Shown here in pieces: positions 1 to 64,000 of a DNA stretch of 64,000 nucleotides; within the stretch, counting starts at the first letter, position 1, and each line of letters begins with the position of its first letter. The notes under the pieces were generated by a model. The model worked only from the letters and a program-made list of their open reading frames with translations. It was not told the origin of the DNA and did not search any database. The stretch comes from Patescibacteria group bacterium. GTDB taxonomy: Bacteria; Patescibacteriota; Microgenomatia; UBA8517. The stretch covers positions 212,549-276,548 of the forward strand of contig DATDRP010000003.1 of NCBI GenBank assembly GCA_035291665.1. The letters run 5' to 3'. The position numbers were made by a program, and so were the translations under genes.

Positions 1-171
1 CAGCGTTGGGTACCATACGATACCCGACCAGATACCGAATAGTATCTGGCTGTGCCGCAACCGTGATCCTGAGCAAAGTCGAAGGAGAGCCGGAAAACTA
101 GCGGATCGAGATATAGAGTAAAAGAGCAGGGGGGGGTCTTCCACTCTAACTTAATTCCCGAGTCAGGAAAA

Positions 172-1011
172 ATGATAACAGAAATACGTCCGGATACAGC
201 ATCGATTGCTTATTCATCGATAATCAAAAGTAAAAATCAGGCTATCGTTGAAACTGCTTCTGCCATTTCCGAATCACATCACGAAACCGACCACTATAAC
301 TATATGGTAAAGGGTGGACGTCTTTGGTCCCCAACCGGCAAATGCTTTGTTGAAGATATCACTCTTGACGGACCGGATAGAGTTCTTTTCCAAAAGCTTC
401 AGGACTGGGGAAATAATAATTCGTCAGGGATGTCCGTTTGGATCAGTCCCCCGTTGGATTCAAAACACCCATTTACAAAAATAACAACCTACGAAATCTG
501 GAGCGGAAGAATTCTCAAAATGGTTAAAATCAATTCTACCCTGGTCGATGTCGACCCTGTCGAGATCGCAAAAAATCTTTCAATGTACTCAACTGATCCT
601 CTTGATTACGAATTTTCAGAAAATTCGCTTCGGGAAAAATTATTAATTATGCTGGACACTAAAAATGCCTCAGATCTGATTGATTCCTATACAAAACAAA
701 ACGCTTCGTTCGTAAAATACAAAAACTTTATCCAGTCATCAAAATCAATTTATGAATCTCACAATGAAGATCCCATTCGGTTTGCCGAAATGCTTGAGGC
801 GCAAATGGGAAGTTTCAGACTGGGTTGTGACACTATTTCTTTGACAAAATCGGGTATCAAATCTCTAAAGATTGAAGGTACTCTCAACCAAGGCGGTGAT
901 AAATACGGTTCTCTTGAATTTTCCTGCCCGCACTGCGGATCCACAAATACAAGACCATATAACCAACTAATCAGGAATTGTCAGCATTGCGGTGAAGATG
1001 TCAGCTGTTAA
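172..1011 (+). CDS. hypothetical protein with C-terminal CxxC-x16-CxxC zinc ribbon
   Basis: Long ORF from the track. C-terminal motif CPHCG...CQHCG visible in the translation. No recognisable family. Confidence 0.5.
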   Translation: MITEIRPDTASIAYSSIIKSKNQAIVETASAISESHHETDHYNYMVKGGRLWSPTGKCFVEDITLDGPDRVLFQKLQDWGNNNSSGMSVWISPPLDSKHPFTKITTYEIWSGRILKMVKINSTLVDVDPVEIAKNLSMYSTDPLDYEFSENSLREKLLIMLDTKNASDLIDSYTKQNASFVKYKNFIQSSKSIYESHNEDPIRFAEMLEAQMGSFRLGCDTISLTKSGIKSLKIEGTLNQGGDKYGSLEFSCPHCGSTNTRPYNQLIRNCQHCGEDVSC

Positions 1012-1022
1012 TAAGGATGTGC

Positions 1023-1376
1023 TTACAGCTTTGCCTCATTAAGCTTCAATCTGGCCTTGACCAATTTTTTGATTAAAGCGAGAGGAAGTTTTTTATCCAA
1101 GGGAAACTGAATTGTCGACTTTGCAGTTTTGTAACCTTTCAATTCCTTTATATACAGTTCGATAACCGGAGGCGGGATATAAAGACCAATGTGATTATTA
1201 AAGATTGCAAAATAGGCCAACCGTCCTTTAAAGCCAAAATAAGGCATCCTGTAACTGATTTTTTCTTCCGCGTCGGGGCAAACCTTTTTTATGGTCTTGC
1301 GGAGTTCTTTAAGCTTACGTTGGACATCTTTCGGAGCATTTGATATGTATTCGTCAACTGTTCTTACCTTTTTCAT
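1023..1376 (-). CDS. DUF1801 (YdhG-like) family protein
   Basis: 117 aa. Overall size and sequence (KVRTVDEYI...MPYFGFKGR) resemble DUF1801. Confidence 0.55.
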   Translation of the reverse strand: MKKVRTVDEYISNAPKDVQRKLKELRKTIKKVCPDAEEKISYRMPYFGFKGRLAYFAIFNNHIGLYIPPPVIELYIKELKGYKTAKSTIQFPLDKKLPLALIKKLVKARLKLNEAKL

Positions 1377-1421
1377 TGGTAAATTATATCAAATGATTTA
1401 CTTACGAAATGAAATCAGAAT

Positions 1422-2147
1422 CTATCGCAAGCTTATCCAATCATAAACAAATTTCATTCCAATAATTAAAATTGCGATCAGGACCACTTTTTTGAACTTC
1501 TCTTGGGGAATCCGTTTTATAATATGCTTTCCTGTAAAGGACCCTCCAAGTGCAATAATAAATAAAAAAGGGATATACCAAAAATACTGATTACTTAAAA
1601 ATCCGCCTGCAAAATACAAAGGGATTCTTGTTATATCAACAGCAAGAGCAATGGCTGCGGCTGTAGCGATATATCTTTCTTTAGGCAGACCGAATGCTGT
1701 TAAAAAAGCCCCCCGCAAAGCCCCTCCGGTTCCGATTAAGCCTGCCAAAAAACCCGAGAGACTTCCTCCAAGAATTGCATTATAAAACGATGGGGCTATC
1801 TTTAAACCGTTTTTGAGGAGTGATATGAAAGCAAAGGCAACAAGAAATAATCCCAATATACCTTTCAGAACATCCTGAGAAACAAAGCCTATTAATAGTG
1901 CACCAATAAGAGTAAATGCGACACTGGGTATACCAAAAATAATAAGGGTTCGTTTATCCAAACCGTGCTTAAAAAAACTGATTCTTCCCAAATTGCCAAA
2001 AAAATGAAGTAATGCCACAAGTATTAATGCTGTTTTGAAATCAAGAAAAAGCAGTGCCAGAGGAAGAAAAATCGTAGACGAGCCGAATCCTGCAATGGTT
2101 CCGACAATTTCTGATATAAATGCCGCCAGGAAGAATAACAATACCAT
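1422..2147 (-). CDS. TauE/SafE (DUF81) family membrane permease
   Basis: 241 aa polytopic membrane protein with two Gly-rich half repeats (IAGFGSSTIFLP / GLIGTGGALRGAFL) typical of TauE/SafE. Confidence 0.65.
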   Translation of the reverse strand: MVLLFFLAAFISEIVGTIAGFGSSTIFLPLALLFLDFKTALILVALLHFFGNLGRISFFKHGLDKRTLIIFGIPSVAFTLIGALLIGFVSQDVLKGILGLFLVAFAFISLLKNGLKIAPSFYNAILGGSLSGFLAGLIGTGGALRGAFLTAFGLPKERYIATAAAIALAVDITRIPLYFAGGFLSNQYFWYIPFLFIIALGGSFTGKHIIKRIPQEKFKKVVLIAILIIGMKFVYDWISLR

Positions 2148-2204
2148 TATTTTAGCCTAGCACAAATTCAAGGCTAAGAGGTTACAAAGTCCCCGAATTA
2201 ATGA

Positions 2205-2879
2205 CTACTCCCCTGACAGGATACGTGTTGATTTGGTTCCCATAATAAGCCTCAAAAACCAATTGTTTAACCTGTCCTTTGTGGGATGAAATTGCTGTAG
2301 TACCCCAAAAGATGAATCAGACATCCCTTCAGCTGCACTTGTTTCCGATTGATATGCCAGTCGGGACCAGAGTTCGCAGCTTTCTTTATTTTCCGGAAGT
2401 AAAATCAAATTTTCATCAAAACAATAAGACTTGGCTTTTTTGAAAAAATCTTCAGTAATATCAATGTTGCTGTTTGCATATTTAATTGTGTTCAAATAAT
2501 AAGTAATCACTTTGATTTGGGTTGTTTGGTCCAACTGGGCAATATAACTTACGGGTTCGGACGATTGCGTCCATACATCAGAGGAATATCTGAAGGGAGA
2601 ATATAATAAATTCACGGTTGTCCCCTCTTTGACGTAAGTATTATTTTGTTTAATTATCGAATTTGCTTGAATCATATTCATGACAATTTCATTTTCAAGT
2701 GCCTCCAACATTCTTTGTTTTTGAACATTTTCCTGAATACTCACCGTAACGATATTCACAATTAAACTGAAGACTGCTCCAAATATTAATCCGCCAATAA
2801 AATTGTCTATTTTGGTTTTTTTTAATAACCTGAACGGGAAGGTAAAAACGAGAAGAACACCACTGAAAATTTTTTTCAT
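2205..2879 (-). CDS. hypothetical membrane-anchored protein
   Basis: ORF with N-terminal hydrophobic helix. No recognisable domain. Confidence 0.4.
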   Translation of the reverse strand: MKKIFSGVLLVFTFPFRLLKKTKIDNFIGGLIFGAVFSLIVNIVTVSIQENVQKQRMLEALENEIVMNMIQANSIIKQNNTYVKEGTTVNLLYSPFRYSSDVWTQSSEPVSYIAQLDQTTQIKVITYYLNTIKYANSNIDITEDFFKKAKSYCFDENLILLPENKESCELWSRLAYQSETSAAEGMSDSSFGVLQQFHPTKDRLNNWFLRLIMGTKSTRILSGE

Positions 2880-2960
2880 ATCAATATCTTAAAAAATCCA
2901 ACGGGGCAATTTGACTGGATTCTACCACTTTCTCAGAAAACTTTCAGAATTAAGATTGAA

Positions 2961-4526
2961 TTAATCTGCTTTGGGGAGCCGAACAATAAATACCGCACCT
3001 TTTGGTGTATTGTCAGTTACTGTAATACTTCCTCCATAGCGTTCAACGGTCATCCTTACAATGTACAAGCCCAACCCGGAATGGCCGGTTTCTCCATATT
3101 TGAATCCTTCGGTGAAGAGTTTGACTTTAACATCATCCGGAATCCCCTTACCTTCATCGGCAATTTTTATGTTCACAAACTTTCCCGAAACATTAACTTC
3201 AATATTGACCACATCTGATCCCGAATGCATCTGGACATTTCCGATAATGTTATCAAAAACAGAGGTTATAGCTTCGTCAGCGACAACAGACGCGGCACCG
3301 GTTGTTGTAATTTTCATTTTAGGATAATTCTCAATTACTGTTGATATTACCTTTGACACATCGACCGGTTTCAGTTCACCGCCCGCCAAAACACTATTCT
3401 CCAAATCTCTCATTTTTTTAATGAACTCCATTCCTCTTGCAACAGCAGATTGCGAATCGCCTATAAATGTCTCAACTTGTAATTTATCCTTCATATCCTG
3501 AAACATTTCCAAATTGCCCTGTATTATTGTCAGGTCATTGAGTAAATCATGTCTAAGAAGTTTATTCAGTACTTTTAAAGTTGACGTAAGTTCGCGAATT
3601 TTTATATCTCTTGCCTTCAGTTGACTTGCCATCTGGTTAAAACCTTTTGCCAACGTTCCCAATTCGTCATGATTCTCAACACTTACTTCATAATTGAAGT
3701 TGCCTGATGCTATCTCCCGGCTTCCTTTCTGAAGCTTCGTAATTGGTATGATTAAAAGTTTTTCAGCAACAAAATACCCTAACATAATTGCAAAAATCAT
3801 ACTGAGAATCAAAGATGTATAAGTAATCAATTCTACTTTCATTATTATTCCTGAGACATGTTGATGTTGATCCTCTGATGTCTGCGTATTAAATTCAACC
3901 ATCTGGGTTATTTTGCCTCCCATCTCAGTTTTTATATTTTTAATGGCGGATAGCACTTCATCAAGCTCTGCATGCTGCTCCTCGTGCGTTTCCCCTTGTT
4001 CATGCAAACGAAGTATGCTTTTCTTTAGCTGAAAAGCACGTTCAGACTTCGCTACAAGTTTGTCAAATAAAGCATCTACTTCAACCATCAATCTTGCATT
4101 TGCTTCATCAGACTTATGAATTTTGTAAATATTATTAAACCCGTGGAGTATCCATTCGCGGTAAATTATTCCACCGTCTAATCTTTTAAAATTCTCTGAA
4201 TCACTTCCTTCAATGACGGCTTGTGCAAACATCTCAAAATTAAGAACATTTTTATTAAAGTTGGCTTCTGAGTCGCGTATAATTTGAATGTCAGTGATAT
4301 CCTCTGCACGAAATGCAGCTGATAATTCTCCGGTGACTCCTTCCAAAGCAACCAAAACCTGCTGTGTTGCCAACGAGGTCGGCATTTGGTTTTCAATATG
4401 GTCTTCAAAATTCTTTGAAACGATCGACAGATTGTAAAGAAAGATAACTCCCAGAATAAGAAGAAAACCGACAAGTCCCAAAAATATGAGTGTTAGCTCA
4501 GTTTGAATTGAGCGAAGTTTTTTCAT
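2961..4526 (-). CDS. sensor histidine kinase (two TM, HAMP, HisKA, HATPase_c)
   Basis: N-terminal TM, periplasmic region, second TM. HAMP-like linker (LAKGFNQMASQL), H-box (LLRHDLLNDL), G-boxes (DEGKGIP, GLGLYIV). Confidence 0.8.
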   Translation of the reverse strand: MKKLRSIQTELTLIFLGLVGFLLILGVIFLYNLSIVSKNFEDHIENQMPTSLATQQVLVALEGVTGELSAAFRAEDITDIQIIRDSEANFNKNVLNFEMFAQAVIEGSDSENFKRLDGGIIYREWILHGFNNIYKIHKSDEANARLMVEVDALFDKLVAKSERAFQLKKSILRLHEQGETHEEQHAELDEVLSAIKNIKTEMGGKITQMVEFNTQTSEDQHQHVSGIIMKVELITYTSLILSMIFAIMLGYFVAEKLLIIPITKLQKGSREIASGNFNYEVSVENHDELGTLAKGFNQMASQLKARDIKIRELTSTLKVLNKLLRHDLLNDLTIIQGNLEMFQDMKDKLQVETFIGDSQSAVARGMEFIKKMRDLENSVLAGGELKPVDVSKVISTVIENYPKMKITTTGAASVVADEAITSVFDNIIGNVQMHSGSDVVNIEVNVSGKFVNIKIADEGKGIPDDVKVKLFTEGFKYGETGHSGLGLYIVRMTVERYGGSITVTDNTPKGAVFIVRLPKAD

Positions 4527-5173
4527 TATAATTCCCTCTCAATTGCTCGAATGTCCATTACCGCTTTAATGATTCCTACAACTTTACCCTCGGAACCGAT
4601 TACCGGGACATAAAGTGAAACCGATTCAGATTGCGCACTCTCATCATACTCGATATCCCCGTGATAGGACTTACCGACCCCGTCAGCATACGCATCGATC
4701 CACCATTTTTCATCAGCTTGATAGTAGTCGCTTGTTTTATTGGTTTGGCCTACATTTAAGCCCTTTGAATCTGTCACGAATATTTCGGGAAATCCGGGAT
4801 TCAACTCCTGGAATTCTAATAGCTCAAAGGCAACCTTATTGGTTAGATATCCATCAACAAAACCGCCCCGATTTGTTAACCAATCTTCGTCCAGCTTTTC
4901 AATCTGTTTGGTTGTTAATGTGGCGTTTTTTATAGATTGGGATAGCGTTTCGGAAACAATAACATCATTTGTAGCCAGATTTTCGATTAGGGAAAGCTTT
5001 TTACCAACGACCTTCTCAACCTCAGGAGATAGTTCATCCAAAGTCTGCTGAATAACATTTTCATTGGCTGACCTGTTGGCATTTCTGTAAAAATATAACC
5101 CGCCAGAAACAGAAGCAAGTATTAAAACCGCTAACAACAAGCCAATACGTTCAGAAACAATTTTTCTTAACAT
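4526..5173 (-). CDS. membrane-anchored periplasmic sensor-like protein (possible accessory to the kinase)
   Basis: N-terminal signal anchor. Its stop overlaps the kinase start (ATGA). Domain family not recognised. Confidence 0.45.
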   Translation of the reverse strand: MLRKIVSERIGLLLAVLILASVSGGLYFYRNANRSANENVIQQTLDELSPEVEKVVGKKLSLIENLATNDVIVSETLSQSIKNATLTTKQIEKLDEDWLTNRGGFVDGYLTNKVAFELLEFQELNPGFPEIFVTDSKGLNVGQTNKTSDYYQADEKWWIDAYADGVGKSYHGDIEYDESAQSESVSLYVPVIGSEGKVVGIIKAVMDIRAIEREL

Positions 5174-5220
5174 GGAGACTTCATATCCAGCTTAACGAAT
5201 TAATCCGACCAAAACAATAA

Positions 5221-5273
5221 CATCTTCCCCGCACCAAAGTGCGGGGTTTTCTCCCTAAGGAAGATGTTTTTTT
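5221..5273. terminator. nested hairpin with T-tract (also the minimal member of the hairpin-repeat family)
   Basis: catcttcc-CCCCGCAC-caaa-GTGCGGGG-ttttctccctaagg-aagatg followed by T7. Lies between two minus-strand genes. Confidence 0.4.
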
Positions 5274-5438
5274 GACTAAAGTCATAAGCTTTGCTTATTT
5301 GCCTCAATTCATCCCTGCAACAAATTGAAGGGTATTCTTGAGGTCGATTAATAAGATGTTCAAAAGTTCAAATAGCGAAATTTGATTGGATTCAATCACT
5401 TTCCCTAAATTTTTTTCAAGTTAATGTAAGAAGGCGGA

Positions 5439-5954
5439 TTATTTAAGTTCTGAAAGTTTGTCGACAAATTCTTTTGGATATTTTATTGCTAATAACTCTC
5501 CTGTTTCTTTAGGACTAAACCAACCAAAGTCTATATGTTCGTCACTAATTGTAATACTCTTAATATCACCAACATTACAAATATAGGAAGAAAGAATCAA
5601 TCCGACAGTGTCGGCACCGACAGGGATTCTCACATTGTTAGACAAGACCATAGTAAACGGTGAAAAACTCGAAATTGAAGTAATACCAGTTTCTTCCCTC
5701 ACTTCTCTTTTAAGAGTGTCTTCAATGTTGCTATTTTTGTGAATCCTTCCACCCGGAATGTCCCAATAGGGTTCACCGGAATACTTTTTCAGTTTTTTGG
5801 GGTTAACCTTCAAAAGAAGAATTCTACCTTCACTGTTTCTGATTATTGCTTTTATCCCTAAATGAAAAATATCCTCCATACGATTAAATTGTAACAAAAG
5901 TTTGATGTTAAATGTTGGTTTTACCAATACTGAAACTAATAAGTCATTAATCAC
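5439..5954 (-). CDS. NUDIX hydrolase
   Basis: Nudix box GGRIHKNSNIEDTLKREVREETGI (Gx5Ex7REVxEETGI). Confidence 0.75.
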   Translation of the reverse strand: MINDLLVSVLVKPTFNIKLLLQFNRMEDIFHLGIKAIIRNSEGRILLLKVNPKKLKKYSGEPYWDIPGGRIHKNSNIEDTLKREVREETGITSISSFSPFTMVLSNNVRIPVGADTVGLILSSYICNVGDIKSITISDEHIDFGWFSPKETGELLAIKYPKEFVDKLSELK

Positions 5955-5970
5955 ACCAGTTGCGATTTAG

Positions 5971-6534
5971 TTATTTACTCCTCCCAAGCCATCGATTAAA
6001 GGCGTCGTTGAAAGGTGTTACCCTTTGGACTCCAAATGACTTCCTGACAATACTTAACGACTTACCAAGTAAAAGTCTTGCTTGGAAAGCTTTAAGGTCC
6101 TGTCTATAGAGATTCTTTACCGACACTCCAATTTCGGTTGAGTTTTCCCCATCCCAATAATCTCTTGTAAACCCTTCGGGCATACATTCATCCCACGTAG
6201 CATCTACAACACTTTCGTTTCCACCCAGGCTTGCATACAAAAATAAATGGGAATCTATCGGATCTTTCAGTAAAGCTGTAATCTCTTCCGGAATCGGTAA
6301 TTCTCTCCAATTAAAGGTGGCTATACCCAAGGAAACCTTGTACCCCAAAGGTAGTAATTTAGCAGCAAGATATAAGTGTTTTCTCGTGCAGTTTCCCTTA
6401 TTTTCTACCAAAAGTTTTTTAGGGTTTCCATCAAGTCCTAAGACATAAGGAATGTTTTTAACTCTGGAAAAAACAGATTTGGCTTCATAGATTACCTCCT
6501 CCCAATCTTTACCTCCTCGAGATTCGCCTGTCAT
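5971..6534 (-). CDS. transglutaminase-like cysteine peptidase superfamily protein
   Basis: GNCTRKHLYLAAKLLPLGYKVSLGIATF matches the G-C-...-R-x-G-I-P-A-R catalytic Cys region. Downstream His (DSHLF) and Asp (VVDAT). Confidence 0.5.
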   Translation of the reverse strand: MTGESRGGKDWEEVIYEAKSVFSRVKNIPYVLGLDGNPKKLLVENKGNCTRKHLYLAAKLLPLGYKVSLGIATFNWRELPIPEEITALLKDPIDSHLFLYASLGGNESVVDATWDECMPEGFTRDYWDGENSTEIGVSVKNLYRQDLKAFQARLLLGKSLSIVRKSFGVQRVTPFNDAFNRWLGRSK

Positions 6535-6565
6535 GCGCCGTATTATATTATATATAAAGTGTTAT

Positions 6566-6678
6566 GACATCCTCCCCCGAGTCTGACTCGGGGGTTTCCC
6601 TAAGGAGGGGGACATATCTGAGTTCAATTCATCTACGTTCATGTAAACTTAACGTAGTTTTCTTGAAATCTGTTATAA
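6566..6678. repeat. structured intergenic repeat element (hairpin-repeat family, full-length copy)
   Basis: Perfect palindrome CCCCCGAGTC-T-GACTCGGGGG at 6574-6594. Outer pairing catcctcc...ggaggggga. Second hairpin ctacgtt...aacgtag. Conserved tail ttcttgaaatctgttataa. Related copies at 11443-11492, 33060-33265, 42173-42290 and 5221-5266. Confidence 0.7.
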
Positions 6679-6689
6679 TTTTGCCAAAC

Positions 6690-6989
6690 ATGCAAGAGCA
6701 AAAGATAATTGGATTAGACAATTCAGTTCTCGAAGAAATTATTAGGGGCGGAGGCGGATTTGCACGGCAAGCATTAGAAGAACTTTCGGGAAGGGCAATG
6801 GGTGGAAACCCCGATGCACGAAGCCTAGTTATGAAAATAGACAACGAAGTAAGTTCAGGTCATTTAACATTACCGACCGAAGAGGTAAAACCTGAAAACA
6901 ATACTATAAGTTTGAAAGATCGACTCAAAAGTGCATTTAACCGGCAGGGTAAATTACAGCATTTTCTACCTCCAGATAGAGATCCCTGA
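6690..6989 (+). CDS. hypothetical protein
   Basis: ORF trimmed to the internal ATG at 6690, because the upstream part of the track ORF is the repeat element. Confidence 0.35.
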   Translation: MQEQKIIGLDNSVLEEIIRGGGGFARQALEELSGRAMGGNPDARSLVMKIDNEVSSGHLTLPTEEVKPENNTISLKDRLKSAFNRQGKLQHFLPPDRDP

Positions 6990-7058
6990 AAAGCCCTTGA
7001 TTTTTGTACGTAAAAGTAGTTCGAAAAATCCTATTAACGCGATATAGTAAAATAACGT

Positions 7059-7982
7059 ATGACGCAGACGGTTCTTGACGTTGAAAATTTCCTAAAAAAG
7101 CATACCGGTGTGGCAATTTCCGGTGTTACCCCCATCGGTAAAGGCGAATGGTCTTCTGCCTACTCATATCAACAAAATGGTTTTGGTAAAGTGATTCGTT
7201 TCAGCCGCTTCGAAGAAGATTACAAAAAGGATCGGTTTGCATCAGGCCTTTCCTCCCAAAAGCTTCCCATTCCCCCGATTGAAGAAATCGGTCAGGCTTT
7301 TAACAATTCCTTTGCCATTTCACCTCGGGTCGAAGGAAAAATGATCGACGAGCTTACTCCTTTCGAAATACAAAAAGTCATACCCGCATTTCTGGAGCTA
7401 CTTGACTCTCTTCGCTCGGCTGATGTTTCAAAAACAACAGGTTTCGGAAGTTGGGACGGAAACGGACAAGGTACAAAAAAATGCTGGAATGAATTCATCT
7501 TAGGTATTGCCTCTGACAAACCCTCTAATCGAATTGCCGGATGGAAGGAAAAACTGGCCAAGAATAAAAATACCTACAAAATATATTCTTTGGCATATGA
7601 CCGGTTAACAAATCTTATTTCATACTGTCCAAACGAAAGGTATTTGGTTCACAACGATCTTCTTCATACAAATCTAATTGTGAATGACAATAAAATTGCT
7701 GCAGTAATTGACTGGGGCTGCGCTTTATACGGTGACTTCCTCTACGATCTGGCAATGTATACCTTATGGCAATTCTATTATCCATCCATGGCTAAAATTG
7801 ACTTTAAGAATAAAGCAAAAAATTACTTCAAGGACGCTGGAGCTGACCTTCGGAATTTTGATCAGCGTTTAAAGTGTTACGAATTGCACCTTGCCCTTGA
7901 TTCAATCGCCTATAACTCATTTAAAGAGAATAGGAAGAATGTGGATCTGACTATCGGTAGAATTAAAGAAATATTGGCATAG
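7059..7982 (+). CDS. aminoglycoside/choline-kinase-type phosphotransferase (APH family)
   Basis: Catalytic loop HNDLLHTNLIV (HxDxxxxN). Metal-binding IDWG...D segment. Size ~300 aa. Confidence 0.7.
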   Translation: MTQTVLDVENFLKKHTGVAISGVTPIGKGEWSSAYSYQQNGFGKVIRFSRFEEDYKKDRFASGLSSQKLPIPPIEEIGQAFNNSFAISPRVEGKMIDELTPFEIQKVIPAFLELLDSLRSADVSKTTGFGSWDGNGQGTKKCWNEFILGIASDKPSNRIAGWKEKLAKNKNTYKIYSLAYDRLTNLISYCPNERYLVHNDLLHTNLIVNDNKIAAVIDWGCALYGDFLYDLAMYTLWQFYYPSMAKIDFKNKAKNYFKDAGADLRNFDQRLKCYELHLALDSIAYNSFKENRKNVDLTIGRIKEILA

Positions 7983-8050
7983 AACTGTTATGTTCATATT
8001 TTATGGGTTAACCAAATGTTGCGTCGATTATAGTATTTAACATTGATGTT

Positions 8051-9004
8051 TTATTGATTTTCGGTATCTTTGCTTTTTACTATATTTGGATTTGGATATT
8101 TTACTTGCATTTTTGCATCCATTTCTTTAAACCCTGTAAGGTCAAAAATATGTGCTGGTCTTCCGTCAACTGAGAGGTAGTCTTTGGCAAAAAAACCCTG
8201 ATCAGATCGGCAATTTAATGGATGAGTATCTCGGTATTTTCTGGTGATGATCAAATCTCCACGATTTTTGACCCCTCTTGCCTGGTATTTAGTAAAAACA
8301 TTGTCAGGCATGGCCGCAAAATATGAGATATAGCCAATCTTTTTGACACCTTGCTCAATAATATCGGTCTGGATGGCAAGGTCAAAAGATTGATTGGCCA
8401 ATACCAAACCAATTAATTCTCCTGCTTTAACTTTGCCCTTATTCACATTAGGAGCTCTTTGAACATGCTGAAATTCGATAGAAATATTTGGATAAGCACT
8501 GGGGGCTACTCTTAGCTCCTGGTTATAAGAAACCCCCGAGTCATCAAAATCCAGAAAGCCGTCAACTGGTGTAAAAATTTTGACATCATTCTCCAGCGTG
8601 GGTGTAGGAAAATTTTCTATGCTCAACCCTTCATATTTATAGTTTGGCTGTTTATCATCATACGTACTGAAATAGTGCTTCATGCTCCGACATGTTTCCC
8701 CGCTTAGATAAGAATAATCATGACCCATCCCGGAACGGAATTTTGAGATACTATAAACTTTGTCGAGCTCTACAAAATCTGTCTGGATAAATTTTGAGGG
8801 ATTATCGGGGTCGATGGGTGGTTCTTCATCTACCGTTTTTTCAGCTTCTTGGAACTTTTCCTGTTTAAGTTGAGCAATATCTTTTACGATCCCTTTCAAG
8901 ACGAAAAGGAAAAAAATGAGGAGGGGAATCAGGATAACTATAAGTATCCACCTGTTATTTGGCTTCGATGGATTTTGTCTATTGGTAGTAGAAACATTCT
9001 TCAT
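8051..9004 (-). CDS. hypothetical membrane-anchored secreted protein (paralog family with 17248-18303 and 24763-25602)
   Basis: Start placed at the internal Met before the signal anchor (RWILIVILIPLLIFFLFVL). The track ORF extends to 9100. Confidence 0.4.
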   Translation of the reverse strand: MKNVSTTNRQNPSKPNNRWILIVILIPLLIFFLFVLKGIVKDIAQLKQEKFQEAEKTVDEEPPIDPDNPSKFIQTDFVELDKVYSISKFRSGMGHDYSYLSGETCRSMKHYFSTYDDKQPNYKYEGLSIENFPTPTLENDVKIFTPVDGFLDFDDSGVSYNQELRVAPSAYPNISIEFQHVQRAPNVNKGKVKAGELIGLVLANQSFDLAIQTDIIEQGVKKIGYISYFAAMPDNVFTKYQARGVKNRGDLIITRKYRDTHPLNCRSDQGFFAKDYLSVDGRPAHIFDLTGFKEMDAKMQVKYPNPNIVKSKDTENQ

Positions 9005-9189
9005 TAAATCAAGTATTACATACTCAGAAAGGTTGCTCAAACAATACACTCGAAGGGTGGTCAGACCCTGCCACTCTGGAAAATATGCAAAATTGAACAC
9101 ATATTTCGAGTACTATCAGGATCGCTTATTGCCCTACCCTTATGAATTTGAAAAACGAACGAGGAGGAAGGATTTATAACTATATAGGA

Positions 9190-9591
9190 TTATGTACGAT
9201 CAACATCCCCTGACAAAATTAGATTTCCGTAAGAAAAACCTTCGATTGTTGATGCGGTAGCGGCCACGAGCATTGACCATCTTTGGATTTCCGATTTTTC
9301 TGGAAATATAGTCCCCTTGGATTCCAGAATATTTTGTATTGTTGTGTCGGTTGGCGCATCAAAGTTCCATTTTTTTTCGCCTTCTTCCAGCCTGTCTACA
9401 ATCAGCTTCCTTAGTTCGGCATTTCCCAAGATATTTAGTAAAATTTCTCTGTTTTTTTCAACAGGTGAAATCCTGCTAAATTGTCTGTCTGCACAAACAA
9501 GGAGTTGTTTAAATCGTTTACCCCAATCTTTTCCATGCGATTCCGCCAAATGTTGAAGCTGTATCGGATGAGTTAAATTTTCCACGAGCAT
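9190..9591 (-). CDS. hypothetical protein
   Basis: 133-aa ORF. No family recognised. Confidence 0.35.
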   Translation of the reverse strand: MLVENLTHPIQLQHLAESHGKDWGKRFKQLLVCADRQFSRISPVEKNREILLNILGNAELRKLIVDRLEEGEKKWNFDAPTDTTIQNILESKGTIFPEKSEIQRWSMLVAATASTIEGFSYGNLILSGDVDRT

Positions 9592-9759
9592 ATTATATCA
9601 GGAGTTGAAGAATATTTTTATTGGCACAAGGATCGTAAGGTTAATATAACCACACAATTGACTTCAATTACCAATGCCTTTTCAGATTTTAGACTTGCGT
9701 TAGTCCTGAACGAAGTCGAAGGATGGCTCAAATCAGAGAAGATATTGAATAAGTATGAA

Positions 9760-10116
9760 TTATAACTGAGATGTTAGATTATAAATCGGAAATATGACGC
9801 TTATGACCATTAATCCAACTATTGTTCCGCTTAATAAGAAAGTCACAATGGCGGTGATTAAACTATAATTAAAATAAGCATCTTTATTTTGAGTGTTAGA
9901 AAAACCCTTAATACCAAAAAAGATGTTTACTGCCGAAATGGCAAGTAGAACAACTACACTTAAATAACTAGTACTTATATTTCCTGAAGTATTTGCACCA
10001 AATTCAGAGTATAACGGAGTTAATTTTGGAATAACAAAAAAAAAAGATAAAGCAAGTAGAAGAATCGGAAATCCAAAGAAAAAGTTGAGAATTCCAACTA
10101 ACTTATATTTAGTCAT
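9760..10116 (-). CDS. small integral membrane protein
   Basis: Three predicted TM helices. Confidence 0.4.
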   Translation of the reverse strand: MTKYKLVGILNFFFGFPILLLALSFFFVIPKLTPLYSEFGANTSGNISTSYLSVVVLLAISAVNIFFGIKGFSNTQNKDAYFNYSLITAIVTFLLSGTIVGLMVISVIFPIYNLTSQL

Positions 10117-10281
10117 AAAATATTAAATCAATAATAAAGCCTTGAATCTGCTTTTGGGTAAATTTAGTTCCAACTGACCCCCCGTTGACTTATTCAGTAA
10201 CCGAGAATTTGAGTTTGGATTTACTCCTTTTTCTATTGAACATTGCTGTTTCTGCATGGTTTTCTTTGGCGACAGACAAAA

Positions 10282-10593
10282 CTATTTCGATTTAGATTTT
10301 CTGCCGAGTATATGTTGCACCGAAGGGCTTATTGGTTTACCTTTACGATGAATACACCCGATCCAACAACAAGGACGTCGCATTCCTTCTTTAAGTTCCG
10401 AAACCACTCTACTTACATGGTCTTTTCTGGTTTCTTGTTTCTTGACAAAAATCGTCCAACAAATCCACTCATTTCTCGCAAGCGGTGTTAGATCCTCCCA
10501 CTCAGTAAGCGCTTTTGGGTCAGAAATTAAAGCTTCCCGTAAATCTGCTGGAACTTCATGCACTACACCAGTTGCGATTTTATTTTTAGTCAT
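10282..10593 (-). CDS. YdeI/OmpD-associated (OmdA) family protein
   Basis: LTPLARNEWICWTIFVKKQETRKDHVSRVV matches the OmdA signature (..NEWI.W....K.ETR..R..). Confidence 0.55.
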   Translation of the reverse strand: MTKNKIATGVVHEVPADLREALISDPKALTEWEDLTPLARNEWICWTIFVKKQETRKDHVSRVVSELKEGMRRPCCWIGCIHRKGKPISPSVQHILGRKSKSK

Positions 10594-10911
10594 ATTCTTA
10601 TTTTACCACTCCTTTTTCTTCTTTGGTTCCGCCTGCTAGAAAATACGAGAACCCGCCATGCTAGAATATAGGATGTATGAAGTTATCCAATAACAGCTAC
10701 ACAATTTTCTTAGGCACTAAGAATTTCACTGAGCGTTATTATAAAGACAAAAAAGGGTGGTTGAAGATTTCAGCACAAGGTAAAAAATTCCGGATGACTG
10801 CTGAGCAAGTGCTCAATCACCTGTTGCCAGCAGTTGCAGGTATTAAACCAAATCTAATACTAAAAGTAGAACATCGCGAAATGGTTAAAGAATAGAAATT
10901 TGGCAAATTGC

Positions 10912-11346
10912 TTAATCGCAGAAATTAGGCTTGAGAATTGTGTCAGGGAAACCGTATTGCTGACGTATTTTGGTGCAATCAACATTACCATTGCCATCCC
11001 AAACTACCTCCCAACCATTGCCTAAGATTGCCAACCACATACCGCCCTCACCCGGTCCACCTTGCCCAAACAAAACGCTACCCGAAGCAAATCCGGGTAT
11101 TTCCTTAACAACGGTTACTTTCACTTCAGATATTGGTTTTTGATATTTATTTGCCAAAAAGGCGGCAATCGCATGCTGGGTATCGGGATAAGGTGTGGGA
11201 GAAATAATTCCTTGGGCTACCGGGGTAGGTGTACCTGAAGGCAATGTAACCGGCATATTCGCAACCTTCTGTTTTGCAAAGAATAGATAATAGCCAAATC
11301 CTAAAACCGCAAGAACCACCAAAACAATCAAAGGTTTAAACTTCAT
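10912..11346 (-). CDS. secreted hypothetical protein
   Basis: N-terminal signal anchor (KPLIVLVVLAVLGFGYYLFF). Confidence 0.4.
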   Translation of the reverse strand: MKFKPLIVLVVLAVLGFGYYLFFAKQKVANMPVTLPSGTPTPVAQGIISPTPYPDTQHAIAAFLANKYQKPISEVKVTVVKEIPGFASGSVLFGQGGPGEGGMWLAILGNGWEVVWDGNGNVDCTKIRQQYGFPDTILKPNFCD

Positions 11347-11508
11347 TTGTATAGTGTATCAAATTTTTGGATACATTTAGTGCCAATAGGTTATAACACT
11401 GAGCTTATCGAAGTGCTCCCCCTGGTTGGCGTATTTAAGAATGACATCCTCCCCCGAGTCTGACTCGGTGGTATTCTTGAAATCTGTTATAAATGATAAA
11501 CTGAATCC

Positions 11509-11784
11509 ATGACAATACTGGCAGGCTTGGCGGCAATAACGGGTGTTTTTTTGGGTTTGGGTAGTCTTCCTCAAGCAGTTAAAATATTCCGAACAAAAAG
11601 TGCTGTAGATATTGCTCCTTTATCATATGTCATCATGGTGCTTGGGTCATTCATTTGGATTCTCTATGGATTGGAATTAAAAAGTCTACCAATCATGATC
11701 CCTAATATATTGGGCGTAATTCTTGGAACAATAATATTAATGGGTTGGTTCCTCTACGGAAAGCTACGCAAAAAAACACCTTGA
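11509..11784 (+). CDS. SemiSWEET / PQ-loop family transporter
   Basis: 91 aa, three TM helices, PQ motif (SLPQAVKIFRTKS). Confidence 0.65.
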   Translation: MTILAGLAAITGVFLGLGSLPQAVKIFRTKSAVDIAPLSYVIMVLGSFIWILYGLELKSLPIMIPNILGVILGTIILMGWFLYGKLRKKTP

Positions 11785-11793
11785 CTAAACATT

Positions 11794-12222
11794 TCAATTA
11801 TTAGGAGAATACTCAATGATCCATTCAATACCGTATTTATCTCGAAACATACCCGCATATGAGCCCCATGGACTGTCCCCGATAGATCCTTCTACTTCTC
11901 CTCCGGCTGAAAGACCATGAAATAATCTGTCCGCCTCTTCTTTACTTTCCGTGCTTACCAAAATCTTGTTTCTGTTTTCTTTCTCATTTACTCGTCCCAA
12001 AACTTCCGGGACATCATTGGCAATGAGCATTGTAGTGGTACCGATAGGTAACGCAATATACATTATTTTATCTTCCTCTTTTTCTGCTACTTGGAATTCA
12101 GCGCTGGCAATGTCTTTGAAACGTACCACTTTCGAGAATTCTCCACCGAATACCGATTTATAAAAAGTAAATGCCTCGAGAGCATTACCGTTGAAGTTAA
12201 TCCAAGGATTTAGTGTAGCCAT
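11794..12222 (-). CDS. VOC (glyoxalase/PhnB-like) family protein
   Basis: MATLNPWINFNGNALEAFTFYKSVFGG...MFRDKYGIEW is typical of PhnB/3-demethylubiquinone-9 methyltransferase-like VOC proteins. Start taken at the internal Met. Confidence 0.6.
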   Translation of the reverse strand: MATLNPWINFNGNALEAFTFYKSVFGGEFSKVVRFKDIASAEFQVAEKEEDKIMYIALPIGTTTMLIANDVPEVLGRVNEKENRNKILVSTESKEEADRLFHGLSAGGEVEGSIGDSPWGSYAGMFRDKYGIEWIIEYSPNN

Positions 12223-12470
12223 CAGTAATGATACCAAATCAAATCAATATGATAAAACGGTCTTTTTTGGCTCGAGGATCGTAACGTTAATATAACCAAT
12301 AGAATAGCACAAATTTTCAATGTTGTTGAAGATTATACCTTTGTAGCCTACTTGAGGGAAGAAATGGCGAAAGTAAACGTTTTTCACCTTCTTAAAATTC
12401 CAGACACTTTTATTGCTCTTTGTACTTTTTGGTAAGCTTGGAAAGCATTAATATTACAAATATTCGACCT

Positions 12471-13208
12471 TTATATTCTAGTTAATAACCCATAAATTAG
12501 GTCAAGGCCATATATCACAGAAGATATTTTAAGAGATTTAGTGATAAGTAAATACTTATCATCTCCAACTAACTTTATCCTCCTTATTATATTAATTACT
12601 ACGATAACTAAAGCTATCACAGCTGAAGAAATCATCAAAACTAACATAGGTGATATGACATACCAAGCAAATCCTACACTCAAATCAGAAGTTGAAGTTA
12701 AAAATTGCTTTACAAAAGAAATCGAATAACCAACAACAAACCATTTTGCGAGTTCTTTTTGAGTTTTACCCCAACTTTGATATTTGGACATTACTTCACC
12801 TTTAGGTGATAAAACTTCATAATCAAACTCTTCTTCTGTTTTTTCTAACTTTTCCGCAGCTTTTTGTGAGAAATAAACCGTTATTCCGCCAATGGGGAAA
12901 GTTATTAACCCCACTATCATTTGCCAAAAGTACATAATGAAACTTAAAAATATCAAACCGATTACCGCCACAACTATCAACCACCATCCTATCCCCAAGT
13001 TAGCTGACACCAACTGCCAGATGTAGTAGAGGGGATAAAGTATGAAATAAATTTGTATAACCCAGGTCAGTAACGTATTAATTGCATAAGGAATAGCAAA
13101 GAAGGCTTTTTTAAAAAGGACAGAAAGTGCGTAGAAAAACAAATTAAATACAAACCAGAATATTAGTAATAAAAAATATCCGATTAAGAAGTTGATAATC
13201 CCTATCAT
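12471..13208 (-). CDS. integral membrane protein
   Basis: Multiple TM helices. No family recognised. Confidence 0.4.
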   Translation of the reverse strand: MIGIINFLIGYFLLLIFWFVFNLFFYALSVLFKKAFFAIPYAINTLLTWVIQIYFILYPLYYIWQLVSANLGIGWWLIVVAVIGLIFLSFIMYFWQMIVGLITFPIGGITVYFSQKAAEKLEKTEEEFDYEVLSPKGEVMSKYQSWGKTQKELAKWFVVGYSISFVKQFLTSTSDLSVGFAWYVISPMLVLMISSAVIALVIVVINIIRRIKLVGDDKYLLITKSLKISSVIYGLDLIYGLLTRI

Positions 13209-13507
13209 AGTTTCTTTTTAATTGAATCTGATGCCACAAAAAATAGTACGGCTGAAATTAAATCGATTCCTACCCAAGTCGATTTATCTAAATACACCGG
13301 TAATATTGGATTAAAGAGAAAAGCTATTGCGCCAAAAACAAGCATCCAGCCGTTTAAACCAGATTTATTGAAACCGTATGCAATTGCAATTGAAGTAGTA
13401 AAAATTACCCAACGTAGAAAAATATAATAACCATAAGGCCAAAGGCCAGAGGGAATCGCAAGAATTAGCAAAATGCCAGAAATATATGATATCAATTTTA
13501 TATTCAT
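13205..13507 (-). CDS. small integral membrane protein
   Basis: Three TM helices. Start/stop overlap with the downstream gene (ATGA). Confidence 0.4.
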   Translation of the reverse strand: MNIKLISYISGILLILAIPSGLWPYGYYIFLRWVIFTTSIAIAYGFNKSGLNGWMLVFGAIAFLFNPILPVYLDKSTWVGIDLISAVLFFVASDSIKKKL

Positions 13508-13514
13508 ATTTTTA

Positions 13515-14495
13515 CTATTTGTTGTGATTTTTATTTATTAACTTTTCAATATCTTCTGGACTAGTTGGACCAGTTGATCCAAAACCGCTAGAATAGTACG
13601 GGAGCGTTGTTGTCGTAGTCGCTGTTCCTCCGTAATTAACGGGATAAGATGAACTACTACTTGTAGTTGTTGTATAAGTTGTAGTGGTTGGCCCCATATA
13701 GTTGATAGTGTCACTTGGACTGACAGAAGCCGTAGATATAATAGTCCCAAAAGTCATATCTGCCTGTCTAACAAATCTGTTCACTTTCTCTGTAACGTCT
13801 TTTTCTTTTTCAATCTGCTTTCTTTCAATTTTTTCTTTAGTCAAAGCTCCAATAAATTCTCCCAAGCTGGTATACAGCATAATCTTTTTCTTTGATTTAC
13901 TTTTCCATTCATTTATGAGAACCGGATGAAGCTCTTTTTTAGATTTTACTAATGATTTCCAATCGGGGTCATCCGTAATGATTGCCATATCGTCATCCAC
14001 ACAAAGGTTTATTAATGTTTCCCATTCTATTTCGTCACCTATCGGTCCTTTGCCATATGGTGGGCTACCCTTCCAACGTCTTTTTATTGCTTTTTCTATT
14101 ATTTCGTCGTTCTCATAAATATTCGAGGCGTTTTTGACAACAACATATATTTCGCTTTTCCATTTTTTTACAGAATTAAGATAGTCCTTCTTTAATTTCA
14201 AGATAACCTGTCGCCACTTATCATGAAGCCTGTCTACTTCTTCCGCAACTTTGTTATCCGCAATTGATACGGCTAGTTTTGGTTTTTTCAATGGATAAAT
14301 CTGACTTAAAGTTCCAATATAACCCAACCACACCTTGTCAATATTTCTTAATAATTCTTCTTGAGTAACTTTGGGGAATACTAGTGAAAACTTATCTTGG
14401 CTCATTAGCTCGGATAGTCTACCAAGGGAACCAAATTTCTCTTCGGAACACTCAATAAAACTTAAATATATATTGGTATCAATAAACAATCTCAT
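13515..14495 (-). CDS. PIN-like domain protein with Thr/Ser-rich low-complexity C-terminal tail
   Basis: N-terminal LFIDTNIY and internal AIITDDPDW acidic motifs typical of PIN-like (DUF4935-type) domains. C-terminal TTTTYTTTTSSSSSYP...TATTTTT tract. Confidence 0.45.
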   Translation of the reverse strand: MRLFIDTNIYLSFIECSEEKFGSLGRLSELMSQDKFSLVFPKVTQEELLRNIDKVWLGYIGTLSQIYPLKKPKLAVSIADNKVAEEVDRLHDKWRQVILKLKKDYLNSVKKWKSEIYVVVKNASNIYENDEIIEKAIKRRWKGSPPYGKGPIGDEIEWETLINLCVDDDMAIITDDPDWKSLVKSKKELHPVLINEWKSKSKKKIMLYTSLGEFIGALTKEKIERKQIEKEKDVTEKVNRFVRQADMTFGTIISTASVSPSDTINYMGPTTTTYTTTTSSSSSYPVNYGGTATTTTTLPYYSSGFGSTGPTSPEDIEKLINKNHNK

Positions 14496-14501
14496 AATAA
14501 T

Positions 14502-14870
14502 TTATTTTCTTTCTAGAACTCTGCTAAGAATCGCCTCTACTCCTTTAGTAATATTCAGAGACATAACACAAAGATGACCAAATACTCCCAAGATAAAGAT
14601 AATAAACAAAATAAAGTCGCTAAAAACTAAAGCCTCCCCTTTTAAAAGTAGTGGCAATCGAATTAATGCAAAATAATATACAATTAATCCTGCAATGAAA
14701 AAGTTAAAGGAGTCATTCCATATTTCAGCAAACTTCAATTGCCAGGGAGCGTTCTTACGAGGTTTCTTTTCATCTTTTTCAAAATCATAATAAGAATAAA
14801 TGCTTTTATATTTAATACTACCTAGAACTAAGCTAATTAAAAATATACCTACAATGATTGAATTGTTCAT
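14502..14870 (-). CDS. small integral membrane protein
   Basis: Three to four TM helices. Confidence 0.4.
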   Translation of the reverse strand: MNNSIIVGIFLISLVLGSIKYKSIYSYYDFEKDEKKPRKNAPWQLKFAEIWNDSFNFFIAGLIVYYFALIRLPLLLKGEALVFSDFILFIIFILGVFGHLCVMSLNITKGVEAILSRVLERK

Positions 14871-14911
14871 AATATTTTAACATCGAACTTGGTCAGATTA
14901 AGATAATTCAG

Positions 14912-15063
14912 CTCCTCCGGTAGGATTCCCTTCGATTACACTCAGGGTAAACTTCTCATCCTACCGAACGCTTCTACTCGCCATGCTTGCACTGAGTGAA
15001 GCGTAGTGAGCCGAAGGGCTCCCCCGGTAAGTCTACTTTTGATTACAAAAGATCTTGGCCGGT
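14912..15063. repeat. degenerate tRNA-Asn 3'-end-like direct repeats (two adjacent copies) with shared flank GCTTGCACTGAG...GCCGAAG
   Basis: ctcctccggtaggattcccttcga (14912-) and gctcccccggtaagtctacttttgattacaaaagatcttggccggt (15018-15063) resemble the genuine tRNA-Asn 3' end ctcctcggctaggatttgaacc at 18859. Confidence 0.6.
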
Positions 15064-15209
15064 TTCGCAAATTAAACTTCGTTAAATTTGCTCCCGCTAA
15101 TAAATACATTCAGGACACTTGACTATTCACAATTCCAAGACTACAAACCTCGATTTCTTCAGTCCTATCTATAATAACTTAATAAATACTAATTAGGTTA
15201 TTCAAACAG

Positions 15210-15470
15210 TTACCCTATTTTTTTAACCAAATTTACCTTATGATTAGCCCAATCAAATTCATAAGTCTTAAGTTGTTCGTCTCCTAACACCTCGGGTAAT
15301 CCCATATCAGTATCTCCATCTTTTTGGTGAATATGTGTCTCTCGTGTGACTCTACCGTCAGTCCATTTTGAGAAAACATCACTTCTTAATTTCCCGTCCA
15401 CAGCAGAAACATAAGTGTCAATGGCTTGTTCGGATATTGTGGCTTTAGGAGCTTCATTTTGCTCAGCCAT
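15210..15470 (-). CDS. hypothetical small protein
   Basis: 86-aa ORF. No family. Confidence 0.3.
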   Translation of the reverse strand: MAEQNEAPKATISEQAIDTYVSAVDGKLRSDVFSKWTDGRVTRETHIHQKDGDTDMGLPEVLGDEQLKTYEFDWANHKVNLVKKIG

Positions 15471-15650
15471 TTTTAATCACCTCCTTCAAAATTCTCATAA
15501 CTTTTCTTGCCGTATTATACCCTGTGGTCTACAAAATAGTAAAATACGAACAAAAAGTAATGAAAAAAGTAAAGAAAAATTTGTTGCAACCACCATTCAG
15601 GCAAAAAGATTTAATATCCGTCAGCTCCTTTATCGGTTTTTGTCATAAAT

Positions 15651-15980
15651 ATGATATTAAGACGGCAAATGAGGATTACACAGGATAAATATGACACGCT
15701 ACTAGATAAATATAAGAAAATTAAGGCAGATTTGTTGGTACAAATGGAACAACACAGCAGTGCTGACAAAAACTACTTTGTTAAGGCCAGTAAGTTATTG
15801 GAATTGGCTCGTAAAGCATACGAATTATTTGAAAAAGTGGATGCTTACCAAAAAAGAGAGCTTCTGTTTTACTTATTTCAGAACTCTCAAATGGACGGGG
15901 AAAAGCTCGTTCCTAGCCTCAAAATGCAATTTGATGTCATACTAGAAGCCAATAAAACAAAAGATTGGCTCCCCCGGTAG
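15651..15980 (+). CDS. hypothetical protein
   Basis: 109-aa ORF, helical and charged. No family. Confidence 0.3.
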   Translation: MILRRQMRITQDKYDTLLDKYKKIKADLLVQMEQHSSADKNYFVKASKLLELARKAYELFEKVDAYQKRELLFYLFQNSQMDGEKLVPSLKMQFDVILEANKTKDWLPR

Positions 15981-16013
15981 GTCTACTTTTGATTACAAAA
16001 GATCTTGGCCGGT
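15968..16013. repeat. 46-bp repeat copy (gctcccccggtaggtctacttttgattacaaaagatcttggccggt)
   Basis: Near-identical to 15018-15063 and 18353-18398. Contains perfect hairpin CTTTTG-atta-CAAAAG. Confidence 0.7.
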
Positions 16014-16595
16014 GGAATTTATTTCCTTTTGCCTGCCTTGAGCTTGTTTACACTGAGTTTACCGAATTGCCGAAGAGCTCTCTTATTGGGAGGAATTTAG
16101 AACTATAGCACTTCATATTTAGTTATAGATTTGAGTAAGTTTTGTACATCCACACGAGAATTATCACATTCAAGATTAATATAGCGGAATTAAATATTAG
16201 TATTACTTTGGGGGAAAACTTGGATTTTATTACAAGATAGGAATAACCGGAATAAGTTAGCAAATGAAATAAGATATTGGAAATAGTTCCCCAAGAATTA
16301 ATACTATATTCAAGTTCTCCCGATAAACAGATATTAAATGGAAAGGGAACAAATAAGTCATATTTTGGAGCACACATACAGCTTACGCACATAAAACGAA
16401 CTTCAAAAAATGAACTTATTAAGCTAAAAACTGTATAAACAACAATCTCCATTACTAGAGGTATAAAAAGAATACGTATTTGTAAGGGTGAAAGCTTCGT
16501 AATTATTTTCAATAATTCAGTATTTATTATCAGGTCAGAGAAGTCAATAAAATGGTCCAAGTTGAAATTCGCTTATTGGGAAGAATTTAGAATAT

Positions 16596-17138
16596 TTACC
16601 TCCATCTAATTTTCAGACTTTTAAAACTTTTACGGTCTTTGTGATTCCATTGACCTACCATAATATGTACATGTGGATCTGGTTTTCCCTGATTATTATT
16701 TTCAATCCATCCATTTAAACCAACTACAGCTATGGGTTGTCCTACTTCAACAAGATCTCCAACTTTTAATACAAGCTTTTCTCCTTTTTCATTTATATAT
16801 GGATCCAGATGACCCATCTCAACAAATTCGGGTCTTTCACCTTCTCCAACCCGAATATTCACATAATTCAATTTATCTTTAAAATCATCTGTTGGTCCGC
16901 ACTCGATGTTGTTCATTACAACATAGTCTACAATTCCTGAAATCGGAGCATAAACAACAGTTTTTTCAGTATCAGGGTGTGGTACAGATATATCTAAAGC
17001 ATGCTTGAAACTACCAGTGTGAGCAGAAGATGAGAGAAAAATATATTTTTGCAGTTTAACCGGTAGGTCATACTTATATTTACTGTAACCAAGGAGAGGC
17101 ATGACTTCTTTGACATTTAAGGTTTCATTTTCTGCCAT
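16596..17138 (-). CDS. M23/LytM-family peptidase domain protein
   Basis: PISGIVDYV ... VGQPIAVVGLNGW ... DPHVHIMV resembles the M23 HxH zinc site. Confidence 0.55.
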   Translation of the reverse strand: MAENETLNVKEVMPLLGYSKYKYDLPVKLQKYIFLSSSAHTGSFKHALDISVPHPDTEKTVVYAPISGIVDYVVMNNIECGPTDDFKDKLNYVNIRVGEGERPEFVEMGHLDPYINEKGEKLVLKVGDLVEVGQPIAVVGLNGWIENNNQGKPDPHVHIMVGQWNHKDRKSFKSLKIRWR

Positions 17139-17247
17139 AACTGAAGTATATCAAAAGTTCAAATCCTACTTAGCGTTGATCATTTTGATGCAGTAATTTG
17201 AAACTAAAATCACTTGCTCTCTCTAATAGACGGAGTTCGAACCTATT

Positions 17248-18303
17248 TTATTTCATTGGTGAATATTTGAAATTCACATCACGTTGTTCGGCAGGGATTT
17301 GATAACCGTCGGTTTCGAAAGGATAAGCAAGAACTCCGCTGGGAAAGGTCGCATCAGGACTATAACTTTGCCAATAGAAGAACGAGCCAGGTTGAACAAG
17401 GTGAAGATGTGTGTCTCCATTTTGAATGTTCGGATTTACTGATATGTCCGGTACAGCAAAGTAGAAGTCAGCAAAGGAGTGTGTACCAACATTACCCGGC
17501 GCCGGTACCGTGCCAGCAAATCCAATTAGTTCCCCGCGTTTTACCTTATATCCAATTAGAGCACCATATGAAGTTGCGTTACCCGTGGGTGTAACTTCAT
17601 AGTTCCCATCCCAAAATATTTGGTATCCCTGAGCTGGCGGAGCCATGAGGTCGTTACTTACCTCTTGAGTGTGTCCGGTCAATAGAGGTGAGGTTAATAA
17701 ATGATATACAGTAAAATACACTCCCGGCCAATCAGGACTTGCAGACTTGAAGAATAATTTCACATCATCGGAATGTGCAGATGTTTTCCCCGACACAATC
17801 TGAGTACTGGTATCCCGAAAGCCAACTAACACCATATCGAACGGTGCTAGTACCGGCGAACCGTCTTTATAAGCTTCAAAGCCCATACCAGGCTTATGCT
17901 GGTAAGGTTTCCAACCTGGATGGCCGCCAACCTTTGGACCCAGTGTAATCATGTCAGGGTCAGCACCCGTACCATATAACTCCGTATGGGTATTAATGCC
18001 ATTCATACTGGGTGGTGGTGAAGTTATCGCAGATGCGCTTGTTTTAGGCACGCCTTGAATAGGTATTGTAGTTGGTGTAGGGGCGGAAGTGGGGGTCAGT
18101 GTAGAGGTCGGGGTTGTGGCAACATTTTTTGTTAACAGATACACGCCTGCTCCAACAGTGATCAAAAATATGAATATGATTATGATTAAAATCAATTTCC
18201 ATTTATTTTTCGGGGTAGAAATCTTGCTAATTAATTGCTGTAAGTTGGGTTGAATTATTGGAGTTTCATTTTTAATCGATTGACTTGGGATATTTGAATC
18301 CAT
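17248..18303 (-). CDS. secreted Pro/Thr-rich M23-like protein
   Basis: TM anchor, PT-rich linker, C-terminal ELIGFAGTVPAPGNVGTHSF...THLHLV. Confidence 0.5.
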   Translation of the reverse strand: MDSNIPSQSIKNETPIIQPNLQQLISKISTPKNKWKLILIIIIFIFLITVGAGVYLLTKNVATTPTSTLTPTSAPTPTTIPIQGVPKTSASAITSPPPSMNGINTHTELYGTGADPDMITLGPKVGGHPGWKPYQHKPGMGFEAYKDGSPVLAPFDMVLVGFRDTSTQIVSGKTSAHSDDVKLFFKSASPDWPGVYFTVYHLLTSPLLTGHTQEVSNDLMAPPAQGYQIFWDGNYEVTPTGNATSYGALIGYKVKRGELIGFAGTVPAPGNVGTHSFADFYFAVPDISVNPNIQNGDTHLHLVQPGSFFYWQSYSPDATFPSGVLAYPFETDGYQIPAEQRDVNFKYSPMK

Positions 18304-18352
18304 AAATAAATCATTCCAGAAAGCAATAGGGAAGTCAATTTGAGGCTAATTT

Positions 18353-18468
18353 GCTCCCCCGGTAAGTCTACTTTTGATTACAAAAGATCTTGGCCGGTGT
18401 CGCAAATTTCTCTGCGATAAATTTACTCCCCCGGTAGGATTCCCTTCAGCTTCGTTCAGGGTAAACTC
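18353..18468. repeat. 46-bp repeat copy plus second tRNA-Asn-3'-end-like copy
   Basis: gctcccccggtaagtctacttttgattacaaaagatcttggccggt (18353-18398), then ctcccccggtaggattcccttcagc (18426-). Confidence 0.65.
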
Positions 18469-18769
18469 ACAACAGGTTCTCACCAGCCAGAAGAGCTTCA
18501 ACAAACTCAGTATATGTATTATATCCCAACTTGCCTTCTACTAACATTTGCTTCTTTGCTCTTGACCAACCTTTAATTTGTTTTTCTCTAATAGCTGCCA
18601 AATGTTCACCGGGATATTTTTCAGCATAAATAAGTTTCAAATCAGAAAATTTTTTGGTAAAAAAAGAGACCTTTGATTTATGTTGTTTTATTCTGTTTAC
18701 AATATCAGGGGTTATACCAATATAAAAAGTTTTTTGGTCGCAAAGAAGCATATAAACATACCATGACAC
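18467..18769 (-). CDS. GIY-YIG nuclease family protein (UPF0213/YhbQ-like)
   Basis: WYVYMLLCDQKTFYIGITPDIVNRIKQH matches the GIY-x10-YIG motif. ~100 aa. Confidence 0.7.
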   Translation of the reverse strand: MSWYVYMLLCDQKTFYIGITPDIVNRIKQHKSKVSFFTKKFSDLKLIYAEKYPGEHLAAIREKQIKGWSRAKKQMLVEGKLGYNTYTEFVEALLAGENLL

Positions 18770-18859
18770 TTATTCTTTTCCATAAAATAACCTGCACTGA
18801 GCCCTTCAGTTTCATTCAGGACTGTGCAACTGGTGCTTGCACTGAGCTTGCCGAAGTGC

Positions 18860-18930
18860 TCCTCGGCTAGGATTTGAACCTAGAACCTTCTCGTTAACAG
18901 CGAGCCGCTCTACCGTTGAGCTACCGAGGA
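18860..18930 (-). tRNA. tRNA-Asn (anticodon GTT)
   Basis: Manual fold of the reverse complement: acceptor tcctcgg/ccgagga, D arm gctc-aacggta-gagc, anticodon loop cuGUUaa, T arm ctagg-ttcaaat-cctag. Confidence 0.75.
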
Positions 18931-19085
18931 ATGTTTGAAATCGCATGCTATTATATCAACTGCCTCTGTTCTTTTCCATATAATATCATCCAAATTATGC
19001 AGCATTAACATTCGTTGGGGTCGTTTTTGAAAATCCGACATATGAAAATAATTTACTAACTTATAATTATAGGATATAATAATGT

Positions 19086-19703
19086 ATGCCAGAAAGAATA
19101 AAAGTTAACGGTTATACATCAAAATACCAAAGATCGATTCGCCTGATTAACGGATCCGAAAATGAAGGGTGTTGGGACCTTATGAAGGGTGGTGCTTTTA
19201 ATTTGTATTACTCCCAACCCGACAAACAATGGCTCAAGGTTCCTCAGGGTGGTGATTATGAATATAGAATATGTCGATCCCTACCTCCTCAACACGACGC
19301 CCTTGAATTGGCTGGGCTGAATGCGGAAAAAGATATGACAAGAATAGTTCATGTTTACCCCGGAAATACAAAATCCCTGTTAATGCCGCATTTGGGAGAT
19401 ACGATAGAATCAACATTAAAAGATATTTCCAATCATCCCGATAAAGATAAGTGGATTGATATCGTAAGCGAAATATATTATTACGCGTGGTTACAAGCTC
19501 AAGCTTTGCTTATCAATGGTGGGTGGTGGTTTGACGACCCAAATCCCGGAAATATAATACGCCATAAAACAAAACAACCTGTATTAATTGATTTTTCAAA
19601 CAACAAAATTCGATCATCTGCAAATGCGTTTTCCCAAAACGAACTTGAGAAAAAATTCCTAAAACAAATGAAGAAAAACGGATTGCGCGGGTGGTGGGAT
19701 TAA
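19086..19703 (+). CDS. small atypical protein-kinase-like protein (Kdo/RIO/lipopolysaccharide-kinase-like catalytic loop)
   Basis: WFDDPNPGNIIRH...PVLIDF resembles the HxDxxxxN ... IDF motifs of Kdo/RIO-type kinases. Confidence 0.45.
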   Translation: MPERIKVNGYTSKYQRSIRLINGSENEGCWDLMKGGAFNLYYSQPDKQWLKVPQGGDYEYRICRSLPPQHDALELAGLNAEKDMTRIVHVYPGNTKSLLMPHLGDTIESTLKDISNHPDKDKWIDIVSEIYYYAWLQAQALLINGGWWFDDPNPGNIIRHKTKQPVLIDFSNNKIRSSANAFSQNELEKKFLKQMKKNGLRGWWD

Positions 19704-21595
19704 TTTTTTTCAAAATATCTTTCAAACCAAAGTTCCAAATTAAGAAGCGTCCACAGCTTGGGACCATAATCATTTTTTACTGAATGCGTCATCAGCATAT
19801 TTTTTACGTATTTAGTATCAAAAAGTTCTCTTCTTAGTGCGTTTTTGGAAAGAAGTATGTGTTTTGCATACTTACCCAAATCACCGGTAAACCACTTGTC
19901 CAATGGAATACTGAAACCCATTTTCTTCCGGTAAAGATTTTCGTCGGGTACCAACCCCCGAAGAGCCTTTTTCAAAATATATTTGCTTTCTCCTCCCGGT
20001 GAAAGCTTAAGGTTAAAAGGAATTTTTGAAGCCAGATCCACTACTTCCCTGTCAAGAAAGGGAGACCTTACTTCCAACCCAACACTCATACTAGCCATAT
20101 CAACCTTGACCAACAAATCGTCCGGCAAATAGGTTGTAAGATCAAAATACAAAGCTTGGTCACAGAGGTCTTTTGCCCCGCTTTCTGTAAAACTTTTCCT
20201 TATAACCTCAAGCGAATCCTCATATTTTGTAAGCGATGAAAAATTATATGATAATAACTTTTCTTTATCAGAAGGCAAAAAGTAGAAATTATAAGACATC
20301 AGTTTGTAGGCAAAATCAGTATCTAATTTATGAAGAAAATTTTCCGCTCTTTTTATTCTTGGGGAATTCGAAAAATTTTTTAATCTTTCCGTTAGAGACA
20401 ACCCCAGCGGCGATATCCAATGTCTTTGGTTATTAAGAAGGGCATCCCTTCTTAACCTCCAATAACGATCATACCCGGCAAAGTTTTCATCCCCGCCGTC
20501 ACCGTTAAGAATAACCTTGACGTGTTTTCTCGCTAGCTTACTTACCATGCAGGTGATAACGTTGCTGGCGTCAGCAAAAGGTTCTTCATAGGTTTCAACT
20601 AACTCCGGCAAACTCTCAACTGATTCGGGTTCTGCAATAAGCACAGTGTGTTCAGTTTTATATTTTTTAGCGATAATATCGGCATATTTTGATTCATCAT
20701 ATTTCTTAACACGCGATCCGATAGTGAAGGTTTTTATTGGCTTAACCGAATTTCTTGCCATCATCGCAACAACCGCACTGGAATCGACACCTCCCGACAA
20801 AAATGCTCCAATTGGCACATCGGCTATCATCCGAAGTTTGACTGATTCTTCAAATGTTTCCTGAAACTTCCTGATCCACTCCCCCTCAGTCATCTGTAAT
20901 TTCTCCGAAAAATCAGGTTTCCAATATCTTCTTTTTAGAAGAGATTCTTTTTTAAGGTCCACAAACAAATAGTGACCCGGTTCAAGTTTATAAATATCTT
21001 CAAATCCGGTAAAAGGCGCCGGAATATAACCGAAGGTGAGATAGTTATTGATAGCGATAAAATCGGGTTTAGCGTGAATTTCTTTTTGAGTTAGCAGCGC
21101 CTTCAGCTCAGATGCAAAACAAAATATATTCCCATCAAAATAATATTTAAGAGGTTTTTTCCCCATCCTGTCTCTTGCGAGAAAGAGTGTTTCTTTGACT
21201 TGGTCGTAAATTGCAAAAGCAAAAAATCCCCTCAGAAATTCAAGACATTTAGTGCCATGCTTTGCATAAAGGGTAAGAAGTACTTCCGTATCGGTTTTTG
21301 ATTTAAAACGGGTTCCTTTTTTTATTAAATCTGATCTTAATTTCTGGTAATTATAAATTTCGCCATTGAAAACAATCACAAAACGGTTCTTGTAAATCAT
21401 GGGCTGATGCCCATTTGATGACAAATCTATTATCGATAAACGCCTGTGACCAAGTCCGACTTTATGGTTTGCCGATATATAAATACCGCTATCGTCAGGT
21501 CCGCGATGGGAAACCTTCTCACTCATGGAATTAATTTCCGATGGGATAACTTTTTTCCCCAGTCCAAGGACACATTTTCCGACAATGCCGCACAT
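19700..21595 (-). CDS. asnB: asparagine synthase (glutamine-hydrolysing)
   Basis: N-terminal MCGIVG nucleophile. GATase-2 domain. PP-loop SGGVDSS in the synthetase domain. Confidence 0.9.
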   Translation of the reverse strand: MCGIVGKCVLGLGKKVIPSEINSMSEKVSHRGPDDSGIYISANHKVGLGHRRLSIIDLSSNGHQPMIYKNRFVIVFNGEIYNYQKLRSDLIKKGTRFKSKTDTEVLLTLYAKHGTKCLEFLRGFFAFAIYDQVKETLFLARDRMGKKPLKYYFDGNIFCFASELKALLTQKEIHAKPDFIAINNYLTFGYIPAPFTGFEDIYKLEPGHYLFVDLKKESLLKRRYWKPDFSEKLQMTEGEWIRKFQETFEESVKLRMIADVPIGAFLSGGVDSSAVVAMMARNSVKPIKTFTIGSRVKKYDESKYADIIAKKYKTEHTVLIAEPESVESLPELVETYEEPFADASNVITCMVSKLARKHVKVILNGDGGDENFAGYDRYWRLRRDALLNNQRHWISPLGLSLTERLKNFSNSPRIKRAENFLHKLDTDFAYKLMSYNFYFLPSDKEKLLSYNFSSLTKYEDSLEVIRKSFTESGAKDLCDQALYFDLTTYLPDDLLVKVDMASMSVGLEVRSPFLDREVVDLASKIPFNLKLSPGGESKYILKKALRGLVPDENLYRKKMGFSIPLDKWFTGDLGKYAKHILLSKNALRRELFDTKYVKNMLMTHSVKNDYGPKLWTLLNLELWFERYFEKN

Positions 21596-21799
21596 AAGTA
21601 TTTCAGTAGTAGTTACCCTCGAGTATTTTATGAAGAGGAGGAACCTTTAATGAGCTCTCTATGAGATTATAGTAATTTTTGATTATCTTTCAAGAAGTTG
21701 GTTTTCGAACTTGGTTTCTTAAAATTTGTTCTCAGCGAAGAGAAAGTAAAAAAATGACTATTGACAGCAAATTTTATTTATAACTACTATGAAATAAGG

Positions 21800-22801
21800 A
21801 TGAATAAATTTAACAACATTGCAATAAGCCTTACTTTAATCCTAATTTCTTCATTGTTTATTTATTCGTTCATCAAATTTCCAAAAGTTGCATCTTCAGT
21901 CGGAAGCGGTGTTGTTATTAACGAAATTGCATGGAGCGGGACAACTGCCGATACCAACGATGAATGGATTGAGTTGTTCAACAACTCAGGAACAGAAGTT
22001 GATTTAACAGGCTGGACTCTGAATGCTACTGACGGGACACCGAGTATAACTCTTTCCGGAACGATCCCCACAGGGGGATATTTTTTACTTGAAAGAACTG
22101 ACGACAACGCGGTTAAAGATGTTGCTGCAAATCAGTTTTTTACGGGTGCACTCGGAAACGGGGGTGAGGTTCTCGAACTCAGAAATGCAAGCGCCGAACT
22201 CGAAGATTCGGCCAATGCTAACGGAGATGTTTGGCCGGCGGGATCAATAACTCCCATCCGGTCAATGGAAAGAGTTGATCCGCTTCTTCCCGACACAGAT
22301 GGGAACTGGGCAACTAATGATGGGCTGACAATTAATGGAAGCGATTCAGCAGACGGACCGATTCTTGGAACCCCCAAGGATCAAAATAGCATTATCGGAG
22401 CAACCCCAACACCGACCACCCAACCCAGTCCGACTGATGTACCCACACCTACCGATGAACCAACTCCGACTCTGGAGCCCACACCCACCAGCGAACCAAC
22501 ACCAACCGAAGTACCGACCTCAACTCCGGTCCCTACTGTTGAACCTACTGCAGTACCAACCGAGATTCCGACACCCACTCCCACAGAGGAACCCTCACCA
22601 ACGGGAGAACCGTCGGTAACTCCGACAGAAATTCCAACACCGACCGAGTCGCCTTCCCCCACTCCGGAACCAACGCCCGTTAGCGGAATCTTTTGGACAA
22701 TCGGATTCGGAAGCAACAAAACCACCTGCAGACCGGTCTACCAAACTTTCCACTTCGGATTCATGCATTTCAGAATCTTCACAATATCCTGCTCGAGATA
22801 G
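21800..22801 (+). CDS. lamin-tail-domain (LTD) secreted protein with long Pro/Thr linker
   Basis: VINEIAWSGT...DEWIELFN LTD signature. ~90-aa (E/T)PTPT repeat. Non-descript C-terminus, possible frameshift. Confidence 0.55.
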   Translation: MNKFNNIAISLTLILISSLFIYSFIKFPKVASSVGSGVVINEIAWSGTTADTNDEWIELFNNSGTEVDLTGWTLNATDGTPSITLSGTIPTGGYFLLERTDDNAVKDVAANQFFTGALGNGGEVLELRNASAELEDSANANGDVWPAGSITPIRSMERVDPLLPDTDGNWATNDGLTINGSDSADGPILGTPKDQNSIIGATPTPTTQPSPTDVPTPTDEPTPTLEPTPTSEPTPTEVPTSTPVPTVEPTAVPTEIPTPTPTEEPSPTGEPSVTPTEIPTPTESPSPTPEPTPVSGIFWTIGFGSNKTTCRPVYQTFHFGFMHFRIFTISCSR

Positions 22802-22975
22802 ACTCTCCTTAACATCTCAATCTATTGAATGAGTAAGTAATTCTAATTACAGAGTCTTCAAGTAATTACGGAGCAAAATATAACTACATTTCTCCCTTAT
22901 CAGAAAAGTTCCAGACAAATATTATGTTAGAATAATCTGCTTCCCAAAACTATTTATGAAAAGAGTTTTCAATTT

Positions 22976-24745
22976 ATGAAAAATATATTCAAAATAATAA
23001 AACTGTCCAAACCGCAGCATAAATTAATCGCGGTTGCCTGCGTTCTGATTACAATCCAGGCTGTTTTACAGCAAGCAACCCCGGTTACTCTCAAGTATGT
23101 TGTTGATGAGTTGTCAAAGCAGATCAGCGCGGGTAACGGTAATTTCCAAAAATTAACCCAGCTTTTCGCTATCATTCTTTCAATTAATATCGCAATTGTT
23201 GTTATTAATGCTGTCGGACAGCGGTTGGGAGACTTCATTGCTTCCCGATTGGGGCGACATCTGACCGAAATTTACTACCGGAAAATCTTTACCCTACCCC
23301 AACTTTATTTTGATTCGGAAGTTTCGGGAAAAATTGTCAACCAGCTTAACCGGGGAATAATTTCCATCAGAGAGTTTGTCGGTACGATGACGAACTTTAT
23401 TATGCCGGCAATGCTGCAGGCAATTTTCGGAATAGCCGTCCTTGCATATTTTGACCTGGGAATAGCCCTTTTGGCGCTTTCGGTTTTCCCTGTTTATATC
23501 GCGATTTCAAGCTATTCAACAAAAAAATGGGGTGATATCCAAAAAGAAAAAAATATCCATGAAGATACAACACGCGGCCGTATCCAGGAAGTCATTTCAA
23601 ATATAAAACTCGTCAAAACTTATAACACTCAGTCCCGCGAATGGAATTTTGTTTCCGATGAATACGGTGAAATCAACAGACTTTACGACAGGCAGTCAAC
23701 TTTGTATCACATCCTTAATTTCTTACGGGAATTCGGCTTAGAGATTTCCTTCGTTATTATTTTATACGTAATATTCAAAAAAACCTTCATGGGTGAAGTA
23801 ACTCTTGGGGAAATGATCCTCATCATCCAAATTCTTAACCAACTCCGCTGGCCGCTTTTTGGCATGAGCTACATACTGGAACAGATTCAAAGGGCAGAGG
23901 CCGACTCCAAAGAGTTTTTTGAAGTTCTGGATCTGAAAGGCAGTGAAGTTTTTCATACCAAAAAACTTCCGAGGTTGATAAAAAATCCTGAAATCAGTCT
24001 TGAGAATGTCAGCTTTTCCTACGAAGAAGGTTCTCCGGTTTTGTCCGACGTAAGTCTTAGTCTGGGTAATCATGAAACTGTAGCTTTTGTGGGACATTCG
24101 GGTGCAGGAAAAACCACGCTCGTAAATCTCATTCTGAAACTTTATAACCCCACGAACGGCAAGCTTATGCTTTCCGGGAAAGACTACAAAAAAGTCCAGC
24201 ATGCTTGGATCCGGGATCATATTGCACTCGTTTTTCAAGAAAACGAACTTTTCTCTTCCACCATCAGGGAAAATGTCTCATATGGAAAACCCGATGCTAC
24301 CGATAAACAGATAATAAGCGCACTTAAAAAAGCAAATGCCTATGATTTTGTTTTCAATTTTAAAGCAGGGTTGGACGCAAAAATAGGCGAACGCGGAGTG
24401 AAATTGTCAGGCGGACAAAAACAAAGGATTCAAATTGCCCGGGCAATACTCCATGACAAACCGATACTTATTTTGGATGAAGCAACCAGCAGTCTTGATT
24501 CAAAATCGGAAAAACTTGTCCAGGACGCCTTGGGAAACTTAATCAAAAACAGGCTTGTTATTGTCATCGCACACCGTTTCTCAACCATCCAAAACGCCGA
24601 CCGGATTGTTGTTCTTGATGGTGGAACTGTTGCAGATATCGGAAAACCCCAGGAATTAGCCAGACGTAAAGGAATTTACTCGGAACTTTTGCAGTACCAA
24701 ATCGAAGGAAACAAAAAACTATTGAGTGAGTATGAACTGAATTGA
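22976..24745 (+). CDS. ABC transporter permease/ATP-binding fusion (MsbA-like exporter)
   Basis: Six-TM N-domain. Walker A GHSGAGKTT. ABC signature LSGGQKQR. Walker B ILILDEATS. H-loop IAHR. Confidence 0.85.
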   Translation: MKNIFKIIKLSKPQHKLIAVACVLITIQAVLQQATPVTLKYVVDELSKQISAGNGNFQKLTQLFAIILSINIAIVVINAVGQRLGDFIASRLGRHLTEIYYRKIFTLPQLYFDSEVSGKIVNQLNRGIISIREFVGTMTNFIMPAMLQAIFGIAVLAYFDLGIALLALSVFPVYIAISSYSTKKWGDIQKEKNIHEDTTRGRIQEVISNIKLVKTYNTQSREWNFVSDEYGEINRLYDRQSTLYHILNFLREFGLEISFVIILYVIFKKTFMGEVTLGEMILIIQILNQLRWPLFGMSYILEQIQRAEADSKEFFEVLDLKGSEVFHTKKLPRLIKNPEISLENVSFSYEEGSPVLSDVSLSLGNHETVAFVGHSGAGKTTLVNLILKLYNPTNGKLMLSGKDYKKVQHAWIRDHIALVFQENELFSSTIRENVSYGKPDATDKQIISALKKANAYDFVFNFKAGLDAKIGERGVKLSGGQKQRIQIARAILHDKPILILDEATSSLDSKSEKLVQDALGNLIKNRLVIVIAHRFSTIQNADRIVVLDGGTVADIGKPQELARRKGIYSELLQYQIEGNKKLLSEYELN

Positions 24746-24762
24746 TTTGTTACACTTAAATA

Positions 24763-25602
24763 ATGTCCAAAGGAATAGCGACCTTACTTGTACTTCTTTT
24801 GATCCCAGTCATCCTTGTCGTGTTATTTCTTTTATTCACAAAGGGTTCACCCTCTCCTCTCGGGAATAAAACATCATTAATGAATTCTGTTAATAAAGCC
24901 AAAAACGATCTGGCAAAGGTATCTCCTATGGCTTTGTGGGATTTTGAGTACGAAACAAAGACCTGGAAATCGGTAGGCTCTCCCCCAACATGTCCCGATC
25001 CTTTTACATTTCCGGCTCCTGCCGATTTGAGCCTTGCAAGCGGAATTCTATACCCGGGTCAAATAAGAGGCGGAGACTACAAACCCCATGGCGGAGCAAG
25101 ATTTGACAATCTACCAAATAATGAACTTAATGTTTACTCTCCTTTTGATGGCAAACTATATCAAGCTGCAAGACATTTGGAATCCGGAGAAATGCAGTAT
25201 TCACTTTATTTTATAAACGACTGCGGAATGATGTACAAACTCGACCATCTTCGGAAACTAACCGACAAATTTGAGAGGCTATTGGAACCCATCCCCACAG
25301 GCGCCGAGGGCGATTCAAGAACAACGATGATAAATCCGGCTGTTTTCATATCCAAAGGTGAGCTCGTGGCCACCGAAGTCGGAATCATAAAAACCAAAAA
25401 TGTATTTTTTGATTTTGGAGTCTATGATTTACGGCAAAGAAACGGAGTTGATTACAGCGGCAAAGATTACTTCAATATTGAACAATACGGGATGCATGGT
25501 GTTTGCTGGATGGATTATTTGCAGGAACCGGATAAATCGTTATCGTATAGTCTCCCCGGCGCCGACGGACAAAGTGGTAAAAAGAGTGATTATTGCAAAT
25601 AG
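24763..25602 (+). CDS. secreted hypothetical protein (paralog of 8051/17248 family)
   Basis: Signal anchor. Motif GGDYKPHGGARFDN...SPFDGKLY shared with the M23-like paralogs. Confidence 0.4.
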   Translation: MSKGIATLLVLLLIPVILVVLFLLFTKGSPSPLGNKTSLMNSVNKAKNDLAKVSPMALWDFEYETKTWKSVGSPPTCPDPFTFPAPADLSLASGILYPGQIRGGDYKPHGGARFDNLPNNELNVYSPFDGKLYQAARHLESGEMQYSLYFINDCGMMYKLDHLRKLTDKFERLLEPIPTGAEGDSRTTMINPAVFISKGELVATEVGIIKTKNVFFDFGVYDLRQRNGVDYSGKDYFNIEQYGMHGVCWMDYLQEPDKSLSYSLPGADGQSGKKSDYCK

Positions 25603-26143
25603 CAAGAGAGGTATTAGAAAAAGTTAAAAATTAAACTGAAGCTATGCGTCTCTCTATTTTTTTCACTTTAGTTTGTAATTTATCAAAATCTTCAACTGTG
25701 GGAGAGTCGTCTTCCAAATTAGCCAACTGCAAACCTATCTTATCCAAACGATTTGTCAGTTTTGTATCGACCTTATCAATCTTTTCATCGACATTTTTTA
25801 ATGTCTTTACGAATTTTTGTTTGGCCGTCAAGAATAGCTTGGAGAACTTTATTGTCTGACATAACTACACTATGCCATAAGAAATTATCTTTTAAAGACT
25901 CATTTTATGCAAAATTATTAATAAGCAGAAACCCCTTCCCCGCGCTCAGATGTCACATTATAATTTCATAAATGAAATGGCGTGACTTATGCTGTAGAAA
26001 TTACATTTCAGTCCTATTTCAAAATATTATTTTGTATGCAGCAATGGACAAGGCAGAAAAATTACCACAGGAACCTTGAATACAGTTGAGGGAATATCGG
26101 AAGCGAGTTGTGTAAATTAGATTTTTGATATACTGCCTTTGAA

Positions 26144-26779
26144 GTGTCTAAAACCCTTTTCCAATATTACGAACAATTGCTTGATGAATATGGTGACCCA
26201 ATAATCTATTGGCCTCAGTGGTGCGCTAAAACCAAATCAATTGCGGAAAGAGAACAGATTATTATTGGTATGATTTTGGTTCAGAGAACCAGTTGGCACA
26301 ACGCCAACATTGCTCTTAAAAATCTAAAAAAAGAAAACTTTCTATCTGTTAAAAAAATAGCAAAACTTAAAACACTGGAAAGGCTAACCCAACTTATTCG
26401 TTCAGCTGGTTTTTATCACTCCAAACCTAAGCGCATATTTGATGTTTGTACTTTCGTAACCAATCAAGGCGGAGTAAGAGGTCTTATGAACAAAAATAAA
26501 GTTGACGTCCGTCAGCAGCTTCTAACTATCAAGGGTGTGGGTCAGGAGACTGCCGATACAATTCTACTTTATGCATTGGATAAGCCGGTTTTTATTATTG
26601 ACGACTATACCCGACGCTGGACTGAAAAAGAAGGTTTGACTAAAGAAAAAGACTATATCATGTTACAAAAGTTTTTCCAGAGCAATTTGAAACTCAACAT
26701 AGAAACCTATCGGAATTTTCATACCCTTATTATTGTTTCTCAAAGGGGCAAAGAGAAGTCAATGATGGAGATAGTGTAG
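26144..26779 (+). CDS. HhH-GPD superfamily base-excision DNA glycosylase (endonuclease III-like)
   Basis: Helix-hairpin-helix IKGVGQETADTILLYAL followed by the catalytic Asp region FIIDDYTRRW. Confidence 0.65.
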   Translation: MSKTLFQYYEQLLDEYGDPIIYWPQWCAKTKSIAEREQIIIGMILVQRTSWHNANIALKNLKKENFLSVKKIAKLKTLERLTQLIRSAGFYHSKPKRIFDVCTFVTNQGGVRGLMNKNKVDVRQQLLTIKGVGQETADTILLYALDKPVFIIDDYTRRWTEKEGLTKEKDYIMLQKFFQSNLKLNIETYRNFHTLIIVSQRGKEKSMMEIV

Positions 26780-26892
26780 TTAAATGCTAAAAAAGCGCTA
26801 TACAGCAATGAGCAAGTTTGAAAAAATTTTCTGAGCCCAAATAAGCTTGTTATTTAGCAGTCGTAATGTTATATTGCTTGTGAATAAAAAAT

Positions 26893-27654
26893 ATGAGCGA
26901 TCTATCGGAATTTGAAGAAAAATACTTCATAGACGGGCAAAGATACAACTGTCCTTTTTGTAATGTGCGCGGTGCTAAATACACTGTTGTGGATGATGCA
27001 GAATATAACAAAAACGATAGTGAAATTATTTATTGCTATATTGTGGAGTGCGACCTTTGTAATAAAAGGTCAATACATCTTTCTACCTGGCGATGGAGCA
27101 CCGGTAGTACCAGGGGGAGGCTTACTAACCCCTTCGCTTACAGACCTGAAGGTTTAAGTTATGAGAAACATAAAGATTACAAAAAAGTCGAGCCTAGGCT
27201 TGATCTATTTTTCTTTTATCATTTCCCTACAGGCTTTTTTACGATTAACGAGCTTATTCCTAAGAAAATTAGAGAATTGGTATCAGAAGCGGATGGGTGC
27301 AAGGAAATGAACTTTATGACTGGCGCTTCTGGTTCTTTAAGAAGAGCTATTTACAAGTTCCTCAGGAAAGAGGGTGCTCAAGGAAAACATTACGAGGATA
27401 AAATCAAATGGCTCAAGCAAAAGTATACTGGCGTAGATGAAGAATATTTTGATGCTTTAGCAAATATTAAAGATATGAGCGACGACGATTTACATGAGGA
27501 AGATTGGGAACCTTGGAAAAGTTCAGAATTTAACTACTTGGTTAGCTGTTTTAAAGAGGTACTGGAAGAAATTTATGTGAAACCGTATAAAAGAAGCAAA
27601 ACCCTCAGTCGAATAATAGCGATGAAGTCAGGTAGGAAAAAAATGAAAGAATAA
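26893..27654 (+). CDS. zinc-ribbon protein with DUF4145-like C-terminal domain
   Basis: N-terminal CPFC-x25-CDLC. C-terminal helical region (LRRAIYKFL...DALANIKDMSDDDLHE) resembles DUF4145. Confidence 0.4.
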   Translation: MSDLSEFEEKYFIDGQRYNCPFCNVRGAKYTVVDDAEYNKNDSEIIYCYIVECDLCNKRSIHLSTWRWSTGSTRGRLTNPFAYRPEGLSYEKHKDYKKVEPRLDLFFFYHFPTGFFTINELIPKKIRELVSEADGCKEMNFMTGASGSLRRAIYKFLRKEGAQGKHYEDKIKWLKQKYTGVDEEYFDALANIKDMSDDDLHEEDWEPWKSSEFNYLVSCFKEVLEEIYVKPYKRSKTLSRIIAMKSGRKKMKE

Positions 27655-27657
27655 AGA

Positions 27658-28104
27658 ATGAACTTTTATGTAAATATTGCTATAAGTGCAGGAATCGGGA
27701 CTGCTTTGGTAGAAATAGTTACAAAACTATTTTTGGAACACTTTTTAAAGGAAGAGTTCTACAAGTTTAAAATTCGTTTTACTGACAAGAGAGATTGTGC
27801 TAATGAACTTTTGAATCTTGTCAGCTTTGAAAACTCCGGCAAGTGGATTACAGAAAAATCCTTAATGTATTCCAAAGCATATTCGCTTGCTGATCGTCTT
27901 GATTCCTTGGGAGAACATAAATTCGCGAAAAAAGTAACTGCTTATGTCACCAAGACTTGTATTATGCTTGACCTGTTATCTGGACTATTGGGCAAAAACA
28001 TTGATGCCCAGAGAGAAGAAAGAATAAAGCACTATTTAAAAACAGCGACTGACGTTGCACATATACGTCAAGAATTAACAGAAATAGCTAGAAAATTAAA
28101 ATAG
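27658..28104 (+). CDS. small membrane-anchored helical protein
   Basis: N-terminal TM. Translationally coupled to the upstream gene (3-nt gap). Confidence 0.35.
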   Translation: MNFYVNIAISAGIGTALVEIVTKLFLEHFLKEEFYKFKIRFTDKRDCANELLNLVSFENSGKWITEKSLMYSKAYSLADRLDSLGEHKFAKKVTAYVTKTCIMLDLLSGLLGKNIDAQREERIKHYLKTATDVAHIRQELTEIARKLK

Positions 28105-28185
28105 AAAAAATGGGTTATCAGAATCCGACTTGATTAAGTAAGCGCTTCGGTAACTTTCTCTTCCAATCCTGTATAATCCAATAGT

Positions 28186-29067
28186 ATGAATGTAGATTTT
28201 GTACGTTTCAAAGCAAGCGATAACGTAGAGCTAAGGGGTTGGTTTAGCGATGGTGGGAGCGACAAAGCAGTTATTCATGTCCACGGAATGTCCGGAAACG
28301 GTTATGAAAATTATTTTCTTGATAATCTGAGGGAGATGTACAACAGTAATGGTTTTGCGTTTTTCTCAATTGATACCCGCGGGAGTGGAATTTATAATTC
28401 ATTTTTTCTTGGAGGTGATCAAAGTAAATGGGGTGAAGGCACAAAACCCGGCGGCAGTTGTTTTGAGATTTTCGAAGAAAGCGTTAACGACATTCAAGGA
28501 GCAATTGATTACCTTAAAACTCTTGGTAAAACAAAGTTTATTTTGCAAGGTCACTCTTTGGGAGGAAGCAAGGTTGTTAACTATATTGTTAATAAAGGTA
28601 ATCCTGAAGTAATCGCCTCGATTTTACTTGCTCCTACAGATATGTCAGGCTGGGCCGCCACAGATCCAAACCACAAGAAATATTTGCTGAAAGCCAAAAA
28701 ACTTATTGCCGAAAATAAAGGAAAAGAACTTGTAAGTGCTGAGTGCTGGTTGGATAAAACCCCCCTCTCCGCTCAAACCTATCCAACTATTTGTGAAGCA
28801 GGAAGGGCTGTTGATATTTACGGAAATAAAGGTATTGCACCTTTGGGAAAGGTTAAAATTCCAAACTTGATTGTATACGGTGATAACGATATTGGAATCC
28901 TAAAAATTGATGGTTCTACAGCTAAATGGAAAGATAGGGTTGGAAAAATTAAACACAAAAATACACAAATATCCGTAATTTCCGGTGCTTCACACAGTTT
29001 TAAGGGATACGAAGAGAAGTTGTCGCAAATAATTCAAAAATATCTAAAAGGCACGAATAAATCTTGA
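28186..29067 (+). CDS. alpha/beta hydrolase fold protein
   Basis: Nucleophile elbow GHSLGG. HG oxyanion motif (VHGMSGNG). Confidence 0.65.
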   Translation: MNVDFVRFKASDNVELRGWFSDGGSDKAVIHVHGMSGNGYENYFLDNLREMYNSNGFAFFSIDTRGSGIYNSFFLGGDQSKWGEGTKPGGSCFEIFEESVNDIQGAIDYLKTLGKTKFILQGHSLGGSKVVNYIVNKGNPEVIASILLAPTDMSGWAATDPNHKKYLLKAKKLIAENKGKELVSAECWLDKTPLSAQTYPTICEAGRAVDIYGNKGIAPLGKVKIPNLIVYGDNDIGILKIDGSTAKWKDRVGKIKHKNTQISVISGASHSFKGYEEKLSQIIQKYLKGTNKS

Positions 29068-29093
29068 CTTGACTAAGTGGGTTAACCGTCAAC

Positions 29094-29915
29094 TTACTGT
29101 TGGGCCCAGATGACAAATGTGAAGAGCTTATTTCCCAAACCCAAGTCGCGCTCAAATAATGCAACATTGCCGTTATCGCGAATTGATCTTCCCCATTCGC
29201 TTTGATTTTCAAAGTCCTGGTTTTTTGCGGCTTCGGAAATTATCGAGCCCAGAGGTAACTTTTGCGAACTACCCGCAAGCGACGTAAAACTATCAAGGTG
29301 CGCATATATCAATGACAGCTCGTCATAATCATGCTGGTTCGGGTGCTCATTACTAGGGGGACCGTCCGGATCACTTGTGTAATCCATACAGCTGCCCAAG
29401 TTGGGGTTGTCAAAATTTTCATCCTGATGGTCAAGTCCAAATGTGTGGGCAACCTCCTGGCACATTACCAGTCTCTTCCATTGGGGGGTGTTGTAGGTGA
29501 CAGAACTAAAATAAGTATCATTTACTTTAGCTGTACCTTGGGTAATGTGACTGCCGCTCGCCCAAATTTGGGCTATTCCCAGCCAGCCATTACTGCCATA
29601 ACGGTAATTACAAACCTCTACGCGTCCGCTTGTCGGACGACATCGGCGCGGGTTTTGGAAACCTGCAACAATTTGCGTATTAAGTACCGACGATACACTC
29701 CAGTCGGTTGAAGCTGTAGCAAGATAGGGATCCCAGGAGGATGATAGATTATCAGCAAGCGTCAAATTAAAGGGATTGGAAGTACGTGCCCAGTGATAAC
29801 CCCCCCATGAATGGCTGGCCAAAATCCCGGGCGGTAAAAAAGTTAATGTAACTAAGGTAAACACCATTAACAAAACCCCTGTTATTGTAATTTGTTTCAA
29901 CGGTAATGAGCGCAT
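29094..29915 (-). CDS. secreted zincin-like protein with degenerate active site (HTFGLDH instead of HExxH)
   Basis: Signal peptide. EVAHTFGLDHQDE resembles a metzincin HExxHxxGxxH with Glu replaced by Thr. Confidence 0.4.
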   Translation of the reverse strand: MRSLPLKQITITGVLLMVFTLVTLTFLPPGILASHSWGGYHWARTSNPFNLTLADNLSSSWDPYLATASTDWSVSSVLNTQIVAGFQNPRRCRPTSGRVEVCNYRYGSNGWLGIAQIWASGSHITQGTAKVNDTYFSSVTYNTPQWKRLVMCQEVAHTFGLDHQDENFDNPNLGSCMDYTSDPDGPPSNEHPNQHDYDELSLIYAHLDSFTSLAGSSQKLPLGSIISEAAKNQDFENQSEWGRSIRDNGNVALFERDLGLGNKLFTFVIWAQQ

Positions 29916-30169
29916 ATTTGTCTTTATATAACTATTAACATAATTTATTATTATATCTGTAATCCAGATTACTTATTTGTCAATAATCAGGGTATTACAA
30001 TATTTAAATATCATGAAAAAAATGTATCCCGTAGTTCATTTTGAAATGCCTCACAATAATCTGAAAACCGGCTTATCATGTATAAACCCATTTAAATAAT
30101 TGACGCCTGTTATTGTTAGAAGCGTTACATATTAAAGCGTCCTATAAAAGTTATAATTTGATTCACGGT

Positions 30170-30568
30170 ATGACTAACAGGGTGGTCCACTTCGAAATAC
30201 AAGCAGATAATCCCAAACGTGCTATAAAGTTTTACGAATATGTTTTTGGTTGGGAATTTCCATTATGGATGAAAAAACCGCTTTATTACGGAGTCATGAC
30301 AGCTTCAGTGGAAAGCAAAACCCAAGGCATTAACGGCGGACTTTTGAAACGACCCGCAAAAACTTCTCCAGCCAGGTACGGGACCAATGCGTTCGTCTGC
30401 ACAATACAAGTTGCGGACTTTGATAAAACCGCAAAAAAAATCCTCAAAATGGGGGGAAGGGTTGCTCTTCCTAAGCACGCAATCGCCGGGATTGCCTGGC
30501 AGGGATACTTTTTGGATACTGAAGGAAACACCTTTGGGATTCACCAACCGGATACGGATGCGAAATAA
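30170..30568 (+). CDS. VOC/glyoxalase family protein
   Basis: VHFEIQADNPKRAIKFYEYVFGWEF ... FLDTEGNTFGIHQ is typical of glyoxalase/bleomycin-resistance fold proteins. Confidence 0.6.
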   Translation: MTNRVVHFEIQADNPKRAIKFYEYVFGWEFPLWMKKPLYYGVMTASVESKTQGINGGLLKRPAKTSPARYGTNAFVCTIQVADFDKTAKKILKMGGRVALPKHAIAGIAWQGYFLDTEGNTFGIHQPDTDAK

Positions 30569-30623
30569 TCAATATGCATAAGATTGATATAAAAGGGCTT
30601 GAAAAGGCCTATTCAGGAAGGGC

Positions 30624-30806
30624 GTGAAACCTTTTACCCCGGAAGCCAAATACCAAAGAGTGAATATGATTCCCCCCCGAAATGTAAGATCAAGTGCAAA
30701 TGAAAATCAACCGTGTCCACAATGCGGATTTCCGATCGGGGTTATTGCCGGAAGTAAAAACGCAATCTGTAATAACTGCGGATTCAAAGATCCCTGCTGT
30801 GAATAG
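30624..30806 (+). CDS. small zinc-ribbon protein
   Basis: CPQCG...CNNCG in 60 aa. Confidence 0.3.
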   Translation: MKPFTPEAKYQRVNMIPPRNVRSSANENQPCPQCGFPIGVIAGSKNAICNNCGFKDPCCE

Positions 30807-30877
30807 TCCTACACTTTGCCGCTCCTTTCAATGGAGAAGTCAAACCAATCGCTTCAAAAAATCGATATAATCTGGTT

Positions 30878-32209
30878 ATGGTAAAGCATTCGCCGATTAT
30901 TATTGTTTTTATTCTTGCCTTGATTTTACGCTTTGTATTATCCCCCACAGTCTTCCATGTTGATATTTTCAGTAACGCCGGCTGGGGAGAATGGATACAC
31001 GATAACGGTCCATTGGGCTTTTATCAAAATTCGAAATGGATATATTCATGGCCTACACAGCCACCACTTGTCAATCTTACTTACGGGTTTTCAAAAGAAG
31101 TATATGTACAAATACTTGAAATATTAAGGCAATCCGCAAATATAATCGTCAAATATCATCTCGCCCCCGGACACATGATATGGTGGTTTAATTTTGTTAT
31201 TTGGTTTGATAATCCGGTAAGTACGGAAATCTGGTATCCGTTGGGGTATCTTGTTTCAATAAAAGCATTTGCTATTATTGCGGACATTCTCATCGCAGGA
31301 GTAATCTATTGGTTTGCTAAAAAACAAAATCGCAGTCCGTTTCTTTGGACATCAGTCTATCTTTTCATGCCTTTCAGCTGGTATATATCGGGTTTGTGGG
31401 GCCAATACGATCAATTGGCATATCTTTTCGTATTAGCTTCTTTCATCGGCCTTGTCAGATTTCCGATTATCTCCCCCCTTCTTTTGGCACTTAGTATCTC
31501 CCTAAAGCCAACTTCGGCCATTTTTATACCTTTATTTATTTGGTTTTATTGGAAAAGAAGACCCGGTATATTGACATTTGTTGTGGGAATTGTGTCCGCC
31601 ATCCTGGTAACCTATTTCACCTTGACTGCGTTCACAACTGACAATGTGTTTGTGTTTATCAAGGAAGTTCTTATTCCAAAAATAATCTTTAAATCCGATT
31701 TCCGGGCAACAACAGGTGCATACAATTTATGGTATTTTATCTTCGGAGAAACTCCGACAAGTCACGATAAAAGTGTTTTATTTGTTCCTGCAAAAGTTTG
31801 GGGACTATTATTATATGCATTTATAAACGTCAAGACATTCTTACTGGTAAAAAAGCCCGACTACAAAAACATTTTGGCGGCGATGTTCGTGGTCGGAGCC
31901 GGAAGTTTTATTTCCTTGACAAACCAGCTTGAAAGATATTACTTTGCGGGGGTAGTAAGCGGACTTTTTGTTGTGATTGCGTATCCCAAACTATTCAAAT
32001 ATTGGATCCTTTTGGCAATTATATTTTGTCTAAATCTTTACAAATCCTGGCAGTATCCGGATCTACCGTTCCTTAAAAACCTGCTTTTTGAAAACAACTA
32101 TCTTATGGGGAGATTGATTTCGCTTGCAAATGTTATATTGTACTTTAAAATGTCAAAAGCGATACTTAATGATTCCCGGATATCAAAAAGGCTACTTCCT
32201 AAATACTAA
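30878..32209 (+). CDS. GT-C-type polytopic membrane protein (putative glycosyltransferase, DUF2029/PMT-like)
   Basis: About 11 TM helices and an aromatic-rich composition. One of four such genes flanking dnaG-rpoD. Confidence 0.5.
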   Translation: MVKHSPIIIVFILALILRFVLSPTVFHVDIFSNAGWGEWIHDNGPLGFYQNSKWIYSWPTQPPLVNLTYGFSKEVYVQILEILRQSANIIVKYHLAPGHMIWWFNFVIWFDNPVSTEIWYPLGYLVSIKAFAIIADILIAGVIYWFAKKQNRSPFLWTSVYLFMPFSWYISGLWGQYDQLAYLFVLASFIGLVRFPIISPLLLALSISLKPTSAIFIPLFIWFYWKRRPGILTFVVGIVSAILVTYFTLTAFTTDNVFVFIKEVLIPKIIFKSDFRATTGAYNLWYFIFGETPTSHDKSVLFVPAKVWGLLLYAFINVKTFLLVKKPDYKNILAAMFVVGAGSFISLTNQLERYYFAGVVSGLFVVIAYPKLFKYWILLAIIFCLNLYKSWQYPDLPFLKNLLFENNYLMGRLISLANVILYFKMSKAILNDSRISKRLLPKY

Positions 32210-33010
32210 AACCGTATTCCAAAAATAACGTCTTAAAAATGGTAAATTGTCAACAATGAAGTCGTCTATCTTTTTAAGAAAAGTAAACACACCCCCTACC
32301 CTTCCCGAATCTTTCAAAATGTATTTCCAGTACCTGACTTCATTTGGGTTTTTCCTTTCAAATAAAAAATACCATAAAAAAATAAAAAGGGTAGTCAGAT
32401 GAAACTCCCTATGTTCAAATCTGGAAAACTTAAGATTTCGGAAGGATAAAACCAAATCGTAAGTTAGTGGTGTTTCGTAATCGGTCCGCACCTTTTTCGC
32501 TATCGTTCTATAGATATTAATAATCGGGTTATGGGCAAGCGGTTCGATAAATGCAGCCGTTCCTCCGGGCCTTAAAATCCGATAAACTTCAGCCAGCGCT
32601 TTTTTGGGATCAACATGATGCAAAAGGCCATTCCCGAAAACAATATCAAACGATTTGTCGTTGTAAGGAAGCTTATCCGCATTAACTACTCCGGCAAGTA
32701 TCAATCTTGTGAAACCATTGATCTTAGCCAGTTTTTTGACCAGTTTTATCATTTCCGGTGAAATATCTCCCGCCGTAACGCGGGCTTTTTTACTCGCAAA
32801 ATACAGGGAAGCATCCCCCATACCGCAACCAATATCCAGGATCTTTTTCCCGGTAACAGGCGATAACTTGGAATATGCGAACACATTCTCCGAAGATGTT
32901 ACGGATTCAAATGAAGCTTTATAATCAACCTCTTTCGGGATTATTAATTTTGCCCAGCGGTCATGGAAATCCGCTTCATATTGGTATCTTTTTTTTGAAC
33001 TTTTGCTCAT
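32192..33010 (-). CDS. class I SAM-dependent methyltransferase
   Basis: Motif I ILDIGCGMGDAS. Motif post-I. ILRPGG. Confidence 0.75.
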   Translation of the reverse strand: MSKSSKKRYQYEADFHDRWAKLIIPKEVDYKASFESVTSSENVFAYSKLSPVTGKKILDIGCGMGDASLYFASKKARVTAGDISPEMIKLVKKLAKINGFTRLILAGVVNADKLPYNDKSFDIVFGNGLLHHVDPKKALAEVYRILRPGGTAAFIEPLAHNPIINIYRTIAKKVRTDYETPLTYDLVLSFRNLKFSRFEHREFHLTTLFIFLWYFLFERKNPNEVRYWKYILKDSGRVGGVFTFLKKIDDFIVDNLPFLRRYFWNTVLVFRK

Positions 33011-33059
33011 ATTTTTAAGTAGTCTATTCTCTCATAGCCAGGGTTATATTAGAAGCAGC

Positions 33060-33265
33060 TTAAAAGAATTGATCCCCGGAGTCAGATTTGGGGATTTTCT
33101 TGAACATTGATGTGAAACCTCCCCGCCCTCTCGCTATCACTTTCAGGCGGGGTATCCTTTCGGATCCGTCTAAACGAGGTTACATTCTTAATTCAATTCA
33201 TCCCCATCCTTCGGCAATTGCCTTCAGATGGGGTATTCTTGAAATACGTATAAAATAATACGGAC
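33060..33265. repeat. diverged double copy of the hairpin-repeat family
   Basis: Shares ttcttgaa, ttcaattcatcc and catcc...gggg modules. Variable hairpins ccccgccctctcgctatcactttcaggcgggg and catccccatccttcggcaattgccttcagatgggg. Confidence 0.55.
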
Positions 33266-33266
33266 C

Positions 33267-34409
33267 ATGGAAAAACTGTCTAATTTATTCAAAAACAGAA
33301 TTGTATTAATTTTGTTCCTTTTCGTTATCAGCAGGACCTTGCTGACTATATTCGGTGTCGATTCACGAAATTTACCGCAATTTAAGAGTAATCCTTGGTA
33401 CGAATGGAAAAATTCTGATATCCCAGCGCTTGACATATGGAGCGTTTGGGATAGCTCTTGGTATCTGGATATTGCAAGAAACGGCTATAGCCCGGAACCT
33501 AAAACTGACATCCCTAAGTCTTGCTGCGGTCAGGCAAATTACGCATTCTATCCGCTTTATCCGTACAGCATAAGATTCTTGGCAATATTATTTAAGAATC
33601 ATTACCTTATCGGTTTGGCGGTTTCAAACATTTGTCTTTTAATTGCCTCATACTTTCTCCACAAGCTGGTATCAAAGCAATATAGCCGGGGGGTTGCCGA
33701 TGGGACATTAATATTTTTATATCTTTTTCCCACTGCTTTTGTGTTTTCCGGATTTTTTTCAGAATCAATGTTTTTGATGCTATTGATTCTTAGTTTTTAC
33801 TTTGCTGATAAGAACAAGTGGTTCCTGTCGGGGTTCTTTGGATTTTTGATGTCTTTAACCAGGTCGATCGGAGTTTTTGTCTCGATAGCTCTTTTGTGGG
33901 AATATCTCCGGCAAAGAGGATTTAATTATAAAAAATTGGATAAAAACTTCTTCTCATTCTTATTTTATCCCTTGGGTCCGATATTAATGATGTTTATTAT
34001 GTACCGTTTAACCGGCGATTTCCTGGCACACATCCACCTGGAACATTCTTCATGGGGAGTAAATTTTACCAATCCCTTTCAAACACTTTTTTCCACTTTA
34101 TTTATGAAAACCAACATCAGCATTATAAGCCTTTACACTTTTTGGCTGTTTGTGCTTTTGGCATTTAACTTGAAGGCTATAAAATTCAGTTATTTTATCC
34201 TAAGCATGATACTTCTGACTGCTCCACTTACAATCGGAGATGTCGGTATGGTCAGCATGCTTCGCTATTCGATTGTCGTCTTTCCCATCCCGTTGATTTT
34301 GGCATTGAAAATAAAATCAAATCTAATAACAGCCGCTCTGGTACTCATTTTGGCAATACTTCAATTAACTTTTATGGGTTTCTGGAGTAATGGCTTATTT
34401 ATAATCTGA
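33267..34409 (+). CDS. GT-C-type polytopic membrane protein
   Basis: About 10 TM helices. No soluble domain. Confidence 0.45.
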   Translation: MEKLSNLFKNRIVLILFLFVISRTLLTIFGVDSRNLPQFKSNPWYEWKNSDIPALDIWSVWDSSWYLDIARNGYSPEPKTDIPKSCCGQANYAFYPLYPYSIRFLAILFKNHYLIGLAVSNICLLIASYFLHKLVSKQYSRGVADGTLIFLYLFPTAFVFSGFFSESMFLMLLILSFYFADKNKWFLSGFFGFLMSLTRSIGVFVSIALLWEYLRQRGFNYKKLDKNFFSFLFYPLGPILMMFIMYRLTGDFLAHIHLEHSSWGVNFTNPFQTLFSTLFMKTNISIISLYTFWLFVLLAFNLKAIKFSYFILSMILLTAPLTIGDVGMVSMLRYSIVVFPIPLILALKIKSNLITAALVLILAILQLTFMGFWSNGLFII

Positions 34410-35533
34410 AAAAGTAATTTGAAAGTTAAAACGGTAAGTACGATTCCGAATATCCAGTTTGCATTAATCAATCCGGATAGCGGTCCAAAGTATAAAACGG
34501 CTCTAACCAAACTACTGTTCAGAACCGTCCTTGCTCTTAGATAAGAAAAAGCAATCGGAATAACGCTTAAAATAAGATCATGAGACAGAAGATGCGGTAA
34601 AAAGATCATTGTTGAGAGGATTGCCAGGGAATACTTCGTTTCCAAATATTCTTCCGGCTTTGACTTATGAAAAAAATAAAGACTAGTCAAATATAATAAA
34701 ATGTTCACCGCCATATAAACCAAGTTTTTGGTTTCTGATAATCCGAATATTATTTGTTGAAGAGGATACAAACTAAACATCTGATAGAAACGGCTTCCAA
34801 AATCGGCACTTTCGGTCAATCGTAAAAATCCTAAATAATCGGTTAAAAGTCCGGTTCCCCCTATTGAAAAGTTCACAATAAAAGCTAATGAGAGACTTAA
34901 TAAAACTCCTTGAGTAAAAGATTTCTTATTGCTAGAAATCAAAAAGATGTAGGGTAAAAAAATTAACAGCTGTGGCTTTATCGATAGTACTCCCAGTAAA
35001 AGCCCTGCAACAAATGCCTTTTGTTTCTTAATTAAATAGTAAATAGCTGCAAAAATAAAAAGGAAAACAGGTGTCATCTGACCCAAAAAAAGTGCATTTA
35101 TAACCGGCCAGAAAAAAAATAAAGGTATGAGAGTTCCCCACTGTAACCGTGGTTGAATTTCTTTTAGCAGATATAAAGACGCTGTAATTAAAACTAGATT
35201 TATTAATTGAACGATAAAAAAAGAAAAATTAAGCGGGATTCGTGTGAAGGGAAGATATAAATAGGATACAAGCGGAGGATTTCGGAATGGCAATAAGAAT
35301 TTTTTATTTGTTAACCCAGTAAGCGCTTTTTGATATGAAAACTGTGTCTCGGAATCATAAAGTAAGTTACTTTTGCCCGCAGAGATTATTTTTGCTCCCG
35401 TAACAAAACTCACAAGATCGGAGCCTTTTATGAAATTCCCGTCAGTATATGGAAGAAGGATAAAAATTGATATTGATACCGCATAAAATACAAATAAAAG
35501 GAGCTTTAAGGGTCTGAGGAGATTTTTTTTCAT
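34361..35533 (-). CDS. GT-C-type polytopic membrane protein (DUF2029/GT87-like)
   Basis: About 11 TM helices. Confidence 0.45.
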   Translation of the reverse strand: MKKNLLRPLKLLLFVFYAVSISIFILLPYTDGNFIKGSDLVSFVTGAKIISAGKSNLLYDSETQFSYQKALTGLTNKKFLLPFRNPPLVSYLYLPFTRIPLNFSFFIVQLINLVLITASLYLLKEIQPRLQWGTLIPLFFFWPVINALFLGQMTPVFLFIFAAIYYLIKKQKAFVAGLLLGVLSIKPQLLIFLPYIFLISSNKKSFTQGVLLSLSLAFIVNFSIGGTGLLTDYLGFLRLTESADFGSRFYQMFSLYPLQQIIFGLSETKNLVYMAVNILLYLTSLYFFHKSKPEEYLETKYSLAILSTMIFLPHLLSHDLILSVIPIAFSYLRARTVLNSSLVRAVLYFGPLSGLINANWIFGIVLTVLTFKLLFQIINKPLLQKPIKVN

Positions 35534-35580
35534 CCCGGTAATCTACAAATGTCACATTATTAATTTTTCATACTGTTCCC

Positions 35581-36660
35581 TTACTCTAAATAGTCCTGAA
35601 GTTTCTTTCTTCTACTGGGGTGTTTAAGTTTACGAAGAGCTTTGGCCTCGATCTGACGTATTCGTTCACGCGTTACTCCGAATACTTTACCCACTTCTTC
35701 GAGTGTCATCGATTTCGTCCCTTCAAGTCCAAAGCGTAATCTCAAGACTTTCGCCTCTCTGTCGGAGAGGGTTTTCAAAACTTCTTCAAGATGGTCCTTC
35801 AAAAGCTGTTTTGAAGCTGCGTCGACCGGCGATAGCTGACTTTCATCGGGTATGAAGTCACCCAAAAAGCTTTCCTTGTCTTCCCCAACAGGTGCTTCCA
35901 GAGATGTTACTTCCTGGGCTATCTTAAAAATCTCACGTACGCGATCCGGTTCCAACTCGACTTCTTCAGCTATCTCTTCAGCCGTCGGTTCACGGCCTAA
36001 CTCTTGCATCAAACGCCTTGATGTCCGATATAATTTGTTAATCGTTTCAACCATGTGTACCGGTATACGGATCGTTCTCGCCTGATCTGCAATCGCTCTG
36101 GTTATTGCCTGGCGGATCCACCAAGTGGCATAGGTTGAAAACTTGAAGCCCTTTCTCCAATCATATTTCTCAACTGCTCTTATGAGCCCCTGATTTCCCT
36201 CCTGAATAAGATCCAGTAGCGATAAACCCCGACCGATGTATTTTTTTGCAATTGAAACAACCAGCCGGAGATTCGACTCGGTCAATTTATCTTTTGCAAA
36301 CTTATCTCCTTTTTCAAACTTTTTTGCCAGCTCAATCTCGTCTTCAGCTGTCAAAAGATTCACTTTCCCAATTTCCCGGAGATATTGCCTGACGGGGTCG
36401 GTTGATTCAGCTCCACCAAGCTTTGTAAGGATTTCTATTTCGCGTTCAAGTTTCTCTTTTGCTTTTTCTTCACTTTCATCCTCTTCGGCCTCGACCGACT
36501 CAAAAACATCAACCCCTTCTGAGATTAATCTGTCATATAAATCGTCAAGTTCGGAAATGCGATCTTCCGCATCGTTGAAGACATCCAAAATCTCATCCTG
36601 GGTAAGAAATCCCTGCTCGCGGGCGTGTTTAATAAGACTTGTTACTTCATTTCTCAGCAT
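35581..36660 (-). CDS. rpoD: RNA polymerase sigma factor RpoD (sigma-70, short form)
   Basis: Region 2 [18 protein letters not shown]. RpoD box. Region 4 HTH. Acidic N-terminus. Confidence 0.9.
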
Positions 36661-36890
36661 AATGTTGTTTGAGGAAACTTTTTTGTATTATACCTAAAAT
36701 TGGCAGTTTTGTAACTTTTTGGCTACAAAAAATCCCAAAAAAAATCAATTTAAATATGCCTGAAACAACGTAAAAAGTTGTGGTTTATGTAGTATTAAGA
36801 TTTTTTACTACAATGGTTTTCGGCAATACGGAAGAAGTATATATCTATTTAATGCTTACGGCAACCTCAACTATATAGTTTTCAAAAAAC

Positions 36891-38684
36891 TTAACGGTTT
36901 TCAGATTCGAGCCTGCGTTTTTTTTCAATTACCTGACCGAAACGGACTTTCATTTTCCGAAGCATATCTATATTTTTCTCTTTTTGATATTGTTTCATTT
37001 TTACAATGAGATCCGACTGCTGACTTCTTAGATCAATCAGCTCAATCTGGGTTTTGGAATCCTGATATTCTGCCTCGACCTGGACCGGAGTGTAACTGTC
37101 ATAATCAATAGAATATTTGAGGATTATTTCAGAAAACTGAAGTTTAATTTCTTCCGGAAGCCCCTGTACAAATACCTCAAGAGAAAACTTCTTAAGATTT
37201 TTATGGTTATTTATGAAGATACTGATTGCTTTTTTCAATACAGGCTTTGTAATGTATTCAAAAAAATCATTATCAATATACTTTTTCGGGTCCGATAAAA
37301 ATACCAAAGCTGTGAGATTTTCTTCAAGCATTGTGCGCCTATCTTTTTTGGCCTCCCCTCCCGGACCTTTGAGAGTCTCGCGTTTACTTGGTTTAGCTTT
37401 AGTTTTTTCCACCTGAGCAAAAACTGATTCGTATGGGATACCAATCTTCCCGGCAACAATATTGATATATTTTGCTTTTGTTATTTCATCTTCTATAGAT
37501 GAAAGCATCGGTACAAGCTCCCGAGAAATGTCCGAAACCCCCTCGCCTGAGCTCAAATCATACCTCTCAATCGTACTATTGATAATAAAATCATAAACGG
37601 GAACTGCATTTTTAAGCGCTTTTTTTAATGCATCGGGATCCGATCTGGCCATCTCATCAGGGTCCTTATATTTTCCTAATCTTGCGACCCGGATTTTCAT
37701 TCCCTGCACCTGCGCGATTTCAATTCCGCGGCGGGCTGCTTTGTTTCCGGCAAAGTCGGTGTCCAGTGCAAAAACCAGATTTTTCGTAAATCTGGAAATA
37801 AGCCTTACTTGGTTTTCAGTTAAGGCCGACCCTTTAATGGCGACTATGTTTTTTATCCCTTCCTGCCAAGGCGAAATTGTATCTATCTCTCCTTCAACGA
37901 TCACGCAACGATTCTCCTTTTTGATTTCACCTTTGTTAATATCAAGCGCATATAAAATATCCGATTTGTGATAAATGGGGGTTTCCGGAGTATTAATATA
38001 TTTGGCTAAATCGGAACTTGCTCCTGGAAGCGTTCTTCCTGAAAACCCGACAACATTCCCCCGATGGTCCTTCAGCGGAAAAACCACCCTTCCAAAAAAC
38101 CGGTCGAAGACCGTGTTCCCTCTCCGATAGGCAAGGCCGCAAAGTTCAAGATCTTTCGGACTTATTCTTTTTTTCCTGACAAAAAAGGACTCAAAAATTT
38201 TCGGATCGGTAGGAGAGTATCCCAGCTCAAATGTCTCAAGTGTTTTAACTTTCAGACCTCTTTCGGATAAAAGATAATTCAATGCAGCCTTTCCGCTTCG
38301 ATGCTTTGTCAAAAGGTATTGATAATATTTTTTTGCCAGTTCATTTATTTCAAGACAGGTCTTACGCTCCCGGTCGTATGAGGTGTTTCTTGGTTTAAGT
38401 TCAACGCCTACTTTTTCCGCCAGATACTGAAGCGCTTCGGAAAAATCCATCCCTTCGTATTTTTCCAAAAAGCTGATTACATCACCTGACTCGCCGCAGC
38501 CAAAACATTTATATATCCCCAGTTCGGGTGATACCATAAATGAAGGTGTTTTTTCGTTGTGGAATGGACAGTTCGCCTTGAAATTTCGTCCCGCTTTTTT
38601 CAGATCTACACGCTCTCCGATAATCTGAACAATATCGGCTTTTTGCTTTACCTCTTCAACATCATTCCCCATACTTTTGCCCAA
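36891..38684 (-). CDS. dnaG: DNA primase
   Basis: CHC2 zinc finger CPFHNEKTPSF...CFGC. TOPRIM acidic residues (VIVEGEID, LDTDFAG). Confidence 0.9.
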   Translation of the reverse strand: MGKSMGNDVEEVKQKADIVQIIGERVDLKKAGRNFKANCPFHNEKTPSFMVSPELGIYKCFGCGESGDVISFLEKYEGMDFSEALQYLAEKVGVELKPRNTSYDRERKTCLEINELAKKYYQYLLTKHRSGKAALNYLLSERGLKVKTLETFELGYSPTDPKIFESFFVRKKRISPKDLELCGLAYRRGNTVFDRFFGRVVFPLKDHRGNVVGFSGRTLPGASSDLAKYINTPETPIYHKSDILYALDINKGEIKKENRCVIVEGEIDTISPWQEGIKNIVAIKGSALTENQVRLISRFTKNLVFALDTDFAGNKAARRGIEIAQVQGMKIRVARLGKYKDPDEMARSDPDALKKALKNAVPVYDFIINSTIERYDLSSGEGVSDISRELVPMLSSIEDEITKAKYINIVAGKIGIPYESVFAQVEKTKAKPSKRETLKGPGGEAKKDRRTMLEENLTALVFLSDPKKYIDNDFFEYITKPVLKKAISIFINNHKNLKKFSLEVFVQGLPEEIKLQFSEIILKYSIDYDSYTPVQVEAEYQDSKTQIELIDLRSQQSDLIVKMKQYQKEKNIDMLRKMKVRFGQVIEKKRRLESENR

Positions 38685-38721
38685 TTATATACCCCTCCCC
38701 TTTGAAAAGGAGAGTGAAGCA

Positions 38722-40389
38722 CTAGATTCTTTCGAGTCCGGGTTTTTTGTAAATTTGAGCTTCTTTGTCTTCATGCACCAACACCCAGCCTGATTTTTTT
38801 AAGGAGTCAATAAAATTGAACTTTTGTTCATCCGCCTTCACTAACTTTCTCACAACTTTTTCGATGTAATTCAAAGATGTCTCTTCTTCTTTCGGCCATA
38901 AGACAGTATCTATACCGTACTTTTCCGACACTTCGGAAAAATTAAGTTTTCCATCTTTAATTGCATTATAATCATCAAACGCGGAAGACGACTCATGATT
39001 ATTTGGCGGATTAAATCTCCAGCTCGGCATTCTTCCGTCTACAAAAACTCTTTTTTGAGGCAACTGCCAAATAAGATAACCTCCCCAGCCATAGCTGGAA
39101 AATATTTCACCACCGGGTAAATTATTTTTTAATATTGCTACAGCCTCAACCGGATAGTACCCCCCTTCGTCAGTCGGTAGCAATACTCTCCAAACGGAAA
39201 AAATTGATTGGAATAAAAATATGCCAACTGCGATCACTAAAAAATATTTATAGACGACCCAGAAACGGGCTTTTACAAAAGTCTTTTTAGAATAATCTTC
39301 ATACAATTCTCTGATCAAATCGGCTGAAATCGGTAGAGAATATAATACCCAAAAAGGGAAATTTCTGCGGCTGGAAAGTGCAAATAGAAAAATTATAAAA
39401 AATAAAATGAGTTTTTCTATTGCTAAGGATTTTCTTTTCAAAAAGACCGTTATCGAAACAATCGCCAAATAAAAAGCCACCGATAGATCAAAATAAGTAA
39501 GAGACGGAAGCCACTCTGCTATTTTGAAACGTAAGCTTGAATCGGAAATTGAGGAATAGACTTCTTTCACACTCCCTATTCCATATGGGTTTACCAATAT
39601 GACGCCTGTTGAAAGGATCAGAATAAATAAATTTGTTAAATTCTTTTTGTTTAATAGCTTTCGTCCTGATGAAAAATCTCTGACAAATTCAATAAAGATG
39701 GTGTAGTAAAGAACAAATAGTCCAAGTGCGTACCCGCCGTGAAGATTTGCCCACAAAAGAAAGGTGAGAGGTAGAAAATATTTATACTTCTCAAAGATCG
39801 CTTTTGAAGACGTCAGATATAAAACTCCCGAAAACATGAGCCATGTCGCAATCTGGGCCCGGATTGAAAAGAATGGAAGTAATATTGCCAATGCCAAAAT
39901 AACTAACGGGTGTCCGAAAAGCCACAATCCGGAAGTCGGACGAATTGAAAATTTTCTCAACCGAAGCGGATTCCCGGTTCTGAAAGCGATAATTATAGCT
40001 GCAACGAGAGCTGTTACCGTAACAACTGTAAGAAGTGTTTTTCCAAAAACCGGGTAGGTTAAGCCGATAAAAAGACTTACAAGCCAAGCATGATCAACAA
40101 ACGGATAGCTTGGCATGGTATATGAAAAAGGATCCGTAAAAGTGAAGCCGTTATTTAATATATACTGTCCGTTTCGCAACCTCCAGCCAAAATCCGGATC
40201 CAAAAATATTTGAGCCTTGGTAACAAAAGTCAGAACAATAAAAATTACAAAAAGAAAGTATATCGGTTTTTGATATTTTACAAAAAAACTCACCAACGAC
40301 TCATTGAATCTGGTGATTTCTTTCCCTACCGAAGAGTTGACCGAAAATATTTTCCCGATAATTCTGGGTATGGAATACATAAGTTTCAT
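38722..40389 (-). CDS. GT-C-type polytopic membrane protein
   Basis: More than 10 TM helices plus a C-terminal soluble domain. Confidence 0.45.
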   Translation of the reverse strand: MKLMYSIPRIIGKIFSVNSSVGKEITRFNESLVSFFVKYQKPIYFLFVIFIVLTFVTKAQIFLDPDFGWRLRNGQYILNNGFTFTDPFSYTMPSYPFVDHAWLVSLFIGLTYPVFGKTLLTVVTVTALVAAIIIAFRTGNPLRLRKFSIRPTSGLWLFGHPLVILALAILLPFFSIRAQIATWLMFSGVLYLTSSKAIFEKYKYFLPLTFLLWANLHGGYALGLFVLYYTIFIEFVRDFSSGRKLLNKKNLTNLFILILSTGVILVNPYGIGSVKEVYSSISDSSLRFKIAEWLPSLTYFDLSVAFYLAIVSITVFLKRKSLAIEKLILFFIIFLFALSSRRNFPFWVLYSLPISADLIRELYEDYSKKTFVKARFWVVYKYFLVIAVGIFLFQSIFSVWRVLLPTDEGGYYPVEAVAILKNNLPGGEIFSSYGWGGYLIWQLPQKRVFVDGRMPSWRFNPPNNHESSSAFDDYNAIKDGKLNFSEVSEKYGIDTVLWPKEEETSLNYIEKVVRKLVKADEQKFNFIDSLKKSGWVLVHEDKEAQIYKKPGLERI

Positions 40390-40497
40390 TTTACTATGGA
40401 TTTAATGATGCCCCAAATTGTGATATATATTCAATTTCATACCCCAACCTGCACTCAGCGGTGGAATATTTCTCTTCACAACAGGTAAAATACAATA

Positions 40498-42039
40498 ATG
40501 TCTCAGAGTAAAAAATCTTATTTTCTGCAAATTCTTGCCGTTGCGGCAATATCGCTTTTTGTGGTTCTCCCTACTCTTATCGGGGTATTTCACAAAATCC
40601 CAGGGAAAACTTTTACCGGCAACACGTTCTATTTTGACCCTTGGGATGTGAATGTTTATGTATCCGCCGTCAACTACTCGCAAAAATTCGGGTTTGACTT
40701 TGAAAATATGTACACCACAGAAAATTTTCCGAACAGAGTAAATTTATATCCTTTATATAGCCTGACCGGAACGCTTTTCAAAAATATAAATCCATTTCTG
40801 GTGTATTACCTACTGATTATTTCCGCAATTTATGTTTTCGTTCTTGTTGTAGGTAAAACCATAAAATTTGTAATTCCTGTTCCTTTAAATAGATTTTATT
40901 TTATTATTTTACTGTCCTTGTCGGGTGGTTTTGGATGGCTATTGTTTGGCAATATTCCGTCGGCGGACATCACCACAACGCCTTTTACTTTTCTAAACAT
41001 GCTTCAAAGGCCGCATGCAACCGCCGCAATATCTTTCTATATCGCCTCTTTGATAAGCTTCTATCGGTTTTCCCAAACCAAGGCAAAGAAATATTTAACT
41101 TTATCGATCATATCTCTTTTTGTATTTGCAATATTTTATCCATATCTTTTGTTAAGCTTTTACGCAACGATTTTTATATACAGTTTGTTTTTATATCATA
41201 CGGAAAAAAACACTCTCGGAATAAAAACCGTTTTGAAAATTTTCTTCTTAACGCTTATTCCTGCCGCTATCTACTCTTTATATATTCTGAAAGGATCTCA
41301 ATTTAAAGGAGTTCTGAGTCCTAACCTGCCAACACCGCAGATTCTATATATTTTCCTCGGCCATGGTGTTTTTTTAACGGGATTAATATACCAGATCTTC
41401 AACAAAAAAAGGTCAAATCTTTCAACTTTTCTTATCATCTGGTATCTTTCGGGGATACTTCTTTCTTATGCGCCAATCTCCTTCTCGAGATATTATTTGA
41501 GTTCGCTTTTTTTCCCTATAACTCTATTACTATACATTTCCAAAAAAGATTTATTAAAGATGATCAAAAGTATCCATCTTCGAACAACGTTGGTTGTTAT
41601 ATTTATATTTTTCGGGACGCTCACCAGTTGGGTAATTCTTTTCGTCAGAATCCTGGCTGTATCGATGTCCAGCAGATGGGCTTACCTTGATGAGTCTTAT
41701 TTTGATATTTTCAAATTTCTCAATAGAAATTCCCCGTCAGGATCCGGAGTAATGGTTACCTACCCTATATCAAACTTTATTCCGGTCTACACCTACAATA
41801 AAGTCTATCTCGGACACGGTGCGCAAACTTTTAACGCAGTTGAGAAAGATGCGTTGCAGAAAAGATTTTACGATCTGACCATTTCAGAAGATGGGTTAAA
41901 TTCAATTATAAAAAGCAATGTTCGTTACGCAGTTGTTGAAAACAATTCGGTTGATATGTATCTGAACCTTAATTCCCAAACAACAAAAATCGGAAGTGTG
42001 TATCAAAGCGGGAACTATACTTTATTGGAATTCAGATAA
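40498..42039 (+). CDS. GT-C-type polytopic membrane protein (DUF2079-like)
   Basis: More than 10 TM helices plus a C-terminal soluble domain. Confidence 0.45.
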   Translation: MSQSKKSYFLQILAVAAISLFVVLPTLIGVFHKIPGKTFTGNTFYFDPWDVNVYVSAVNYSQKFGFDFENMYTTENFPNRVNLYPLYSLTGTLFKNINPFLVYYLLIISAIYVFVLVVGKTIKFVIPVPLNRFYFIILLSLSGGFGWLLFGNIPSADITTTPFTFLNMLQRPHATAAISFYIASLISFYRFSQTKAKKYLTLSIISLFVFAIFYPYLLLSFYATIFIYSLFLYHTEKNTLGIKTVLKIFFLTLIPAAIYSLYILKGSQFKGVLSPNLPTPQILYIFLGHGVFLTGLIYQIFNKKRSNLSTFLIIWYLSGILLSYAPISFSRYYLSSLFFPITLLLYISKKDLLKMIKSIHLRTTLVVIFIFFGTLTSWVILFVRILAVSMSSRWAYLDESYFDIFKFLNRNSPSGSGVMVTYPISNFIPVYTYNKVYLGHGAQTFNAVEKDALQKRFYDLTISEDGLNSIIKSNVRYAVVENNSVDMYLNLNSQTTKIGSVYQSGNYTLLEFR

Positions 42040-42040
42040 A

Positions 42041-42115
42041 ATGCGCAATCGAAAACCCTACCTCAACGCGAGTGCAACGAGCGGAGCGTCAAACGCACCA
42101 ACCGAGTTTGACTAT
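42041..42115. repeat. 75-bp direct repeat, copy 1 (copy 2 at 43026-43100)
   Basis: atgcgcaatcgaaaaccctacctcaacgcgagtgcaacgagcggagcgtcaaacgcaccaaccgagtttgact vs atgcgtaatcgaaaaacctgcctcaacgcgagtgcaacgaccagagcgtcaaacgcaccagccgagtttgactcgg. Confidence 0.8.
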
Positions 42116-42172
42116 ATAGTGTTTAGTTGAATTTATTGAAACTTATTATTAAACAATTTACTATTCTAATGG

Positions 42173-42290
42173 CATCCTCCCCCGAGTCAAACTCGGGGGT
42201 TTCCTCAAGAGGAGGATGACATATCAGAGTTCAATTCACCCTCAGATTGAAAGTCCGGGGTTCTCTTGAACGCTGTTATAGAATTTACTA
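42173..42290. repeat. hairpin-repeat family, full-length copy
   Basis: catcctcc-CCCCGAGTC-aaa-CTCGGGGG-tttcctcaagaggaggatg, acatatcagagttcaattca, hairpin ccctcagattgaaagtccgggg, ttctcttgaacgctgttata. Confidence 0.7.
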
Positions 42291-42905
42291 CTAACTCATC
42301 TTTACTTCTAATAAGGGTTTTCCGTTATCGTCTAGGACCTTTAATATTCCTGTTTGTGTATCCAAGCTGACATCCTTGCCTTCTCCACTACTAAATACTT
42401 TGACATTTTTTATCCCTTTCTTTTTCAAGTATTCAGCTATAGCTTTATTCCAACTTTCTCGATCTCCTTCCAATTCTTGCACGTATGGATCTAAACTGCT
42501 TGTGTCACCTAAGACATAAGGTAGGGCACTTTTGGATAGGTCTGGGACTGCTTCCAATAATTGATCTATAAGTTCTTCATGTCTGTTTCCCCATAAATCC
42601 ACAGCATTTATATGGATAACAGCTCCATTTTTACCAGCATTTTCATACATAGCGATAACTCTACAGGCACCACCCCATGCCTCTAATACAGGACCATCCC
42701 TACCTATAACAAAGGTATCTGCTTTTGCGTAAAGACGGCCATTTTCTCGACTGTGTCCTTCTTGCGTTTTGCCATCTTGTAGAAATGCGGACTCCCCCCT
42801 ATTACGGTTTATTCTCCTTACAGTTTTTTCCTCTGAGTGTGTTTCCATAAGTATTTTAGTTCTAACTTCCTCAATTGTGCGGTGAGGGAGGGTCTCCTTC
42901 GTCAA
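42291..42905 (-). CDS. hypothetical protein (cassette gene between 75-bp direct repeats)
   Basis: 204-aa ORF with a GC-richer, hydrophilic composition unlike its neighbours. No family recognised. Confidence 0.45.
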   Translation of the reverse strand: MTKETLPHRTIEEVRTKILMETHSEEKTVRRINRNRGESAFLQDGKTQEGHSRENGRLYAKADTFVIGRDGPVLEAWGGACRVIAMYENAGKNGAVIHINAVDLWGNRHEELIDQLLEAVPDLSKSALPYVLGDTSSLDPYVQELEGDRESWNKAIAEYLKKKGIKNVKVFSSGEGKDVSLDTQTGILKVLDDNGKPLLEVKMS

Positions 42906-42981
42906 GACTTCGAAGACTAAGGATTCTCAAGTTTTAGTATTCTAATCAAAGCAGCCTGCCGTCCCGTAGCATTGGCGTAGG

Positions 42982-43004
42982 GCGGTGAGGGAGGGATTCG
43001 AACG
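42982..43004 (-). other. partial duplicate of tRNA-Ser(GGA) 3' end (att-like)
   Basis: ggcggtgagggagggattcgaac is identical to the 3' end of the tRNA at 43102-43125. Confidence 0.7.
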
Positions 43005-43025
43005 CACAATTTGCAACACCTTACA

Positions 43026-43100
43026 ATGCGTAATCGAAAAACCTGCCTCAACGCGAGTGCAACGACCAGAGCGTCAAACGCACCAGCCGAGTTTGACTCG
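43026..43100. repeat. 75-bp direct repeat, copy 2
   Basis: See copy 1. Abuts the tRNA-Ser 3' end. Confidence 0.8.
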
Positions 43101-43101
43101 G

Positions 43102-43188
43102 CGGTGAGGGAGGGATTCGAACCCTCGATGGCGTTGCCGCCATACACGCTTTCCAAGCGAGCCGATTAAACCGCTCTCGCACCTCACC
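43102..43188 (-). tRNA. tRNA-Ser (anticodon GGA), class II with long variable arm
   Basis: Reverse complement: acceptor ggtgagg/cctcacc, anticodon loop uuGGAaa, variable stem atggcg-gcaa-cgccat, T arm gaggg-ttcgaat-ccctc. 87 nt. Confidence 0.7.
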
Positions 43189-43429
43189 TCAAATCAATCT
43201 GTATTTTATCACGACTTTATAGTCAAAATACTTCAGTTTGCATAATATAAATAAAATTTTTGAATATATAATCTCTAACATAAAAATGTCAGCCAAAAGT
43301 TGATCCGCCTCTGGAGGACAAATTCAAGTTAGAGGAGTATATTCGAAATTATTATTCTTGTAGGGCTGGGTACCCAGAAAACGGAAGTTTATCGTATATA
43401 AAACGCTTAACGTTTTTGAAGCAAAAAAA

Positions 43430-43915
43430 CTAATATTCTGTTTGCTCAGCTTGTTCATCTTCTGCAAATCTTAATTTCCCTTTTCTTTCTTTGAACCAGC
43501 TTTTAAACATCTTACCGGCATCCCGCAGTATTTGGACTTCTCTTTTAAGGTTCAATTTTTTGGAGGCTTTTGTATTCTCGAGCCACTCCGATTCGGAAAA
43601 CCCAATACTTTCTCCGGAATCCGCACGGTGCAGCATAAGATAGAAAATCTGCTTTTGATTGATTACTTTATCTCCCTTTTTAACGGTAGAATTAATTCTT
43701 CCAACCTCTTCCAGAACTTTTGCCCGCATACTACCCTGTTCACCCATGGTTCGAATGACTGCACGGACTGAAGATTCAGTCTTTCGTACCACGACTTTCG
43801 GAAGTTCCCAGCCGTTATTTTCAGCATTTTTTACGATTAACCATAAAAACTTTCCGTTAAGAACCTTAACAACGACCGCGCCTCCAATAAGCAGAATGTT
43901 TTTAAACATATTCAA
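43430..43915 (-). CDS. hypothetical protein (weakly NUDIX-like)
   Basis: 161-aa ORF. GWELPKVVVRKTESSVRAVIRTMGEQG loosely recalls a Nudix box but does not satisfy it. Confidence 0.35.
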   Translation of the reverse strand: MNMFKNILLIGGAVVVKVLNGKFLWLIVKNAENNGWELPKVVVRKTESSVRAVIRTMGEQGSMRAKVLEEVGRINSTVKKGDKVINQKQIFYLMLHRADSGESIGFSESEWLENTKASKKLNLKREVQILRDAGKMFKSWFKERKGKLRFAEDEQAEQTEY

Positions 43916-44009
43916 ATGTGTATTATATCAGGTTTTGGAAAAATCGTATTTGTAAGAAGCTCAATTCATCACACACAACAAATCCTGGCTCGGAATCGAA
44001 AGAAGAGAG

Positions 44010-44094
44010 CGGAGGTGGTGAGATTCGAACTCACGAGACCCTTGCGAGTCGAGGTTTAGCAAACCTCTGCCATAGGCCACTAGGCGACACCTCC
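44010..44094 (-). tRNA. tRNA-Ser (anticodon GCT)
   Basis: Reverse complement: acceptor ggaggtg/cacctcc, anticodon stem gaggt/acctc with loop uuGCUaa, long variable arm, T arm gtgag-ttcgaat-ctcac. Confidence 0.75.
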
Positions 44095-44161
44095 AGATTC
44101 AATCATAGTATACAGCTAACAGATCTTTTCAGCGAAATAAAAAGTATTATATAATGGATAA

Positions 44162-44713
44162 ATGCCCGAAAGTAATTCTTCACAATCAAAAGACAAAAGT
44201 CCCCGTAGCGGAAGTGTTAACGACGGTCGAATTGAACCTGAAAAGGATCTATATTCCTGGAACGCAGCCTCTCGTCCGTACAAAAAAAGAGATCGCGATT
44301 TTTGGATCACAACAGTATTGATAACGGGAATTTCGGGGATGATACTTTTGTTTGTGGAGGGATTCATGCCCGTAATTTTGATAATTTCGATTATATTTTT
44401 GTATTACATCTTAAACTCCGTTGAACCGGAAATGATTCAGTTTAAAATTACCAACAGGGGAGTCAAAATGGCCGATAAACTTAACGCATACGATGAATTG
44501 GGACGGTATTGGTTCTCCAAGAGGTACAATAATGAAATAATTGTATTTGAAGCGTATACAATCGGTGGAAGGCTTGAAATGGTAATAAACCCAACCGACA
44601 AAGAAAAAATTAAAAAAGCACTCTCGAAATATTTAACTTTTGAAGAGGTTCCGGCTTCAAAGCTTGACCAGGCGACGGAATGGTTTTCCAAAAAGCTTCC
44701 CGGAAACTCTTGA
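44162..44713 (+). CDS. hypothetical membrane protein
   Basis: Two central TM helices. No family. Confidence 0.4.
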   Translation: MPESNSSQSKDKSPRSGSVNDGRIEPEKDLYSWNAASRPYKKRDRDFWITTVLITGISGMILLFVEGFMPVILIISIIFLYYILNSVEPEMIQFKITNRGVKMADKLNAYDELGRYWFSKRYNNEIIVFEAYTIGGRLEMVINPTDKEKIKKALSKYLTFEEVPASKLDQATEWFSKKLPGNS

Positions 44714-44765
44714 AAGCAGGATTTTCGCACTTCAAACTGGTAAAATATCAATGACTTAGCTTTTG

Positions 44766-44837
44766 GCCCCTGTAGCTCAACGGATAGAGCAGCAGTTTGC
44801 GGAACTGTAGATATCAGTTCAATTCTGATCAGGGGCA
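44766..44837 (+). tRNA. tRNA-Arg (anticodon read as GCG)
   Basis: Acceptor gcccctg/caggggc, D arm gctc-aacggata-gagc, anticodon stem gcagt/actgt with loop uuGCGga, T arm atcag-ttcaatt-ctgat. Confidence 0.7.
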
Positions 44838-44875
44838 CTTTATTAGAAATTAGTTATTAGTGTTAAGTTAAACAA

Positions 44876-44965
44876 GGAGGTGTGCCAGAGCGGACGATCG
44901 GGCTTGTTTCGAAAACAAGTATCTCATGTTTAATGGGATCAGAGGTTCGAATCCTCTCACCTCCG
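44876..44965 (+). tRNA. tRNA-Ser (anticodon CGA)
   Basis: Acceptor ggaggtg/cacctcc, anticodon stem cttgt/acaag with loop uuCGAaa, long variable arm, T arm agagg-ttcgaat-cctct. Confidence 0.75.
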
Positions 44966-45024
44966 CTCTCTTCGCTCACTTCGGTGTAAGGGTTCGATAT
45001 TGCGAATCAAGGATTAAAACTGTG

Positions 45025-45047
45025 CAAGGCGAATCTTCTCACATCCG
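45025..45047 (+). repeat. degenerate copy of tRNA-Ser(CGA) 3' end (second copy at 46181-46204)
   Basis: aaggcgaatcttctcacatccg and aaggcgaatcttctcacctccgcc vs the tRNA 3' end ttcgaatcctctcacctccg. Confidence 0.65.
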
Positions 45048-45281
45048 CAGATTGGAACAATTCTCGGGTTTTAAGAGTATGTCATACGACTGTTGAGTGA
45101 AGCTCCAAACAAGCTTTTTGTCCTTAACCATCACGCTCTAACCGACTTTTTCAACCGCTTTGCGTTTTGATATTAAATCACCACTTAAAATCAATTCCCG
45201 AGCTTGGAAAGCCGTAGTTATAAAATCTTCGGCTAGTTCCAACCAATAACGTTGAACATAACCCGTCATCAGTTTTTGAGC

Positions 45282-46133
45282 CTACCTTAAACCCTCTACG
45301 AAGCGTCTATCACCATAATATCGTGCATATGTGGCAAGGCAAAGCCTCGCATAGTCAAAATATGAGGTTTGCCTTTGGAAACCCGTTGGATAGCCATTAG
45401 CTCTTACAAGGTTCATTCCGGCAGCCCAAGCGTTTCTTTCATGAAATAAGTGAATTGTTTTGTCTACTCCATGACTTCGTGCTTCTAGACGAGTGAGTGC
45501 ATATCTTGTTGCTTCAAAAGGTGGTTGTTGTTCCCGAATACCGTACGGGAGTGCGTGGGCTAATTCGTTACCATAGGTTTGCACCATTGCAACAGGTGGT
45601 AAATCCCTTCCCTTTAGTGATATGGCGGCTTTAAGTAATCGCGTATCAAGGTCGTTGTGGAATATCAATACATGACCTAACTCATGATAAGTGGCGGACA
45701 TTCTAGTCATGTTTTCCTTTAACTCATCTACTTGTAGGCCAATGACGTAAAATGGATACTCTCTTCCACTCATGAGCGGGTCATGCGCATAAAACCCGTT
45801 TGTTGTACCAGTAAATAAAACCGGTTTTCCCTTTGAAGTTGTAAGTGATAAGTTAGATTTTCTAATATTACCTTTTTTCCTAACTTGTTCTAATTTTCCC
45901 GTATAAACCTGAATATGGCTAGACATGCCAAATCGTTCGGGCATGTTATACGTTCCAACTTGAGAAAAGGTAAGCCTTGCGTTTGGCCAGACAATTTGTG
46001 CCGGGAGCGGTATATGAGCAGCTTGGTCAATATCAATTTCCGTAAAGCTACTTTCAATCCCACCTTCAATTCGTGCCTCTTGTGGACGGGGTCTTTCATA
46101 ACCACTAGTACCGCTCTCAATTCCCATAATCAC
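45282..46133 (-). CDS. putative HExxH zinc metallopeptidase (cassette gene)
   Basis: YHELGHVLIFHND motif. Bounded by the two tRNA-3'-end-like repeats. Confidence 0.5.
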   Translation of the reverse strand: MIMGIESGTSGYERPRPQEARIEGGIESSFTEIDIDQAAHIPLPAQIVWPNARLTFSQVGTYNMPERFGMSSHIQVYTGKLEQVRKKGNIRKSNLSLTTSKGKPVLFTGTTNGFYAHDPLMSGREYPFYVIGLQVDELKENMTRMSATYHELGHVLIFHNDLDTRLLKAAISLKGRDLPPVAMVQTYGNELAHALPYGIREQQPPFEATRYALTRLEARSHGVDKTIHLFHERNAWAAGMNLVRANGYPTGFQRQTSYFDYARLCLATYARYYGDRRFVEGLR

Positions 46134-46180
46134 ATATTATACTATAAGCTATAATTAAATTAAATGATTTTATGCTTTGT

Positions 46181-46204
46181 AAGGCGAATCTTCTCACCTC
46201 CGCC
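46181..46204 (+). repeat. degenerate copy of tRNA-Ser(CGA) 3' end, distal
   Basis: aaggcgaatcttctcacctccgcc, followed by the GACTCAGACTCGG palindrome-like motif. Confidence 0.65.
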
Positions 46205-46254
46205 GACTCAGACTCGGCTGGGACATTTGAAGTTTTTGTTCAGAGTGGCACAAT

Positions 46255-46935
46255 TTACGCAGCAACGGTCAATCCCCAAACTGTTTTAATACCATTTTCT
46301 TTCAGAACTTTAGCGCATTCTGAAATTGTTGAACCGGTTGTCAGGACATCATCAAATATAATTACAGGTTTTTTGTCATTCGCAAGTTTTTTGTATTTCA
46401 TATTGAATCCAAATGCACCCTTAATGTTGTGAACGCGTTCTTTCCCTTTTAATTCCGCCTGATGCTTGCCTGCCTTTTTACGAAGCAGTACATCCGGAAG
46501 CAGTTTCCATCCGAATTCCAAACTAATCGCTTTGCAAAGCTCGAGGGACTGATTATAGCCTCTCCAGTTATACCGGGAGCGGTTAAGAGGTACAACTGTA
46601 ATGTATGCTTTCTGACCCCGAAAAAGTTTCGTTCGAAGAATTGCTAGGCAATATTTCTTTCCCAACTCTTGCGAAACTTCTCTTACAAAATTATATTTCA
46701 GCCTGAGGAGTGCACTTCTTACAGCCCCATCATAACTCCAGGGGGAATAGGCAAACTCGGGAGAATGATTTGTTATGCACTTTGCATGTGTTAACCCATC
46801 AATTGATTTTTTCTTACATCTGAGGCAAAAAAGCTTTGCGGGTGGAACTTTTGACAAACATCGTGCACATAAATAATTACCTTTTATACCGCATTCAAGG
46901 CAGTTCGTAGGAAAAAGTATATCAAACACACCCAT
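46255..46935 (-). CDS. comF: ComF family protein (phosphoribosyltransferase-type, competence)
   Basis: N-terminal double CxxC zinc finger. C-terminal PRTase motif VIIFDDVLTTGSTI. Confidence 0.75.
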   Translation of the reverse strand: MGVFDILFPTNCLECGIKGNYLCARCLSKVPPAKLFCLRCKKKSIDGLTHAKCITNHSPEFAYSPWSYDGAVRSALLRLKYNFVREVSQELGKKYCLAILRTKLFRGQKAYITVVPLNRSRYNWRGYNQSLELCKAISLEFGWKLLPDVLLRKKAGKHQAELKGKERVHNIKGAFGFNMKYKKLANDKKPVIIFDDVLTTGSTISECAKVLKENGIKTVWGLTVAA

Positions 46936-47091
46936 TCATTTATAATAGAATATATCAAGGAGACAATGATATTGAGATATTTGGATACTAAAACAATTAC
47001 TAATTAATCTAATTTCTAATCAAATCCCAAACCCGAATGTCAAATGACAAAGAAACAATTCAGCAATTTAACAATATAACAATTTACTTAT

Positions 47092-47523
47092 ATGGTAATT
47101 TATAACAAAAAAGCAAAATTTAACTATAAACTGTTTGAAACTTTTGAGGCAGGGATAGTCCTTTCCGGCTCAGAAGCCAAGTCAATTCGGACACATCGGA
47201 TCGATTTGTCCAATTCGTATGCAAAAATCATACAAAATGAAGTCTTTTTGATTAATGCAAATGTCCCGATACCCGGAAAGAAGGATTACGATTCAACGAG
47301 AACCCGAAAATTGCTTCTTCATACACGCGAAATTACGTCAATACAATCGAAGATCAAGGCTAATAAATTGACTCTGGTACCAGTTAAATTGTATAATACT
47401 GGACATCTTTTTAAGCTTCAGCTTGCGTTAGCTAAGGCTAAACGTAAGTTTGAAAAGAAAGATAGTATCAAAAAAAAGGATATTGAGAGGGAAATTTCCT
47501 CTCAGTATAAGAGTTCAGTCTAA
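47092..47523 (+). CDS. smpB: SsrA-binding protein SmpB
   Basis: NKKAKFNYKLFETFEAGIVLSGSEAKSIR is the canonical SmpB N-terminus. Located immediately upstream of the tmRNA. Confidence 0.9.
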   Translation: MVIYNKKAKFNYKLFETFEAGIVLSGSEAKSIRTHRIDLSNSYAKIIQNEVFLINANVPIPGKKDYDSTRTRKLLLHTREITSIQSKIKANKLTLVPVKLYNTGHLFKLQLALAKAKRKFEKKDSIKKKDIEREISSQYKSSV

Positions 47524-47576
47524 GCCTAAGGTGTGTAAAATTTCCTTAGACTTATACCTAAACTTAGACTTTTTTT

Positions 47577-47974
47577 GGGGACGACCGGTTTCGACGGGAA
47601 AGCACCTTAAAAAACTGCAAGCCGAGTTTAATTCACACTCGCTAATAATGGATTAACAAATAAACGCTGATAACGAAAGTTACAGTCCAGAAGCAATAGC
47701 TTCAACTTTGCTCGGTACTAACCAAGCCAATTGGGCATTTGCTTAAACACTGGTGTCGTTTGAAAGGTTCTCAATCGTTTCAAAACGGCATAAACCTATT
47801 GAGATAAGCCAACAGCCGTTGACTGCAAGCTGTAGGTCGAAAAATATTCAGTCTTACTTGAAAGAAGGTCGTTAGTAATCTAACTTTCAAGAAAATATAA
47901 AAATACTAACTAAGCTTGTAAGAAAAGTTTTTTATTTACTTTTTCGGACGAGGGTTCGATTCCCTCCGTCTCCA
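47577..47974 (+). ncRNA. ssrA: tmRNA (ssrA)
   Basis: 5' GGGGACGACCGGTTTCGACGGG. 3' GGACGAGGGTTCGATTCCCTCCGTCTCCA paired with the 5' end. Internal tag ORF ...ANWAFA-stop. Confidence 0.9.
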
Positions 47975-47983
47975 CATATAAAA

Positions 47984-48012
47984 ATCCAGGTATTGCTACC
48001 TGGATTTTTTTA
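47984..48012 (+). terminator. rho-independent terminator of ssrA
   Basis: ATCCAGGTA-ttgc-TACCTGGAT followed by T7. Confidence 0.75.
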
Positions 48013-48128
48013 TGCTGAAAACCAAAGGAGGGATGAGAATTTATTCGCTCACTAGATTTGCGGCTTTGAAATCTTTAGATGAAAAATAAAGCAAACCTAG
48101 TGATATGAAATTTGTCTGAATTTCATAT

Positions 48129-48146
48129 TCCCTCCGTCTCCACCAA
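48129..48146 (+). repeat. duplicate of tmRNA 3' end (ttccctccgtctccacca)
   Basis: 18-nt identity with 47960-47976. This copy carries a full CCA. Confidence 0.7.
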
Positions 48147-48239
48147 GTCGAACTTGGTTTCGCCGAGTCAAAGCGAAAGCAAGGTTGACGCAGGTAGTCG
48201 AGTTTGACTCGACACCTTCTTTTTGTATATATTTTGTTC

Positions 48240-48524
48240 ATGAACAAAACGTCAGACGTTTTGTTAAAATTCTACGTTTATACACTTCTCTCACTAAAGG
48301 ATAAAAAATTTTATACTGGTTACACTACCGACTTGAAAATTCGGCTTACTCAACATTCAAAAGGTTTGGTCAAGTCCACAAAGTTAAGAAGGCCTTTCAA
48401 ACTAATTCATTACGAATATTTTATAAACGAGGAAGATGCAATGTCCCGAGAGCGCTTTCTAAAAAGTGGTTTTGGAAGAAAACAATTAAAAAACGCATTA
48501 AAGAGAACTTTGAGAAATATTTAA
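48240..48524 (+). CDS. GIY-YIG nuclease family protein (UPF0213-like)
   Basis: FYVYTLLSLKDKKFYTGYTTDLKIRLTQH matches the GIY-YIG motif. Start taken at the internal Met. Confidence 0.65.
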   Translation: MNKTSDVLLKFYVYTLLSLKDKKFYTGYTTDLKIRLTQHSKGLVKSTKLRRPFKLIHYEYFINEEDAMSRERFLKSGFGRKQLKNALKRTLRNI

Positions 48525-48559
48525 AATCCAGTTCCGGATTTGCTTTCAGAAACAAACAC

Positions 48560-50425
48560 TTAATTTAGTCCAAACTCCCACAGCTTTTCGGGGGTCATTA
48601 CCAAAACCTTATCATCGACAACCAAGATAGCATTTGCATCGGAAAATACATCGCTTTCGTAATATTTTTGATAATTCCCCTCTTTGTCAAATACGACAAT
48701 TCTTTTTAGGTTGGGTACAAGAATATATAACTCATTTAGATTTTCGTCCGTATATATGCTTTTCCCATCAGCTATTTCAAACGGTACACCTTTAGGTGTA
48801 AAAGATATATCATTTCCCAGGCTGAAACGTCGTATTTTACCGCTACCTTTCAAAACCCAAATACTTCCGTCAAATGCCCATGAGACCGAGTCGCCAATAT
48901 CAGAACTTTCAGCCGTAAGCCACGCCGATCCGGACGAAAAACCCGACTCCGTACCTGCATATTTCGTAATTGATCCTTTACTTTTACTTAAGAAGTACAA
49001 GTTTGAAGCAAAGGAATACAATAACCCGTCGTCAAAATCCGCATCAACCACCCTTTTTAAGGACCCTCCGCTCTCCGAATATATACCATCATTTTTTAGT
49101 AAATATACATTTCCGAGGCTTGAAGATATTCTTTTTGAACCCTCAACAGCATCTGACCCCAAGAAACTTAACGATTTCTTACTCTCAAAAACTATCGAAA
49201 CCACTTTTTTCGATTCAGACGACAAAACATAAATTGTTCCGTCAGATATGGTTATATCGCTTCCCTTGAACCCATCCGACAGGAGTGTTAAGTCCAAATA
49301 AAGCTGGGGATTAACCATATACTCCCCCAAAACCTTACCCTGAGAATTTTTAATATTCGCAGATAATTCTGTCAGTTTTGAGTCGTCAATTCCCCGGGAG
49401 GTGAGAGATTCTGTGATACTTCTTGACTCAATAAACATGTCCCTTGCCCTATTCGGATCAAGCGCTATCAACTTCTGCGATTCATCATATAAAGAAACTG
49501 CTTTAATAAGATCTGATTCATACGAGCTTTTATATTCTGAGTCCTGCTTTTTCTTAAGACCAAAGACAACGCTTACTCCCAATAAAGTAAGAAGAATCAA
49601 ACCAAGAAAAAGCGTACTTTTCTTTCTACTCCCACCGGCGACATCTTCCTCAAAACGGGATTTTACAATTATTCTTTTTACGGGGATAAGGCCTTTTAGT
49701 CTTTCCAAAAAATTAATTTTCGGATATTCCGGTTGAGTGGCTTCTTCATCAACAACCTCTTGAGATGCGTCCTGGGTATCAAGCTCTTCAAGTGTTTTTT
49801 GAAGTTTGCCGGTAAATTCTATTACCAAAACACCTTTCTTCCCCGAACTTCCGTCATTTGAAACCATGGGGGCAAGAACTTCAAGGGCGTCTTTTAGACC
49901 ATACCCCAGCGCGTTTTTCAATTCGGAATTTTTTATCCCTGACATGAAGCCGTTTGTTGAGAGAATCAGGAAATCTTTGTCTTTTGCGTAGCCGTTTGCA
50001 GAAATCACTTTTTCGCCAAAACTGTCAAGAATTCTGACCAGATAGTTATCCCTCAGAAGGATAACTTTTGTACCGTTAGTGCAAACGGCATAAATATTAT
50101 TTCCGACTACAGAAACGGCGGCGATTTCAAAATGGAGCAGGAATTTTTCAAATTCATCATAAATTTTGACAACCGCATCCCGTAAAGCGTTAAGGGGTTC
50201 TTTATCAATATTTCCAAAATATTCCTCCTGCAGCCTCTGAAGACATTCTCTTCCCAACTTGGCGCTTTCTATATCAATATTGTCCTTGCTGGCGCTGAAA
50301 AGAACATGAATTTTTCCCCTTTTAATCTGCTTTTCAGGAGTGGCAGGGAAAAAATCATACGCCTGTGTCCATCCGGAACCGTCGGGGTTACCGGTAAGCT
50401 TTACGCAGTTTGTTCCCAAATCCAT
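48560..50425 (-). CDS. membrane protein with N-terminal cytoplasmic degenerate PP2C-like domain and large extracytoplasmic beta-rich domain
   Basis: AAVSVVGNNIYAVCTNGTKVILLRDN resembles PPM motif 3-4 without the GDSR metal ligand. Single TM near residue 265. Confidence 0.4.
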   Translation of the reverse strand: MDLGTNCVKLTGNPDGSGWTQAYDFFPATPEKQIKRGKIHVLFSASKDNIDIESAKLGRECLQRLQEEYFGNIDKEPLNALRDAVVKIYDEFEKFLLHFEIAAVSVVGNNIYAVCTNGTKVILLRDNYLVRILDSFGEKVISANGYAKDKDFLILSTNGFMSGIKNSELKNALGYGLKDALEVLAPMVSNDGSSGKKGVLVIEFTGKLQKTLEELDTQDASQEVVDEEATQPEYPKINFLERLKGLIPVKRIIVKSRFEEDVAGGSRKKSTLFLGLILLTLLGVSVVFGLKKKQDSEYKSSYESDLIKAVSLYDESQKLIALDPNRARDMFIESRSITESLTSRGIDDSKLTELSANIKNSQGKVLGEYMVNPQLYLDLTLLSDGFKGSDITISDGTIYVLSSESKKVVSIVFESKKSLSFLGSDAVEGSKRISSSLGNVYLLKNDGIYSESGGSLKRVVDADFDDGLLYSFASNLYFLSKSKGSITKYAGTESGFSSGSAWLTAESSDIGDSVSWAFDGSIWVLKGSGKIRRFSLGNDISFTPKGVPFEIADGKSIYTDENLNELYILVPNLKRIVVFDKEGNYQKYYESDVFSDANAILVVDDKVLVMTPEKLWEFGLN

Positions 50426-50503
50426 TTTTTAATATTTTAAAACGAAAAAAGTTTATCAGTTAAATATTCGGTAACTTCAAATGCTAAAACCTTTAACGGT
50501 GTT

Positions 50504-50728
50504 TCACATTATTATCGAATAAATAAAAACCAAAATTGCTGTAAACAAATGAAGGGCAGCAGCAATTCTTAATGGTTTCTCAAAATTCACTTCAAGAGTT
50601 TGAGTCATAATATTAACCTGCTTCAAAACCACAAATGCAAAAACAACATACAAAGCCATACCAACAATAGCTGCAATTTTCAGGATAATAAATCCTGTTG
50701 ATTCAAGCTGCGGTATTTCAAAGGGCAT
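50504..50728 (-). CDS. small two-TM membrane protein
   Basis: 74 aa. Start overlaps the upstream gene stop. Confidence 0.3.
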   Translation of the reverse strand: MPFEIPQLESTGFIILKIAAIVGMALYVVFAFVVLKQVNIMTQTLEVNFEKPLRIAAALHLFTAILVFIYSIIM

Positions 50729-51501
50729 TATCTTACCCTCCCTTCCAATTTTTCTACTTCTTCCTCAATACGAAGCTCTCTCAGAACTTTAGCAACTTTG
50801 TCCGGAAACGGAACCGCTTCGAATTCTATCTCTGGAACTTCTGAAGCAGTCTGGACTAGAACATCGCCATAATTAAACATCGTCCTTATTCCTCCGCCAA
50901 GCTGGACTGTAACGTCCTGGATTTGGTCAATATTAGCATCTGTCATTTTTCTGTAAATTAAATTGTAAAAATCTACATCAAAAATCCGCTCATCAGTAAT
51001 TATATTTACGGAAAAAAACCAATCTAAAAATTTTTCAAACATATAAGCAAAGACTAATAAATACCATGCCATAACAGCGAAAACCTGATAACTCGCAGGG
51101 ATACTTTCAAAAGGCGGAAGGATAGTAAAGAACGACGGAGCTATTATCAAAAAGAATGATGCTATTACCCATTTAATATTTGTTATTGCATGTCTTCGTA
51201 ATATTAAAACTATTCTTTCCTGGGGATCTTTGTTAACAAAATCAGCACGCGTCGGAAAATAAATATACGACGCCAATGGATTTGAAGTGTATCCGGGCAG
51301 TTTCTCGGCAGCTTCTTTTGTAAGCGGATATTCCAAAGCGCCTGCTTTTTCGGCAACTTTATTTTTCTTGATGCCATCAAGTATTTCCGGAAGTTTCTTT
51401 TCCGATACCAAGTTGCTCTTTACTTTAGCTTCTGCATTCTCAATGCTTCCGGGCTCCGGATTTTTCGCGATGGTATCTTTTGATATAAATAAATCGGGCA
51501 T
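50728..51501 (-). CDS. membrane protein with bPH_2 (DUF304, YdbT-like) domain
   Basis: Two TM helices. C-terminal DERIFDVDFYNLIYRKMTDANIDQIQDV...GDVLVQT pattern. Confidence 0.5.
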   Translation of the reverse strand: MPDLFISKDTIAKNPEPGSIENAEAKVKSNLVSEKKLPEILDGIKKNKVAEKAGALEYPLTKEAAEKLPGYTSNPLASYIYFPTRADFVNKDPQERIVLILRRHAITNIKWVIASFFLIIAPSFFTILPPFESIPASYQVFAVMAWYLLVFAYMFEKFLDWFFSVNIITDERIFDVDFYNLIYRKMTDANIDQIQDVTVQLGGGIRTMFNYGDVLVQTASEVPEIEFEAVPFPDKVAKVLRELRIEEEVEKLEGRVR

Positions 51502-51664
51502 AACTTAGTTACTAGAGAAAAGTAAAAAGTGCATAGTCAGTTTGAGTTCAATACTTACTGGATTATAACATTTGCGAGTGTAAATGTTTAAGCGGGGGTG
51601 CTTTTATATTTTACAAACTTATTACTTTTCTCTTTTCACTTATCTCATTGTACTAAGTACTAAA

Positions 51665-53458
51665 TTACAGTTTCTCTAAATTATAAAGCGAGCTTTTTAA
51701 CCCGACATAACCGGGCGCCCGAAGATTGAAAGCTTTTTTAAATTCATCTCCGGGAATATTAATGCTTCCTTTGTTTGTCGAAAATATTACAGTTTGAGTT
51801 GATCCTGAATTGGAATAAACAACACTTATAGATGAAGCACTAGTAAATCCGCCGATCCCGGCAAGATCACTCAAGGAGTAGGGATTACCACCCCAGCAGC
51901 TGGTATCAACCGGACTTATCCTTGAAACATCTCCCCCGCCTTTATTTAAGACACTCCAGGCGTTTATTATGTCTGCAGTTTGTTCACTCGTCAGCCACGG
52001 GTTTACCTTACCGCAAGTCGCGCCTGAACGGGATTTGTACCAGCCTTTGTAAAACCAAGGGGATCCGGAAATTTTTTCATAGGCTGAATTTGGCCAATTA
52101 CCGTCTTTGGCATCTTTTATCCCTGTCCATCCCCATTGGGATATGGTAAATCCTCCCGCAGTAGATGCGTAATAAGTCTTTGCCGGAGTTCCCCCGACAG
52201 TCAAAACCCAACCTCGGGTATCGCGTACTGCCTGTGCCCATTTACCCGATTTTAGCTGTGGCTTATACACCTGACAGCTTTCGGTTGTACAAATACTTCC
52301 GGCTCCGTTATTGGTGTACGAAAGTGCGTAAGTCCTGGCGGCAACCGCCTGCGCTTTGAGAGCTTCGTACCCGCCATTATCCCCCCACTTTTCGGGGACC
52401 TCATAAATTCCAAGGAGGTAATTTTCCTCAAAAGAAACCCTTCCGATGCCGGTCACTCCGATGGTTGCCGGAACGGGATAATTTTTATTAAGTGTTGCAC
52501 CCTGAAAATAATCCGATAAAATTTGTTCTGCCGATTGACCTGATTTTGATCTTCCGTACGCGCCGTATTGGCTCATGCCTGTTCTATGGGGCGCACCAAA
52601 TGAAAACGCAGCAAACGCCGGGCGGTATCCGGGGTCGCAAAAATTTGCAGAGCCGGGCGGACCGGAACAGGGTTCAAGCGTTTCAGGAGTATCTCCGACC
52701 GAGGTTTGGAAGCCTCCCTCCTTTTGGGCAATCAGGGCTTGCTGTTTGGAAGACAGAGTAGCCAAATAGCTTTCTGTTTTTTCAACCTCCACTGATAGGA
52801 ATGCTGCTCTTTCTGAAACGTTTTTCTTAACAGATGCAAGCAATGTCTGGTTTTTTTCCAGACTTTCCTTATCGCTTTTCAGTTTTACCAGATCTGCCGC
52901 ATATTTCTCCATCGTTTTTATGTCCTCACCCGTTGCTTTTTTACGAAGATTAATTTCTCTGAAGGCGTTGCTGGCATTGGCGGCAGTAATAAAAGCCTGA
53001 AATTCATCGTAAAAGCGGATAAAAATATAGTGATTTTTTGTTTTTTCTTCGAATATTCTTTGCGCGTACGCAAGATCGCCTTCCCGCTCTTTAATGTTTT
53101 GTTCTGTAACTTTCAACTGCGCTGAAAGAGCTGCAATCTTTTTTTCTAAAGAAGATATCTGGATTCTTAAATCAGCCAACTCTTGTTTGTTATATTCGTG
53201 GGCGGGTTTAAGAGCGTCGATCTCTTTCTGAAGTTTGTCCAAACAAAAATCAATATCACCTATACTTGGAGCATCGCAGTTCGGTTCGGCAGTCACATAC
53301 CGAAGCTTTGCTCCCAGAAGGAAAAAGGGGGAGATAATAATTAAGAAGGTTACCAGCAAAAATAATTTACTCCCAAGTGGAGGTTGGGGCTTTCCGGAAA
53401 TCATAGTAAAATAATATTTATCCATGAAATACTTCATTAAAATTATATCAGGAGTCAT
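51665..53458 (-). CDS. SpoIID/LytB-domain protein with N-terminal signal anchor and coiled coil
   Basis: GMSQYGAYG motif plus Trp/Gly-rich C-terminal half. The start may be the internal Met near 53404, as it overlaps the divergent gene. Confidence 0.55.
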   Translation of the reverse strand: MTPDIILMKYFMDKYYFTMISGKPQPPLGSKLFLLVTFLIIISPFFLLGAKLRYVTAEPNCDAPSIGDIDFCLDKLQKEIDALKPAHEYNKQELADLRIQISSLEKKIAALSAQLKVTEQNIKEREGDLAYAQRIFEEKTKNHYIFIRFYDEFQAFITAANASNAFREINLRKKATGEDIKTMEKYAADLVKLKSDKESLEKNQTLLASVKKNVSERAAFLSVEVEKTESYLATLSSKQQALIAQKEGGFQTSVGDTPETLEPCSGPPGSANFCDPGYRPAFAAFSFGAPHRTGMSQYGAYGRSKSGQSAEQILSDYFQGATLNKNYPVPATIGVTGIGRVSFEENYLLGIYEVPEKWGDNGGYEALKAQAVAARTYALSYTNNGAGSICTTESCQVYKPQLKSGKWAQAVRDTRGWVLTVGGTPAKTYYASTAGGFTISQWGWTGIKDAKDGNWPNSAYEKISGSPWFYKGWYKSRSGATCGKVNPWLTSEQTADIINAWSVLNKGGGDVSRISPVDTSCWGGNPYSLSDLAGIGGFTSASSISVVYSNSGSTQTVIFSTNKGSINIPGDEFKKAFNLRAPGYVGLKSSLYNLEKL

Positions 53459-55100
53459 AAAGACAAAGCTATTTAAAATTTTACTTCCTATCTTTATAAG
53501 CGGATTTTATATTTTCCTGAACCCGAAGATTCTTGATGCACAAACCAGCTTTTCCTACACATCGTTTACCCACAGGTCTCAGTTGAATACCGATCAAATA
53601 AACGCCTGTGTTACAAATGACCATGCCTATTTTACTGCACAGGGAATTTCCAGCGGGAGGTATATTTACGTACTTTTCCGACAAACCGGAGGAGATTATT
53701 ATCCAATCCTTCCTGATTTTACTATTAACACTAACGGTTCCGATTATACTTGGGACCAAAGATTTGATTTTATAACCGCAGGTTTTCCTCAGGGGTTATG
53801 CGCAACGGCTTCTGCATACGATGTCCCGACCGGCACCTACCAAGTACGGCTATATGACTATACAAGCTGGTTCAATTTCATAAATAGCGGCACTCCGACA
53901 ACCAATTATGGCGTAAGCAGTTCCTACGGTGGAATCTTGTACATTTCAACTCCCACCCTCCCAACCGCAGTACCGACAGCGGGTCCGACCGCCACACCGC
54001 CTCCATCATGTTCTTTGGCATATTGCTCCCAAGACACAGCAAGATGTACAGAGTCAATATGTGTAGGGTGTCCTTTTTGCGGATGTCCTGATAATCTGTT
54101 ATCGTCCAATGAAGAAAAATTTGCTTTCTGTTCGAGTGCATCAGTGGTTCCCCCAAGCGGACCGGGAAATACCAGTTTCACCTTTGAAGGAAGAAATTGT
54201 GTAAATATCGGAAGCGCTTCATATTACCGGATGAGTATCTATGATGGTAACGGTTTAATAAACTCTTCAACCCCCCAGATTTATGCCGTTGATGCCGATT
54301 CTGACGGGCAAATGGATGATGTTCGGGCTTCAATAGCTCTTGCAACTTTTCAGAATCCGGGAACTTTCTATGCAAAATTGTTTGCTCCCTACACAGACAT
54401 TTCCGGAAATCCGTTTGTTGGTGCCCAGTGTGCTCCTTTCGGGGTAACCAGCCCTGTTGCGTCCTCCACCTGCTGTAACATTGATCCTTCATCTAATCCT
54501 GCAGCCTTTTGCGGTCCTCCTTTGGGATGTACCAATGTCGGATCAAACGATCCCAGTCTTTGTCCCGCATCCTGTCCGCCGGAACGTTTTTACTGCACAA
54601 GCGAAGTCTGGGTTTGTATGAATCGTAACGCCTGTAGCGGATTTTTTACAGGTAATGCGGGAACATGTCGTTTTGCAAGATGTCCGGAAAATATGGTTTT
54701 TGATGGGTTTAACCCTCCGACGAATAACGATTGTCCGGTATTGTTTGCCTGCTGTACTGATCCGCAACCTGCAATAACAAGAGCGCTTCTTAATACCGGC
54801 TGTACGACAACAGACGGTCAGCAAGGTATAAATACGGCTGTTGGTTGTATCGCAACCACAACTAATATTCAATTCTTAACTTTTGTACTTCCTTGGGCAT
54901 TGGGTGTTGCAGGCGGAACTTCATTCATTTTATTTATTGTATCAGCAGTTATGTTTTCAACGTCCGCGGGAGATCCCCAAAGAATTAAATCCGCAAAACA
55001 ACTCTTCTGGTCAGCGTTAACCGGACTTATAATGATCATTTTTTCCGTTTATTTACTTAATTTGATAGGTCTTCAGATTCTCCGACTCCCGGGAATATAA
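53424..55100 (+). CDS. large Cys-rich secreted protein with C-terminal TrbC/VirB2-type (T4SS) pilin domain
   Basis: Signal peptide, about 40 Cys, YQVRLY module. C-terminus ...FVLPWALGVAGGTSFILFIV-SAGDPQRIKSAK-...TM2 is homologous to the small pilins downstream. Confidence 0.6.
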   Translation: MKYFIKIISGVIKTKLFKILLPIFISGFYIFLNPKILDAQTSFSYTSFTHRSQLNTDQINACVTNDHAYFTAQGISSGRYIYVLFRQTGGDYYPILPDFTINTNGSDYTWDQRFDFITAGFPQGLCATASAYDVPTGTYQVRLYDYTSWFNFINSGTPTTNYGVSSSYGGILYISTPTLPTAVPTAGPTATPPPSCSLAYCSQDTARCTESICVGCPFCGCPDNLLSSNEEKFAFCSSASVVPPSGPGNTSFTFEGRNCVNIGSASYYRMSIYDGNGLINSSTPQIYAVDADSDGQMDDVRASIALATFQNPGTFYAKLFAPYTDISGNPFVGAQCAPFGVTSPVASSTCCNIDPSSNPAAFCGPPLGCTNVGSNDPSLCPASCPPERFYCTSEVWVCMNRNACSGFFTGNAGTCRFARCPENMVFDGFNPPTNNDCPVLFACCTDPQPAITRALLNTGCTTTDGQQGINTAVGCIATTTNIQFLTFVLPWALGVAGGTSFILFIVSAVMFSTSAGDPQRIKSAKQLFWSALTGLIMIIFSVYLLNLIGLQILRLPGI

Positions 55101-55148
55101 TTGGCCTGAAATATTCTTGGATGCTGATATAAGATATAATAAATTGAC

Positions 55149-56588
55149 ATGAAAGCGATTGTAAAAAATCTTCTATTTTTAGCTTTGACAATATTTTTTT
55201 TTATCGCTTCGGATGAACTTACAATTGCGCAGGAATACGGGACTTACAGTTGTACCTATATTCCGACAAGTCCTTCCTGTTCCGGCAACCCAGCCAGTTG
55301 TACAACCTATGGCTGCCGATTCCCAACGGATGACAGTACGGCTGGTTGCGGCCAATTTAACGGCGATGCCGTGCAGTGTTCTTCATCCACTTTCGCCTGC
55401 GACTTCTGTCCGATTATGACTCATTCCCCGATGCAAATAAGTGATTGTTCCCAGGGAGTAAGGTTTCAGGCATTGCTTCTTAATGACACCATGTCCTATA
55501 CCATTAGGCTTTACAATCTTGGCAACGGCCGTTTATACGATGTACCCCAAGCGTCAATTGTGTCTCAATCTTCATATGACCAAACTTTATATTTTGATGT
55601 AACCGATATTAATGACGAAAACCTTGTGCTTTGTAATAATTCTCAAACCAGTGCAAGAATCCCGTCGGGTTTCTACCAAGTTAGGTTGTATACACAGGGG
55701 ACTTCTTATTACCGCGTCAGTAATGCCGGAAGTCTTTACTTTGTCCAACCTGTAATCACACCCCAACCCGGGACCTGTTCCTGTAACCAAAACGGTACAG
55801 CGTGTACGGTAAATTCAAGCCCCACCTGCAACTCAGGCTACTTACCCTCCTGCTTCTATGGGGGAACATTTTGCGGATGTAATTGTGTTACCCCCACTCC
55901 GGGGGGATCAGGGCTTCCCTGTCCTGTAACAACGCCCGGCATCCAATGCTGCGCTTCTTCATCCGCCTGTTCCTCTCCCGCCGGTACGGTGTTAACTCAG
56001 TATTCATGTGCGACCGGTGTCTGCTGCCAGGGTGCATGTACGGCAGTTGCTCCGACTGTCGCCATTCCTCCCGAATTCGCCGCATGCGATACGACCTGTT
56101 CAGCAAATCCGGAACCATACACGATAGGAAATTGTTCCCGAACCGGAGGTAATCCGGACACTTCAAAATGCCAGCGTCCGGTTTCAAATCCGGGATATGA
56201 CTGTAATATCAACGGGGTAACCTATGACTGCTTTTGCTGTTCGGAGCTTCTTTCGTCATCTACTGCAGCACTCACCCCAAGACCATCTCTTCCTGCCACT
56301 TGTGCTAACAACGGAATAGATACTGCAATCGGATGTTTGCCTGTGGGGAACCGCCAGCTATTCTTGCAATTTATTCTTCGCTGGGCACTGGGAATCTCGG
56401 GTGGAACTGCTCTTGTCATGATTGCCTATTCCGGAATTTTAATCATGACAGCACAGGGCGATAAGCAAAGACTTCAAACCGGCAAGGAATTTTTGACAGC
56501 ATCGGTGGCAGGCATAATGATGATTATTTTTTCGGCGTATTTATTGCAGCTTATCGGTGTAACCATATTCCGGCTGCCAGGAATATAA
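55149..56588 (+). CDS. large Cys-rich secreted protein with C-terminal TrbC/VirB2-type pilin domain (paralog)
   Basis: Same architecture. C-terminal 85 aa nearly collinear with the previous gene (…ILRWALGISGGTALVMIAYSGILIMTAQGDKQR…RLPGI). Confidence 0.6.
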   Translation: MKAIVKNLLFLALTIFFFIASDELTIAQEYGTYSCTYIPTSPSCSGNPASCTTYGCRFPTDDSTAGCGQFNGDAVQCSSSTFACDFCPIMTHSPMQISDCSQGVRFQALLLNDTMSYTIRLYNLGNGRLYDVPQASIVSQSSYDQTLYFDVTDINDENLVLCNNSQTSARIPSGFYQVRLYTQGTSYYRVSNAGSLYFVQPVITPQPGTCSCNQNGTACTVNSSPTCNSGYLPSCFYGGTFCGCNCVTPTPGGSGLPCPVTTPGIQCCASSSACSSPAGTVLTQYSCATGVCCQGACTAVAPTVAIPPEFAACDTTCSANPEPYTIGNCSRTGGNPDTSKCQRPVSNPGYDCNINGVTYDCFCCSELLSSSTAALTPRPSLPATCANNGIDTAIGCLPVGNRQLFLQFILRWALGISGGTALVMIAYSGILIMTAQGDKQRLQTGKEFLTASVAGIMMIIFSAYLLQLIGVTIFRLPGI

Positions 56589-56632
56589 GTAAGCCGTTTA
56601 TATCCTGCCATAAAAAATATAGAATAATAACA

Positions 56633-57211
56633 ATGAAGAAAAGTCTATTTACACTCTTACTCATCGCCTTCGTGGGTTACTTCATGATCCTTAAACCTGA
56701 TATTGCCAGCGCTCAGGGGTACGGTACCTGCACCTGGAACGGTCCGGAATTCGGCGGCTACTGTCAAGTGGGCTCGGTAAATTGCGATCCTAACTGTTTC
56801 GCACCGGCAAGTGCATGCGTCGGAATCCAGTTCAGTTCCTGTCCCGGCGCAACATTCGTCTGCGGCAACTGCTTTGTCCCACCAACAAGCGCACCGCCGC
56901 CTCCCAGCAACCTGGACTTTAATAGCTTGTATAGCGCAATTGGTTTTCGATTCGGCGGTTCAACGGTTGGCAACATTATCAGTGTTGCCAACACATATCT
57001 CTTTCCGATTGCTGGCTTAATACTTCTTTTATATCTGATATACGGAGGGTTAAATTTAATGCTGTCTGGCGGAGATCCGAAAAAAGCGGCTGCAGCAAAA
57101 TCAATTATCTCAACTGCAATTATGGGAATAATTATTATCTTTGCAGCTTACTGGATTGTTCAGTTGGTTGGAAGAATACTTGGTCTTACACAAATTTCAC
57201 TTACTTTTTAA
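56633..57211 (+). CDS. Cys-containing TrbC/VirB2-type pilin-like protein
   Basis: Signal peptide, 12 Cys in a short N-domain, then TM1-GGLNLMLSGGDPKKAAAAKS-TM2. Confidence 0.6.
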   Translation: MKKSLFTLLLIAFVGYFMILKPDIASAQGYGTCTWNGPEFGGYCQVGSVNCDPNCFAPASACVGIQFSSCPGATFVCGNCFVPPTSAPPPPSNLDFNSLYSAIGFRFGGSTVGNIISVANTYLFPIAGLILLLYLIYGGLNLMLSGGDPKKAAAAKSIISTAIMGIIIIFAAYWIVQLVGRILGLTQISLTF

Positions 57212-57214
57212 ATT

Positions 57215-57541
57215 ATGAATAAACTTGCACTTGTTGATATCGGAAGCGTTTTTGGAAGCCCGTTCGGAAGAGACAGGGGTTTTGCCGATTTTGTGTCGGT
57301 TGTTCTTTTTAATGTTATTGCATTGGCATCCGTACTTTTATTGATATTAATAATTTACGGTTCAATTACAATCATAGCCGGAGCCGGGAGCGGCAATAAA
57401 GAAGATGTTGGTAAAGGAAGGAAAGCTGTCACTTCAGCGCTCGTCGGCTTTTTGATTATTTTCGTTTCTTATTGGATAATATATTTATTGCAAAGAATTT
57501 TGGGTTTTAATATATTGCAGCCTTTTCAACCGCTACCATGA
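57215..57541 (+). CDS. TrbC/VirB2-type (T4SS) pilin-like protein
   Basis: TM1-loop(AGAGSGNKEDVGKGRKA)-TM2. 4-nt gap from the previous gene. Confidence 0.6.
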   Translation: MNKLALVDIGSVFGSPFGRDRGFADFVSVVLFNVIALASVLLLILIIYGSITIIAGAGSGNKEDVGKGRKAVTSALVGFLIIFVSYWIIYLLQRILGFNILQPFQPLP

Positions 57542-57894
57542 ATAACCTGCTCGCTCAGTTCGGAAGAGTTAACCCCCCGCCGGGAGTAAGCTCTTGGATT
57601 GCAAATGCCGGTGGAAATTCGGAAACGGGGTTGCAGCGTTTTGTTTCAGCAATTATCCAAACATTAATTGCCGGCGCCGGAATATACGCTCTTATCAATC
57701 TGGTAATGGCCGGATATTCTTTTATGTCTGCCGGCGGTAATCCGGAAAAAATTGCACAATCCTGGGGAAAAATCTGGCAGACACTCCTTGGACTTCTGGT
57801 TGCTGCAGGGGCGTTTGTTCTTGCCGGAGTATTCGGCCAGATTATATTCGGTAATCCCCGCGCGCTAATACAAATACAAATTTTTACACCGTAA
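57538..57894 (+). CDS. TrbC/VirB2-type pilin-like protein
   Basis: TM1-SAGGNPEKIAQSW-TM2. Overlaps the previous stop. Confidence 0.6.
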   Translation: MNNLLAQFGRVNPPPGVSSWIANAGGNSETGLQRFVSAIIQTLIAGAGIYALINLVMAGYSFMSAGGNPEKIAQSWGKIWQTLLGLLVAAGAFVLAGVFGQIIFGNPRALIQIQIFTP

Positions 57895-58260
57895 ATGAAA
57901 AACATACTTGCTCAAAATCCGCGAAATATTGGAGGAGAGATAAACGGTCTGGGTTCATACGGAACACCGGGGAACTCATCACCCGGACTGTTTGCAACCA
58001 TTCTCTCCCGAATAATCGGGCTTTTAACGATCGTTGCCGGAATATTTTTTATTTTTCTTCTTATTTCGGGGGGCATCGCCTGGATGTCGGCAGGAGGAGA
58101 TAAGGGAAAACTGGCGAGTGCCAGAACCAGCATGGTTAACGGAGCCGTTGGACTTGCTGTTGTTGTTGCCGGAATCTTTATCGTCCAAATCATTGGAAAC
58201 ATTATCGGAGTCGGAAATTTTCTTGATCCGGTTAACTTAATACAAAGGATAACCCCCTAA
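57895..58260 (+). CDS. TrbC/VirB2-type pilin-like protein
   Basis: TM1-GGIAWMSAGGDKGKLASAR-TM2. Confidence 0.6.
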   Translation: MKNILAQNPRNIGGEINGLGSYGTPGNSSPGLFATILSRIIGLLTIVAGIFFIFLLISGGIAWMSAGGDKGKLASARTSMVNGAVGLAVVVAGIFIVQIIGNIIGVGNFLDPVNLIQRITP

Positions 58261-58303
58261 CCCCACCCCTTGACAAGAATTTTGCATGGCCGGATAATAT
58301 TAA

Positions 58304-58642
58304 TTGGATATGAGAAATTTATTGGCTCAAGGTTATGTGGTTAATTTGGATCCTCCCAACCAATTTCAAAATCTTGAAAATATTGATTTTGGATCACTCG
58401 TAACCATCGCGATTGCGTTTGTCATGATCGTTGCCGCCATTGCATTCTTCTTTATCCTGATCTTGGGTGGAATCAAATGGATCACCTCCGGTGGGGATAA
58501 AGGTAGAACTGAAGCTGCCCGCAGTCAGATTACAGCTGCACTTATTGGTCTTGTAATCGTATTTGCTTCCTGGGCAATCCTAAATATTGTGGAAAACTTC
58601 TTCCAGGTTAATTTGAGAAGCTTTAATCTCAACCTGTTTTAA
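58304..58642 (+). CDS. TrbC/VirB2-type pilin-like protein
   Basis: TM1-GGIKWITSGGDKGRTEAARSQ-TM2. Confidence 0.65.
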   Translation: MDMRNLLAQGYVVNLDPPNQFQNLENIDFGSLVTIAIAFVMIVAAIAFFFILILGGIKWITSGGDKGRTEAARSQITAALIGLVIVFASWAILNIVENFFQVNLRSFNLNLF

Positions 58643-58714
58643 ATCTTAAAAAGCATAAATTACTTTGAGATTTTTAGAACTTATTTCTAAAAACCGAAAG
58701 GGGGTGGAAAAAAG

Positions 58715-59041
58715 ATGAATCTATTAGCACAAGACACAGTCGTACTTAATGCTCCGGCAGGTTTTGAAAACCTTGAAAACATTTCGTTCGGAGGATTAGT
58801 GGGACTTGCTATTTCGTTCGTTCTGATTATTGCCGCAATCGCTTTCTTCTTTATGTTGGTCCTAGGTGGAATCAAGTGGATTACCTCAGGAGGAGACAAG
58901 GGAAAGACAGAAGCAGCCAGAAACCAGATTACAGCCGGATTGGTTGGTTTGGTTATCGTCTTTGCTGCGTGGGCAATATTGACTCTAATTGAAAGCTTCT
59001 TTGGTGTAAGTTTGAGGACATTTACAATTCCTGGAACTTAA
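58715..59041 (+). CDS. TrbC/VirB2-type pilin-like protein (close paralog of 58304)
   Basis: TM1-GGIKWITSGGDKGKTEAARNQ-TM2. Confidence 0.65.
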   Translation: MNLLAQDTVVLNAPAGFENLENISFGGLVGLAISFVLIIAAIAFFFMLVLGGIKWITSGGDKGKTEAARNQITAGLVGLVIVFAAWAILTLIESFFGVSLRTFTIPGT

Positions 59042-59067
59042 AGAAACATGCAAGGAAGAATCAATTA

Positions 59068-59097
59068 AAAAGCGGTCTTTTGTAAGGCCGCTTTTTA
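59068..59097 (+). terminator. rho-independent terminator
   Basis: AAGCGGTC-ttttgtaa-GGCCGCTT followed by TTTTTATT. Confidence 0.55.
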
Positions 59098-59198
59098 TTG
59101 TCTTGAGCATTGATAAACAAATCTTCTTAAACTAGAATTTATATGGTAGTAAAAAGAGATAAGGGCAAAGTTAAAAGTATTTAAAAAAAGGAAAATTT

Positions 59199-59528
59199 AT
59201 GAAACTCGCACAACTTATTAATCCAGTTCCCGGTGTCCATACCACAGATAATGGAATTGCAACAATAAAGGGTTTTGAATGGATTTTTAACAACATTGTC
59301 TTTTCCATCATCGCATTTGCCGGGATCGCTCTTTTTGTCATGCTTCTTGTGGGAGGATTTAAGTATCTGACGTCCGCAGGAAACCCTGAAAGCGTAGCTG
59401 CAGCTCAAAAAACTTTAACTTATGCACTAATCGGAATGGTCCTTGTTGCATTATCGTTTTTGATATTATTTCTTATTCAGACCTTTACGGGTGCGAATGT
59501 CACCGTATTCAACGTGACGGTTCCTTGA
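59199..59528 (+). CDS. TrbC/VirB2-type pilin-like protein
   Basis: TM1-GGFKYLTSAGNPESVAAAQK-TM2. Confidence 0.6.
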   Translation: MKLAQLINPVPGVHTTDNGIATIKGFEWIFNNIVFSIIAFAGIALFVMLLVGGFKYLTSAGNPESVAAAQKTLTYALIGMVLVALSFLILFLIQTFTGANVTVFNVTVP

Positions 59529-59613
59529 GGAAATTTGTCATGATGCCACTTTATCCCCCGAGTCTAACTCGATAGACACCTTGAACATATGATAAAATTT
59601 GTAAACAATACAT

Positions 59614-62600
59614 ATGACAAAAAAATTGTTCGCAATTGTCTTTTCATTCTTATTTTTAGCAAAGAGCTATTCAATAATTTCGGCGCAAACTCCAACAACT
59701 CTTGATTGTACAAACGGATTCCAAACGCTTTTCCCCGATCAAACAAGCGCAATAACCTACAAAGAAGTGACCCTCACTTCCCCCAGAAGAATGGTTGTCC
59801 ATATTGTCAAAGCCAACATCAATAGCGGGGATCTTGATTTTACAACAACGCCGCGAAAATATTTGGGATCAACTACTTCGACTTTTTTAACCGGCGTCGA
59901 CGCAGCGGTTGCCATAAACGGAAGCGGTTTTTTTGAGTCCGACCCGGAAGATCCGACCGGATTTAATTCATATCAGGGAGACCGATACTCATCCGATTCG
60001 GGATTGGGAATTTTGGGTTTTTTCATCTCCGAAGACAACGTTCCATCATTCACCTATTCAATCCCATCACCCTTGTGGGATGCATTAAGCGGCGTCAACC
60101 TTCTTGTGAGCAACAATAATATTTATGATCGATTAATAAGCTGCCCCCTTCAAAGCTGCACCCCTTCCGGCTGTGACACATCATACTGCACAGTTGCTCC
60201 CAGAACCGCACTTGGATTAAACGATGATAATATAATAATTATCGTCGTAGACGGCCGGTTGCCGGGTTACAGTGAAGGAGCAAGACTTGATGAGCTGGCG
60301 ACGATAATGCGAAGGTGTGAAGCGACAAATGCCGTAAACATGGATGGCGGAGGTTCTTCAACACTAGCCGCATCGGGCTTAAATTATACAGGTAATCAGA
60401 TTTTAAACCGCCCGAGCGACGGAACGGAAAGAACCGTTTCGAACCATTTCGGAATCTGTATTGGATCGTGTTCTGATATCAGCAGCAACCCGATTCTTAT
60501 ACTTCCTGAAGGGGAAGCCAGACCAAGATATCAGGCTGGTGCGGAGTATCCATTCCCATGTAACAGAAGCGCCCCTGATAATAGCATTCCTTTCTCCGAT
60601 GATGAATTTCATTCCTTAAGACCCTATCAGGCAAGTCCCTGCAATCCAAATAAGGAAGATCTTGCGCTTTTTTGCGGAAATGACTTGTTTGTCGGAGACA
60701 ATGTCACAATCATAAAAACCAATTATGAACCCCCCACTATTCCTGCTTACTCTGTAAACGGATCCCCCGCTTCACCCAATGTACCTTCCGATCCTTACAG
60801 CAATGCATGCTTTATCTGCGGAGATAGCGGCTATTGTCAAAGAACGCTGAATGTATATTGCGACAGCTCAGCCGATCAGTGCGACCCCAATATAACAAAC
60901 TCCTGCAGCCGGTGCATTAATAACGGCGACGGAACGGAAAGCTGCTCATTTGTTATTTCTTCATCAAAGCAAATAGCGGTGGATCTCTTTGGAGCGGAAC
61001 TGCCGATTATGGGTTACACCGAGCCCTCAGTGGGAAACACTAATGGACCGAAAGTGATAAACAGCCAAAACAAAACCGACGAAACCATGGATCACGCAAC
61101 AAAGATGAATGAATATGTCAGCTGGTACTTGAACGGTGTTATCGGAAGAGCCGAATATGATTTTCCCGACCCTACCCCCGACTGCGTCGGGGAATCATCA
61201 GACAAACCCGGCTGGTGTGAACCGTTGGTCCTCGGAAGTAATTACTGTATGACAAAAAGTTCAGTTCCTCTGGTTGGAGCAACCCCCAACTTCGATCATA
61301 TTGCCGATGGAAAGGATACCTGTTCTTCGGGAGAATATTGCTGCGTCAGCCAGTCAACTTCTGACAGTGGCAAAATTCCTGACCGGGAAATAACCAGTAA
61401 TTATTCCGGTCCGGTAAAAAAACTTCTTCCTTTTACTATCCAAAACATAGAAAGGATCGCTGAGATCAATGACGGTTTTGCTTCAAAAAATCTTGATACT
61501 CGTATCCGACATGATCAGTACGTAGGCTGCCACTTCGGTGGAATGTTTAATGTCAAAATTCCCTTTACAAGTACGTATGTTGATTTTTCGATTCTGGCAA
61601 TTCCAACACAATGTTACGGAGGCGGTTTTGTGGATTATATCAGAGACGAACTGCACCTGAGTGAATTCGCACCAAACAATCTTCCACCCGTTGAAGAAGA
61701 TTACCAGGGAAGGCCGTTTATTGAATTCCAAAAGGATTACAGGGAGTGGAAGGGCGACTGGTGTTATCCTTTGACGATCAATATTCCGATATTCGGTACT
61801 TTTCAATTCCTTTTGTGCTTTAACAATCCATTCAGTCCGGATATCTTTTCAAACCTTTTCAGCTTTACTCCGTTCACGTCAACCGAAGACCGACTGGGGG
61901 ATGTCAGGGTCAGGTCGGTTGGAATAGTTCCGATCGGATCCAACCTGCGGTTGATTTCCTACAGACTCAGGAACGTTAAAAATGCGGACCTCTTCTTTGC
62001 CCACATGGAAGAAGACACTCAGCTTTCTGCAAATCTTCAGGATACATTCATTTATAAAGACGCCGATCGCGATGATATCGGTTCGTCCTCATTTGTACCC
62101 TATGAACCATATTGCAGCTATCGCCGGGTCATTACTAATCCCGGAGACGATCTTTTTGCCGGAGAAATCTCAGCCGATGTTGACTATACGGTTGCTCTGA
62201 CCTGTCCCTTTTTTATCTGGGGAGATGGACAGAATGCTGATTACGGCAACCTTTGCCGGAACCTGAATAATGCGGAGTGTGTAAGAGCAATTCCCGCGGA
62301 TGCCACTTGGTGTGATGTAAGTTATGGGCAATTCGACTGCATCGGAGGACAAATTTGCGGTGTGAATTGCCAATCGGTGGTTGGAGTAGACGAATCAAAT
62401 TGCGAGTCCGCAGCAGCACTGGATTTTCCCAGTTTACCGTATGTTAATTCGGAGAACCCGGGTTGTGTACCGGAAAGCTTTGATGGTATATGCGAGGAGG
62501 TCAGCGATTATCCCAGTAGATCTCCTTATAGTATTCCCTACCCATACTGCAGAAGCGGATTTAAGTGTGTTTTCAATAAAAATACCTGTACGAGAAGCGA

Positions 62601-63546
62601 CCAGCAACCAACGACTACTCAAGCCTGTTATGGGCAAACACTGGTTGGCATAAGACTTCAGACCCGTACCCCTCTTGCGGATAAAGTCTGGGCAAGACTC
62701 GTTGCAGGATCAACCAGCGTTTTCAGGAAAATGTTTCCCAAAGTCGGAGAAGAAGGTGCCCCCATTGAAGGCATAGAAGATATCCCAACAGCAACAAACG
62801 TTACATATCAAAATCTTTCCGGAGGTCTTTTGTTTGCCGGTAACCCAGGAGATCAAAGACCGGGAAGCGCTGCCCAGCTTTACTTCCCCCATATCGGAGC
62901 TCTCCGGGAATATTTTCTCGGCGGGATCCAAACAATGCTGCGTCCTTATGAATACAAAGACACATTGATAAGCTCAACCTTGGAAGGAAGAACTCCAACT
63001 TATGTTTCCTCTGACTGCGGAGGCATTTCCGACGATCAGGTACCAGAACAATATTTGGGGGCGCTTAAGGAAGAATTCATCGCCTACTGTAATAAATTCG
63101 CCGGGGGAAACTTGGGTGAAGCCTGCTATAACGATATGGTCGTCAAATCCATAGCAGCCAATGTCAATCCGGCTTTCACCATGTCTATTTGGATAAACGA
63201 GTCTGCCTGCAGCAACTATACCTTCGGGGATATCGTCAATGATTTCGGAACGATGCTTGCACCAAGTAAAAATTACGAAGAGCAGCTTGATGCTTTCCTT
63301 GATAAAAGTACTGTTTACTGGACACACACTTCAAACTGCTACCAAAATTCATGGTTTTTGAGTTACATGCACGCATTTTTGTCATTCTTCAAAGCAGGAG
63401 ACACGGACGGAGACTGCCGGCCGAATAGTACCGCCGATGCGGAAAGATATTACAATGCAATAAAAGGAGTTTGGTATTCACTTATAGATATGGTAGACCC
63501 TACCTGTTATTTGCCGGATAATCCTGCGGATATGAGTTGTCCGTAG
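59614..63546 (+). CDS. 1310-aa Cys-rich secreted protein with N-terminal phosphodiester glycosidase (NAGPA/DUF2233-like) domain
   Basis: Signal peptide. AVAINGSGFF and NAVNMDGGGSSTL motifs characteristic of the phosphodiester glycosidase family. More than 60 Cys in the remainder. Confidence 0.6.
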   Translation: MTKKLFAIVFSFLFLAKSYSIISAQTPTTLDCTNGFQTLFPDQTSAITYKEVTLTSPRRMVVHIVKANINSGDLDFTTTPRKYLGSTTSTFLTGVDAAVAINGSGFFESDPEDPTGFNSYQGDRYSSDSGLGILGFFISEDNVPSFTYSIPSPLWDALSGVNLLVSNNNIYDRLISCPLQSCTPSGCDTSYCTVAPRTALGLNDDNIIIIVVDGRLPGYSEGARLDELATIMRRCEATNAVNMDGGGSSTLAASGLNYTGNQILNRPSDGTERTVSNHFGICIGSCSDISSNPILILPEGEARPRYQAGAEYPFPCNRSAPDNSIPFSDDEFHSLRPYQASPCNPNKEDLALFCGNDLFVGDNVTIIKTNYEPPTIPAYSVNGSPASPNVPSDPYSNACFICGDSGYCQRTLNVYCDSSADQCDPNITNSCSRCINNGDGTESCSFVISSSKQIAVDLFGAELPIMGYTEPSVGNTNGPKVINSQNKTDETMDHATKMNEYVSWYLNGVIGRAEYDFPDPTPDCVGESSDKPGWCEPLVLGSNYCMTKSSVPLVGATPNFDHIADGKDTCSSGEYCCVSQSTSDSGKIPDREITSNYSGPVKKLLPFTIQNIERIAEINDGFASKNLDTRIRHDQYVGCHFGGMFNVKIPFTSTYVDFSILAIPTQCYGGGFVDYIRDELHLSEFAPNNLPPVEEDYQGRPFIEFQKDYREWKGDWCYPLTINIPIFGTFQFLLCFNNPFSPDIFSNLFSFTPFTSTEDRLGDVRVRSVGIVPIGSNLRLISYRLRNVKNADLFFAHMEEDTQLSANLQDTFIYKDADRDDIGSSSFVPYEPYCSYRRVITNPGDDLFAGEISADVDYTVALTCPFFIWGDGQNADYGNLCRNLNNAECVRAIPADATWCDVSYGQFDCIGGQICGVNCQSVVGVDESNCESAAALDFPSLPYVNSENPGCVPESFDGICEEVSDYPSRSPYSIPYPYCRSGFKCVFNKNTCTRSDQQPTTTQACYGQTLVGIRLQTRTPLADKVWARLVAGSTSVFRKMFPKVGEEGAPIEGIEDIPTATNVTYQNLSGGLLFAGNPGDQRPGSAAQLYFPHIGALREYFLGGIQTMLRPYEYKDTLISSTLEGRTPTYVSSDCGGISDDQVPEQYLGALKEEFIAYCNKFAGGNLGEACYNDMVVKSIAANVNPAFTMSIWINESACSNYTFGDIVNDFGTMLAPSKNYEEQLDAFLDKSTVYWTHTSNCYQNSWFLSYMHAFLSFFKAGDTDGDCRPNSTADAERYYNAIKGVWYSLIDMVDPTCYLPDNPADMSCP

Positions 63547-63611
63547 CTAAGATTTCGGCTAATCTTACAAAATCAAACTTGTAGTAACGGTAAAAATATT
63601 ACATAATCAAA

Positions 63612-64000
63612 ATGATGTTAAGAAAAATAATTGCTTCATTATTATTAATTGTATTCTTGCTGACCCAAACTCTGTCATACGCCTCCGCCCAGGAAACTTA
63701 TCCCTGGTATTCGCAAAGCTATAAACAATGGTTTGTAAAAGTTTATGATCAGGACGTGTCTCCTCCGCAGGAAATCTTCGGTGAAAGGTATACTGCCGCC
63801 CAGGTTTCGTGGGTAATTTATTCGCTTATCGCTTTTGTTCAGCAGGGTGTATACAGGCTGATGGCGTGTATTTGGCAAGGGGGGGCTGGTCAAATCGGAT
63901 CCTGCTTATATCAAAATCTTCCTTTTCCGCCTGTAAGCGAGAATCTTGAAACTCCACAAAAAAGCGTTCTGGCAACACTATTCCCCGAAGAAAGACAGCT
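63612..64000 (+). CDS. secreted hypothetical protein (3' partial, runs off window)
   Basis: ATG at 63612 followed by a signal peptide (IIASLLLIVFLLTQTLSYASAQ). No stop before the window end. Confidence 0.35.
   Translation, partial: MMLRKIIASLLLIVFLLTQTLSYASAQETYPWYSQSYKQWFVKVYDQDVSPPQEIFGERYTAAQVSWVIYSLIAFVQQGVYRLMACIWQGGAGQIGSCLYQNLPFPPVSENLETPQKSVLATLFPEERQ

Follow-up and report, generated by a model that had tools for sequence, protein, structure and literature searches.

In the window, the whole stretch of 64,000 nucleotides that was analysed, six RNA genes were called with ARAGORN and confirmed with Rfam, and five of them are clustered. One of the clustered genes, an intact tRNA-Ser(CGA), is followed by two copies of its own last 19-21 nt, located at 45028-45048 and 46183-46203, where none is expected by chance. 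The repeats enclose an islet of 1.2 kb with one orphan gene on the minus strand, which encodes a protein with the motif HELGH and whose ORF (45282-46133) is the sole real ORF between copies 2 and 3. On the far side the islet is bordered by a short block with two hairpins and by a conserved gene of the comF family. The features are collected in Table 1.

Table 1. Positions of the RNA genes, repeat copies, modules and protein genes at the tRNA-Ser(CGA) locus and at the two sister loci.
Feature	Position	Strand	Remarks
Sister locus at tRNA-Ser(GGA)	42040-43188	-	tRNA, block A1 (43025-43098), 3'-end copies (42981-43010, 42878-42907), ORF of 185 aa (42291-42848), block A2 (42040-42113)
tRNA-Ser(GGA)	43100-43188	-
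tRNA-Ser(GCT)	44009-44094	-
tRNA-Arg(GCG)	44766-44838	+
tRNA-Ser(CGA), intact	44876-44966	+	ARAGORN; Rfam RF00005, 45.4 bits
Repeat copy 1	44948-44966	+	last 19 nt of tRNA-Ser(CGA), CGAATCCTCTCACCTCCGC
Short non-coding module remnant S'	44967-45019	+	between tRNA-Ser(CGA) and copy 2; contains TTCGCTCACT (44971-44980) and TTCGAT (44993-44998)
Repeat copy 2	45020-45051	+	motif CTGTGCAAGG, then core CGAATCTTCTCACATCCGC (45030-45048)
Non-coding stretch 3' of the HExxH gene	45052-45281	.	holds a 43-aa ORF (45138-45269, minus)
Orphan HExxH gene	45282-46127	-	281 aa from ATG; ORF extends to GTG at 46133
Conserved -10-like box	46136-46148	-	CTTATAGTATAAT, 8 nt before the ATG of the HExxH gene
Repeat copy 3	46175-46206	+	motif CTTTGTAAGG, core CGAATCTTCTCACCTCCGC (46185-46203), then CC-G as at a native tRNA end
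Trailer block A	46202-46254	+	hairpin GCCGACTCAGACTCGGC (46202-46218), CTGG, weaker second stem-loop region; reaches the comF stop codon
comF-family gene, conserved flank	46255-46935	-	Pfam DZR_2/PRTase; synteny
tmRNA	47577-47975	+
Sister locus at tmRNA	47577-48157	+	17-nt exact 3'-end repeat (47959-47975, 48127-48143), hairpin CCAAGTCGAACTTGG (48143-48157)

Repeats of the tRNA-Ser(CGA) 3' end and their flanking blocks

The sequence GGCGAATCTTCTCACMTCCGC is matched exactly at both downstream positions and, with three mismatches, at the 3' end of the tRNA itself (44946-44966). Against these three matches none was found in 100 shuffles. The distal copy was also detected with the last 30 nt of tRNA-Ser(CGA), at z = 8.8 compared with shuffled downstream sequence. 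The first-pass annotation had described two tRNA-Ser(CGA) 3'-end copies flanking a single minus-strand HELGH gene, and on these figures the description stands; the repeats align better than random A/T-rich sequence.

Copies 2 and 3 are 88% identical over 32 nt, and each is more like the other than like the tRNA. Both have the same 2-nt deletion in the T-loop and share an upstream motif that is not tRNA-derived, CTKTGYAAGG. The left edge of the repeats is always C56 of the T-loop, and the identity of the copies with the tRNA extends from CGAATC, inside the T-loop, to the discriminator base and one C; over the last 19 nt it amounts to 89-95%. The att-like character that had been ascribed to the repeats is supported by this alignment, as they extend from the T-loop to the 3' end of the tRNA, and by the absence of the insert in the relatives L014 and L017. 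Local alignment with eight tRNA-Ser bodies gave no similarity to a tRNA body upstream of the copies (44967-45027 and 46100-46182; z -1.4 to 2.0). Copies 2 and 3 are therefore 3' fragments and not decayed genes, and an origin as full-length tRNA pseudogenes was rejected.

The remnant S' likewise has no likeness to tRNA bodies, and it aligns with the longer modules found after the window tRNA-Ser(GGA) and after the tRNA-Ser(CGA) of L024. A third tRNA fragment proposed near 44993 (GGGTTCGATATTGCGAATC) falls within this remnant and is better read as the conserved TTCGAT motif of the module. A TTCGAT arm is located 37-39 nt upstream of the core in three modules, those of Ser(CGA) and Ser(GGA) in the window and that of L024. 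The 10-mer TYCGCTCACT is found at 44971 and 48047 in the window and, among 27 fetched loci, only in L024, each time no more than about 100 nt behind the end of a tRNA or tmRNA. The 43-aa ORF on the other side of copy 2 has no detectable relatives in the fetched loci.

The hairpin of block A overlaps the CC after the discriminator base (CCGAG-TCAAA-CTCGG-CTGG) and is followed by the second hairpin. As noted in the first pass, a motif of the GCCGACTCAGACTCGGC hairpin family follows the distal copy; the family has eight matches at six sites in the window, where 0.1 is expected. What follows copy 3 (46204-46254) is significantly similar to A1, the 74 nt immediately behind tRNA-Ser(GGA) (z 6.6), and to A2 (z 4.6); it also aligns with the block after the tRNA-Ser(CGA) of L024, which both A1 and A2 match as well (z 6.6-7.3). 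Compensatory changes are seen in an alignment of four sequences, in which 4 of the 13 block A pairs stay paired through changes on both sides. The RNA structure around copy 3 is not unusual (z -0.1 and -0.8), and Rfam has no known RNA family that matches the module or the hairpin.

Copy 3 with its CC-G and block A has the same arrangement as the intact tRNA-Ser(GGA) of the window and the tRNA-Ser(CGA) of L024, while the present trailer of the window tRNA-Ser(CGA), CTCTCTTCGCTCAC, is unlike block A. Intact tRNA-Ser genes have a homologous block immediately behind them, so the distal copy has the look of a native tRNA end that was displaced together with its trailer. Block A may just as well have been the trailer of a tRNA-Ser(UGA) that has been lost. 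A native trailer on the far side and a new trailer at the tRNA is the arrangement predicted by classical integration, in which the incoming DNA supplies the 3' end.

The HExxH gene and its protein

The probable start of the HExxH gene is the ATG at 46127, where its homologues start. A -10-like box of the TATAAT type is situated 5-10 nt upstream of the ATG in nine homologue loci, as an exact TATAAT in eight and as TACAAT in L007, and the longer form CTTATAGTATAAT is present in five of the nine. In a simple promoter scan no full -35/-10 pair was called upstream of the gene in the window. The box suggests that the gene carries its own promoter along when it moves and that its mRNA has little or no leader. 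The upstream conservation stops near 46164, some 10 nt short of the left edge of copy 3. An integron gene cassette was considered and ruled out by the gene's own -10 box, the tRNA-derived repeats and the absence of an integrase from the ORFs scanned.

A search of 5.8 billion proteins gave 34 relatives, those with names being from Levybacteria and Parcubacteria MAGs, and an exhaustive profile search with the protein family gave 61 representative clusters among 1.84 billion. The HExxH protein is a rare orphan family restricted to the CPR. The residues H150-E151-x-G153-H154 are invariant in 31 homologues, the window protein having HELGH. F230, E232, R233, N234 and A235 are also invariant and H231 and W236 nearly so, which gives a second motif, FHERNAW. 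Neither the protein, its profile nor its remote relatives matched Pfam, PHROGs, NCBIfam or PDB sequences, with one exception below threshold, a match of the remote relative P0128 to Peptidase_M78 (E = 0.015). The AlphaFold2 models are confident: the whole protein reached pLDDT 92 and its helical half, in which both motifs lie, 94. Foldseek gave no match in PDB or BFVD with either the full model or the catalytic half as query.

The protein resembles the zincin (HExxH) metallopeptidases, the closest pointer being to ImmA/IrrE (Peptidase_M78), in its invariant HExGH on a long helix and in the second invariant acidic motif about 78 residues further on, in which E232 is a candidate third ligand. 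The motif spacing is similar to that of HExxH...E peptidases such as M48. The family differs from the zincins in that it has no significant match to a peptidase-family profile or to a zincin fold. The metallopeptidase annotation of the first pass is thus upheld as regards the invariant motif and not as regards family or fold, and the label is a guess from the motif. We infer that the protein is probably a metal-dependent hydrolase. Its invariant motifs are like those of a metal site, its fold is predicted with confidence, and no relative was detected among solved structures or viral ones. The protein is a candidate for a new metallohydrolase family.

The homologues in other genomes were examined at ten loci, and the neighbours differ each time, which speaks for mobility of the gene. 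A tRNA gene lies within 1.3 kb in about half of these loci, tRNA-Lys in L004, L009 and L012 and tRNA-Thr in L007, and these tRNA genes have no 3'-end copies. Flanking direct repeats were absent from seven homologue loci. The repeats therefore belong to the site and not to the gene, and the view that they are a property of the HExxH gene family was rejected; the lack of repeats at these loci also counts against reading the islet as an insertion. No conserved downstream partner gene was found among the loci, and a 280-aa ORF in L012 (8773-9615), considered as a second copy of the HExxH gene, proved unrelated. The GC composition of the gene in the window shows no anomaly (z = 0.84), so that a foreign origin by composition was rejected, and this too counts against an insertion. 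A phage origin of the gene or the islet was rejected as well. Viral contigs contained no homologue of the protein, and when scanned for the att core, the arm and the hairpin they gave no relevant match, the one match obtained being a chance one inside a coding region.

Related loci and the search for a recombinase

Loci for comparison were obtained through SmpB and ComF searches of genomes and metagenomes, which gave distant relatives only (SmpB 53-61%, ComF 54%). In L014 (SmpB 61%) the order is that of the window, with Ser(GGA), a NUDIX-sized ORF, Ser(GCT), a DUF5673-like ORF, Arg, Ser(CGA), comF, smpB and tmRNA. The HExxH gene is absent from L014 and L017, two syntenic but distant relatives in which the tRNAs, comF, smpB and tmRNA are kept. 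In L024 (ComF 54%), whose tRNA-Ser(CGA) is the most similar to that of the window, this tRNA is followed by a module of 124 nt, a 3'-end copy, a different ORF of 95 aa with no assigned family and then comF. The junction of the L024 copy, TTTTGCACGG|CGAATC, has the same upstream motif as copies 2 and 3. Comparative genomics of the tRNA locus thus gave both loci that lack the gene and a locus with the same order of tRNA, module and copy around another cargo. The HExxH gene sits in a variable slot between tRNA-Ser(CGA) and comF. A further contig, L021, has a comF that is 98% identical but diverges inside this gene, and is uninformative on the junction.

The serine tRNA beside comF differs between the loci. 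A tRNA-Ser(UGA) that is nearly identical to tRNA-Ser(CGA), and shares its 3' end, comes 20 nt after it in L014, and tRNA-Ser(UGA) converges on the 3' end of comF in L014, L015 and L017 (a Woesebacteria MAG). In the window this position is occupied by copy 3, and there is no tRNA-Ser(UGA).

The first-pass annotation had counted tRNA-Ser(CGA) as the third tRNA of the window with an att-like 3' duplication and a cargo of one gene. The count is right for tRNA-Ser(GGA), which has two 3'-end copies with an ORF beyond them and whose blocks A1 and A2 are 92% identical. It fails for the tmRNA, where the repeats enclose 151 nt that contain TTCGCTCACT and the GIY-YIG gene is outside. When 50 tRNA and tmRNA genes were scanned, 6 of 20 tRNA-Ser genes (three in L015, two in the window and one in L024) and one tmRNA proved to have downstream copies of their 3' end, compared with none of about 22 other tRNAs; as the loci were sampled through synteny with the tRNA-Ser cluster, the bias towards Ser is partly one of ascertainment. 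Each copy matches its own tRNA, which is expected for a duplication derived from the target as well as for co-adapted attP sites. The copies are patchy in distribution, L014, the closest relative, and L017 having none. In L015 three different tRNA-Ser genes are followed by exact tandem units of 50-65 nt, each made up of the 3' end and a spacer of 35-45 nt, and one of the arrays runs off the contig end. As circular elements in their own right these units would be too small, and they call for secondary amplification or some different mechanism, which counts against the insertion reading.

No recombinase was found in the islet, the sole real gene being without Pfam, PHROG or NCBIfam match. Another 40 ORFs of the window were scanned with Pfam and included no integrase, resolvase or transposase family, and a segment of 4.9 kb between two hairpin repeats (6592-11440) contained no recombinase. 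In the absence of an integrase from the islet and the scanned ORFs, the islet is to be regarded as a relic or a non-autonomous element and not as an active island. The missing recombinase and the distance of the nearest comparators count against the insertion reading.

The exact 20-nt 3' end of the window tRNA-Ser(GGA) was present in 42 IMG/VR contigs. In about half of these the match is a fragment outside any tRNA, with identity starting at the T-loop or a few bases before it, and often near the contig end. In one contig of 8.9 kb, L048, the 20-mer is present at either end; this contig also has a Zot-like gene and, beside one of its ends, a gene for a tyrosine integrase. The T-loop-to-3'-end part of tRNA-Ser is therefore a working attachment site for elements that bear an integrase.

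Origin of the islet

The islet is best read, with a confidence somewhat above even, as what erosion has left of one or more site-specific insertions into a tRNA-Ser gene, in the part from the T-loop to the 3' end. We infer the mechanism and its polarity as follows. Recombination of incoming DNA within CGAATC...CCGC would have given tRNA-Ser(CGA) a new 3' end and so kept it intact, and the native 3' end with its two-hairpin trailer (copy 3 and block A) would have been pushed 1.24 kb downstream, beside comF. Copy 2 and the preceding remnant of 53 nt may be the mark of a second unit that is mostly deleted. The resulting locus would consist of the tRNA, a mini-module, copy 2, the cargo, copy 3 and the native trailer, with the single HExxH gene and its own -10 box as the putative cargo. 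The HExxH gene is intact and was therefore presumably retained by selection. The recombinase and all else would have been lost, leaving an islet that no longer moves, unless it can be mobilised in trans in the manner of a cis-mobilisable element (CIME).

Two kinds of known system are close to this. In the islands and prophages at the T-loop of tRNA and tmRNA genes, as exemplified by the Dehalococcoides ssrA islands (PMC3146451) and by L048, direct repeats also extend from the T-loop to the 3' end, one end having the intact RNA gene and the opposite end a 3' fragment; the repeats occur in series downstream, each has a non-tRNA motif just upstream, and the gene cargo is strain-specific. Tandem genomic islands at ssrA are known from Dehalococcoides, where 15 such islands have been discussed with accretion (PMC3146451). 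The islet differs from the T-loop islands in having no integrase or other mobility gene, in its diverged repeats (88%) and in the size of the units, which is 80 nt to 1.2 kb here as against 9-100 kb. CIMEs, which are att-flanked remnants of integrative elements without genes for recombination and transfer, are similar to the islet in having att-like flanks and no recombinase, and the islet also adjoins another att-bounded unit, as in accretion (PMC3146451). It differs from them in that no cognate integrase was among the ORFs scanned. A related element with an integrase was likewise not found, the viral contigs scanned for the att and arm sequences giving no relevant match. The mismatches and the 2-nt T-loop deletion may have inactivated the att copies of the islet. 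The core of the finding is ordinary, since tRNA fragments left by integration are common and well understood, and tRNA fragments as att relics are widespread (PMC9897764). Less ordinary are the tiny tRNA-Ser-specific modules and the orphan HExxH protein.

The displaced fragment may not derive from tRNA-Ser(CGA), since tRNA-Ser(UGA) is beside comF in L014, L015 and L017 and missing here. Accordingly the copies could be what is left of a twin tRNA-Ser(UGA) once in tandem after tRNA-Ser(CGA), with foreign DNA replacing its 5' two-thirds and the junction later duplicated around the HExxH gene. This origin, which we regard as unlikely, agrees with the near-identical twin in L014, with the place of copy 3 at the comF 3' end and with the lack of a tRNA-Ser(UGA) in the window even though UCA is the commonest Ser codon (24%). 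It requires grossly uneven decay, as no tRNA body is left upstream of 19 nt that are so well preserved, and one relic cannot yield two copies with a common T-loop breakpoint and a common upstream motif. The trailer block of L024, moreover, follows tRNA-Ser(CGA) itself.

Quite improbable, in our judgement, is that the copy and the two-hairpin module constitute a distinct small element or a functional motif of the tRNA-Ser and tmRNA genes in this CPR lineage and not an integrase scar. The copy and the module could make up a non-autonomous cassette system whose insertion duplicates the target, or they could form a structure in the transcript that sets the copy in competition with the genuine 3' end. 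The concentration of copies at tRNA-Ser genes, the match of every copy to its own tRNA, the exact tandem units at three tRNA-Ser genes of L015, the pairing that both block A hairpins keep between genomes and the constant distance from TTCGAT to the core all fit this explanation. The Ser bias owes something to the synteny-based sampling, the covariation rests on four sequences, the region of copy 3 is not unusually structured, and the patchiness even in the nearest relatives suggests gain and loss and not a conserved function. Chance likeness in A/T-rich sequence, for which only the short length of the repeats speaks, is negligible given the shuffles, the z of the distal copy and the same architecture at two other RNA genes of the window and in L015 and L024.

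A broader and rather improbable reading is that Microgenomates-type CPR bacteria harbour an undescribed family of miniature modules, lacking a recombinase, that insert or amplify specifically at tRNA-Ser and tmRNA genes and capture single genes with their promoters, like that of the HExxH protein. Such modules may have three parts, a T-loop-to-3'-end core, a two-hairpin arm and a TTCGAT...CTKTGYAAGG arm, and may be driven by a host recombinase or one as yet unknown, or by a mechanism that duplicates the target, rather than by a classical phage integrase. On the insertion reading, the islet shows how extremely reduced CPR genomes may keep accessory genes, with integrated elements apparently eroded to att arms and one selected gene. 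In the window several tRNA-Ser and tmRNA loci with such relics lie together in one cluster of 6 kb.

Duplicated ends of tRNA-Ser and tmRNA genes

In L015, a distant relative in which tRNA-Ser(UGA) converges on comF, exact copies of the gene's own 3' end stand downstream of each of three tRNA-Ser genes. The copies form tandem units of about 55-65 nt, and the array of the Ser(CGA) gene reaches the end of the contig.

The tRNA-Ser(UGA) gene is absent beside comF in the window (44967-46254) and is present at this position in three relatives. The commonest serine codon in the window is UCA (24%), and a tRNA-Ser(UGA) gene must therefore be located elsewhere in the genome of the organism. In the metagenome contig L021 (1-783) comF is 98% identical to that of the window, with an abrupt divergence about 40 codons short of the gene end; a rearrangement at strain level or a chimeric assembly could account for the break.

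The 3' end of the tmRNA gene is also duplicated in the window. The proximal end leads into an intrinsic terminator similar to the one in L024, a relative with the tRNA-Ser(CGA) module and other cargo. The distal copy has kept the CCA and shows a 22-nt match to the native tmRNA end of L015; immediately past it lies a small GIY-YIG gene (about 48240-48524).

Coordinates of the features in the window and in related loci
Feature	Sequence	Position	Remark
tRNA-Ser genes (UGA, GCT, CGA) with 3'-end copies	L015	9494-9647, 10715-10913, 11857-12033	
Regions compared with window 44967-46254 for tRNA-Ser(UGA)	L014; L017; L015	6654-6738; 7299-7381; 9556-9647	
tmRNA 3'-end region	window	47959-48524	17-nt exact repeat of 3' end at 48127-48143
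tRNA-Ser(GGA) locus, 74-nt direct repeat	window	42040-43188	A1 43025-43098, A2 42040-42113; 92%
Dispersed structured repeat, about 117 nt	window	6564-6680, 42166-42285, 11441-11492	all +
HExxH-gene homologues near tRNA-Lys(UUU)	L004; L012; L009	4999-6843; 4946-6492; 5719-6849	

The tRNA-Ser(GGA) locus and the dispersed repeat

The two copies of the hairpin block at the tRNA-Ser(GGA) locus, A1 and A2, enclose two tRNA-end copies, one copy of the dispersed repeat and a 185-aa ORF for which no family was found. A2 starts within the hairpin loop, and the tRNA-end copy of L024 ends within the same loop.

The dispersed repeat begins with ATGRCATCCTCC, continues with the hairpin CCCGAGTCWRACTCGGG and ends with TTCTTGAAMKCTGTTATARAAT. 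In the GGAGGATG-type tRNA-Ser found in L014, L015 and L017, CATCCTCC forms the 3' strand of the acceptor stem. The copy at 11441 has an internal deletion, with exact matches over 28 nt and 19 nt. For either strand, RNA folding gave z values between -3.3 and -4.8; comparison with Rfam gave no family.

Homologues of the HExxH gene and other observations

In three loci a homologue of the window's HExxH gene lies shortly downstream of tRNA-Lys(UUU), separated from it in L004 and L012 by small GIY-YIG genes. The L012 homologue, broken up over two ORFs, is a probable pseudogene.

Upstream of a 76%-identical homologue in L026 (640-740) is CCGACTCAGACT, adjoined by the perfect hairpin TTTCAGACTAGAAGTCTGAAA. 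CCGACTCAGACT has a 12-nt exact match to the hairpin after the distal tRNA-Ser(CGA) copy of the window, with its orientation relative to the gene reversed.

Two neighbouring ORFs towards the right of the window (55149-57211) have T4SS-pilin domains, a sign that a cluster for type IV secretion or of a conjugation-like kind may lie there.

Follow-up and report, generated by a model that had tools for sequence, protein, structure and literature searches.

The tmRNA gene in the 64,000-nucleotide stretch of DNA analysed here (the window, to whose positions all coordinates refer; features lie on the forward strand unless otherwise stated) has a 3' end that occurs twice, and the second copy stands just in front of a small GIY-YIG nuclease gene. 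The question raised by this locus is how the second copy came about and what the nuclease gene has to do with it. The reading that we favor, with a probability of roughly 0.6, superimposes two events: a selfish nuclease cassette of ~415 bp, of a kind that moves among the 3' flanks of tRNA and tmRNA genes by homing, entered behind the tmRNA gene, and a later insertion of 168 bp took place at this particular site.

The gene for SmpB (47092-47523; Pfam PF01668, 144 bits) ends 53 nt upstream of an intact tmRNA gene (ssrA; 47577-47974, or 47577-47975 in the ARAGORN coordinates), which matches Rfam RF00023 over the full model (positions 1-374) with 166.4 bits against a gathering score of 47. A tRNA-Ala-like acceptor stem (GGGGACG/CGTCTCC, with the G3:U70 pair retained), a T-arm, a resume codon and a tag reading frame are all present. 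The 3' terminus is TTCCCTCCGTCTCCA at 47974; the next bases are CAT, and CCA is therefore not encoded. The tag given by ARAGORN is ADNESYSPEAIASTLLGTNQANWAFA (26 aa), as it had been read in the initial annotation, where it was considered longer than typical; tags in relatives range from 12 to 30 aa, and 26 aa is an ordinary length in this lineage. Synteny of smpB and tmRNA is kept in relatives (L006-L009, L093 and L094). The first inventory of the locus and its surroundings (smpB, an intact tmRNA, a repeated 3' end and two GIY-YIG genes) is borne out by Pfam, ARAGORN and Rfam.

TTCCCTCCGTCTCCA has exactly two occurrences in the window. Copy 1 (47960-47974), extending from the T-loop to the discriminator, is the functional tmRNA 3' end; copy 2 (48128-48142) continues as CCA to 48145 (TTCCCTCCGTCTCCACCA). 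The CCA-bearing copy is exact, as initially annotated, although it lies at 48128-48145 and not, one base off, at 48129-48146; the distance between the copies, previously given as 155 bp, is 153 nt. An exact 15-nt portion of the tmRNA 3' part thus stands at both ends of an insert, as it does for islands at tRNA and tmRNA genes. The insert (47975-48127) has no long ORF. It contains an intrinsic terminator (47980-48011), a GGAGGGA sequence (48027-48033) able to pair with the orphan TCCCTCC, and a terminal hairpin (48103-48128); its folding has a z of -6.2. No second copy of it was found in the window or in any fetched locus.

In the closest relatives (L091-L095 and L014), the 153-nt insert is missing and an intact tmRNA lies directly against the first hairpin of the cassette; the orphan 3' end in the window is therefore the original tmRNA end. 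Copy 2 also occupies the position at which intact tRNA and tmRNA ends stand in related cassettes, and forms the left-hand border of the cassette here. The evidence supports an insertion that duplicated the tmRNA 3' end in the manner of a target site as the source of the repeat. (What this means for the earlier interpretation of the two copies as an attL/attR remnant is that the insertion-made duplication stands, while the copies flank a gene-less insert rather than the GIY-YIG gene or an island. Since no integrase is present, attL/attR refers here to a geometry only and not to a demonstrated mechanism.)

The cassette (48146-48559) consists, from left to right, of two hairpins, a promoter, a third hairpin, the nuclease gene and a tail; its insertion site is bordered on the right by a convergent gene for a 621-aa protein (48560-50425, reverse strand). 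Hairpin H1 (ACCAAGTCGAACTTGGT; 48142-48158), kept at the same position in nearly all cassettes, takes its left arm from the ACC with which the RNA gene ends. Hairpin H2 (GTCGAGTTTGACTCGAC; 48197-48213) overlaps the -35-like hexamer TTGACT (48204-48209) of a predicted promoter that scores 10/12 in a promoter scan and whose -10-like box TATATT (48228-48233) follows at a spacing of 18. Because this box is placed 6 nt upstream of the ATG, a leaderless mRNA is predicted. The same -10-to-ATG spacing is found in 21 related leaders, and a Shine-Dalgarno motif in none of 69. To judge by sequence, the nuclease mRNA is probably leaderless and starts with AUG and hairpin H3 (AACAAAACGTCAGACGTTTTGTT; 48243-48265), which is placed immediately 3' of the ATG and codes for the conserved residues NKTSDVL. 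The conserved tail (48509-48568), which reads FEKYLKSSSGFAFRNKHLI and a stop in a frame differing from that of the nuclease, is common to cassettes at tmRNA and tRNA-Ala loci, with varying frame. It had been considered as a C-terminal extension of the nuclease (SGFAFRNKRLI) and was rejected as such: its frame is variable, and it is in frame in no listed homologue. At a permissive threshold, Rfam finds only tmRNA above any gathering score between 47900 and 48620; the leader of the cassette therefore belongs to no described RNA family. The idea of a group I intron that carries the GIY-YIG gene and sits in the T-loop of the tmRNA was likewise discarded, there being no match to an intron model, the tmRNA being intact and the cassette lying outside the gene.

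The nuclease gene (48240-48524) encodes a 94-aa protein consisting of a minimal Slx1/UPF0213-type GIY-YIG domain (PF01541, 56.7 bits; cut-off 22.6), with a C-terminal or DNA-binding domain absent. The only other GIY-YIG gene of the window (18467-18769, reverse strand; 100 aa, 60.5 bits against the same cut-off) is 37% identical to it and lies, as had been noticed, beside tRNA-Asn(GTT) (18858-18930, reverse strand), 88 nt downstream on the same strand; the tRNA gene anchors this second cassette. The catalytic residues Y14, Y25, G27, R35, H39 and E59 are invariant across 30 homologues. Proteins of the family are 85-110 aa long, and the cassette nucleases 85-95 aa. The closest solved structures are the UPF0213 proteins 1ZG2 (BH0048, E = 7.5e-9) and 1YWL (EF2693, E = 6.9e-8), and the fold is placed by these matches; together with the single minimal domain, to which nothing auxiliary is attached, they put the nuclease in the UPF0213/Slx1-like branch. 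The group I intron endonuclease model TIGR01453 scores 24.8 bits, under its cut-off of 56.05, which leaves the protein outside that family. Neither a target nor a cleavage activity is known for bacterial proteins of the UPF0213 or Slx1-like kind, which, like the missing DNA-binding domain and the low TIGR01453 score, weighs against homing. The relation to Slx1 makes structure-specific (hairpin or junction) nuclease activity plausible.

Homologues of the nuclease number 590 at 65-87% identity, and those with a named source are mostly from Patescibacteria. Among 80 related metagenome loci, fetched using the protein pattern alone, ~52 have a tRNA or tmRNA gene on the same strand whose end precedes the nuclease core by 94-203 nt (mostly 94-133), in agreement with the suggestion that these nucleases are tied to tRNA-type loci. 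The RNA genes next to cassettes include tmRNA and the tRNAs for Ala, Glu, Gly, Lys, His, Val and Phe. The remaining loci are mostly cut-off contigs, tmRNAs missed by ARAGORN and orphan 3' fragments, and three more diverged second copies among the 80 loci likewise follow tRNA-Ser or tRNA-Leu. Nuclease cores at 92-95% identity adjoin different RNA genes, several contigs carry two cassettes each, and there are ORF-less cassette remnants and orphan 3' fragments. Cassette-free sites also exist: L006 and L009 retain the synteny of smpB, tmRNA and the 621-aa gene, and in L009 the tmRNA and the end of the latter's homologue are separated by ~20 nt that contain no cassette. Genome pairs whose SmpB proteins are only 42-60% identical have nucleases at 70-83% identity; this high conservation could equally mean strong selection and not recent transfer. 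Mobility of the cassette is well supported. At the right edge of the cassette, a further copy of the tRNA 3' end (17-18 nt in L025 and L090) is clear in only ~3 independent cases among 46 cassettes examined, and is therefore not a defining feature. A published account of GIY-YIG cassettes behind tRNA or tmRNA genes was not found in a literature coverage that is incomplete (novelty is not proven by this); the cassettes constitute a large and apparently undescribed mobile family in the ultra-small CPR bacteria (Patescibacteria/Microgenomates), placed just 3' of tRNA and tmRNA genes.

The three hairpins of each cassette have the core GTYWRAC in common, and their arrangement is kept in ~75 distinct leaders. 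In 11.8 kb of leaders the core is found 208 times, and in 258 kb of other sequence 83 times. At the four positions that flank it, 89-93% of cases are complementary and more than one type of pair is seen (several at each position), and nested hairpins (one within the core of another) are found in L016, L034, L069 and L090. The idea that the hairpins mimic T-arms was dropped, their core being unlike the T-loop in length and sequence.

Comparison with relatives shows a history in three steps. The empty site was a tmRNA gene directly before the convergent 621-aa gene. Entry of the cassette at the tmRNA 3' end then created the junction of GTCTCCACCA with AGTCGAACTTGG. Finally, 168 bp went into the tmRNA T-loop, comprising 153 new bases with a strong terminator and the 15-nt duplication; the tmRNA was rebuilt with a new CCA-less end, and the old end, along with the cassette, was displaced downstream. 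As to the mechanism of entry, the nuclease may cut cassette-free tRNA-type loci or hairpin cores, and the cassette would be copied in through double-strand-break repair (that is, by homing), with short homology in the tRNA 3' end guiding the copying. Such guidance would explain why cassettes have jumped from tmRNA to tRNA-Ala loci or back, and likewise among tRNA-Gly(GCC) and tRNA-Gly(UCC) loci, since the 3' ends within each pair are alike. The GTYWRAC hairpins may be the binding or cleavage sites of the nuclease itself; situated at the promoter and at the mRNA start, they would confer autoregulation, and might now and then seed new hairpin copies.

It is unlikely, in our estimate, that tyrosine-recombinase elements integrated repeatedly at tRNA and tmRNA 3' ends and were then mostly deleted, leaving the cassettes and the 153-nt insert as passenger remnants that do not themselves move. 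A block of identity from T-loop to 3' end has the geometry classically seen for att sites in tRNA genes and is a signature of tyrosine integrases. Such blocks are seen in the window at the tmRNA and behind tRNA-Ser(gga) and tRNA-Ser(cga), in diverged form behind tRNA-Asn, and in relatives at three tRNAs of L007 as well as in L025 and L090; the inserts, however, measure only 35-1200 bp. Tandem arrays of tRNA 3'-end copies also occur and are compatible with serial integration, but the right-hand att copy is missing from most cassettes. A tyrosine integrase encoded at another genomic site could act in trans; no integrase, transposase or recombinase domain is found in those genes near the window's tRNA loci that were scanned with Pfam, or in the precomputed Pfam marks of cassette neighbors in relatives. 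The distance between cassette and RNA gene, moreover, is fixed in more than 50 independent lineages, which is not expected from the random decay of islands.

A housekeeping or RNA-linked role of the nuclease (in tRNA metabolism, repair or defence), in which the gene profits from the strong transcription of the tRNA genes before it and the hairpins act as terminators, attenuators or sites for host factors, is quite improbable. Published work treats the Slx1-like proteins of bacteria as vertically inherited and as probably involved in repair, and a fusion to a TrmH-type tRNA methyltransferase led to the proposal of a role in RNA metabolism (PMC1564403). H1 and H2 do resemble terminators, and the same hairpin core is found in the window away from cassettes, upstream of ordinary, unrelated promoters, so that it could be a host regulatory or terminator motif. 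On the other hand, the cassette has a predicted promoter of its own, and the nuclease gene, far from being conserved at this position across distant relatives, is patchy in distribution and absent from the syntenic sites of L006 and L009. The near-identical genes at different tRNAs, the contigs with multiple copies, the ORF-less remnants and the orphan 3' fragments also argue against a housekeeping gene. Chance or faulty assembly as the source of the 15-nt repeat is scarcely credible: shortness is all that speaks for it, ~0.06 matches are expected even with 2 mismatches allowed (two matches arise in 0 of 100 shuffles), the segment 47577-48560 is identical throughout in four independent assemblies (L001, L002, L004 and L005), and copy 2 bears CCA and lies exactly at the canonical cassette border.

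Homing of a selfish cassette, the preferred reading, can be set beside several known systems. SegB, of the phage T4 tRNA cluster, cuts the rival allele and so promotes inheritance of its own gene and of the flanking tRNA region (PMC2330249). Like the T4 Seg genes, including that of SegB (PMC2330249), the cassette nucleases are encoded between genes, beside tRNA genes and with a patchy distribution, and a mechanism like that of SegB may operate here. Unlike SegB, the cassette is chromosomal in CPR bacteria, keeps a fixed distance from the RNA gene 3' end and has three like hairpins. The Seg and I-TevI enzymes are 200-250 aa long and have a C-terminal DNA-binding domain; the proteins described here consist only of a catalytic domain of 85-95 aa, of the Slx1-like branch. 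They share minimal single-domain architecture with the UPF0213 (YhbQ) proteins 1ZG2 and 1YWL, but differ from that family as described in forming mobile multi-copy cassettes at tRNA 3' flanks, with cognate non-coding ends. The tmRNA locus also resembles islands and prophages at tRNA and tmRNA 3' ends in its T-loop-to-3'-end repeat, in the rebuilding of the gene by the incoming copy, in displacement of the old end and in the occurrence of tandem copies; in contrast to kilobase-scale tRNA islands, there is no integrase, inserts are 35-1200 bp and a GIY-YIG nuclease is the recurrent cargo. With REP/RAYT and IS200/IS605 systems, the cassettes share short palindromic hairpins, conserved in the core and covarying in the arms, that multiply and nest at a small nuclease locus. 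Here, however, the nuclease is GIY-YIG and not HUH, each genome window has few hairpins, which cluster in the cassette leader, and their link to the enzyme is inferred.

More tentatively, and with doubt prevailing, the minimal Slx1-like GIY-YIG nucleases, until now regarded as housekeeping proteins, might be thought of as a new class of self-mobilising CPR cassette that homes to tRNA and tmRNA 3' flanks and for which the GTYWRAC hairpins serve as structure-specific substrates, as operators and as nesting mobile units. If so, this would be a GIY-YIG counterpart of the REP/RAYT or IS200-type hairpin systems, and many T-loop-to-3'-end duplications behind CPR tRNA genes would be accounted for without an integrase. 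More generally, the cassettes would provide a first biological context for the bacterial Slx1/UPF0213 proteins, which are widespread and have solved structures, with the hairpins as candidate substrate. Mobile elements are generally said to be scarce in the tiny CPR genomes; the cassettes are a common and compact source of change in them, acting at essential tRNA and tmRNA genes. For annotation, the orphan tRNA and tmRNA 3' ends and the MNKTSDVL N-termini near tRNA genes in these phyla are cassette features, and the cassettes explain many tRNA genes that end in CC|G and are fused to a hairpin. ARAGORN misses several tmRNAs whose T-loops are odd.

The second cassette, at tRNA-Asn, has conserved ends of its own type: on the left, GGAGCAC abuts TTCGGCAAGCTCAGTGC, and on the right, GTTTACCCTGA leads to GAAGGG, which abuts AATCCTACCGGGGGAGTA. 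A transposon bounded by inverted repeats and a target duplication was considered for this type: terminal inverted matches of 10-15 nt (CTTCGGCAAGCTCAG) are present at 4 of 5 loci, at or near the best of 300 shuffles, which is borderline. GGAGC-type direct repeats stand on both sides of the 18467-18769 element.

The duplicated tmRNA 3' end is in itself a modest finding, and the interest of the locus comes from the family of elements behind it. For the 94-aa GIY-YIG nuclease encoded next to it there are 590 homologues (65-87% identity), mostly from Patescibacteria where a source is named. Its gene is part of a cassette of ~415 bp (48146-48559) with three hairpins (H1, 48142-48158; H2, 48197-48213; H3, 48243-48265), a promoter and a tail. 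Among 80 metagenome loci (retrieved by protein patterns only), ~52 have a same-strand tRNA or tmRNA gene whose end lies 94-203 nt (mostly 94-133 nt) before the nuclease core. These RNA genes include tRNA-Ala, Glu, Gly, Lys, His, Val and Phe, and three additional, diverged second copies in the 80 loci likewise lie behind tRNA-Ser or tRNA-Leu. Most of the remaining loci have a contig end within 200 nt, a tmRNA with an unusual T-loop that ARAGORN misses, or only a short 3' fragment (for example ATGTCCACC). At eight loci (L022, L024, L029, L031, L042, L064, L080 and L086), TTGGACTCCGAGTCACTCTCGGACATCTCCACC-type sequences resembling tmRNA 3' ends with non-standard T-loops are found ~30-130 nt upstream of the nuclease gene; these loci give no ARAGORN tmRNA call, yet several have smpB and its usual neighbours.

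The spacer between RNA gene and ORF has a single architecture throughout the loci. H1 is joined to the ..ACC of the RNA gene (ACC/GAGTCWAACTCGGT; here and below a slash marks the junction), H2 (for example GGTGATCGAGTTTGACTCGACACC), whose loop and 3' arm read TTGACT, is followed by a TATATT box, and H3 (AAAACGTCWGACGTTTT) stands at or just 3' of the ATG. The GTYWRAC core common to the three hairpins has 208 occurrences in 11.8 kb of leaders vs 83 in 258 kb of the DNA around them, and in 89-93% of cases the four bases on either side of it are complementary, with several pair types per position. The window holds seven perfect hairpins of the cassette kind (0.58 in shuffles), and the leader, which no Rfam family matches, is predicted to fold into three hairpins (z = -3.5). 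The promoter scan yields TTGACT-18-TATATT, ending 6 nt ahead of the ATG, with the same spacing in 21 related leaders; a Shine-Dalgarno motif is present in 0 of 69. Promoter spacing and lack of a Shine-Dalgarno motif together imply a leaderless mRNA, which would start with AUG followed by H3.

At L016, L034, L069/L085 and L090 one cassette-type hairpin splits the core of another at its centre (for example GAGTTTGAC-CAAGTCAGACTTGG-TTTGACTC, with TTTGAC repeated), and the leader of L055 has three tandem hairpin copies. Such nested and tandem copies suggest that hairpin units multiply by themselves. A conserved stretch after the nuclease stop, FEKYLKxxSGFAFRNKRLI-stop (48509-48568 in the window; also in L093, L094, L012, L013, L015 and L020), has a coding-like substitution pattern and no start codon. 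It stands in different frames with respect to the nuclease (0, +1, +2); among the listed homologues, none has it in frame with the nuclease.

Mobility of the cassette, or at least its frequent relocation, is well supported. Syntenic loci found via SmpB (L006-L009) keep the tRNA-Ser/Arg cluster, smpB and tmRNA and have no GIY-YIG gene within 6 kb. In the window the right border of the insertion site is a convergent 621-aa gene (48560-50425, minus strand); in L009 the homologue of this gene ends ~20 nt from the tmRNA, leaving an empty site, and L006 is empty too. Nuclease cores 92-95% identical lie beside different RNA genes with similar 3' ends within each pair (tmRNA vs tRNA-Ala(GGC); tRNA-Gly(GCC) vs tRNA-Gly(UCC)). 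When both proteins are compared between the same two genomes, the nucleases are 70-83% identical whereas SmpB is only 42-60% identical. Two cassettes are present on some contigs. Behind the cassettes of L025/L027 and L090 lies a 17-18-nt duplicate of the tRNA 3' end, but such a right-edge copy is not general, scoring at least 9 in only 4 of 46 loci (one being a neighbouring tRNA gene) vs 1.4% of controls. Comparison establishes the structure of the cassette, its site behind tRNA-type genes, its patchy distribution over multiple loci and the order of events at the tmRNA.

That the junctions are scars made by an integrase, with the cassette as a passenger, is unlikely: the T-loop geometry fits, but the tiny inserts, the fixed cassette distance and the lack of a recombinase among the genes scanned do not. 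(No integrase or transposase domain was found among Pfam-scanned genes by the tRNA loci of the window or in precomputed Pfam marks on cassette neighbours in relatives.) We consider it slightly less probable still that the nuclease is a housekeeping or RNA-linked gene exploiting tRNA transcription. In favour of such a role are the terminator-like hairpins and the way the literature regards the family; against it stand the empty sites, contigs with several copies, remnants and a promoter belonging to the cassette itself.

The nuclease of the cassette is a bare catalytic domain; among solved structures, the UPF0213 proteins 1ZG2 and 1YWL are nearest to it. Since these fall in the Slx1 branch, which in eukaryotes comprises structure-specific nucleases (PMC1564403), recognition of a hairpin or cruciform structure is favoured by analogy. 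The enzyme differs from the classical I-TevI/Seg type in missing the TIGR01453 cut-off and in having no DNA-binding domain; its nearest functional precedent is phage T4 SegB, a GIY-YIG homing enzyme within a tRNA gene cluster (PMC2330249). In the mechanism that we consider most likely, the nuclease would break cassette-free tRNA-type loci or hairpin cores, and the cassette would be copied into the break through repair, guided by short homology in the 3' end of the RNA gene. The three hairpins would serve as sites of enzyme binding or cleavage, and hairpin binding would also yield autorepression at the -35 box and mRNA start. We rate the cassettes as akin to two known groups, free-standing homing-endonuclease-like elements and elements targeting tRNA 3' ends. 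Literature searches (of incomplete coverage) found no description of tRNA-/tmRNA-linked minimal GIY-YIG cassettes or their hairpins.

The source of the window is a CPR bacterium of the Rifle aquifer, with Woesebacteria/Microgenomates as its nearest named relatives. Downstream of smpB (47092-47523) lies an intact tmRNA (47577-47974; ARAGORN and Rfam RF00023, 166 bits), which ends in ...GGGTTCGATTCCCTCCGTCTCCA followed by CAT, so the gene does not encode CCA; an intrinsic terminator, formed by a 13-bp hairpin and a T run, stands directly 3' of it. The 15-mer TTCCCTCCGTCTCCA has exactly two exact occurrences in the 64 kb, the second of which (48128-48142) continues into CCA and lies 94 nt ahead of the start of the GIY-YIG gene at 48240. 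Chance or artefact is excluded as the source of this repeat by an expectation of ~0.06 matches (even with 2 mismatches permitted) and by identical sequence of the tmRNA-to-cassette stretch in four independent assemblies.

All the nearest cassette relatives (81-87% identity; L091-L095, also L014) have an intact tmRNA with its 3' end directly against H1, the junction reading ...GGTTCGATTCCCTCCGTCTCCACC/GAGTCAAACTCGG in L095 and ...CTCCACCA/AGTCAAACTTGG in L094. Because the equivalent junction (...GTCTCCACCA/AGTCGAACTTGG) recurs in the window at the second repeat copy, this orphan copy is, on comparative grounds, the original tmRNA 3' end. Relative to these loci the window has a 168-bp insertion, consisting of 153 new bases and a 15-nt duplication beginning in the T-loop. 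With this insertion the tmRNA gains a new end together with a strong terminator. The 153-nt insert lacks any long ORF, and no further copy of it was found in the window or the fetched loci. The initial annotation took the repeat for an attL/attR remnant, with which its geometry agrees, but what the repeats bracket is this small gene-less insert rather than the nuclease gene, and the genes scanned include no recombinase. Insert and orphan end together (47975-48145) have a strong predicted fold (z = -6.2), in which GGAGGGA (48027-48033, in the insert) could pair, perhaps only by chance, with TCCCTCC of the orphan end, enclosing two hairpins. The 26-aa proteolysis tag, also pointed out initially for its length, is confirmed by ARAGORN, but the length is not special to this locus: tags of relatives range from 12 to 30 aa (L093, 12; L095, 19; L094, 23; L006, 28; L091, 30; a 5-aa ARAGORN call for L009, AKAEL, looked unreliable and was excluded), and tag length is a lineage trait.

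Other tRNA 3' ends are duplicated as well, and in all duplications identity begins in the T-loop or T-stem and extends to the 3' end. The tRNA-Ser(gga) region (42878-43188, minus strand) has two extra copies downstream of the gene, an exact 22-mer from the first T-loop base (42981-43002) and a copy with 2 mismatches (42878-42893). A 77-nt trailer begins with a cassette-type hairpin and recurs 985 bp off at 91% identity (42037-42113); the two trailers enclose a 204-aa ORF (42291-42905) with no family match. Downstream of tRNA-Ser(cga) (region 44876-46203), two 3'-end copies (45030-45048 and 46185-46203) enclose an ORF of 283 aa on the minus strand (45282-46133). This ORF contains an HExxH motif, matches nothing in Pfam and is missing from L006, L007 and L009, which are syntenic relatives. 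Behind the last copy stands a cassette-type hairpin, CGACTCAGACTCGG. The Ser/Arg tRNA cluster of the window (43100-44966) consists of Ser(gga), Ser(gct), Arg(gcg) and Ser(cga), without the Ser(tga) present beside smpB in L006 and L009. In L007, which has no nearby GIY-YIG gene, three tRNAs are each followed by one or two 44-58-nt units ending in their own tRNA 3' end (arrays at ~7500-7560, 8700-8830 and 9940-10033 of that locus). The units are tandem and 55-58 nt long behind tRNA-Ser(gct) and tRNA-Ser(cga); the 44-nt unit behind tRNA-Ser(tga) holds the right-end motif of a second cassette type.

In the window this second type is represented by a GIY-YIG gene (18467-18769, minus strand) 88 nt downstream of the same-strand tRNA-Asn (18858-18930), and its nuclease family is widespread in Microgenomates (429 matches). 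Its conserved ends differ from those of the first type (left, ..GGAGCAC/TTCGGCAAGCTCAGTGC; right, TGA GTTTACCCTGAG..CGAAGGG/AATCC..CCGGGGGAGC), and short terminal inverted repeats have borderline support. The tRNA-Asn cassette terminates in AATCCTACCGGGGGAGTA, a diverged tRNA 3' end. Five distinct contexts in relatives keep the same ends with no tRNA within 1.5 kb; the subfamily thus has the tRNA-3'-like sequence within its own right end. An ORF-less mini copy with both ends (14902-15012, minus strand) and left-end-only fragments (11384-11419 and ~16060-16090) look like decayed or non-autonomous copies. A 78-nt module containing a CTTTTGTAATCAAAAG hairpin has three copies (15018-15095, 15968-16045 and 18353-18430; 71-91% identity), one directly after the tRNA-Asn cassette; its minus-strand end, ..ACCGGGGGAGC, is tRNA-3'-like.

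Five copies of a hairpin CCCCCGAGTCWRACTCGGGGG with the cassette-hairpin core are found at 6564-6604, 11441-11481, 33064-33104, 42169-42209 and 59545-59585. Four of the five have a TTGAA..TATAA promoter-like block within 30-170 nt (overlapping the hairpin at 11441), so the motif may double as a general element of regulation or termination in this organism. A 262-nt direct repeat (58364-58625 and 58763-59024; 71% identity, spacing 399 nt) adjoins consecutive small ORFs close to T4SS-pilin-like genes and probably reflects tandem paralogues.

Follow-up and report, generated by a model that had tools for sequence, protein, structure and literature searches.

Gene content of the locus

The window, that is, the whole 64-kb stretch of DNA that was analysed, contained a SpoIID/LytB-domain gene, a divergently oriented array of genes encoding pilin-module proteins, and a gene for a secreted protein of 1310 amino acids (AA) (Table 1). 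The initial annotation had placed ten genes here. Its open reading frames could be confirmed at the same coordinates, but they amounted to 11 genes: SpoIID, the 558-AA and 479-AA proteins, seven smaller pilins and the 1310-AA protein. The SpoIID/LytB and NAGPA domains it had assigned were both confirmed by Pfam.

Table 1. Coordinates of genes, domains and predicted signals in the window.
Feature	Position	Strand	Evidence or remark
257-AA TM protein (weak bPH_2), 74-AA two-TM DUF5657 protein, 621-AA single-TM protein	48560..51501	-	Pfam; conserved 3' of SpoIID
SpoIID/LytB-domain protein, 597 AA (longest ORF)	51665..53458	-	PF08486 E=1.5e-15; divergent from pilin operon
Position-1 pilin copy A, 558 AA: signal peptide ending A-Q, 28-Cys ectodomain, C-terminal pilin module	53424..55100	+	Pfam, small-pilin HMM
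Pilin module (TM1-loop-TM2) of 558-AA protein, residues 481-552	54864..55079	+	small-pilin HMM E=3.7e-10; PF18895 E=0.0047, 17.4 bits
Position-1 pilin copy B, 479 AA: signal peptide ending A-Q, 36-Cys ectodomain, C-terminal pilin module	55149..56588	+	Pfam, small-pilin HMM
Pilin module of 479-AA protein	56352..56573	+	small-pilin HMM E=1.6e-9; PF18895 E=3e-5, 24.5 bits; AF2 hairpin
Position-2 pilin, 192 AA: signal peptide, ~85-AA 8-Cys ectodomain, pilin module	56633..57211	+	PF18895 37.7 bits
Position-3 pilin, 108 AA	57215..57541	+	Pfam, alignment, small-pilin HMM, positional orthology
Position-4 pilin, 118 AA	57538..57894	+	Pfam, alignment, small-pilin HMM, positional orthology
Position-5 pilin, 121 AA	57895..58260	+	Pfam, alignment, small-pilin HMM, positional orthology
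Sigma-70-like promoter, TTGACA-17-GATAAT, 11/12 matches	58270..58298	+	consensus match only; directly 5' of 112-AA pilin
Position-6 pilin, 112 AA, candidate major pilin	58304..58642	+	PF18895 34.9 bits; 73-81% identical to orthologs
Position-7 pilin, 108 AA, close paralog of position 6, candidate major pilin	58715..59041	+	PF18895 36.5 bits; 78-91% identical to orthologs
Strong terminator-like hairpin, 14-bp stem, 3' of position-7 pilin	59066..59097	+	sequence prediction
Position-8 pilin, 109 AA	59199..59528	+	PF18895 35.9 bits; positional orthology
Secreted 1310-AA protein, 52 Cys: signal peptide, NAGPA, beta-rich core, C-terminal lysozyme-fold domain	59614..63546	+	Pfam, PDB and family comparison
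NAGPA/DUF2233 phosphodiester-glycosidase domain, residues 97-281	59902..60456	+	PF09992 E=1.1e-26, 94.5 bits
Conserved core of 1310-AA protein, residues ~300-1140, beta-rich, very long strands	60511..63033	+	
Helical lysozyme-superfamily (peptidoglycan glycosidase-like) domain, residues ~1150-1295	63061..63498	+	
Polytopic membrane protein, 5' part (584 AA in full), VirB6 candidate, next gene after the 1310-AA protein	63612..64000, runs off window	+	full ORF L002:13999-15753

The SpoIID protein consisted of an N-terminal TM segment, a coiled coil (approximately residues 65-240) and the SpoIID domain, and matched the PDB SpoIID structure 5i1t (E=4e-8). Its score against NCBIfam TIGR02669 was 110 bits (cutoff 83.3); despite this, assignment as a sporulation equivalog was rejected. 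Of 42 related loci, 39 (among them the rearranged L070 and L063) had SpoIID no more than four ORFs away from the pilin array; this sample was drawn almost only from Microgenomatia, where general synteny is high. The order of the three minus-strand neighbours beside SpoIID and the array was likewise kept in most of 45 genome loci; they are at most tentatively linked to the secretion system.

Pilin modules and fusion pilins

The Pfam search matched PF18895 (T4SS_pilin) to all nine pilin-module proteins. Four modules (positions 2, 6, 7 and 8) scored above the gathering score of 26.6 bits and five, including those of both position-1 copies, below it. An HMM built from the seven small pilins only also matched the C-termini of the 558-AA and 479-AA proteins, and had no further match in the 672 ORF segments of the window. 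The module that the proteins have in common is therefore not a chance resemblance. A TM1-(S/T)(A/G)GGD(K/P)-basic loop-TM2 arrangement was present in each of the nine aligned modules, bearing out the earlier observation that the two large proteins end in the same module as the small pilins. The AF2 model of the 479-AA protein revealed a C-terminal hairpin (helix 402-433, loop, helix 439-469; pLDDT 85-93), so the anticipated helical hairpin was obtained for this protein, but Foldseek with the fusion-protein model returned no match. A profile of the nine modules found no solved VirB2 or TraA by sequence, and what connects PF18895 pilins with canonical VirB2/TraA is the Pfam family definition and the topology. 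The mycoplasma Mbov_0395 family (NF045849) matched six of the nine proteins (E=1e-5 to 8e-3) with 15.8-28.5 bits, all under the 40-bit family cutoff.

The two position-1 proteins are Cys-rich, as had been noted, although each contains fewer than the 40 or so Cys first estimated (Table 1). The seven proteins first listed as small pilins all carry the module, but the 192-AA protein is itself a fusion of signal peptide, ectodomain and pilin; its orthologs are only ~105-119 AA long in most Woesebacteria. The module of the 558-AA protein had its best match in the positional ortholog of loci L027, L029 and L030, and homologs P0016-P0018 showed the same architecture as the 479-AA protein. The position-1 family comprised 464 cluster representatives at E<=1e-30; among the best 150 of these, 86 were at least 250 AA long and the ectodomain median was 20 Cys. 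The length of the N-terminal extension formed a continuum from ~20 to ~450 AA. Ectodomains were 27-41% identical to those of orthologs, compared to 54-57% for their pilin modules, and were modelled by AF2 at pLDDT <50. No adhesin or lectin domain could be detected in the 150 family members. The reading of the ectodomains as adhesins draws on their export by Sec, their many Cys and their fast divergence; a pilin-fused tip adhesin would be plausible. As far as could be found, the literature holds no earlier report of a variable disulfide-rich ectodomain of up to ~450 AA on a first-position pilin, which is duplicated here.

Order of the pilin array

Ortholog matrices revealed eight pilin types as positional orthologs whose order is kept across Woesebacteria; no earlier report of such an ordered set could be found in the literature. 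Paralogs within the array were only ~20% identical, and the pilins are not recent duplicates. Recent-looking paralogy was seen only at positions 6/7 and in the position-1 duplication. The position-6 pilin was among the best-conserved genes of the locus. A promoter-like site and a terminator-like hairpin flank positions 6 and 7 (Table 1); the total of promoter-like sites in the region was not above shuffle expectation. With signals of their own, positions 6 and 7 probably supply the bulk subunit, while the other types may be minor or structural.

The secreted 1310-AA protein

The NAGPA domain of the 1310-AA protein matched PDB entries 6pky and 3ohg (E ~6e-8). This accessory domain is confined to the sub-clade of the window and missing from most homologs of the family. 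The description of a huge Cys-rich exoprotein with a phosphodiester-glycosidase domain was right as to the domain, which however covers only 185 of 1310 residues. The conserved core had no match to a known fold. In the lysozyme-fold domain, E1196 and D1210 are candidate catalytic residues.

Downstream genes and synteny in relatives

The pilins had been proposed to be decoupled from a type IV secretion system (T4SS), with no VirB4, VirB6 or VirD4 within reach. This held inside the window, but its edge lies 454 nt after the stop of the 1310-AA protein, making the inference drawn from the missing VirB4 and VirB6 a window-edge artefact. Locus L001 represents the same contig (100% identical over 14,387 nt) and continues beyond the window. 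There, 7.5-9.6 kb downstream, genes for a PrgI/VirB3-like protein (PF12666, E=8e-4), a TraC/TrsD-like protein and a 676-AA VirB4 with DUF87/AAA_10/P-loop_TraG domains were found, VirB4 lying 9.6 kb 3' of that stop. The proposed decoupling is thereby contradicted.

The 584-AA polytopic protein, a candidate VirB6, has a signal peptide and ~6 TM segments in the TM profile; neither Pfam nor the PDB returned a sequence match, also when a profile of 27 sequences was used. Among 24 genome loci of relatives it came after the 1310-AA protein in 17, and it did so in every one of the longer metagenome loci. Between it and PrgI/VirB4 lie ~7.5 kb and two large opposite-strand genes in this genome. The published measure of association is a position within 20 CDS of virB4; the array lies within this distance, and the whole array is therefore virB4-associated.

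The order array, 1310-AA protein, polytopic protein, PrgI-like, TrsD-like, VirB4 was kept in ~10 metagenomic and many genomic relatives. VirB4 is followed by an M23 hydrolase, dnaN and dnaA in relatives (and not on this contig). The order SpoIID, pilin array, 1310-AA protein, polytopic protein was seen in 45 species-level genome loci, mostly of Ca. Woesebacteria. Disruption or absence in related genomes, which would have pointed to chance juxtaposition, was thus not what was found; synteny was strong. A search of the window and the next 10 kb gave no relaxase, T4CP or integrase.

These results support the view that the genes at 51665-63546 work together as a single surface-appendage locus in a Patescibacteria bacterium with a small genome and an episymbiotic way of life. 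One operon encodes the nine proteins with the VirB2-like two-helix module, and the gene for the 1310-AA protein comes after it. We assign a probability of about 70% to the reading that the region is the envelope/surface half of a chromosomal, origin-proximal T4SS of a Woesebacteria-like member of Microgenomatia (Patescibacteria/CPR), with the filament mechanism proposed below.

Comparison with known systems

Origin-proximal Patescibacteria T4SSs with VirB2-like pilin arrays were described in 2023-2025 (PMC10633639, PMC12102498). Arrays of 2-11 VirB2-like genes, near dnaA/dnaN and lacking a relaxase, are abundant in Microgenomatia (Quinonero-Coronel et al. 2025, PMC12102498), and the pilin array of the T4SS cluster SEML1_0006-0019 of Southlakia epibionticum is essential (Wang et al. 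2023, PMC10633639). The initial statement that the architecture is not a described system can accordingly no longer be kept: chromosomal T4SSs of ultra-small Patescibacteria were already known, and the locus is the surface-filament part of one, not a free-standing new pilus. It shares with them VirB4, PrgI/VirB3 and TrsD together with tandem divergent PF18895 pilins, a chromosomal position near dnaA/dnaN, no relaxase or coupling protein found nearby, and a small-genome monoderm host. In the published work, however, pilins are handled as small paralogs and 'no adhesins' are reported, whereas position 1 bears, here as well as in relatives, a Sec-exported Cys-rich ectodomain of up to ~450 AA; the array consists of eight orthologous types in fixed order; and the 1310-AA protein with its lysozyme-fold domain and an unrecognised polytopic protein stand between the array and VirB3/VirB4, in a class where VirB6 and VirB1 homologs are published as scarce or lacking. 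The T4SS is of the monoderm, MPF-FATA-derived type that carries VirB2-like pilin arrays.

The VirB/Trw pilus is built with VirB2 as major pilin, VirB5 as tip or nucleator, VirB6 as platform and VirB1 as lytic transglycosylase. The Agrobacterium VirB and R388 Trw systems resemble the locus in the two-helix pilin with a short basic loop, the proposed VirB4-dependent extraction, a wall-cutting glycosidase and a minor subunit proposed as a nucleator that ends at the tip. Here, by contrast, the cell is monoderm, with neither a VirB7/9/10 outer-membrane core nor a VirB5 homolog, the candidate tip subunit is a pilin fusion, eight pilin types replace one, the small pilins lack a signal peptide, and no sequence-level match to solved VirB2/TraA was seen. 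Gram-positive conjugative T4SSs (pCF10 Prg/Pcf, pIP501, Tn916; MPF-FATA) differ: they are devoid of pilins and have LPXTG adhesins (such as PrgB), along with a coupling protein and a relaxase, and no such component was found here. Type IV pili and T2SS minor-pilin sets are comparable by analogy only, in their ordered operon of distinct subunits with one abundant major subunit and a large adhesin associated with the priming complex; their pilin fold is unrelated (a single N-terminal helix and a globular head), the assembly ATPases are others and a prepilin peptidase is used.

Alternative explanations

Monoderm T4SSs normally have no pili, and a filament has so far been seen for no Microgenomatia T4SS. 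The products could instead form a short stalk or channel lining embedded in the membrane or wall, or the two-helix module could be an anchor tethering Cys-rich surface proteins near the T4SS. A 350-440-AA ectodomain would be hard to fit into tight VirB2-type helical packing, no structural match to solved pilins was obtained, and the graded length of the position-1 extension agrees with such a role. An anchor, though, would not need eight conserved types, two of them highly conserved and apparently separately expressed, and the module of the fusions is truly homologous to the small pilins, with which it has the loop motif in common; we consider this explanation unlikely. It is quite improbable that the tandem pilins stand in for one another as alternative major subunits, diversified so as to evade recognition or match host strains, and are not separate components of a single structure; this would be the antigenic or host-range variation suggested by the 2025 survey. 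The low identity of paralogs is in line with the literature average of 25% (PMC12102498), and ectodomains diverge faster than pilin modules, but variation systems as a rule expand within single lineages, undergo gene conversion or are shuffled, whereas the eight types here remain positional orthologs of the same order and similar size across Woesebacteria species, with recent-looking paralogy confined to the two places named above.

A stand-alone pilus or adhesion apparatus, in which VirB2-type pilins are uncoupled from the T4SS motor and channel and assembled by another route, would accord with the window containing no detectable VirB4, VirD4, VirB6 or relaxase and with the 1310-AA protein, the polytopic protein and the two opposite-strand genes intervening before VirB4. 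The VirB4, PrgI-like and TrsD-like genes on the same contig, and a VirB4 linkage retained wherever the sequence of a relative extends far enough, make this very improbable. Scarcely credible, finally, is an integrative conjugative element (ICE) with a Gram-positive-type conjugation system and pilin-like proteins, as in mycoplasma ICEs. The sub-threshold matches to NF045849 (E=1e-5 to 9e-7 for this comparison) and the reported derivation of the VirB4 clade from MPF-FATA conjugation systems speak for it. Mbov_0395 resembles the present proteins in its pilin-like module of ~80 residues with two TM segments, which belongs to the T4SS of a wall-less or monoderm cell, but is a single gene in a mobile element and not an ordered array. 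The present locus occupies the same site on the chromosome of dozens of species, with housekeeping genes on one side and dnaN/dnaA on the other, has none of the mobility genes searched for in the window plus 10 kb, and shows only modestly raised GC (~0.45) with no island-type composition break.

Proposed mechanism

In the T4SS reading, the six small pilins that have no signal peptide would form N-out/C-out hairpins in the membrane, their basic GGDK loop facing the cytoplasm, and the VirB4/VirB3/TrsD motor with the polytopic VirB6-like platform would extract the pilins and stack them into a wall-spanning filament or conduit. The position-1 and position-2 pilins would be Sec-exported and would present their ectodomains, which evolve fast and are rich in disulfides, on the outside of the filament. 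SpoIID/LytB, divergently linked to the pilin operon, is a putative glycan-strand-cleaving enzyme; together with the 1310-AA protein (lysozyme-like and NAGPA domains) and the M23 peptidase of relatives, it may cut peptidoglycan and phosphodiester-linked wall polymers. By such cutting the apparatus would be able to get through the wall of its own cell and/or that of the host. The fused pilins most likely act in nucleation or at the tip and serve to recognise the host cell, and would take the role of the VirB5 and adhesin components missing from Patescibacteria T4SSs.

Gene content of the locus

All ORFs listed by the initial annotation were present in the window, where eleven genes could be counted in place of ten. 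Pfam searches agreed with the SpoIID (E = 1.5e-15) and NAGPA/DUF2233 (E = 1.1e-26) assignments. The large proteins are Cys-rich as described, with 28 Cys in the 558-aa protein, 36 in the 479-aa protein (about 40 had been claimed for each) and 52 in the 1310-aa protein, hereafter the giant. Among the seven proteins listed as small pilins, the 192-aa member is itself a fusion of a signal peptide, an 8-Cys ectodomain and a pilin module. The SpoIID protein (−) and the 558-aa pilin (+) have longest ORFs that share 35 nt in head-to-head orientation (window 53404–53458), and public gene calls use shorter starts, giving 564 aa and 505 aa, respectively. The 505-aa start would take the signal peptide off the pilin, and the divergent promoter region is very short.

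Features of the pilin locus and its surroundings (window positions unless a locus is named; L002 is a copy of the source contig)
Feature	Position	Strand	Remarks
tRNA-Ser/tRNA-Arg cluster	43100–44966		
tmRNA gene	47577–47975		26-residue tag; upstream of the pilin locus
Small candidate GIY-YIG-like ORF	48204–48524		
Three neighbours of the SpoIID gene	48560–51501	−	621 aa, single TM; 74 aa, two TM, DUF5657; 257 aa, TM, weak bacterial-PH match
SpoIID-like gene	51665–53458	−	ORF call and Pfam
Proteins of 558 and 479 aa		+	first two genes of the pilin array (position 1)
Seven smaller proteins		+	192, 108, 118, 121, 112, 108 and 109 aa
Promoter-like site	58270–58298		11/12 consensus match; 5' of the position-6 pilin
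Terminator-like hairpin	59066–59097		14-bp stem; after the position-7 pilin
Giant, 1310 aa	59614–63546	+	ORF call
Polytopic protein, 584 aa	from 63612, inside the window		first gene after the giant; signal peptide and about six hydrophobic segments
Two large cytoplasmic proteins, 769 and 924 aa		opposite	after the polytopic protein
23S-rRNA-IVP-family protein	L002:21033–21401		after the 769/924-aa genes; PF05635
377-aa protein			after the IVP gene; N-terminal PrgI (VirB3-like) match PF12666, CarboxypepD_reg domain
220-aa TraC/TrsD-like protein			after the 377-aa gene
VirB4, 676 aa	starts 9.6 kb downstream of the giant		DUF87, AAA_10, P-loop_TraG

Pilin modules and their order

As had been proposed, PF18895 (T4SS_pilin) matched all nine pilin-module proteins. 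Four of them exceeded the gathering score (34.9–37.7 bits against a cutoff of 26.6); the other five scored 17.2–24.5 bits and are tied to these four by a locus-derived HMM and by alignment. For TrbC (PF04956), which the initial annotation had also named, only a value of E = 0.16 was obtained for one protein. An HMM built from the seven small pilins only was run on the 672 ORF segments of the window; it matched residues 481–552 of the 558-aa protein (E = 3.7e-10) and residues 405–475 of the 479-aa protein (E = 1.6e-9), which upholds the claim that both end in the small-pilin module, and no further matches beyond the known modules were found among these segments. The alignment revealed the layout TM1-(S/T)(A/G)GGD(K/P)-basic loop-TM2 in all nine modules, with a conserved GGD(K/P)xK loop, and two TM segments could be seen by hydropathy in every module. 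The module of the 479-aa protein was predicted by AlphaFold2 as the helical hairpin anticipated earlier (helix 402–433, loop, helix 439–469; pLDDT 85–93). The structural match to VirB2/TraA anticipated with it was not obtained: a Foldseek search of the fusion model against the PDB returned nothing at E ≤ 1e-3 and nothing useful for a tie to these pilins, and a nine-module profile searched against PDB sequences found none of the solved VirB2/TraA/TrbC pilins.

The six small pilins (window 57215–59528) start with M-x-(x)-(L/I)-L-A-Q and have no hydrophobic signal core. A long cleavable signal peptide, as in VirB2/TraA propilins, could be excluded in these six, as their stop-to-stop ORFs leave at most nine extra codons; signal peptides occur only on the three extended pilins. 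The Sec-type signal peptides at 53424, 55149, 56633, 59614 and 63612 all end in A-Q (LDAQ, TIAQ, SAQ, ISAQ and ASAQ). The Agrobacterium VirB2 propilin has an Ala/Gln cleavage site, and by analogy the shared Ala-Gln junction may represent a common processing site giving an N-terminal Gln.

When the last 115 residues were compared by local alignment, the best score of every one of the nine window modules fell on the counterpart at the same position in L027, the locus of a close relative. The order of the eight types (position-1, 192-type, 108a, 118, 121, two of the 112/108b type, 109-type) is kept in more distant Woesebacteria. Younger-looking paralogy is limited to the 112/108b pair and to the position-1 duplication in the sub-clade of the window. 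A recent tandem duplication was considered as the origin of the array and rejected. The 112/108b pilins are 73–91% identical to their orthologs in the related loci L029 and L030. The first 108-aa pilin (57215–57541) had a weak match to PF19590 TrbL_3/VirB6-like (E = 1.6e-4), limited to the N-terminal part of the profile (positions 46–132 of 379), and another to the mycoplasma ICE conjugal transfer family NF045848 MMCAP2_0566 (E = 0.0035). These sequence matches hint that some VirB6-like proteins may contain a pilin-like hairpin.

Linkage to VirB4

The initial annotation had regarded the pilins as decoupled from a T4SS because no VirB4 or VirB6 lay within reach. This holds for the window, which ends 454 nt after the stop codon of the giant, but is false for the genome, as VirB4, PrgI-like and TrsD-like genes lie downstream on the same contig. 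The contig could be recovered from two sources by exact-protein look-up, one 100% identical over 14,387 nt and the other with one base different. The VirB4 ortholog in the related locus L013 is full length and matches P-loop_TraG at E = 1.3e-26. The 377-aa protein matched PF12666 under the gathering score (E = 8e-4), and the 220-aa protein had only a faint precomputed PF26593 TraC-like match and none by hmmscan; both genes are strongly conserved just 5' of VirB4 in all relatives. A survey of Patescibacteria T4SSs assigned VirB2-like pilin genes to a cluster when they lie within ±20 CDS of virB4 (PMC12102498). Here, the last pilin is 8 CDS and the first 16 CDS upstream of VirB4, and the array falls within this range. 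No relaxase, T4CP, VirD4, integrase or replication module was found in the scanned window ORFs or the adjoining 10 kb.

The gene of the polytopic protein also lies after the giant and before VirB3/VirB4 in relatives. Similarity to the VirB6 family could not be detected by Pfam in 27 members or by a profile search of PDB sequences; by position and topology, the protein is an obvious VirB6 candidate. Between the polytopic protein and PrgI, every relative carries one or two very large opposite-strand genes (L002:15758–20898 (−), equivalents in L004–L059), whose cytoplasmic products of 600–1130 aa are acidic and have no Cys. These products form several sequence groups that do not detect one another and have no Walker A motif, and they could be fast-evolving T4SS substrates or regulators. 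The 769- and 924-aa members were considered as a coupling protein and rejected, having no Walker A and no family detectable beyond one ortholog. The PF05635 four-helix-bundle protein recurs directly 5' of the PrgI-like gene in L005, L009, L010, L011, L021, L023, L041 and L064. In L010 (6613–10332) and L011 (9884–13603), the VirB4 ORF is about 1239 aa long, nearly twice the usual 625–676 aa, a length that points to a domain gained by insertion or fusion, perhaps an intein.

Synteny in relatives

Scanning metagenomes with the VirB4 N-terminus as seed yielded 23 related loci, not including the source contig; homologs found with the 143-aa N-terminal fragment of VirB4 were short fragments, none of them the full protein. 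In every long-enough locus the order was giant, polytopic protein, variable large opposite-strand protein, sometimes the IVP gene, PrgI-like, TrsD-like and VirB4. Past VirB4, the next genes in L013 encode a 602-aa M23-peptidase protein and a 353-aa protein, and dnaN, dnaA, rnpA, yidD and yidC come after them; this stretch was seen in relatives, the source contig having been read up to the VirB4 start. When species-representative genomes were searched with the conserved C-terminal module of the fusions, 45 loci were obtained, mostly from Candidatus Woesebacteria and also from Shapiro-, Gottesman-, Collier- and Chisholmbacteria, including two complete genomes. The recurring layout has the 621-aa, DUF5657, 257-aa and SpoIID genes on one strand, and eight or nine pilins, the giant and the polytopic protein on the other. 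SpoIID lies at most four ORFs from the array in 39 of the 42 loci having an upstream flank, including the otherwise rearranged L063 and L070; 26/39 loci have a giant homolog after the array, and in 17/24 the polytopic protein comes after the giant. Synteny, which the initial annotation had left to be checked, is complete in the closest relatives (L026, L027, L029 and L030), which match the window gene for gene, including protein sizes. The chromosomal position of the locus is fixed across species. Chance juxtaposition of the genes was considered and rejected. Many third-party-annotation MAGs carrying this Microgenomatia-type locus (L030, L031, L033, L037, L049, L054, L056–L058, L065 and L069) are titled 'uncultured Gammaproteobacteria bacterium', which is almost certainly a mislabel in view of their gene content and synteny.

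SpoIID/LytB protein and its neighbours

The SpoIID protein scored 110 bits against TIGR02669 (cutoff 83.3) and 57.6 bits against the sporulation equivalog TIGR02870 (cutoff 234.75), so that it does not belong to that equivalog. The catalytic Glu in the 'GEM' motif of the C. difficile protein corresponds to the Glu of 'VPE' here. A G-x-H-x-x-GMSQ-x-GA-x-G motif is located at residues about 288–322 (window 52500–52600 (−)), just N-terminal of the main SpoIID domain, and the same motif is C-terminal in crystallised SpoIID (5i1t, residues 291–325); this arrangement suggests a circularly permuted or rearranged SpoIID/LytB domain. The three minus-strand neighbours lie beside SpoIID and the array in most of the 45 loci. 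In Pfam, DUF5657 (PF18901) shares an accession block with T4SS_pilin (PF18895) and SLT_3 (PF18896).

Position-1 ectodomain fusions

The homologs P0016–P0018 share the layout of the 479-aa protein: a signal peptide ending in A-Q, a variable Cys-rich ectodomain and a C-terminal module ending in R(I/L)PG(L/I). A position-1 profile searched over 1.84 billion cluster representatives gave 9,638 matches at E ≤ 1e-3 and 464 at E ≤ 1e-30. Among the best 150 members, the module was at the extreme C-terminus in all; 86 were at least 250 aa and 26 at least 400 aa long, the ectodomain had a median of 20 Cys, and 91% had a signal-peptide-like N-terminus. Pfam searches of 150 family representatives identified no known domain in the ectodomains. 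In most Woesebacteria the position-1 pilin has only 124–232 aa, and large extensions occur in 12 of the 45 loci. Compared with the L029/L030 orthologs, the ectodomains are 27–41% identical and differ in length, while the pilin modules are 54–57% and SpoIID 72–75% identical. The ectodomain of the 479-aa fusion had pLDDT <50 in the AlphaFold2 model (12-sequence alignment).

The giant

NAGPA (PF09992) matched residues 97–281 of the giant with 94.5 bits (cutoff 25), and the PDB entry 6pky of NAGPA matched it at E = 5.7e-8. This is not its conserved part, as most of 280 homologs (670–1420 aa) are without that domain. Residues 300–1310 could be modelled from a 69-sequence alignment with a mean pLDDT of 84.3 and pTM of 0.72, and the predicted structure pairs a beta-rich core, whose strands are very long, with a helical domain at the C-terminus. 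Foldseek of this model against the PDB returned nothing significant, the top weak matches being g-type lysozymes, Tse3 and MltE. The C-terminal domain scored 10.6 against the C. difficile endolysin glucosaminidase, 9.0 against MltF, 8.4 against both Slt and LytB, 7.9 against g-type lysozyme, 7.2 against FlgJ, 7.1 against the Tn916-like CTn1-Orf17 wall hydrolase, and 6.8 against both EtgA and Tse3. Candidate catalytic residues are E1196 (conserved in 48/65 sequences) and D1210 (54/60). Pfam SLT families did not match the C-terminus of the giant, and SLT_3 is found at the same position in some homologs. From the model, this domain is assigned by its fold as a lysozyme-like fold with a conserved Glu.

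Proposed mechanism and alternatives

F- and T-pilus structures have both termini of the VirB2-family pilins facing outward. The small pilins would insert N-out/C-out, with the basic loop in the cytoplasm according to the positive-inside rule, and a VirB4/VirB3/TrsD motor with the polytopic platform would extract and stack them. Positions 6 and 7 would make up the bulk of the filament, because they are the most conserved genes and are bracketed by promoter-like and terminator-like sites. With outward-facing termini, an N-terminal ectodomain would be displayed on the filament surface, and since a domain of 350–440 aa cannot sit on every subunit, the fusions are expected as rare nucleating or tip subunits. 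VirB5 has been proposed to start assembly and to end at the pilus tip (PMC12857230); Patescibacteria are without VirB5, and the fused pilins are analogous candidates for this role. Opening of the wall, whether that of the cell itself, that of the host, or both, would fall to the giant, SpoIID (of a glycan-strand-cleaving family) and the M23 peptidase. A NAGPA-type enzyme could, to speculate from family chemistry, release GlcNAc-1-phosphate-linked wall polymers.

The most far-reaching reading, to which we give a probability of about 0.3, is that in Microgenomatia a heteromeric VirB2-type filament is assembled within a monoderm envelope out of eight pilin types that were fixed long ago and are not interchangeable. 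Position 1 would be a modular tip adhesin, with a hypervariable disulfide-rich ectodomain fused to the pilin module, replacing VirB5 and Gram-positive adhesins. The filament would act jointly with a giant enzyme that breaches walls, made up of a phosphodiester glycosidase, a new beta-rich fold and a lysozyme-like domain, as the host-contact and feeding organelle of these episymbionts.

The strongest rival view is that a long pilus is not made at all, the modules instead building a short stalk or serving simply as anchors for surface proteins. Antigenic variation, in which tandem pilins are varied as raised in the survey (PMC12102498), is weakened by the positional orthology of the eight types, which favours a heteromeric assembly of non-interchangeable subunits. 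A pilus independent of a T4SS is contradicted by the linkage of the array to VirB4, and an ICE, conjugative element or plasmid by the fixed chromosomal position, with neither a relaxase nor a T4CP found in the window or the adjoining 10 kb.

Relation to known systems

The VirB4 of Patescibacteria T4SSs forms a clade derived from monoderm MPF-FATA systems. These clusters include PrgI/VirB3, TrsD and VirB2-like pilins found with PF18895, often lie beside dnaA/dnaN, and mostly have no relaxase; VirB6 is scarce in Microgenomatia, VirB1 is mostly missing, and 'no adhesins detected' was reported (PMC12102498). The present locus shares VirB4 and the PF18895 pilin array, has candidate PrgI- and TrsD-like genes beside VirB4, and is therefore a new member of this known family rather than the undescribed architecture assumed initially. 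The earlier observation is thus largely correct, and its central inference, of a decoupled and undescribed system, is wrong because of the window edge and the recent literature. No mention of SpoIID, NAGPA, SLT_3 or DUF5657 in this context was found in the 2025 survey supplements or the wider literature; the fused ectodomain pilins, the ordered eight-type set and the architecture of the giant are apparently unreported. From these genes, a pilin filament is predicted.

T4SS genes of Southlakia epibionticum, including a pilin series, are essential for epibiotic growth (PMC10633639; reviewed in PMC12857230), and the function of Patescibacteria T4SSs is an open question (PMC11665869). These systems, essential in the one species tested, are unusual as monoderm systems with pilins. 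The locus adds no new kind of system but sharpens the question of their role. As a conserved eight-part set, the pilin array points to a heteromeric structure, not antigenic variation. For the 'missing' VirB6 of Microgenomatia, the location and topology of the polytopic protein make it a candidate. The giant combines a confidently modelled beta-rich fold that has no known match with a lysozyme-like domain, and is a candidate for breaching the wall. In the large position-1 family, the variable Cys-rich ectodomains offer specific candidates for the element of host recognition reported as missing in surveys.
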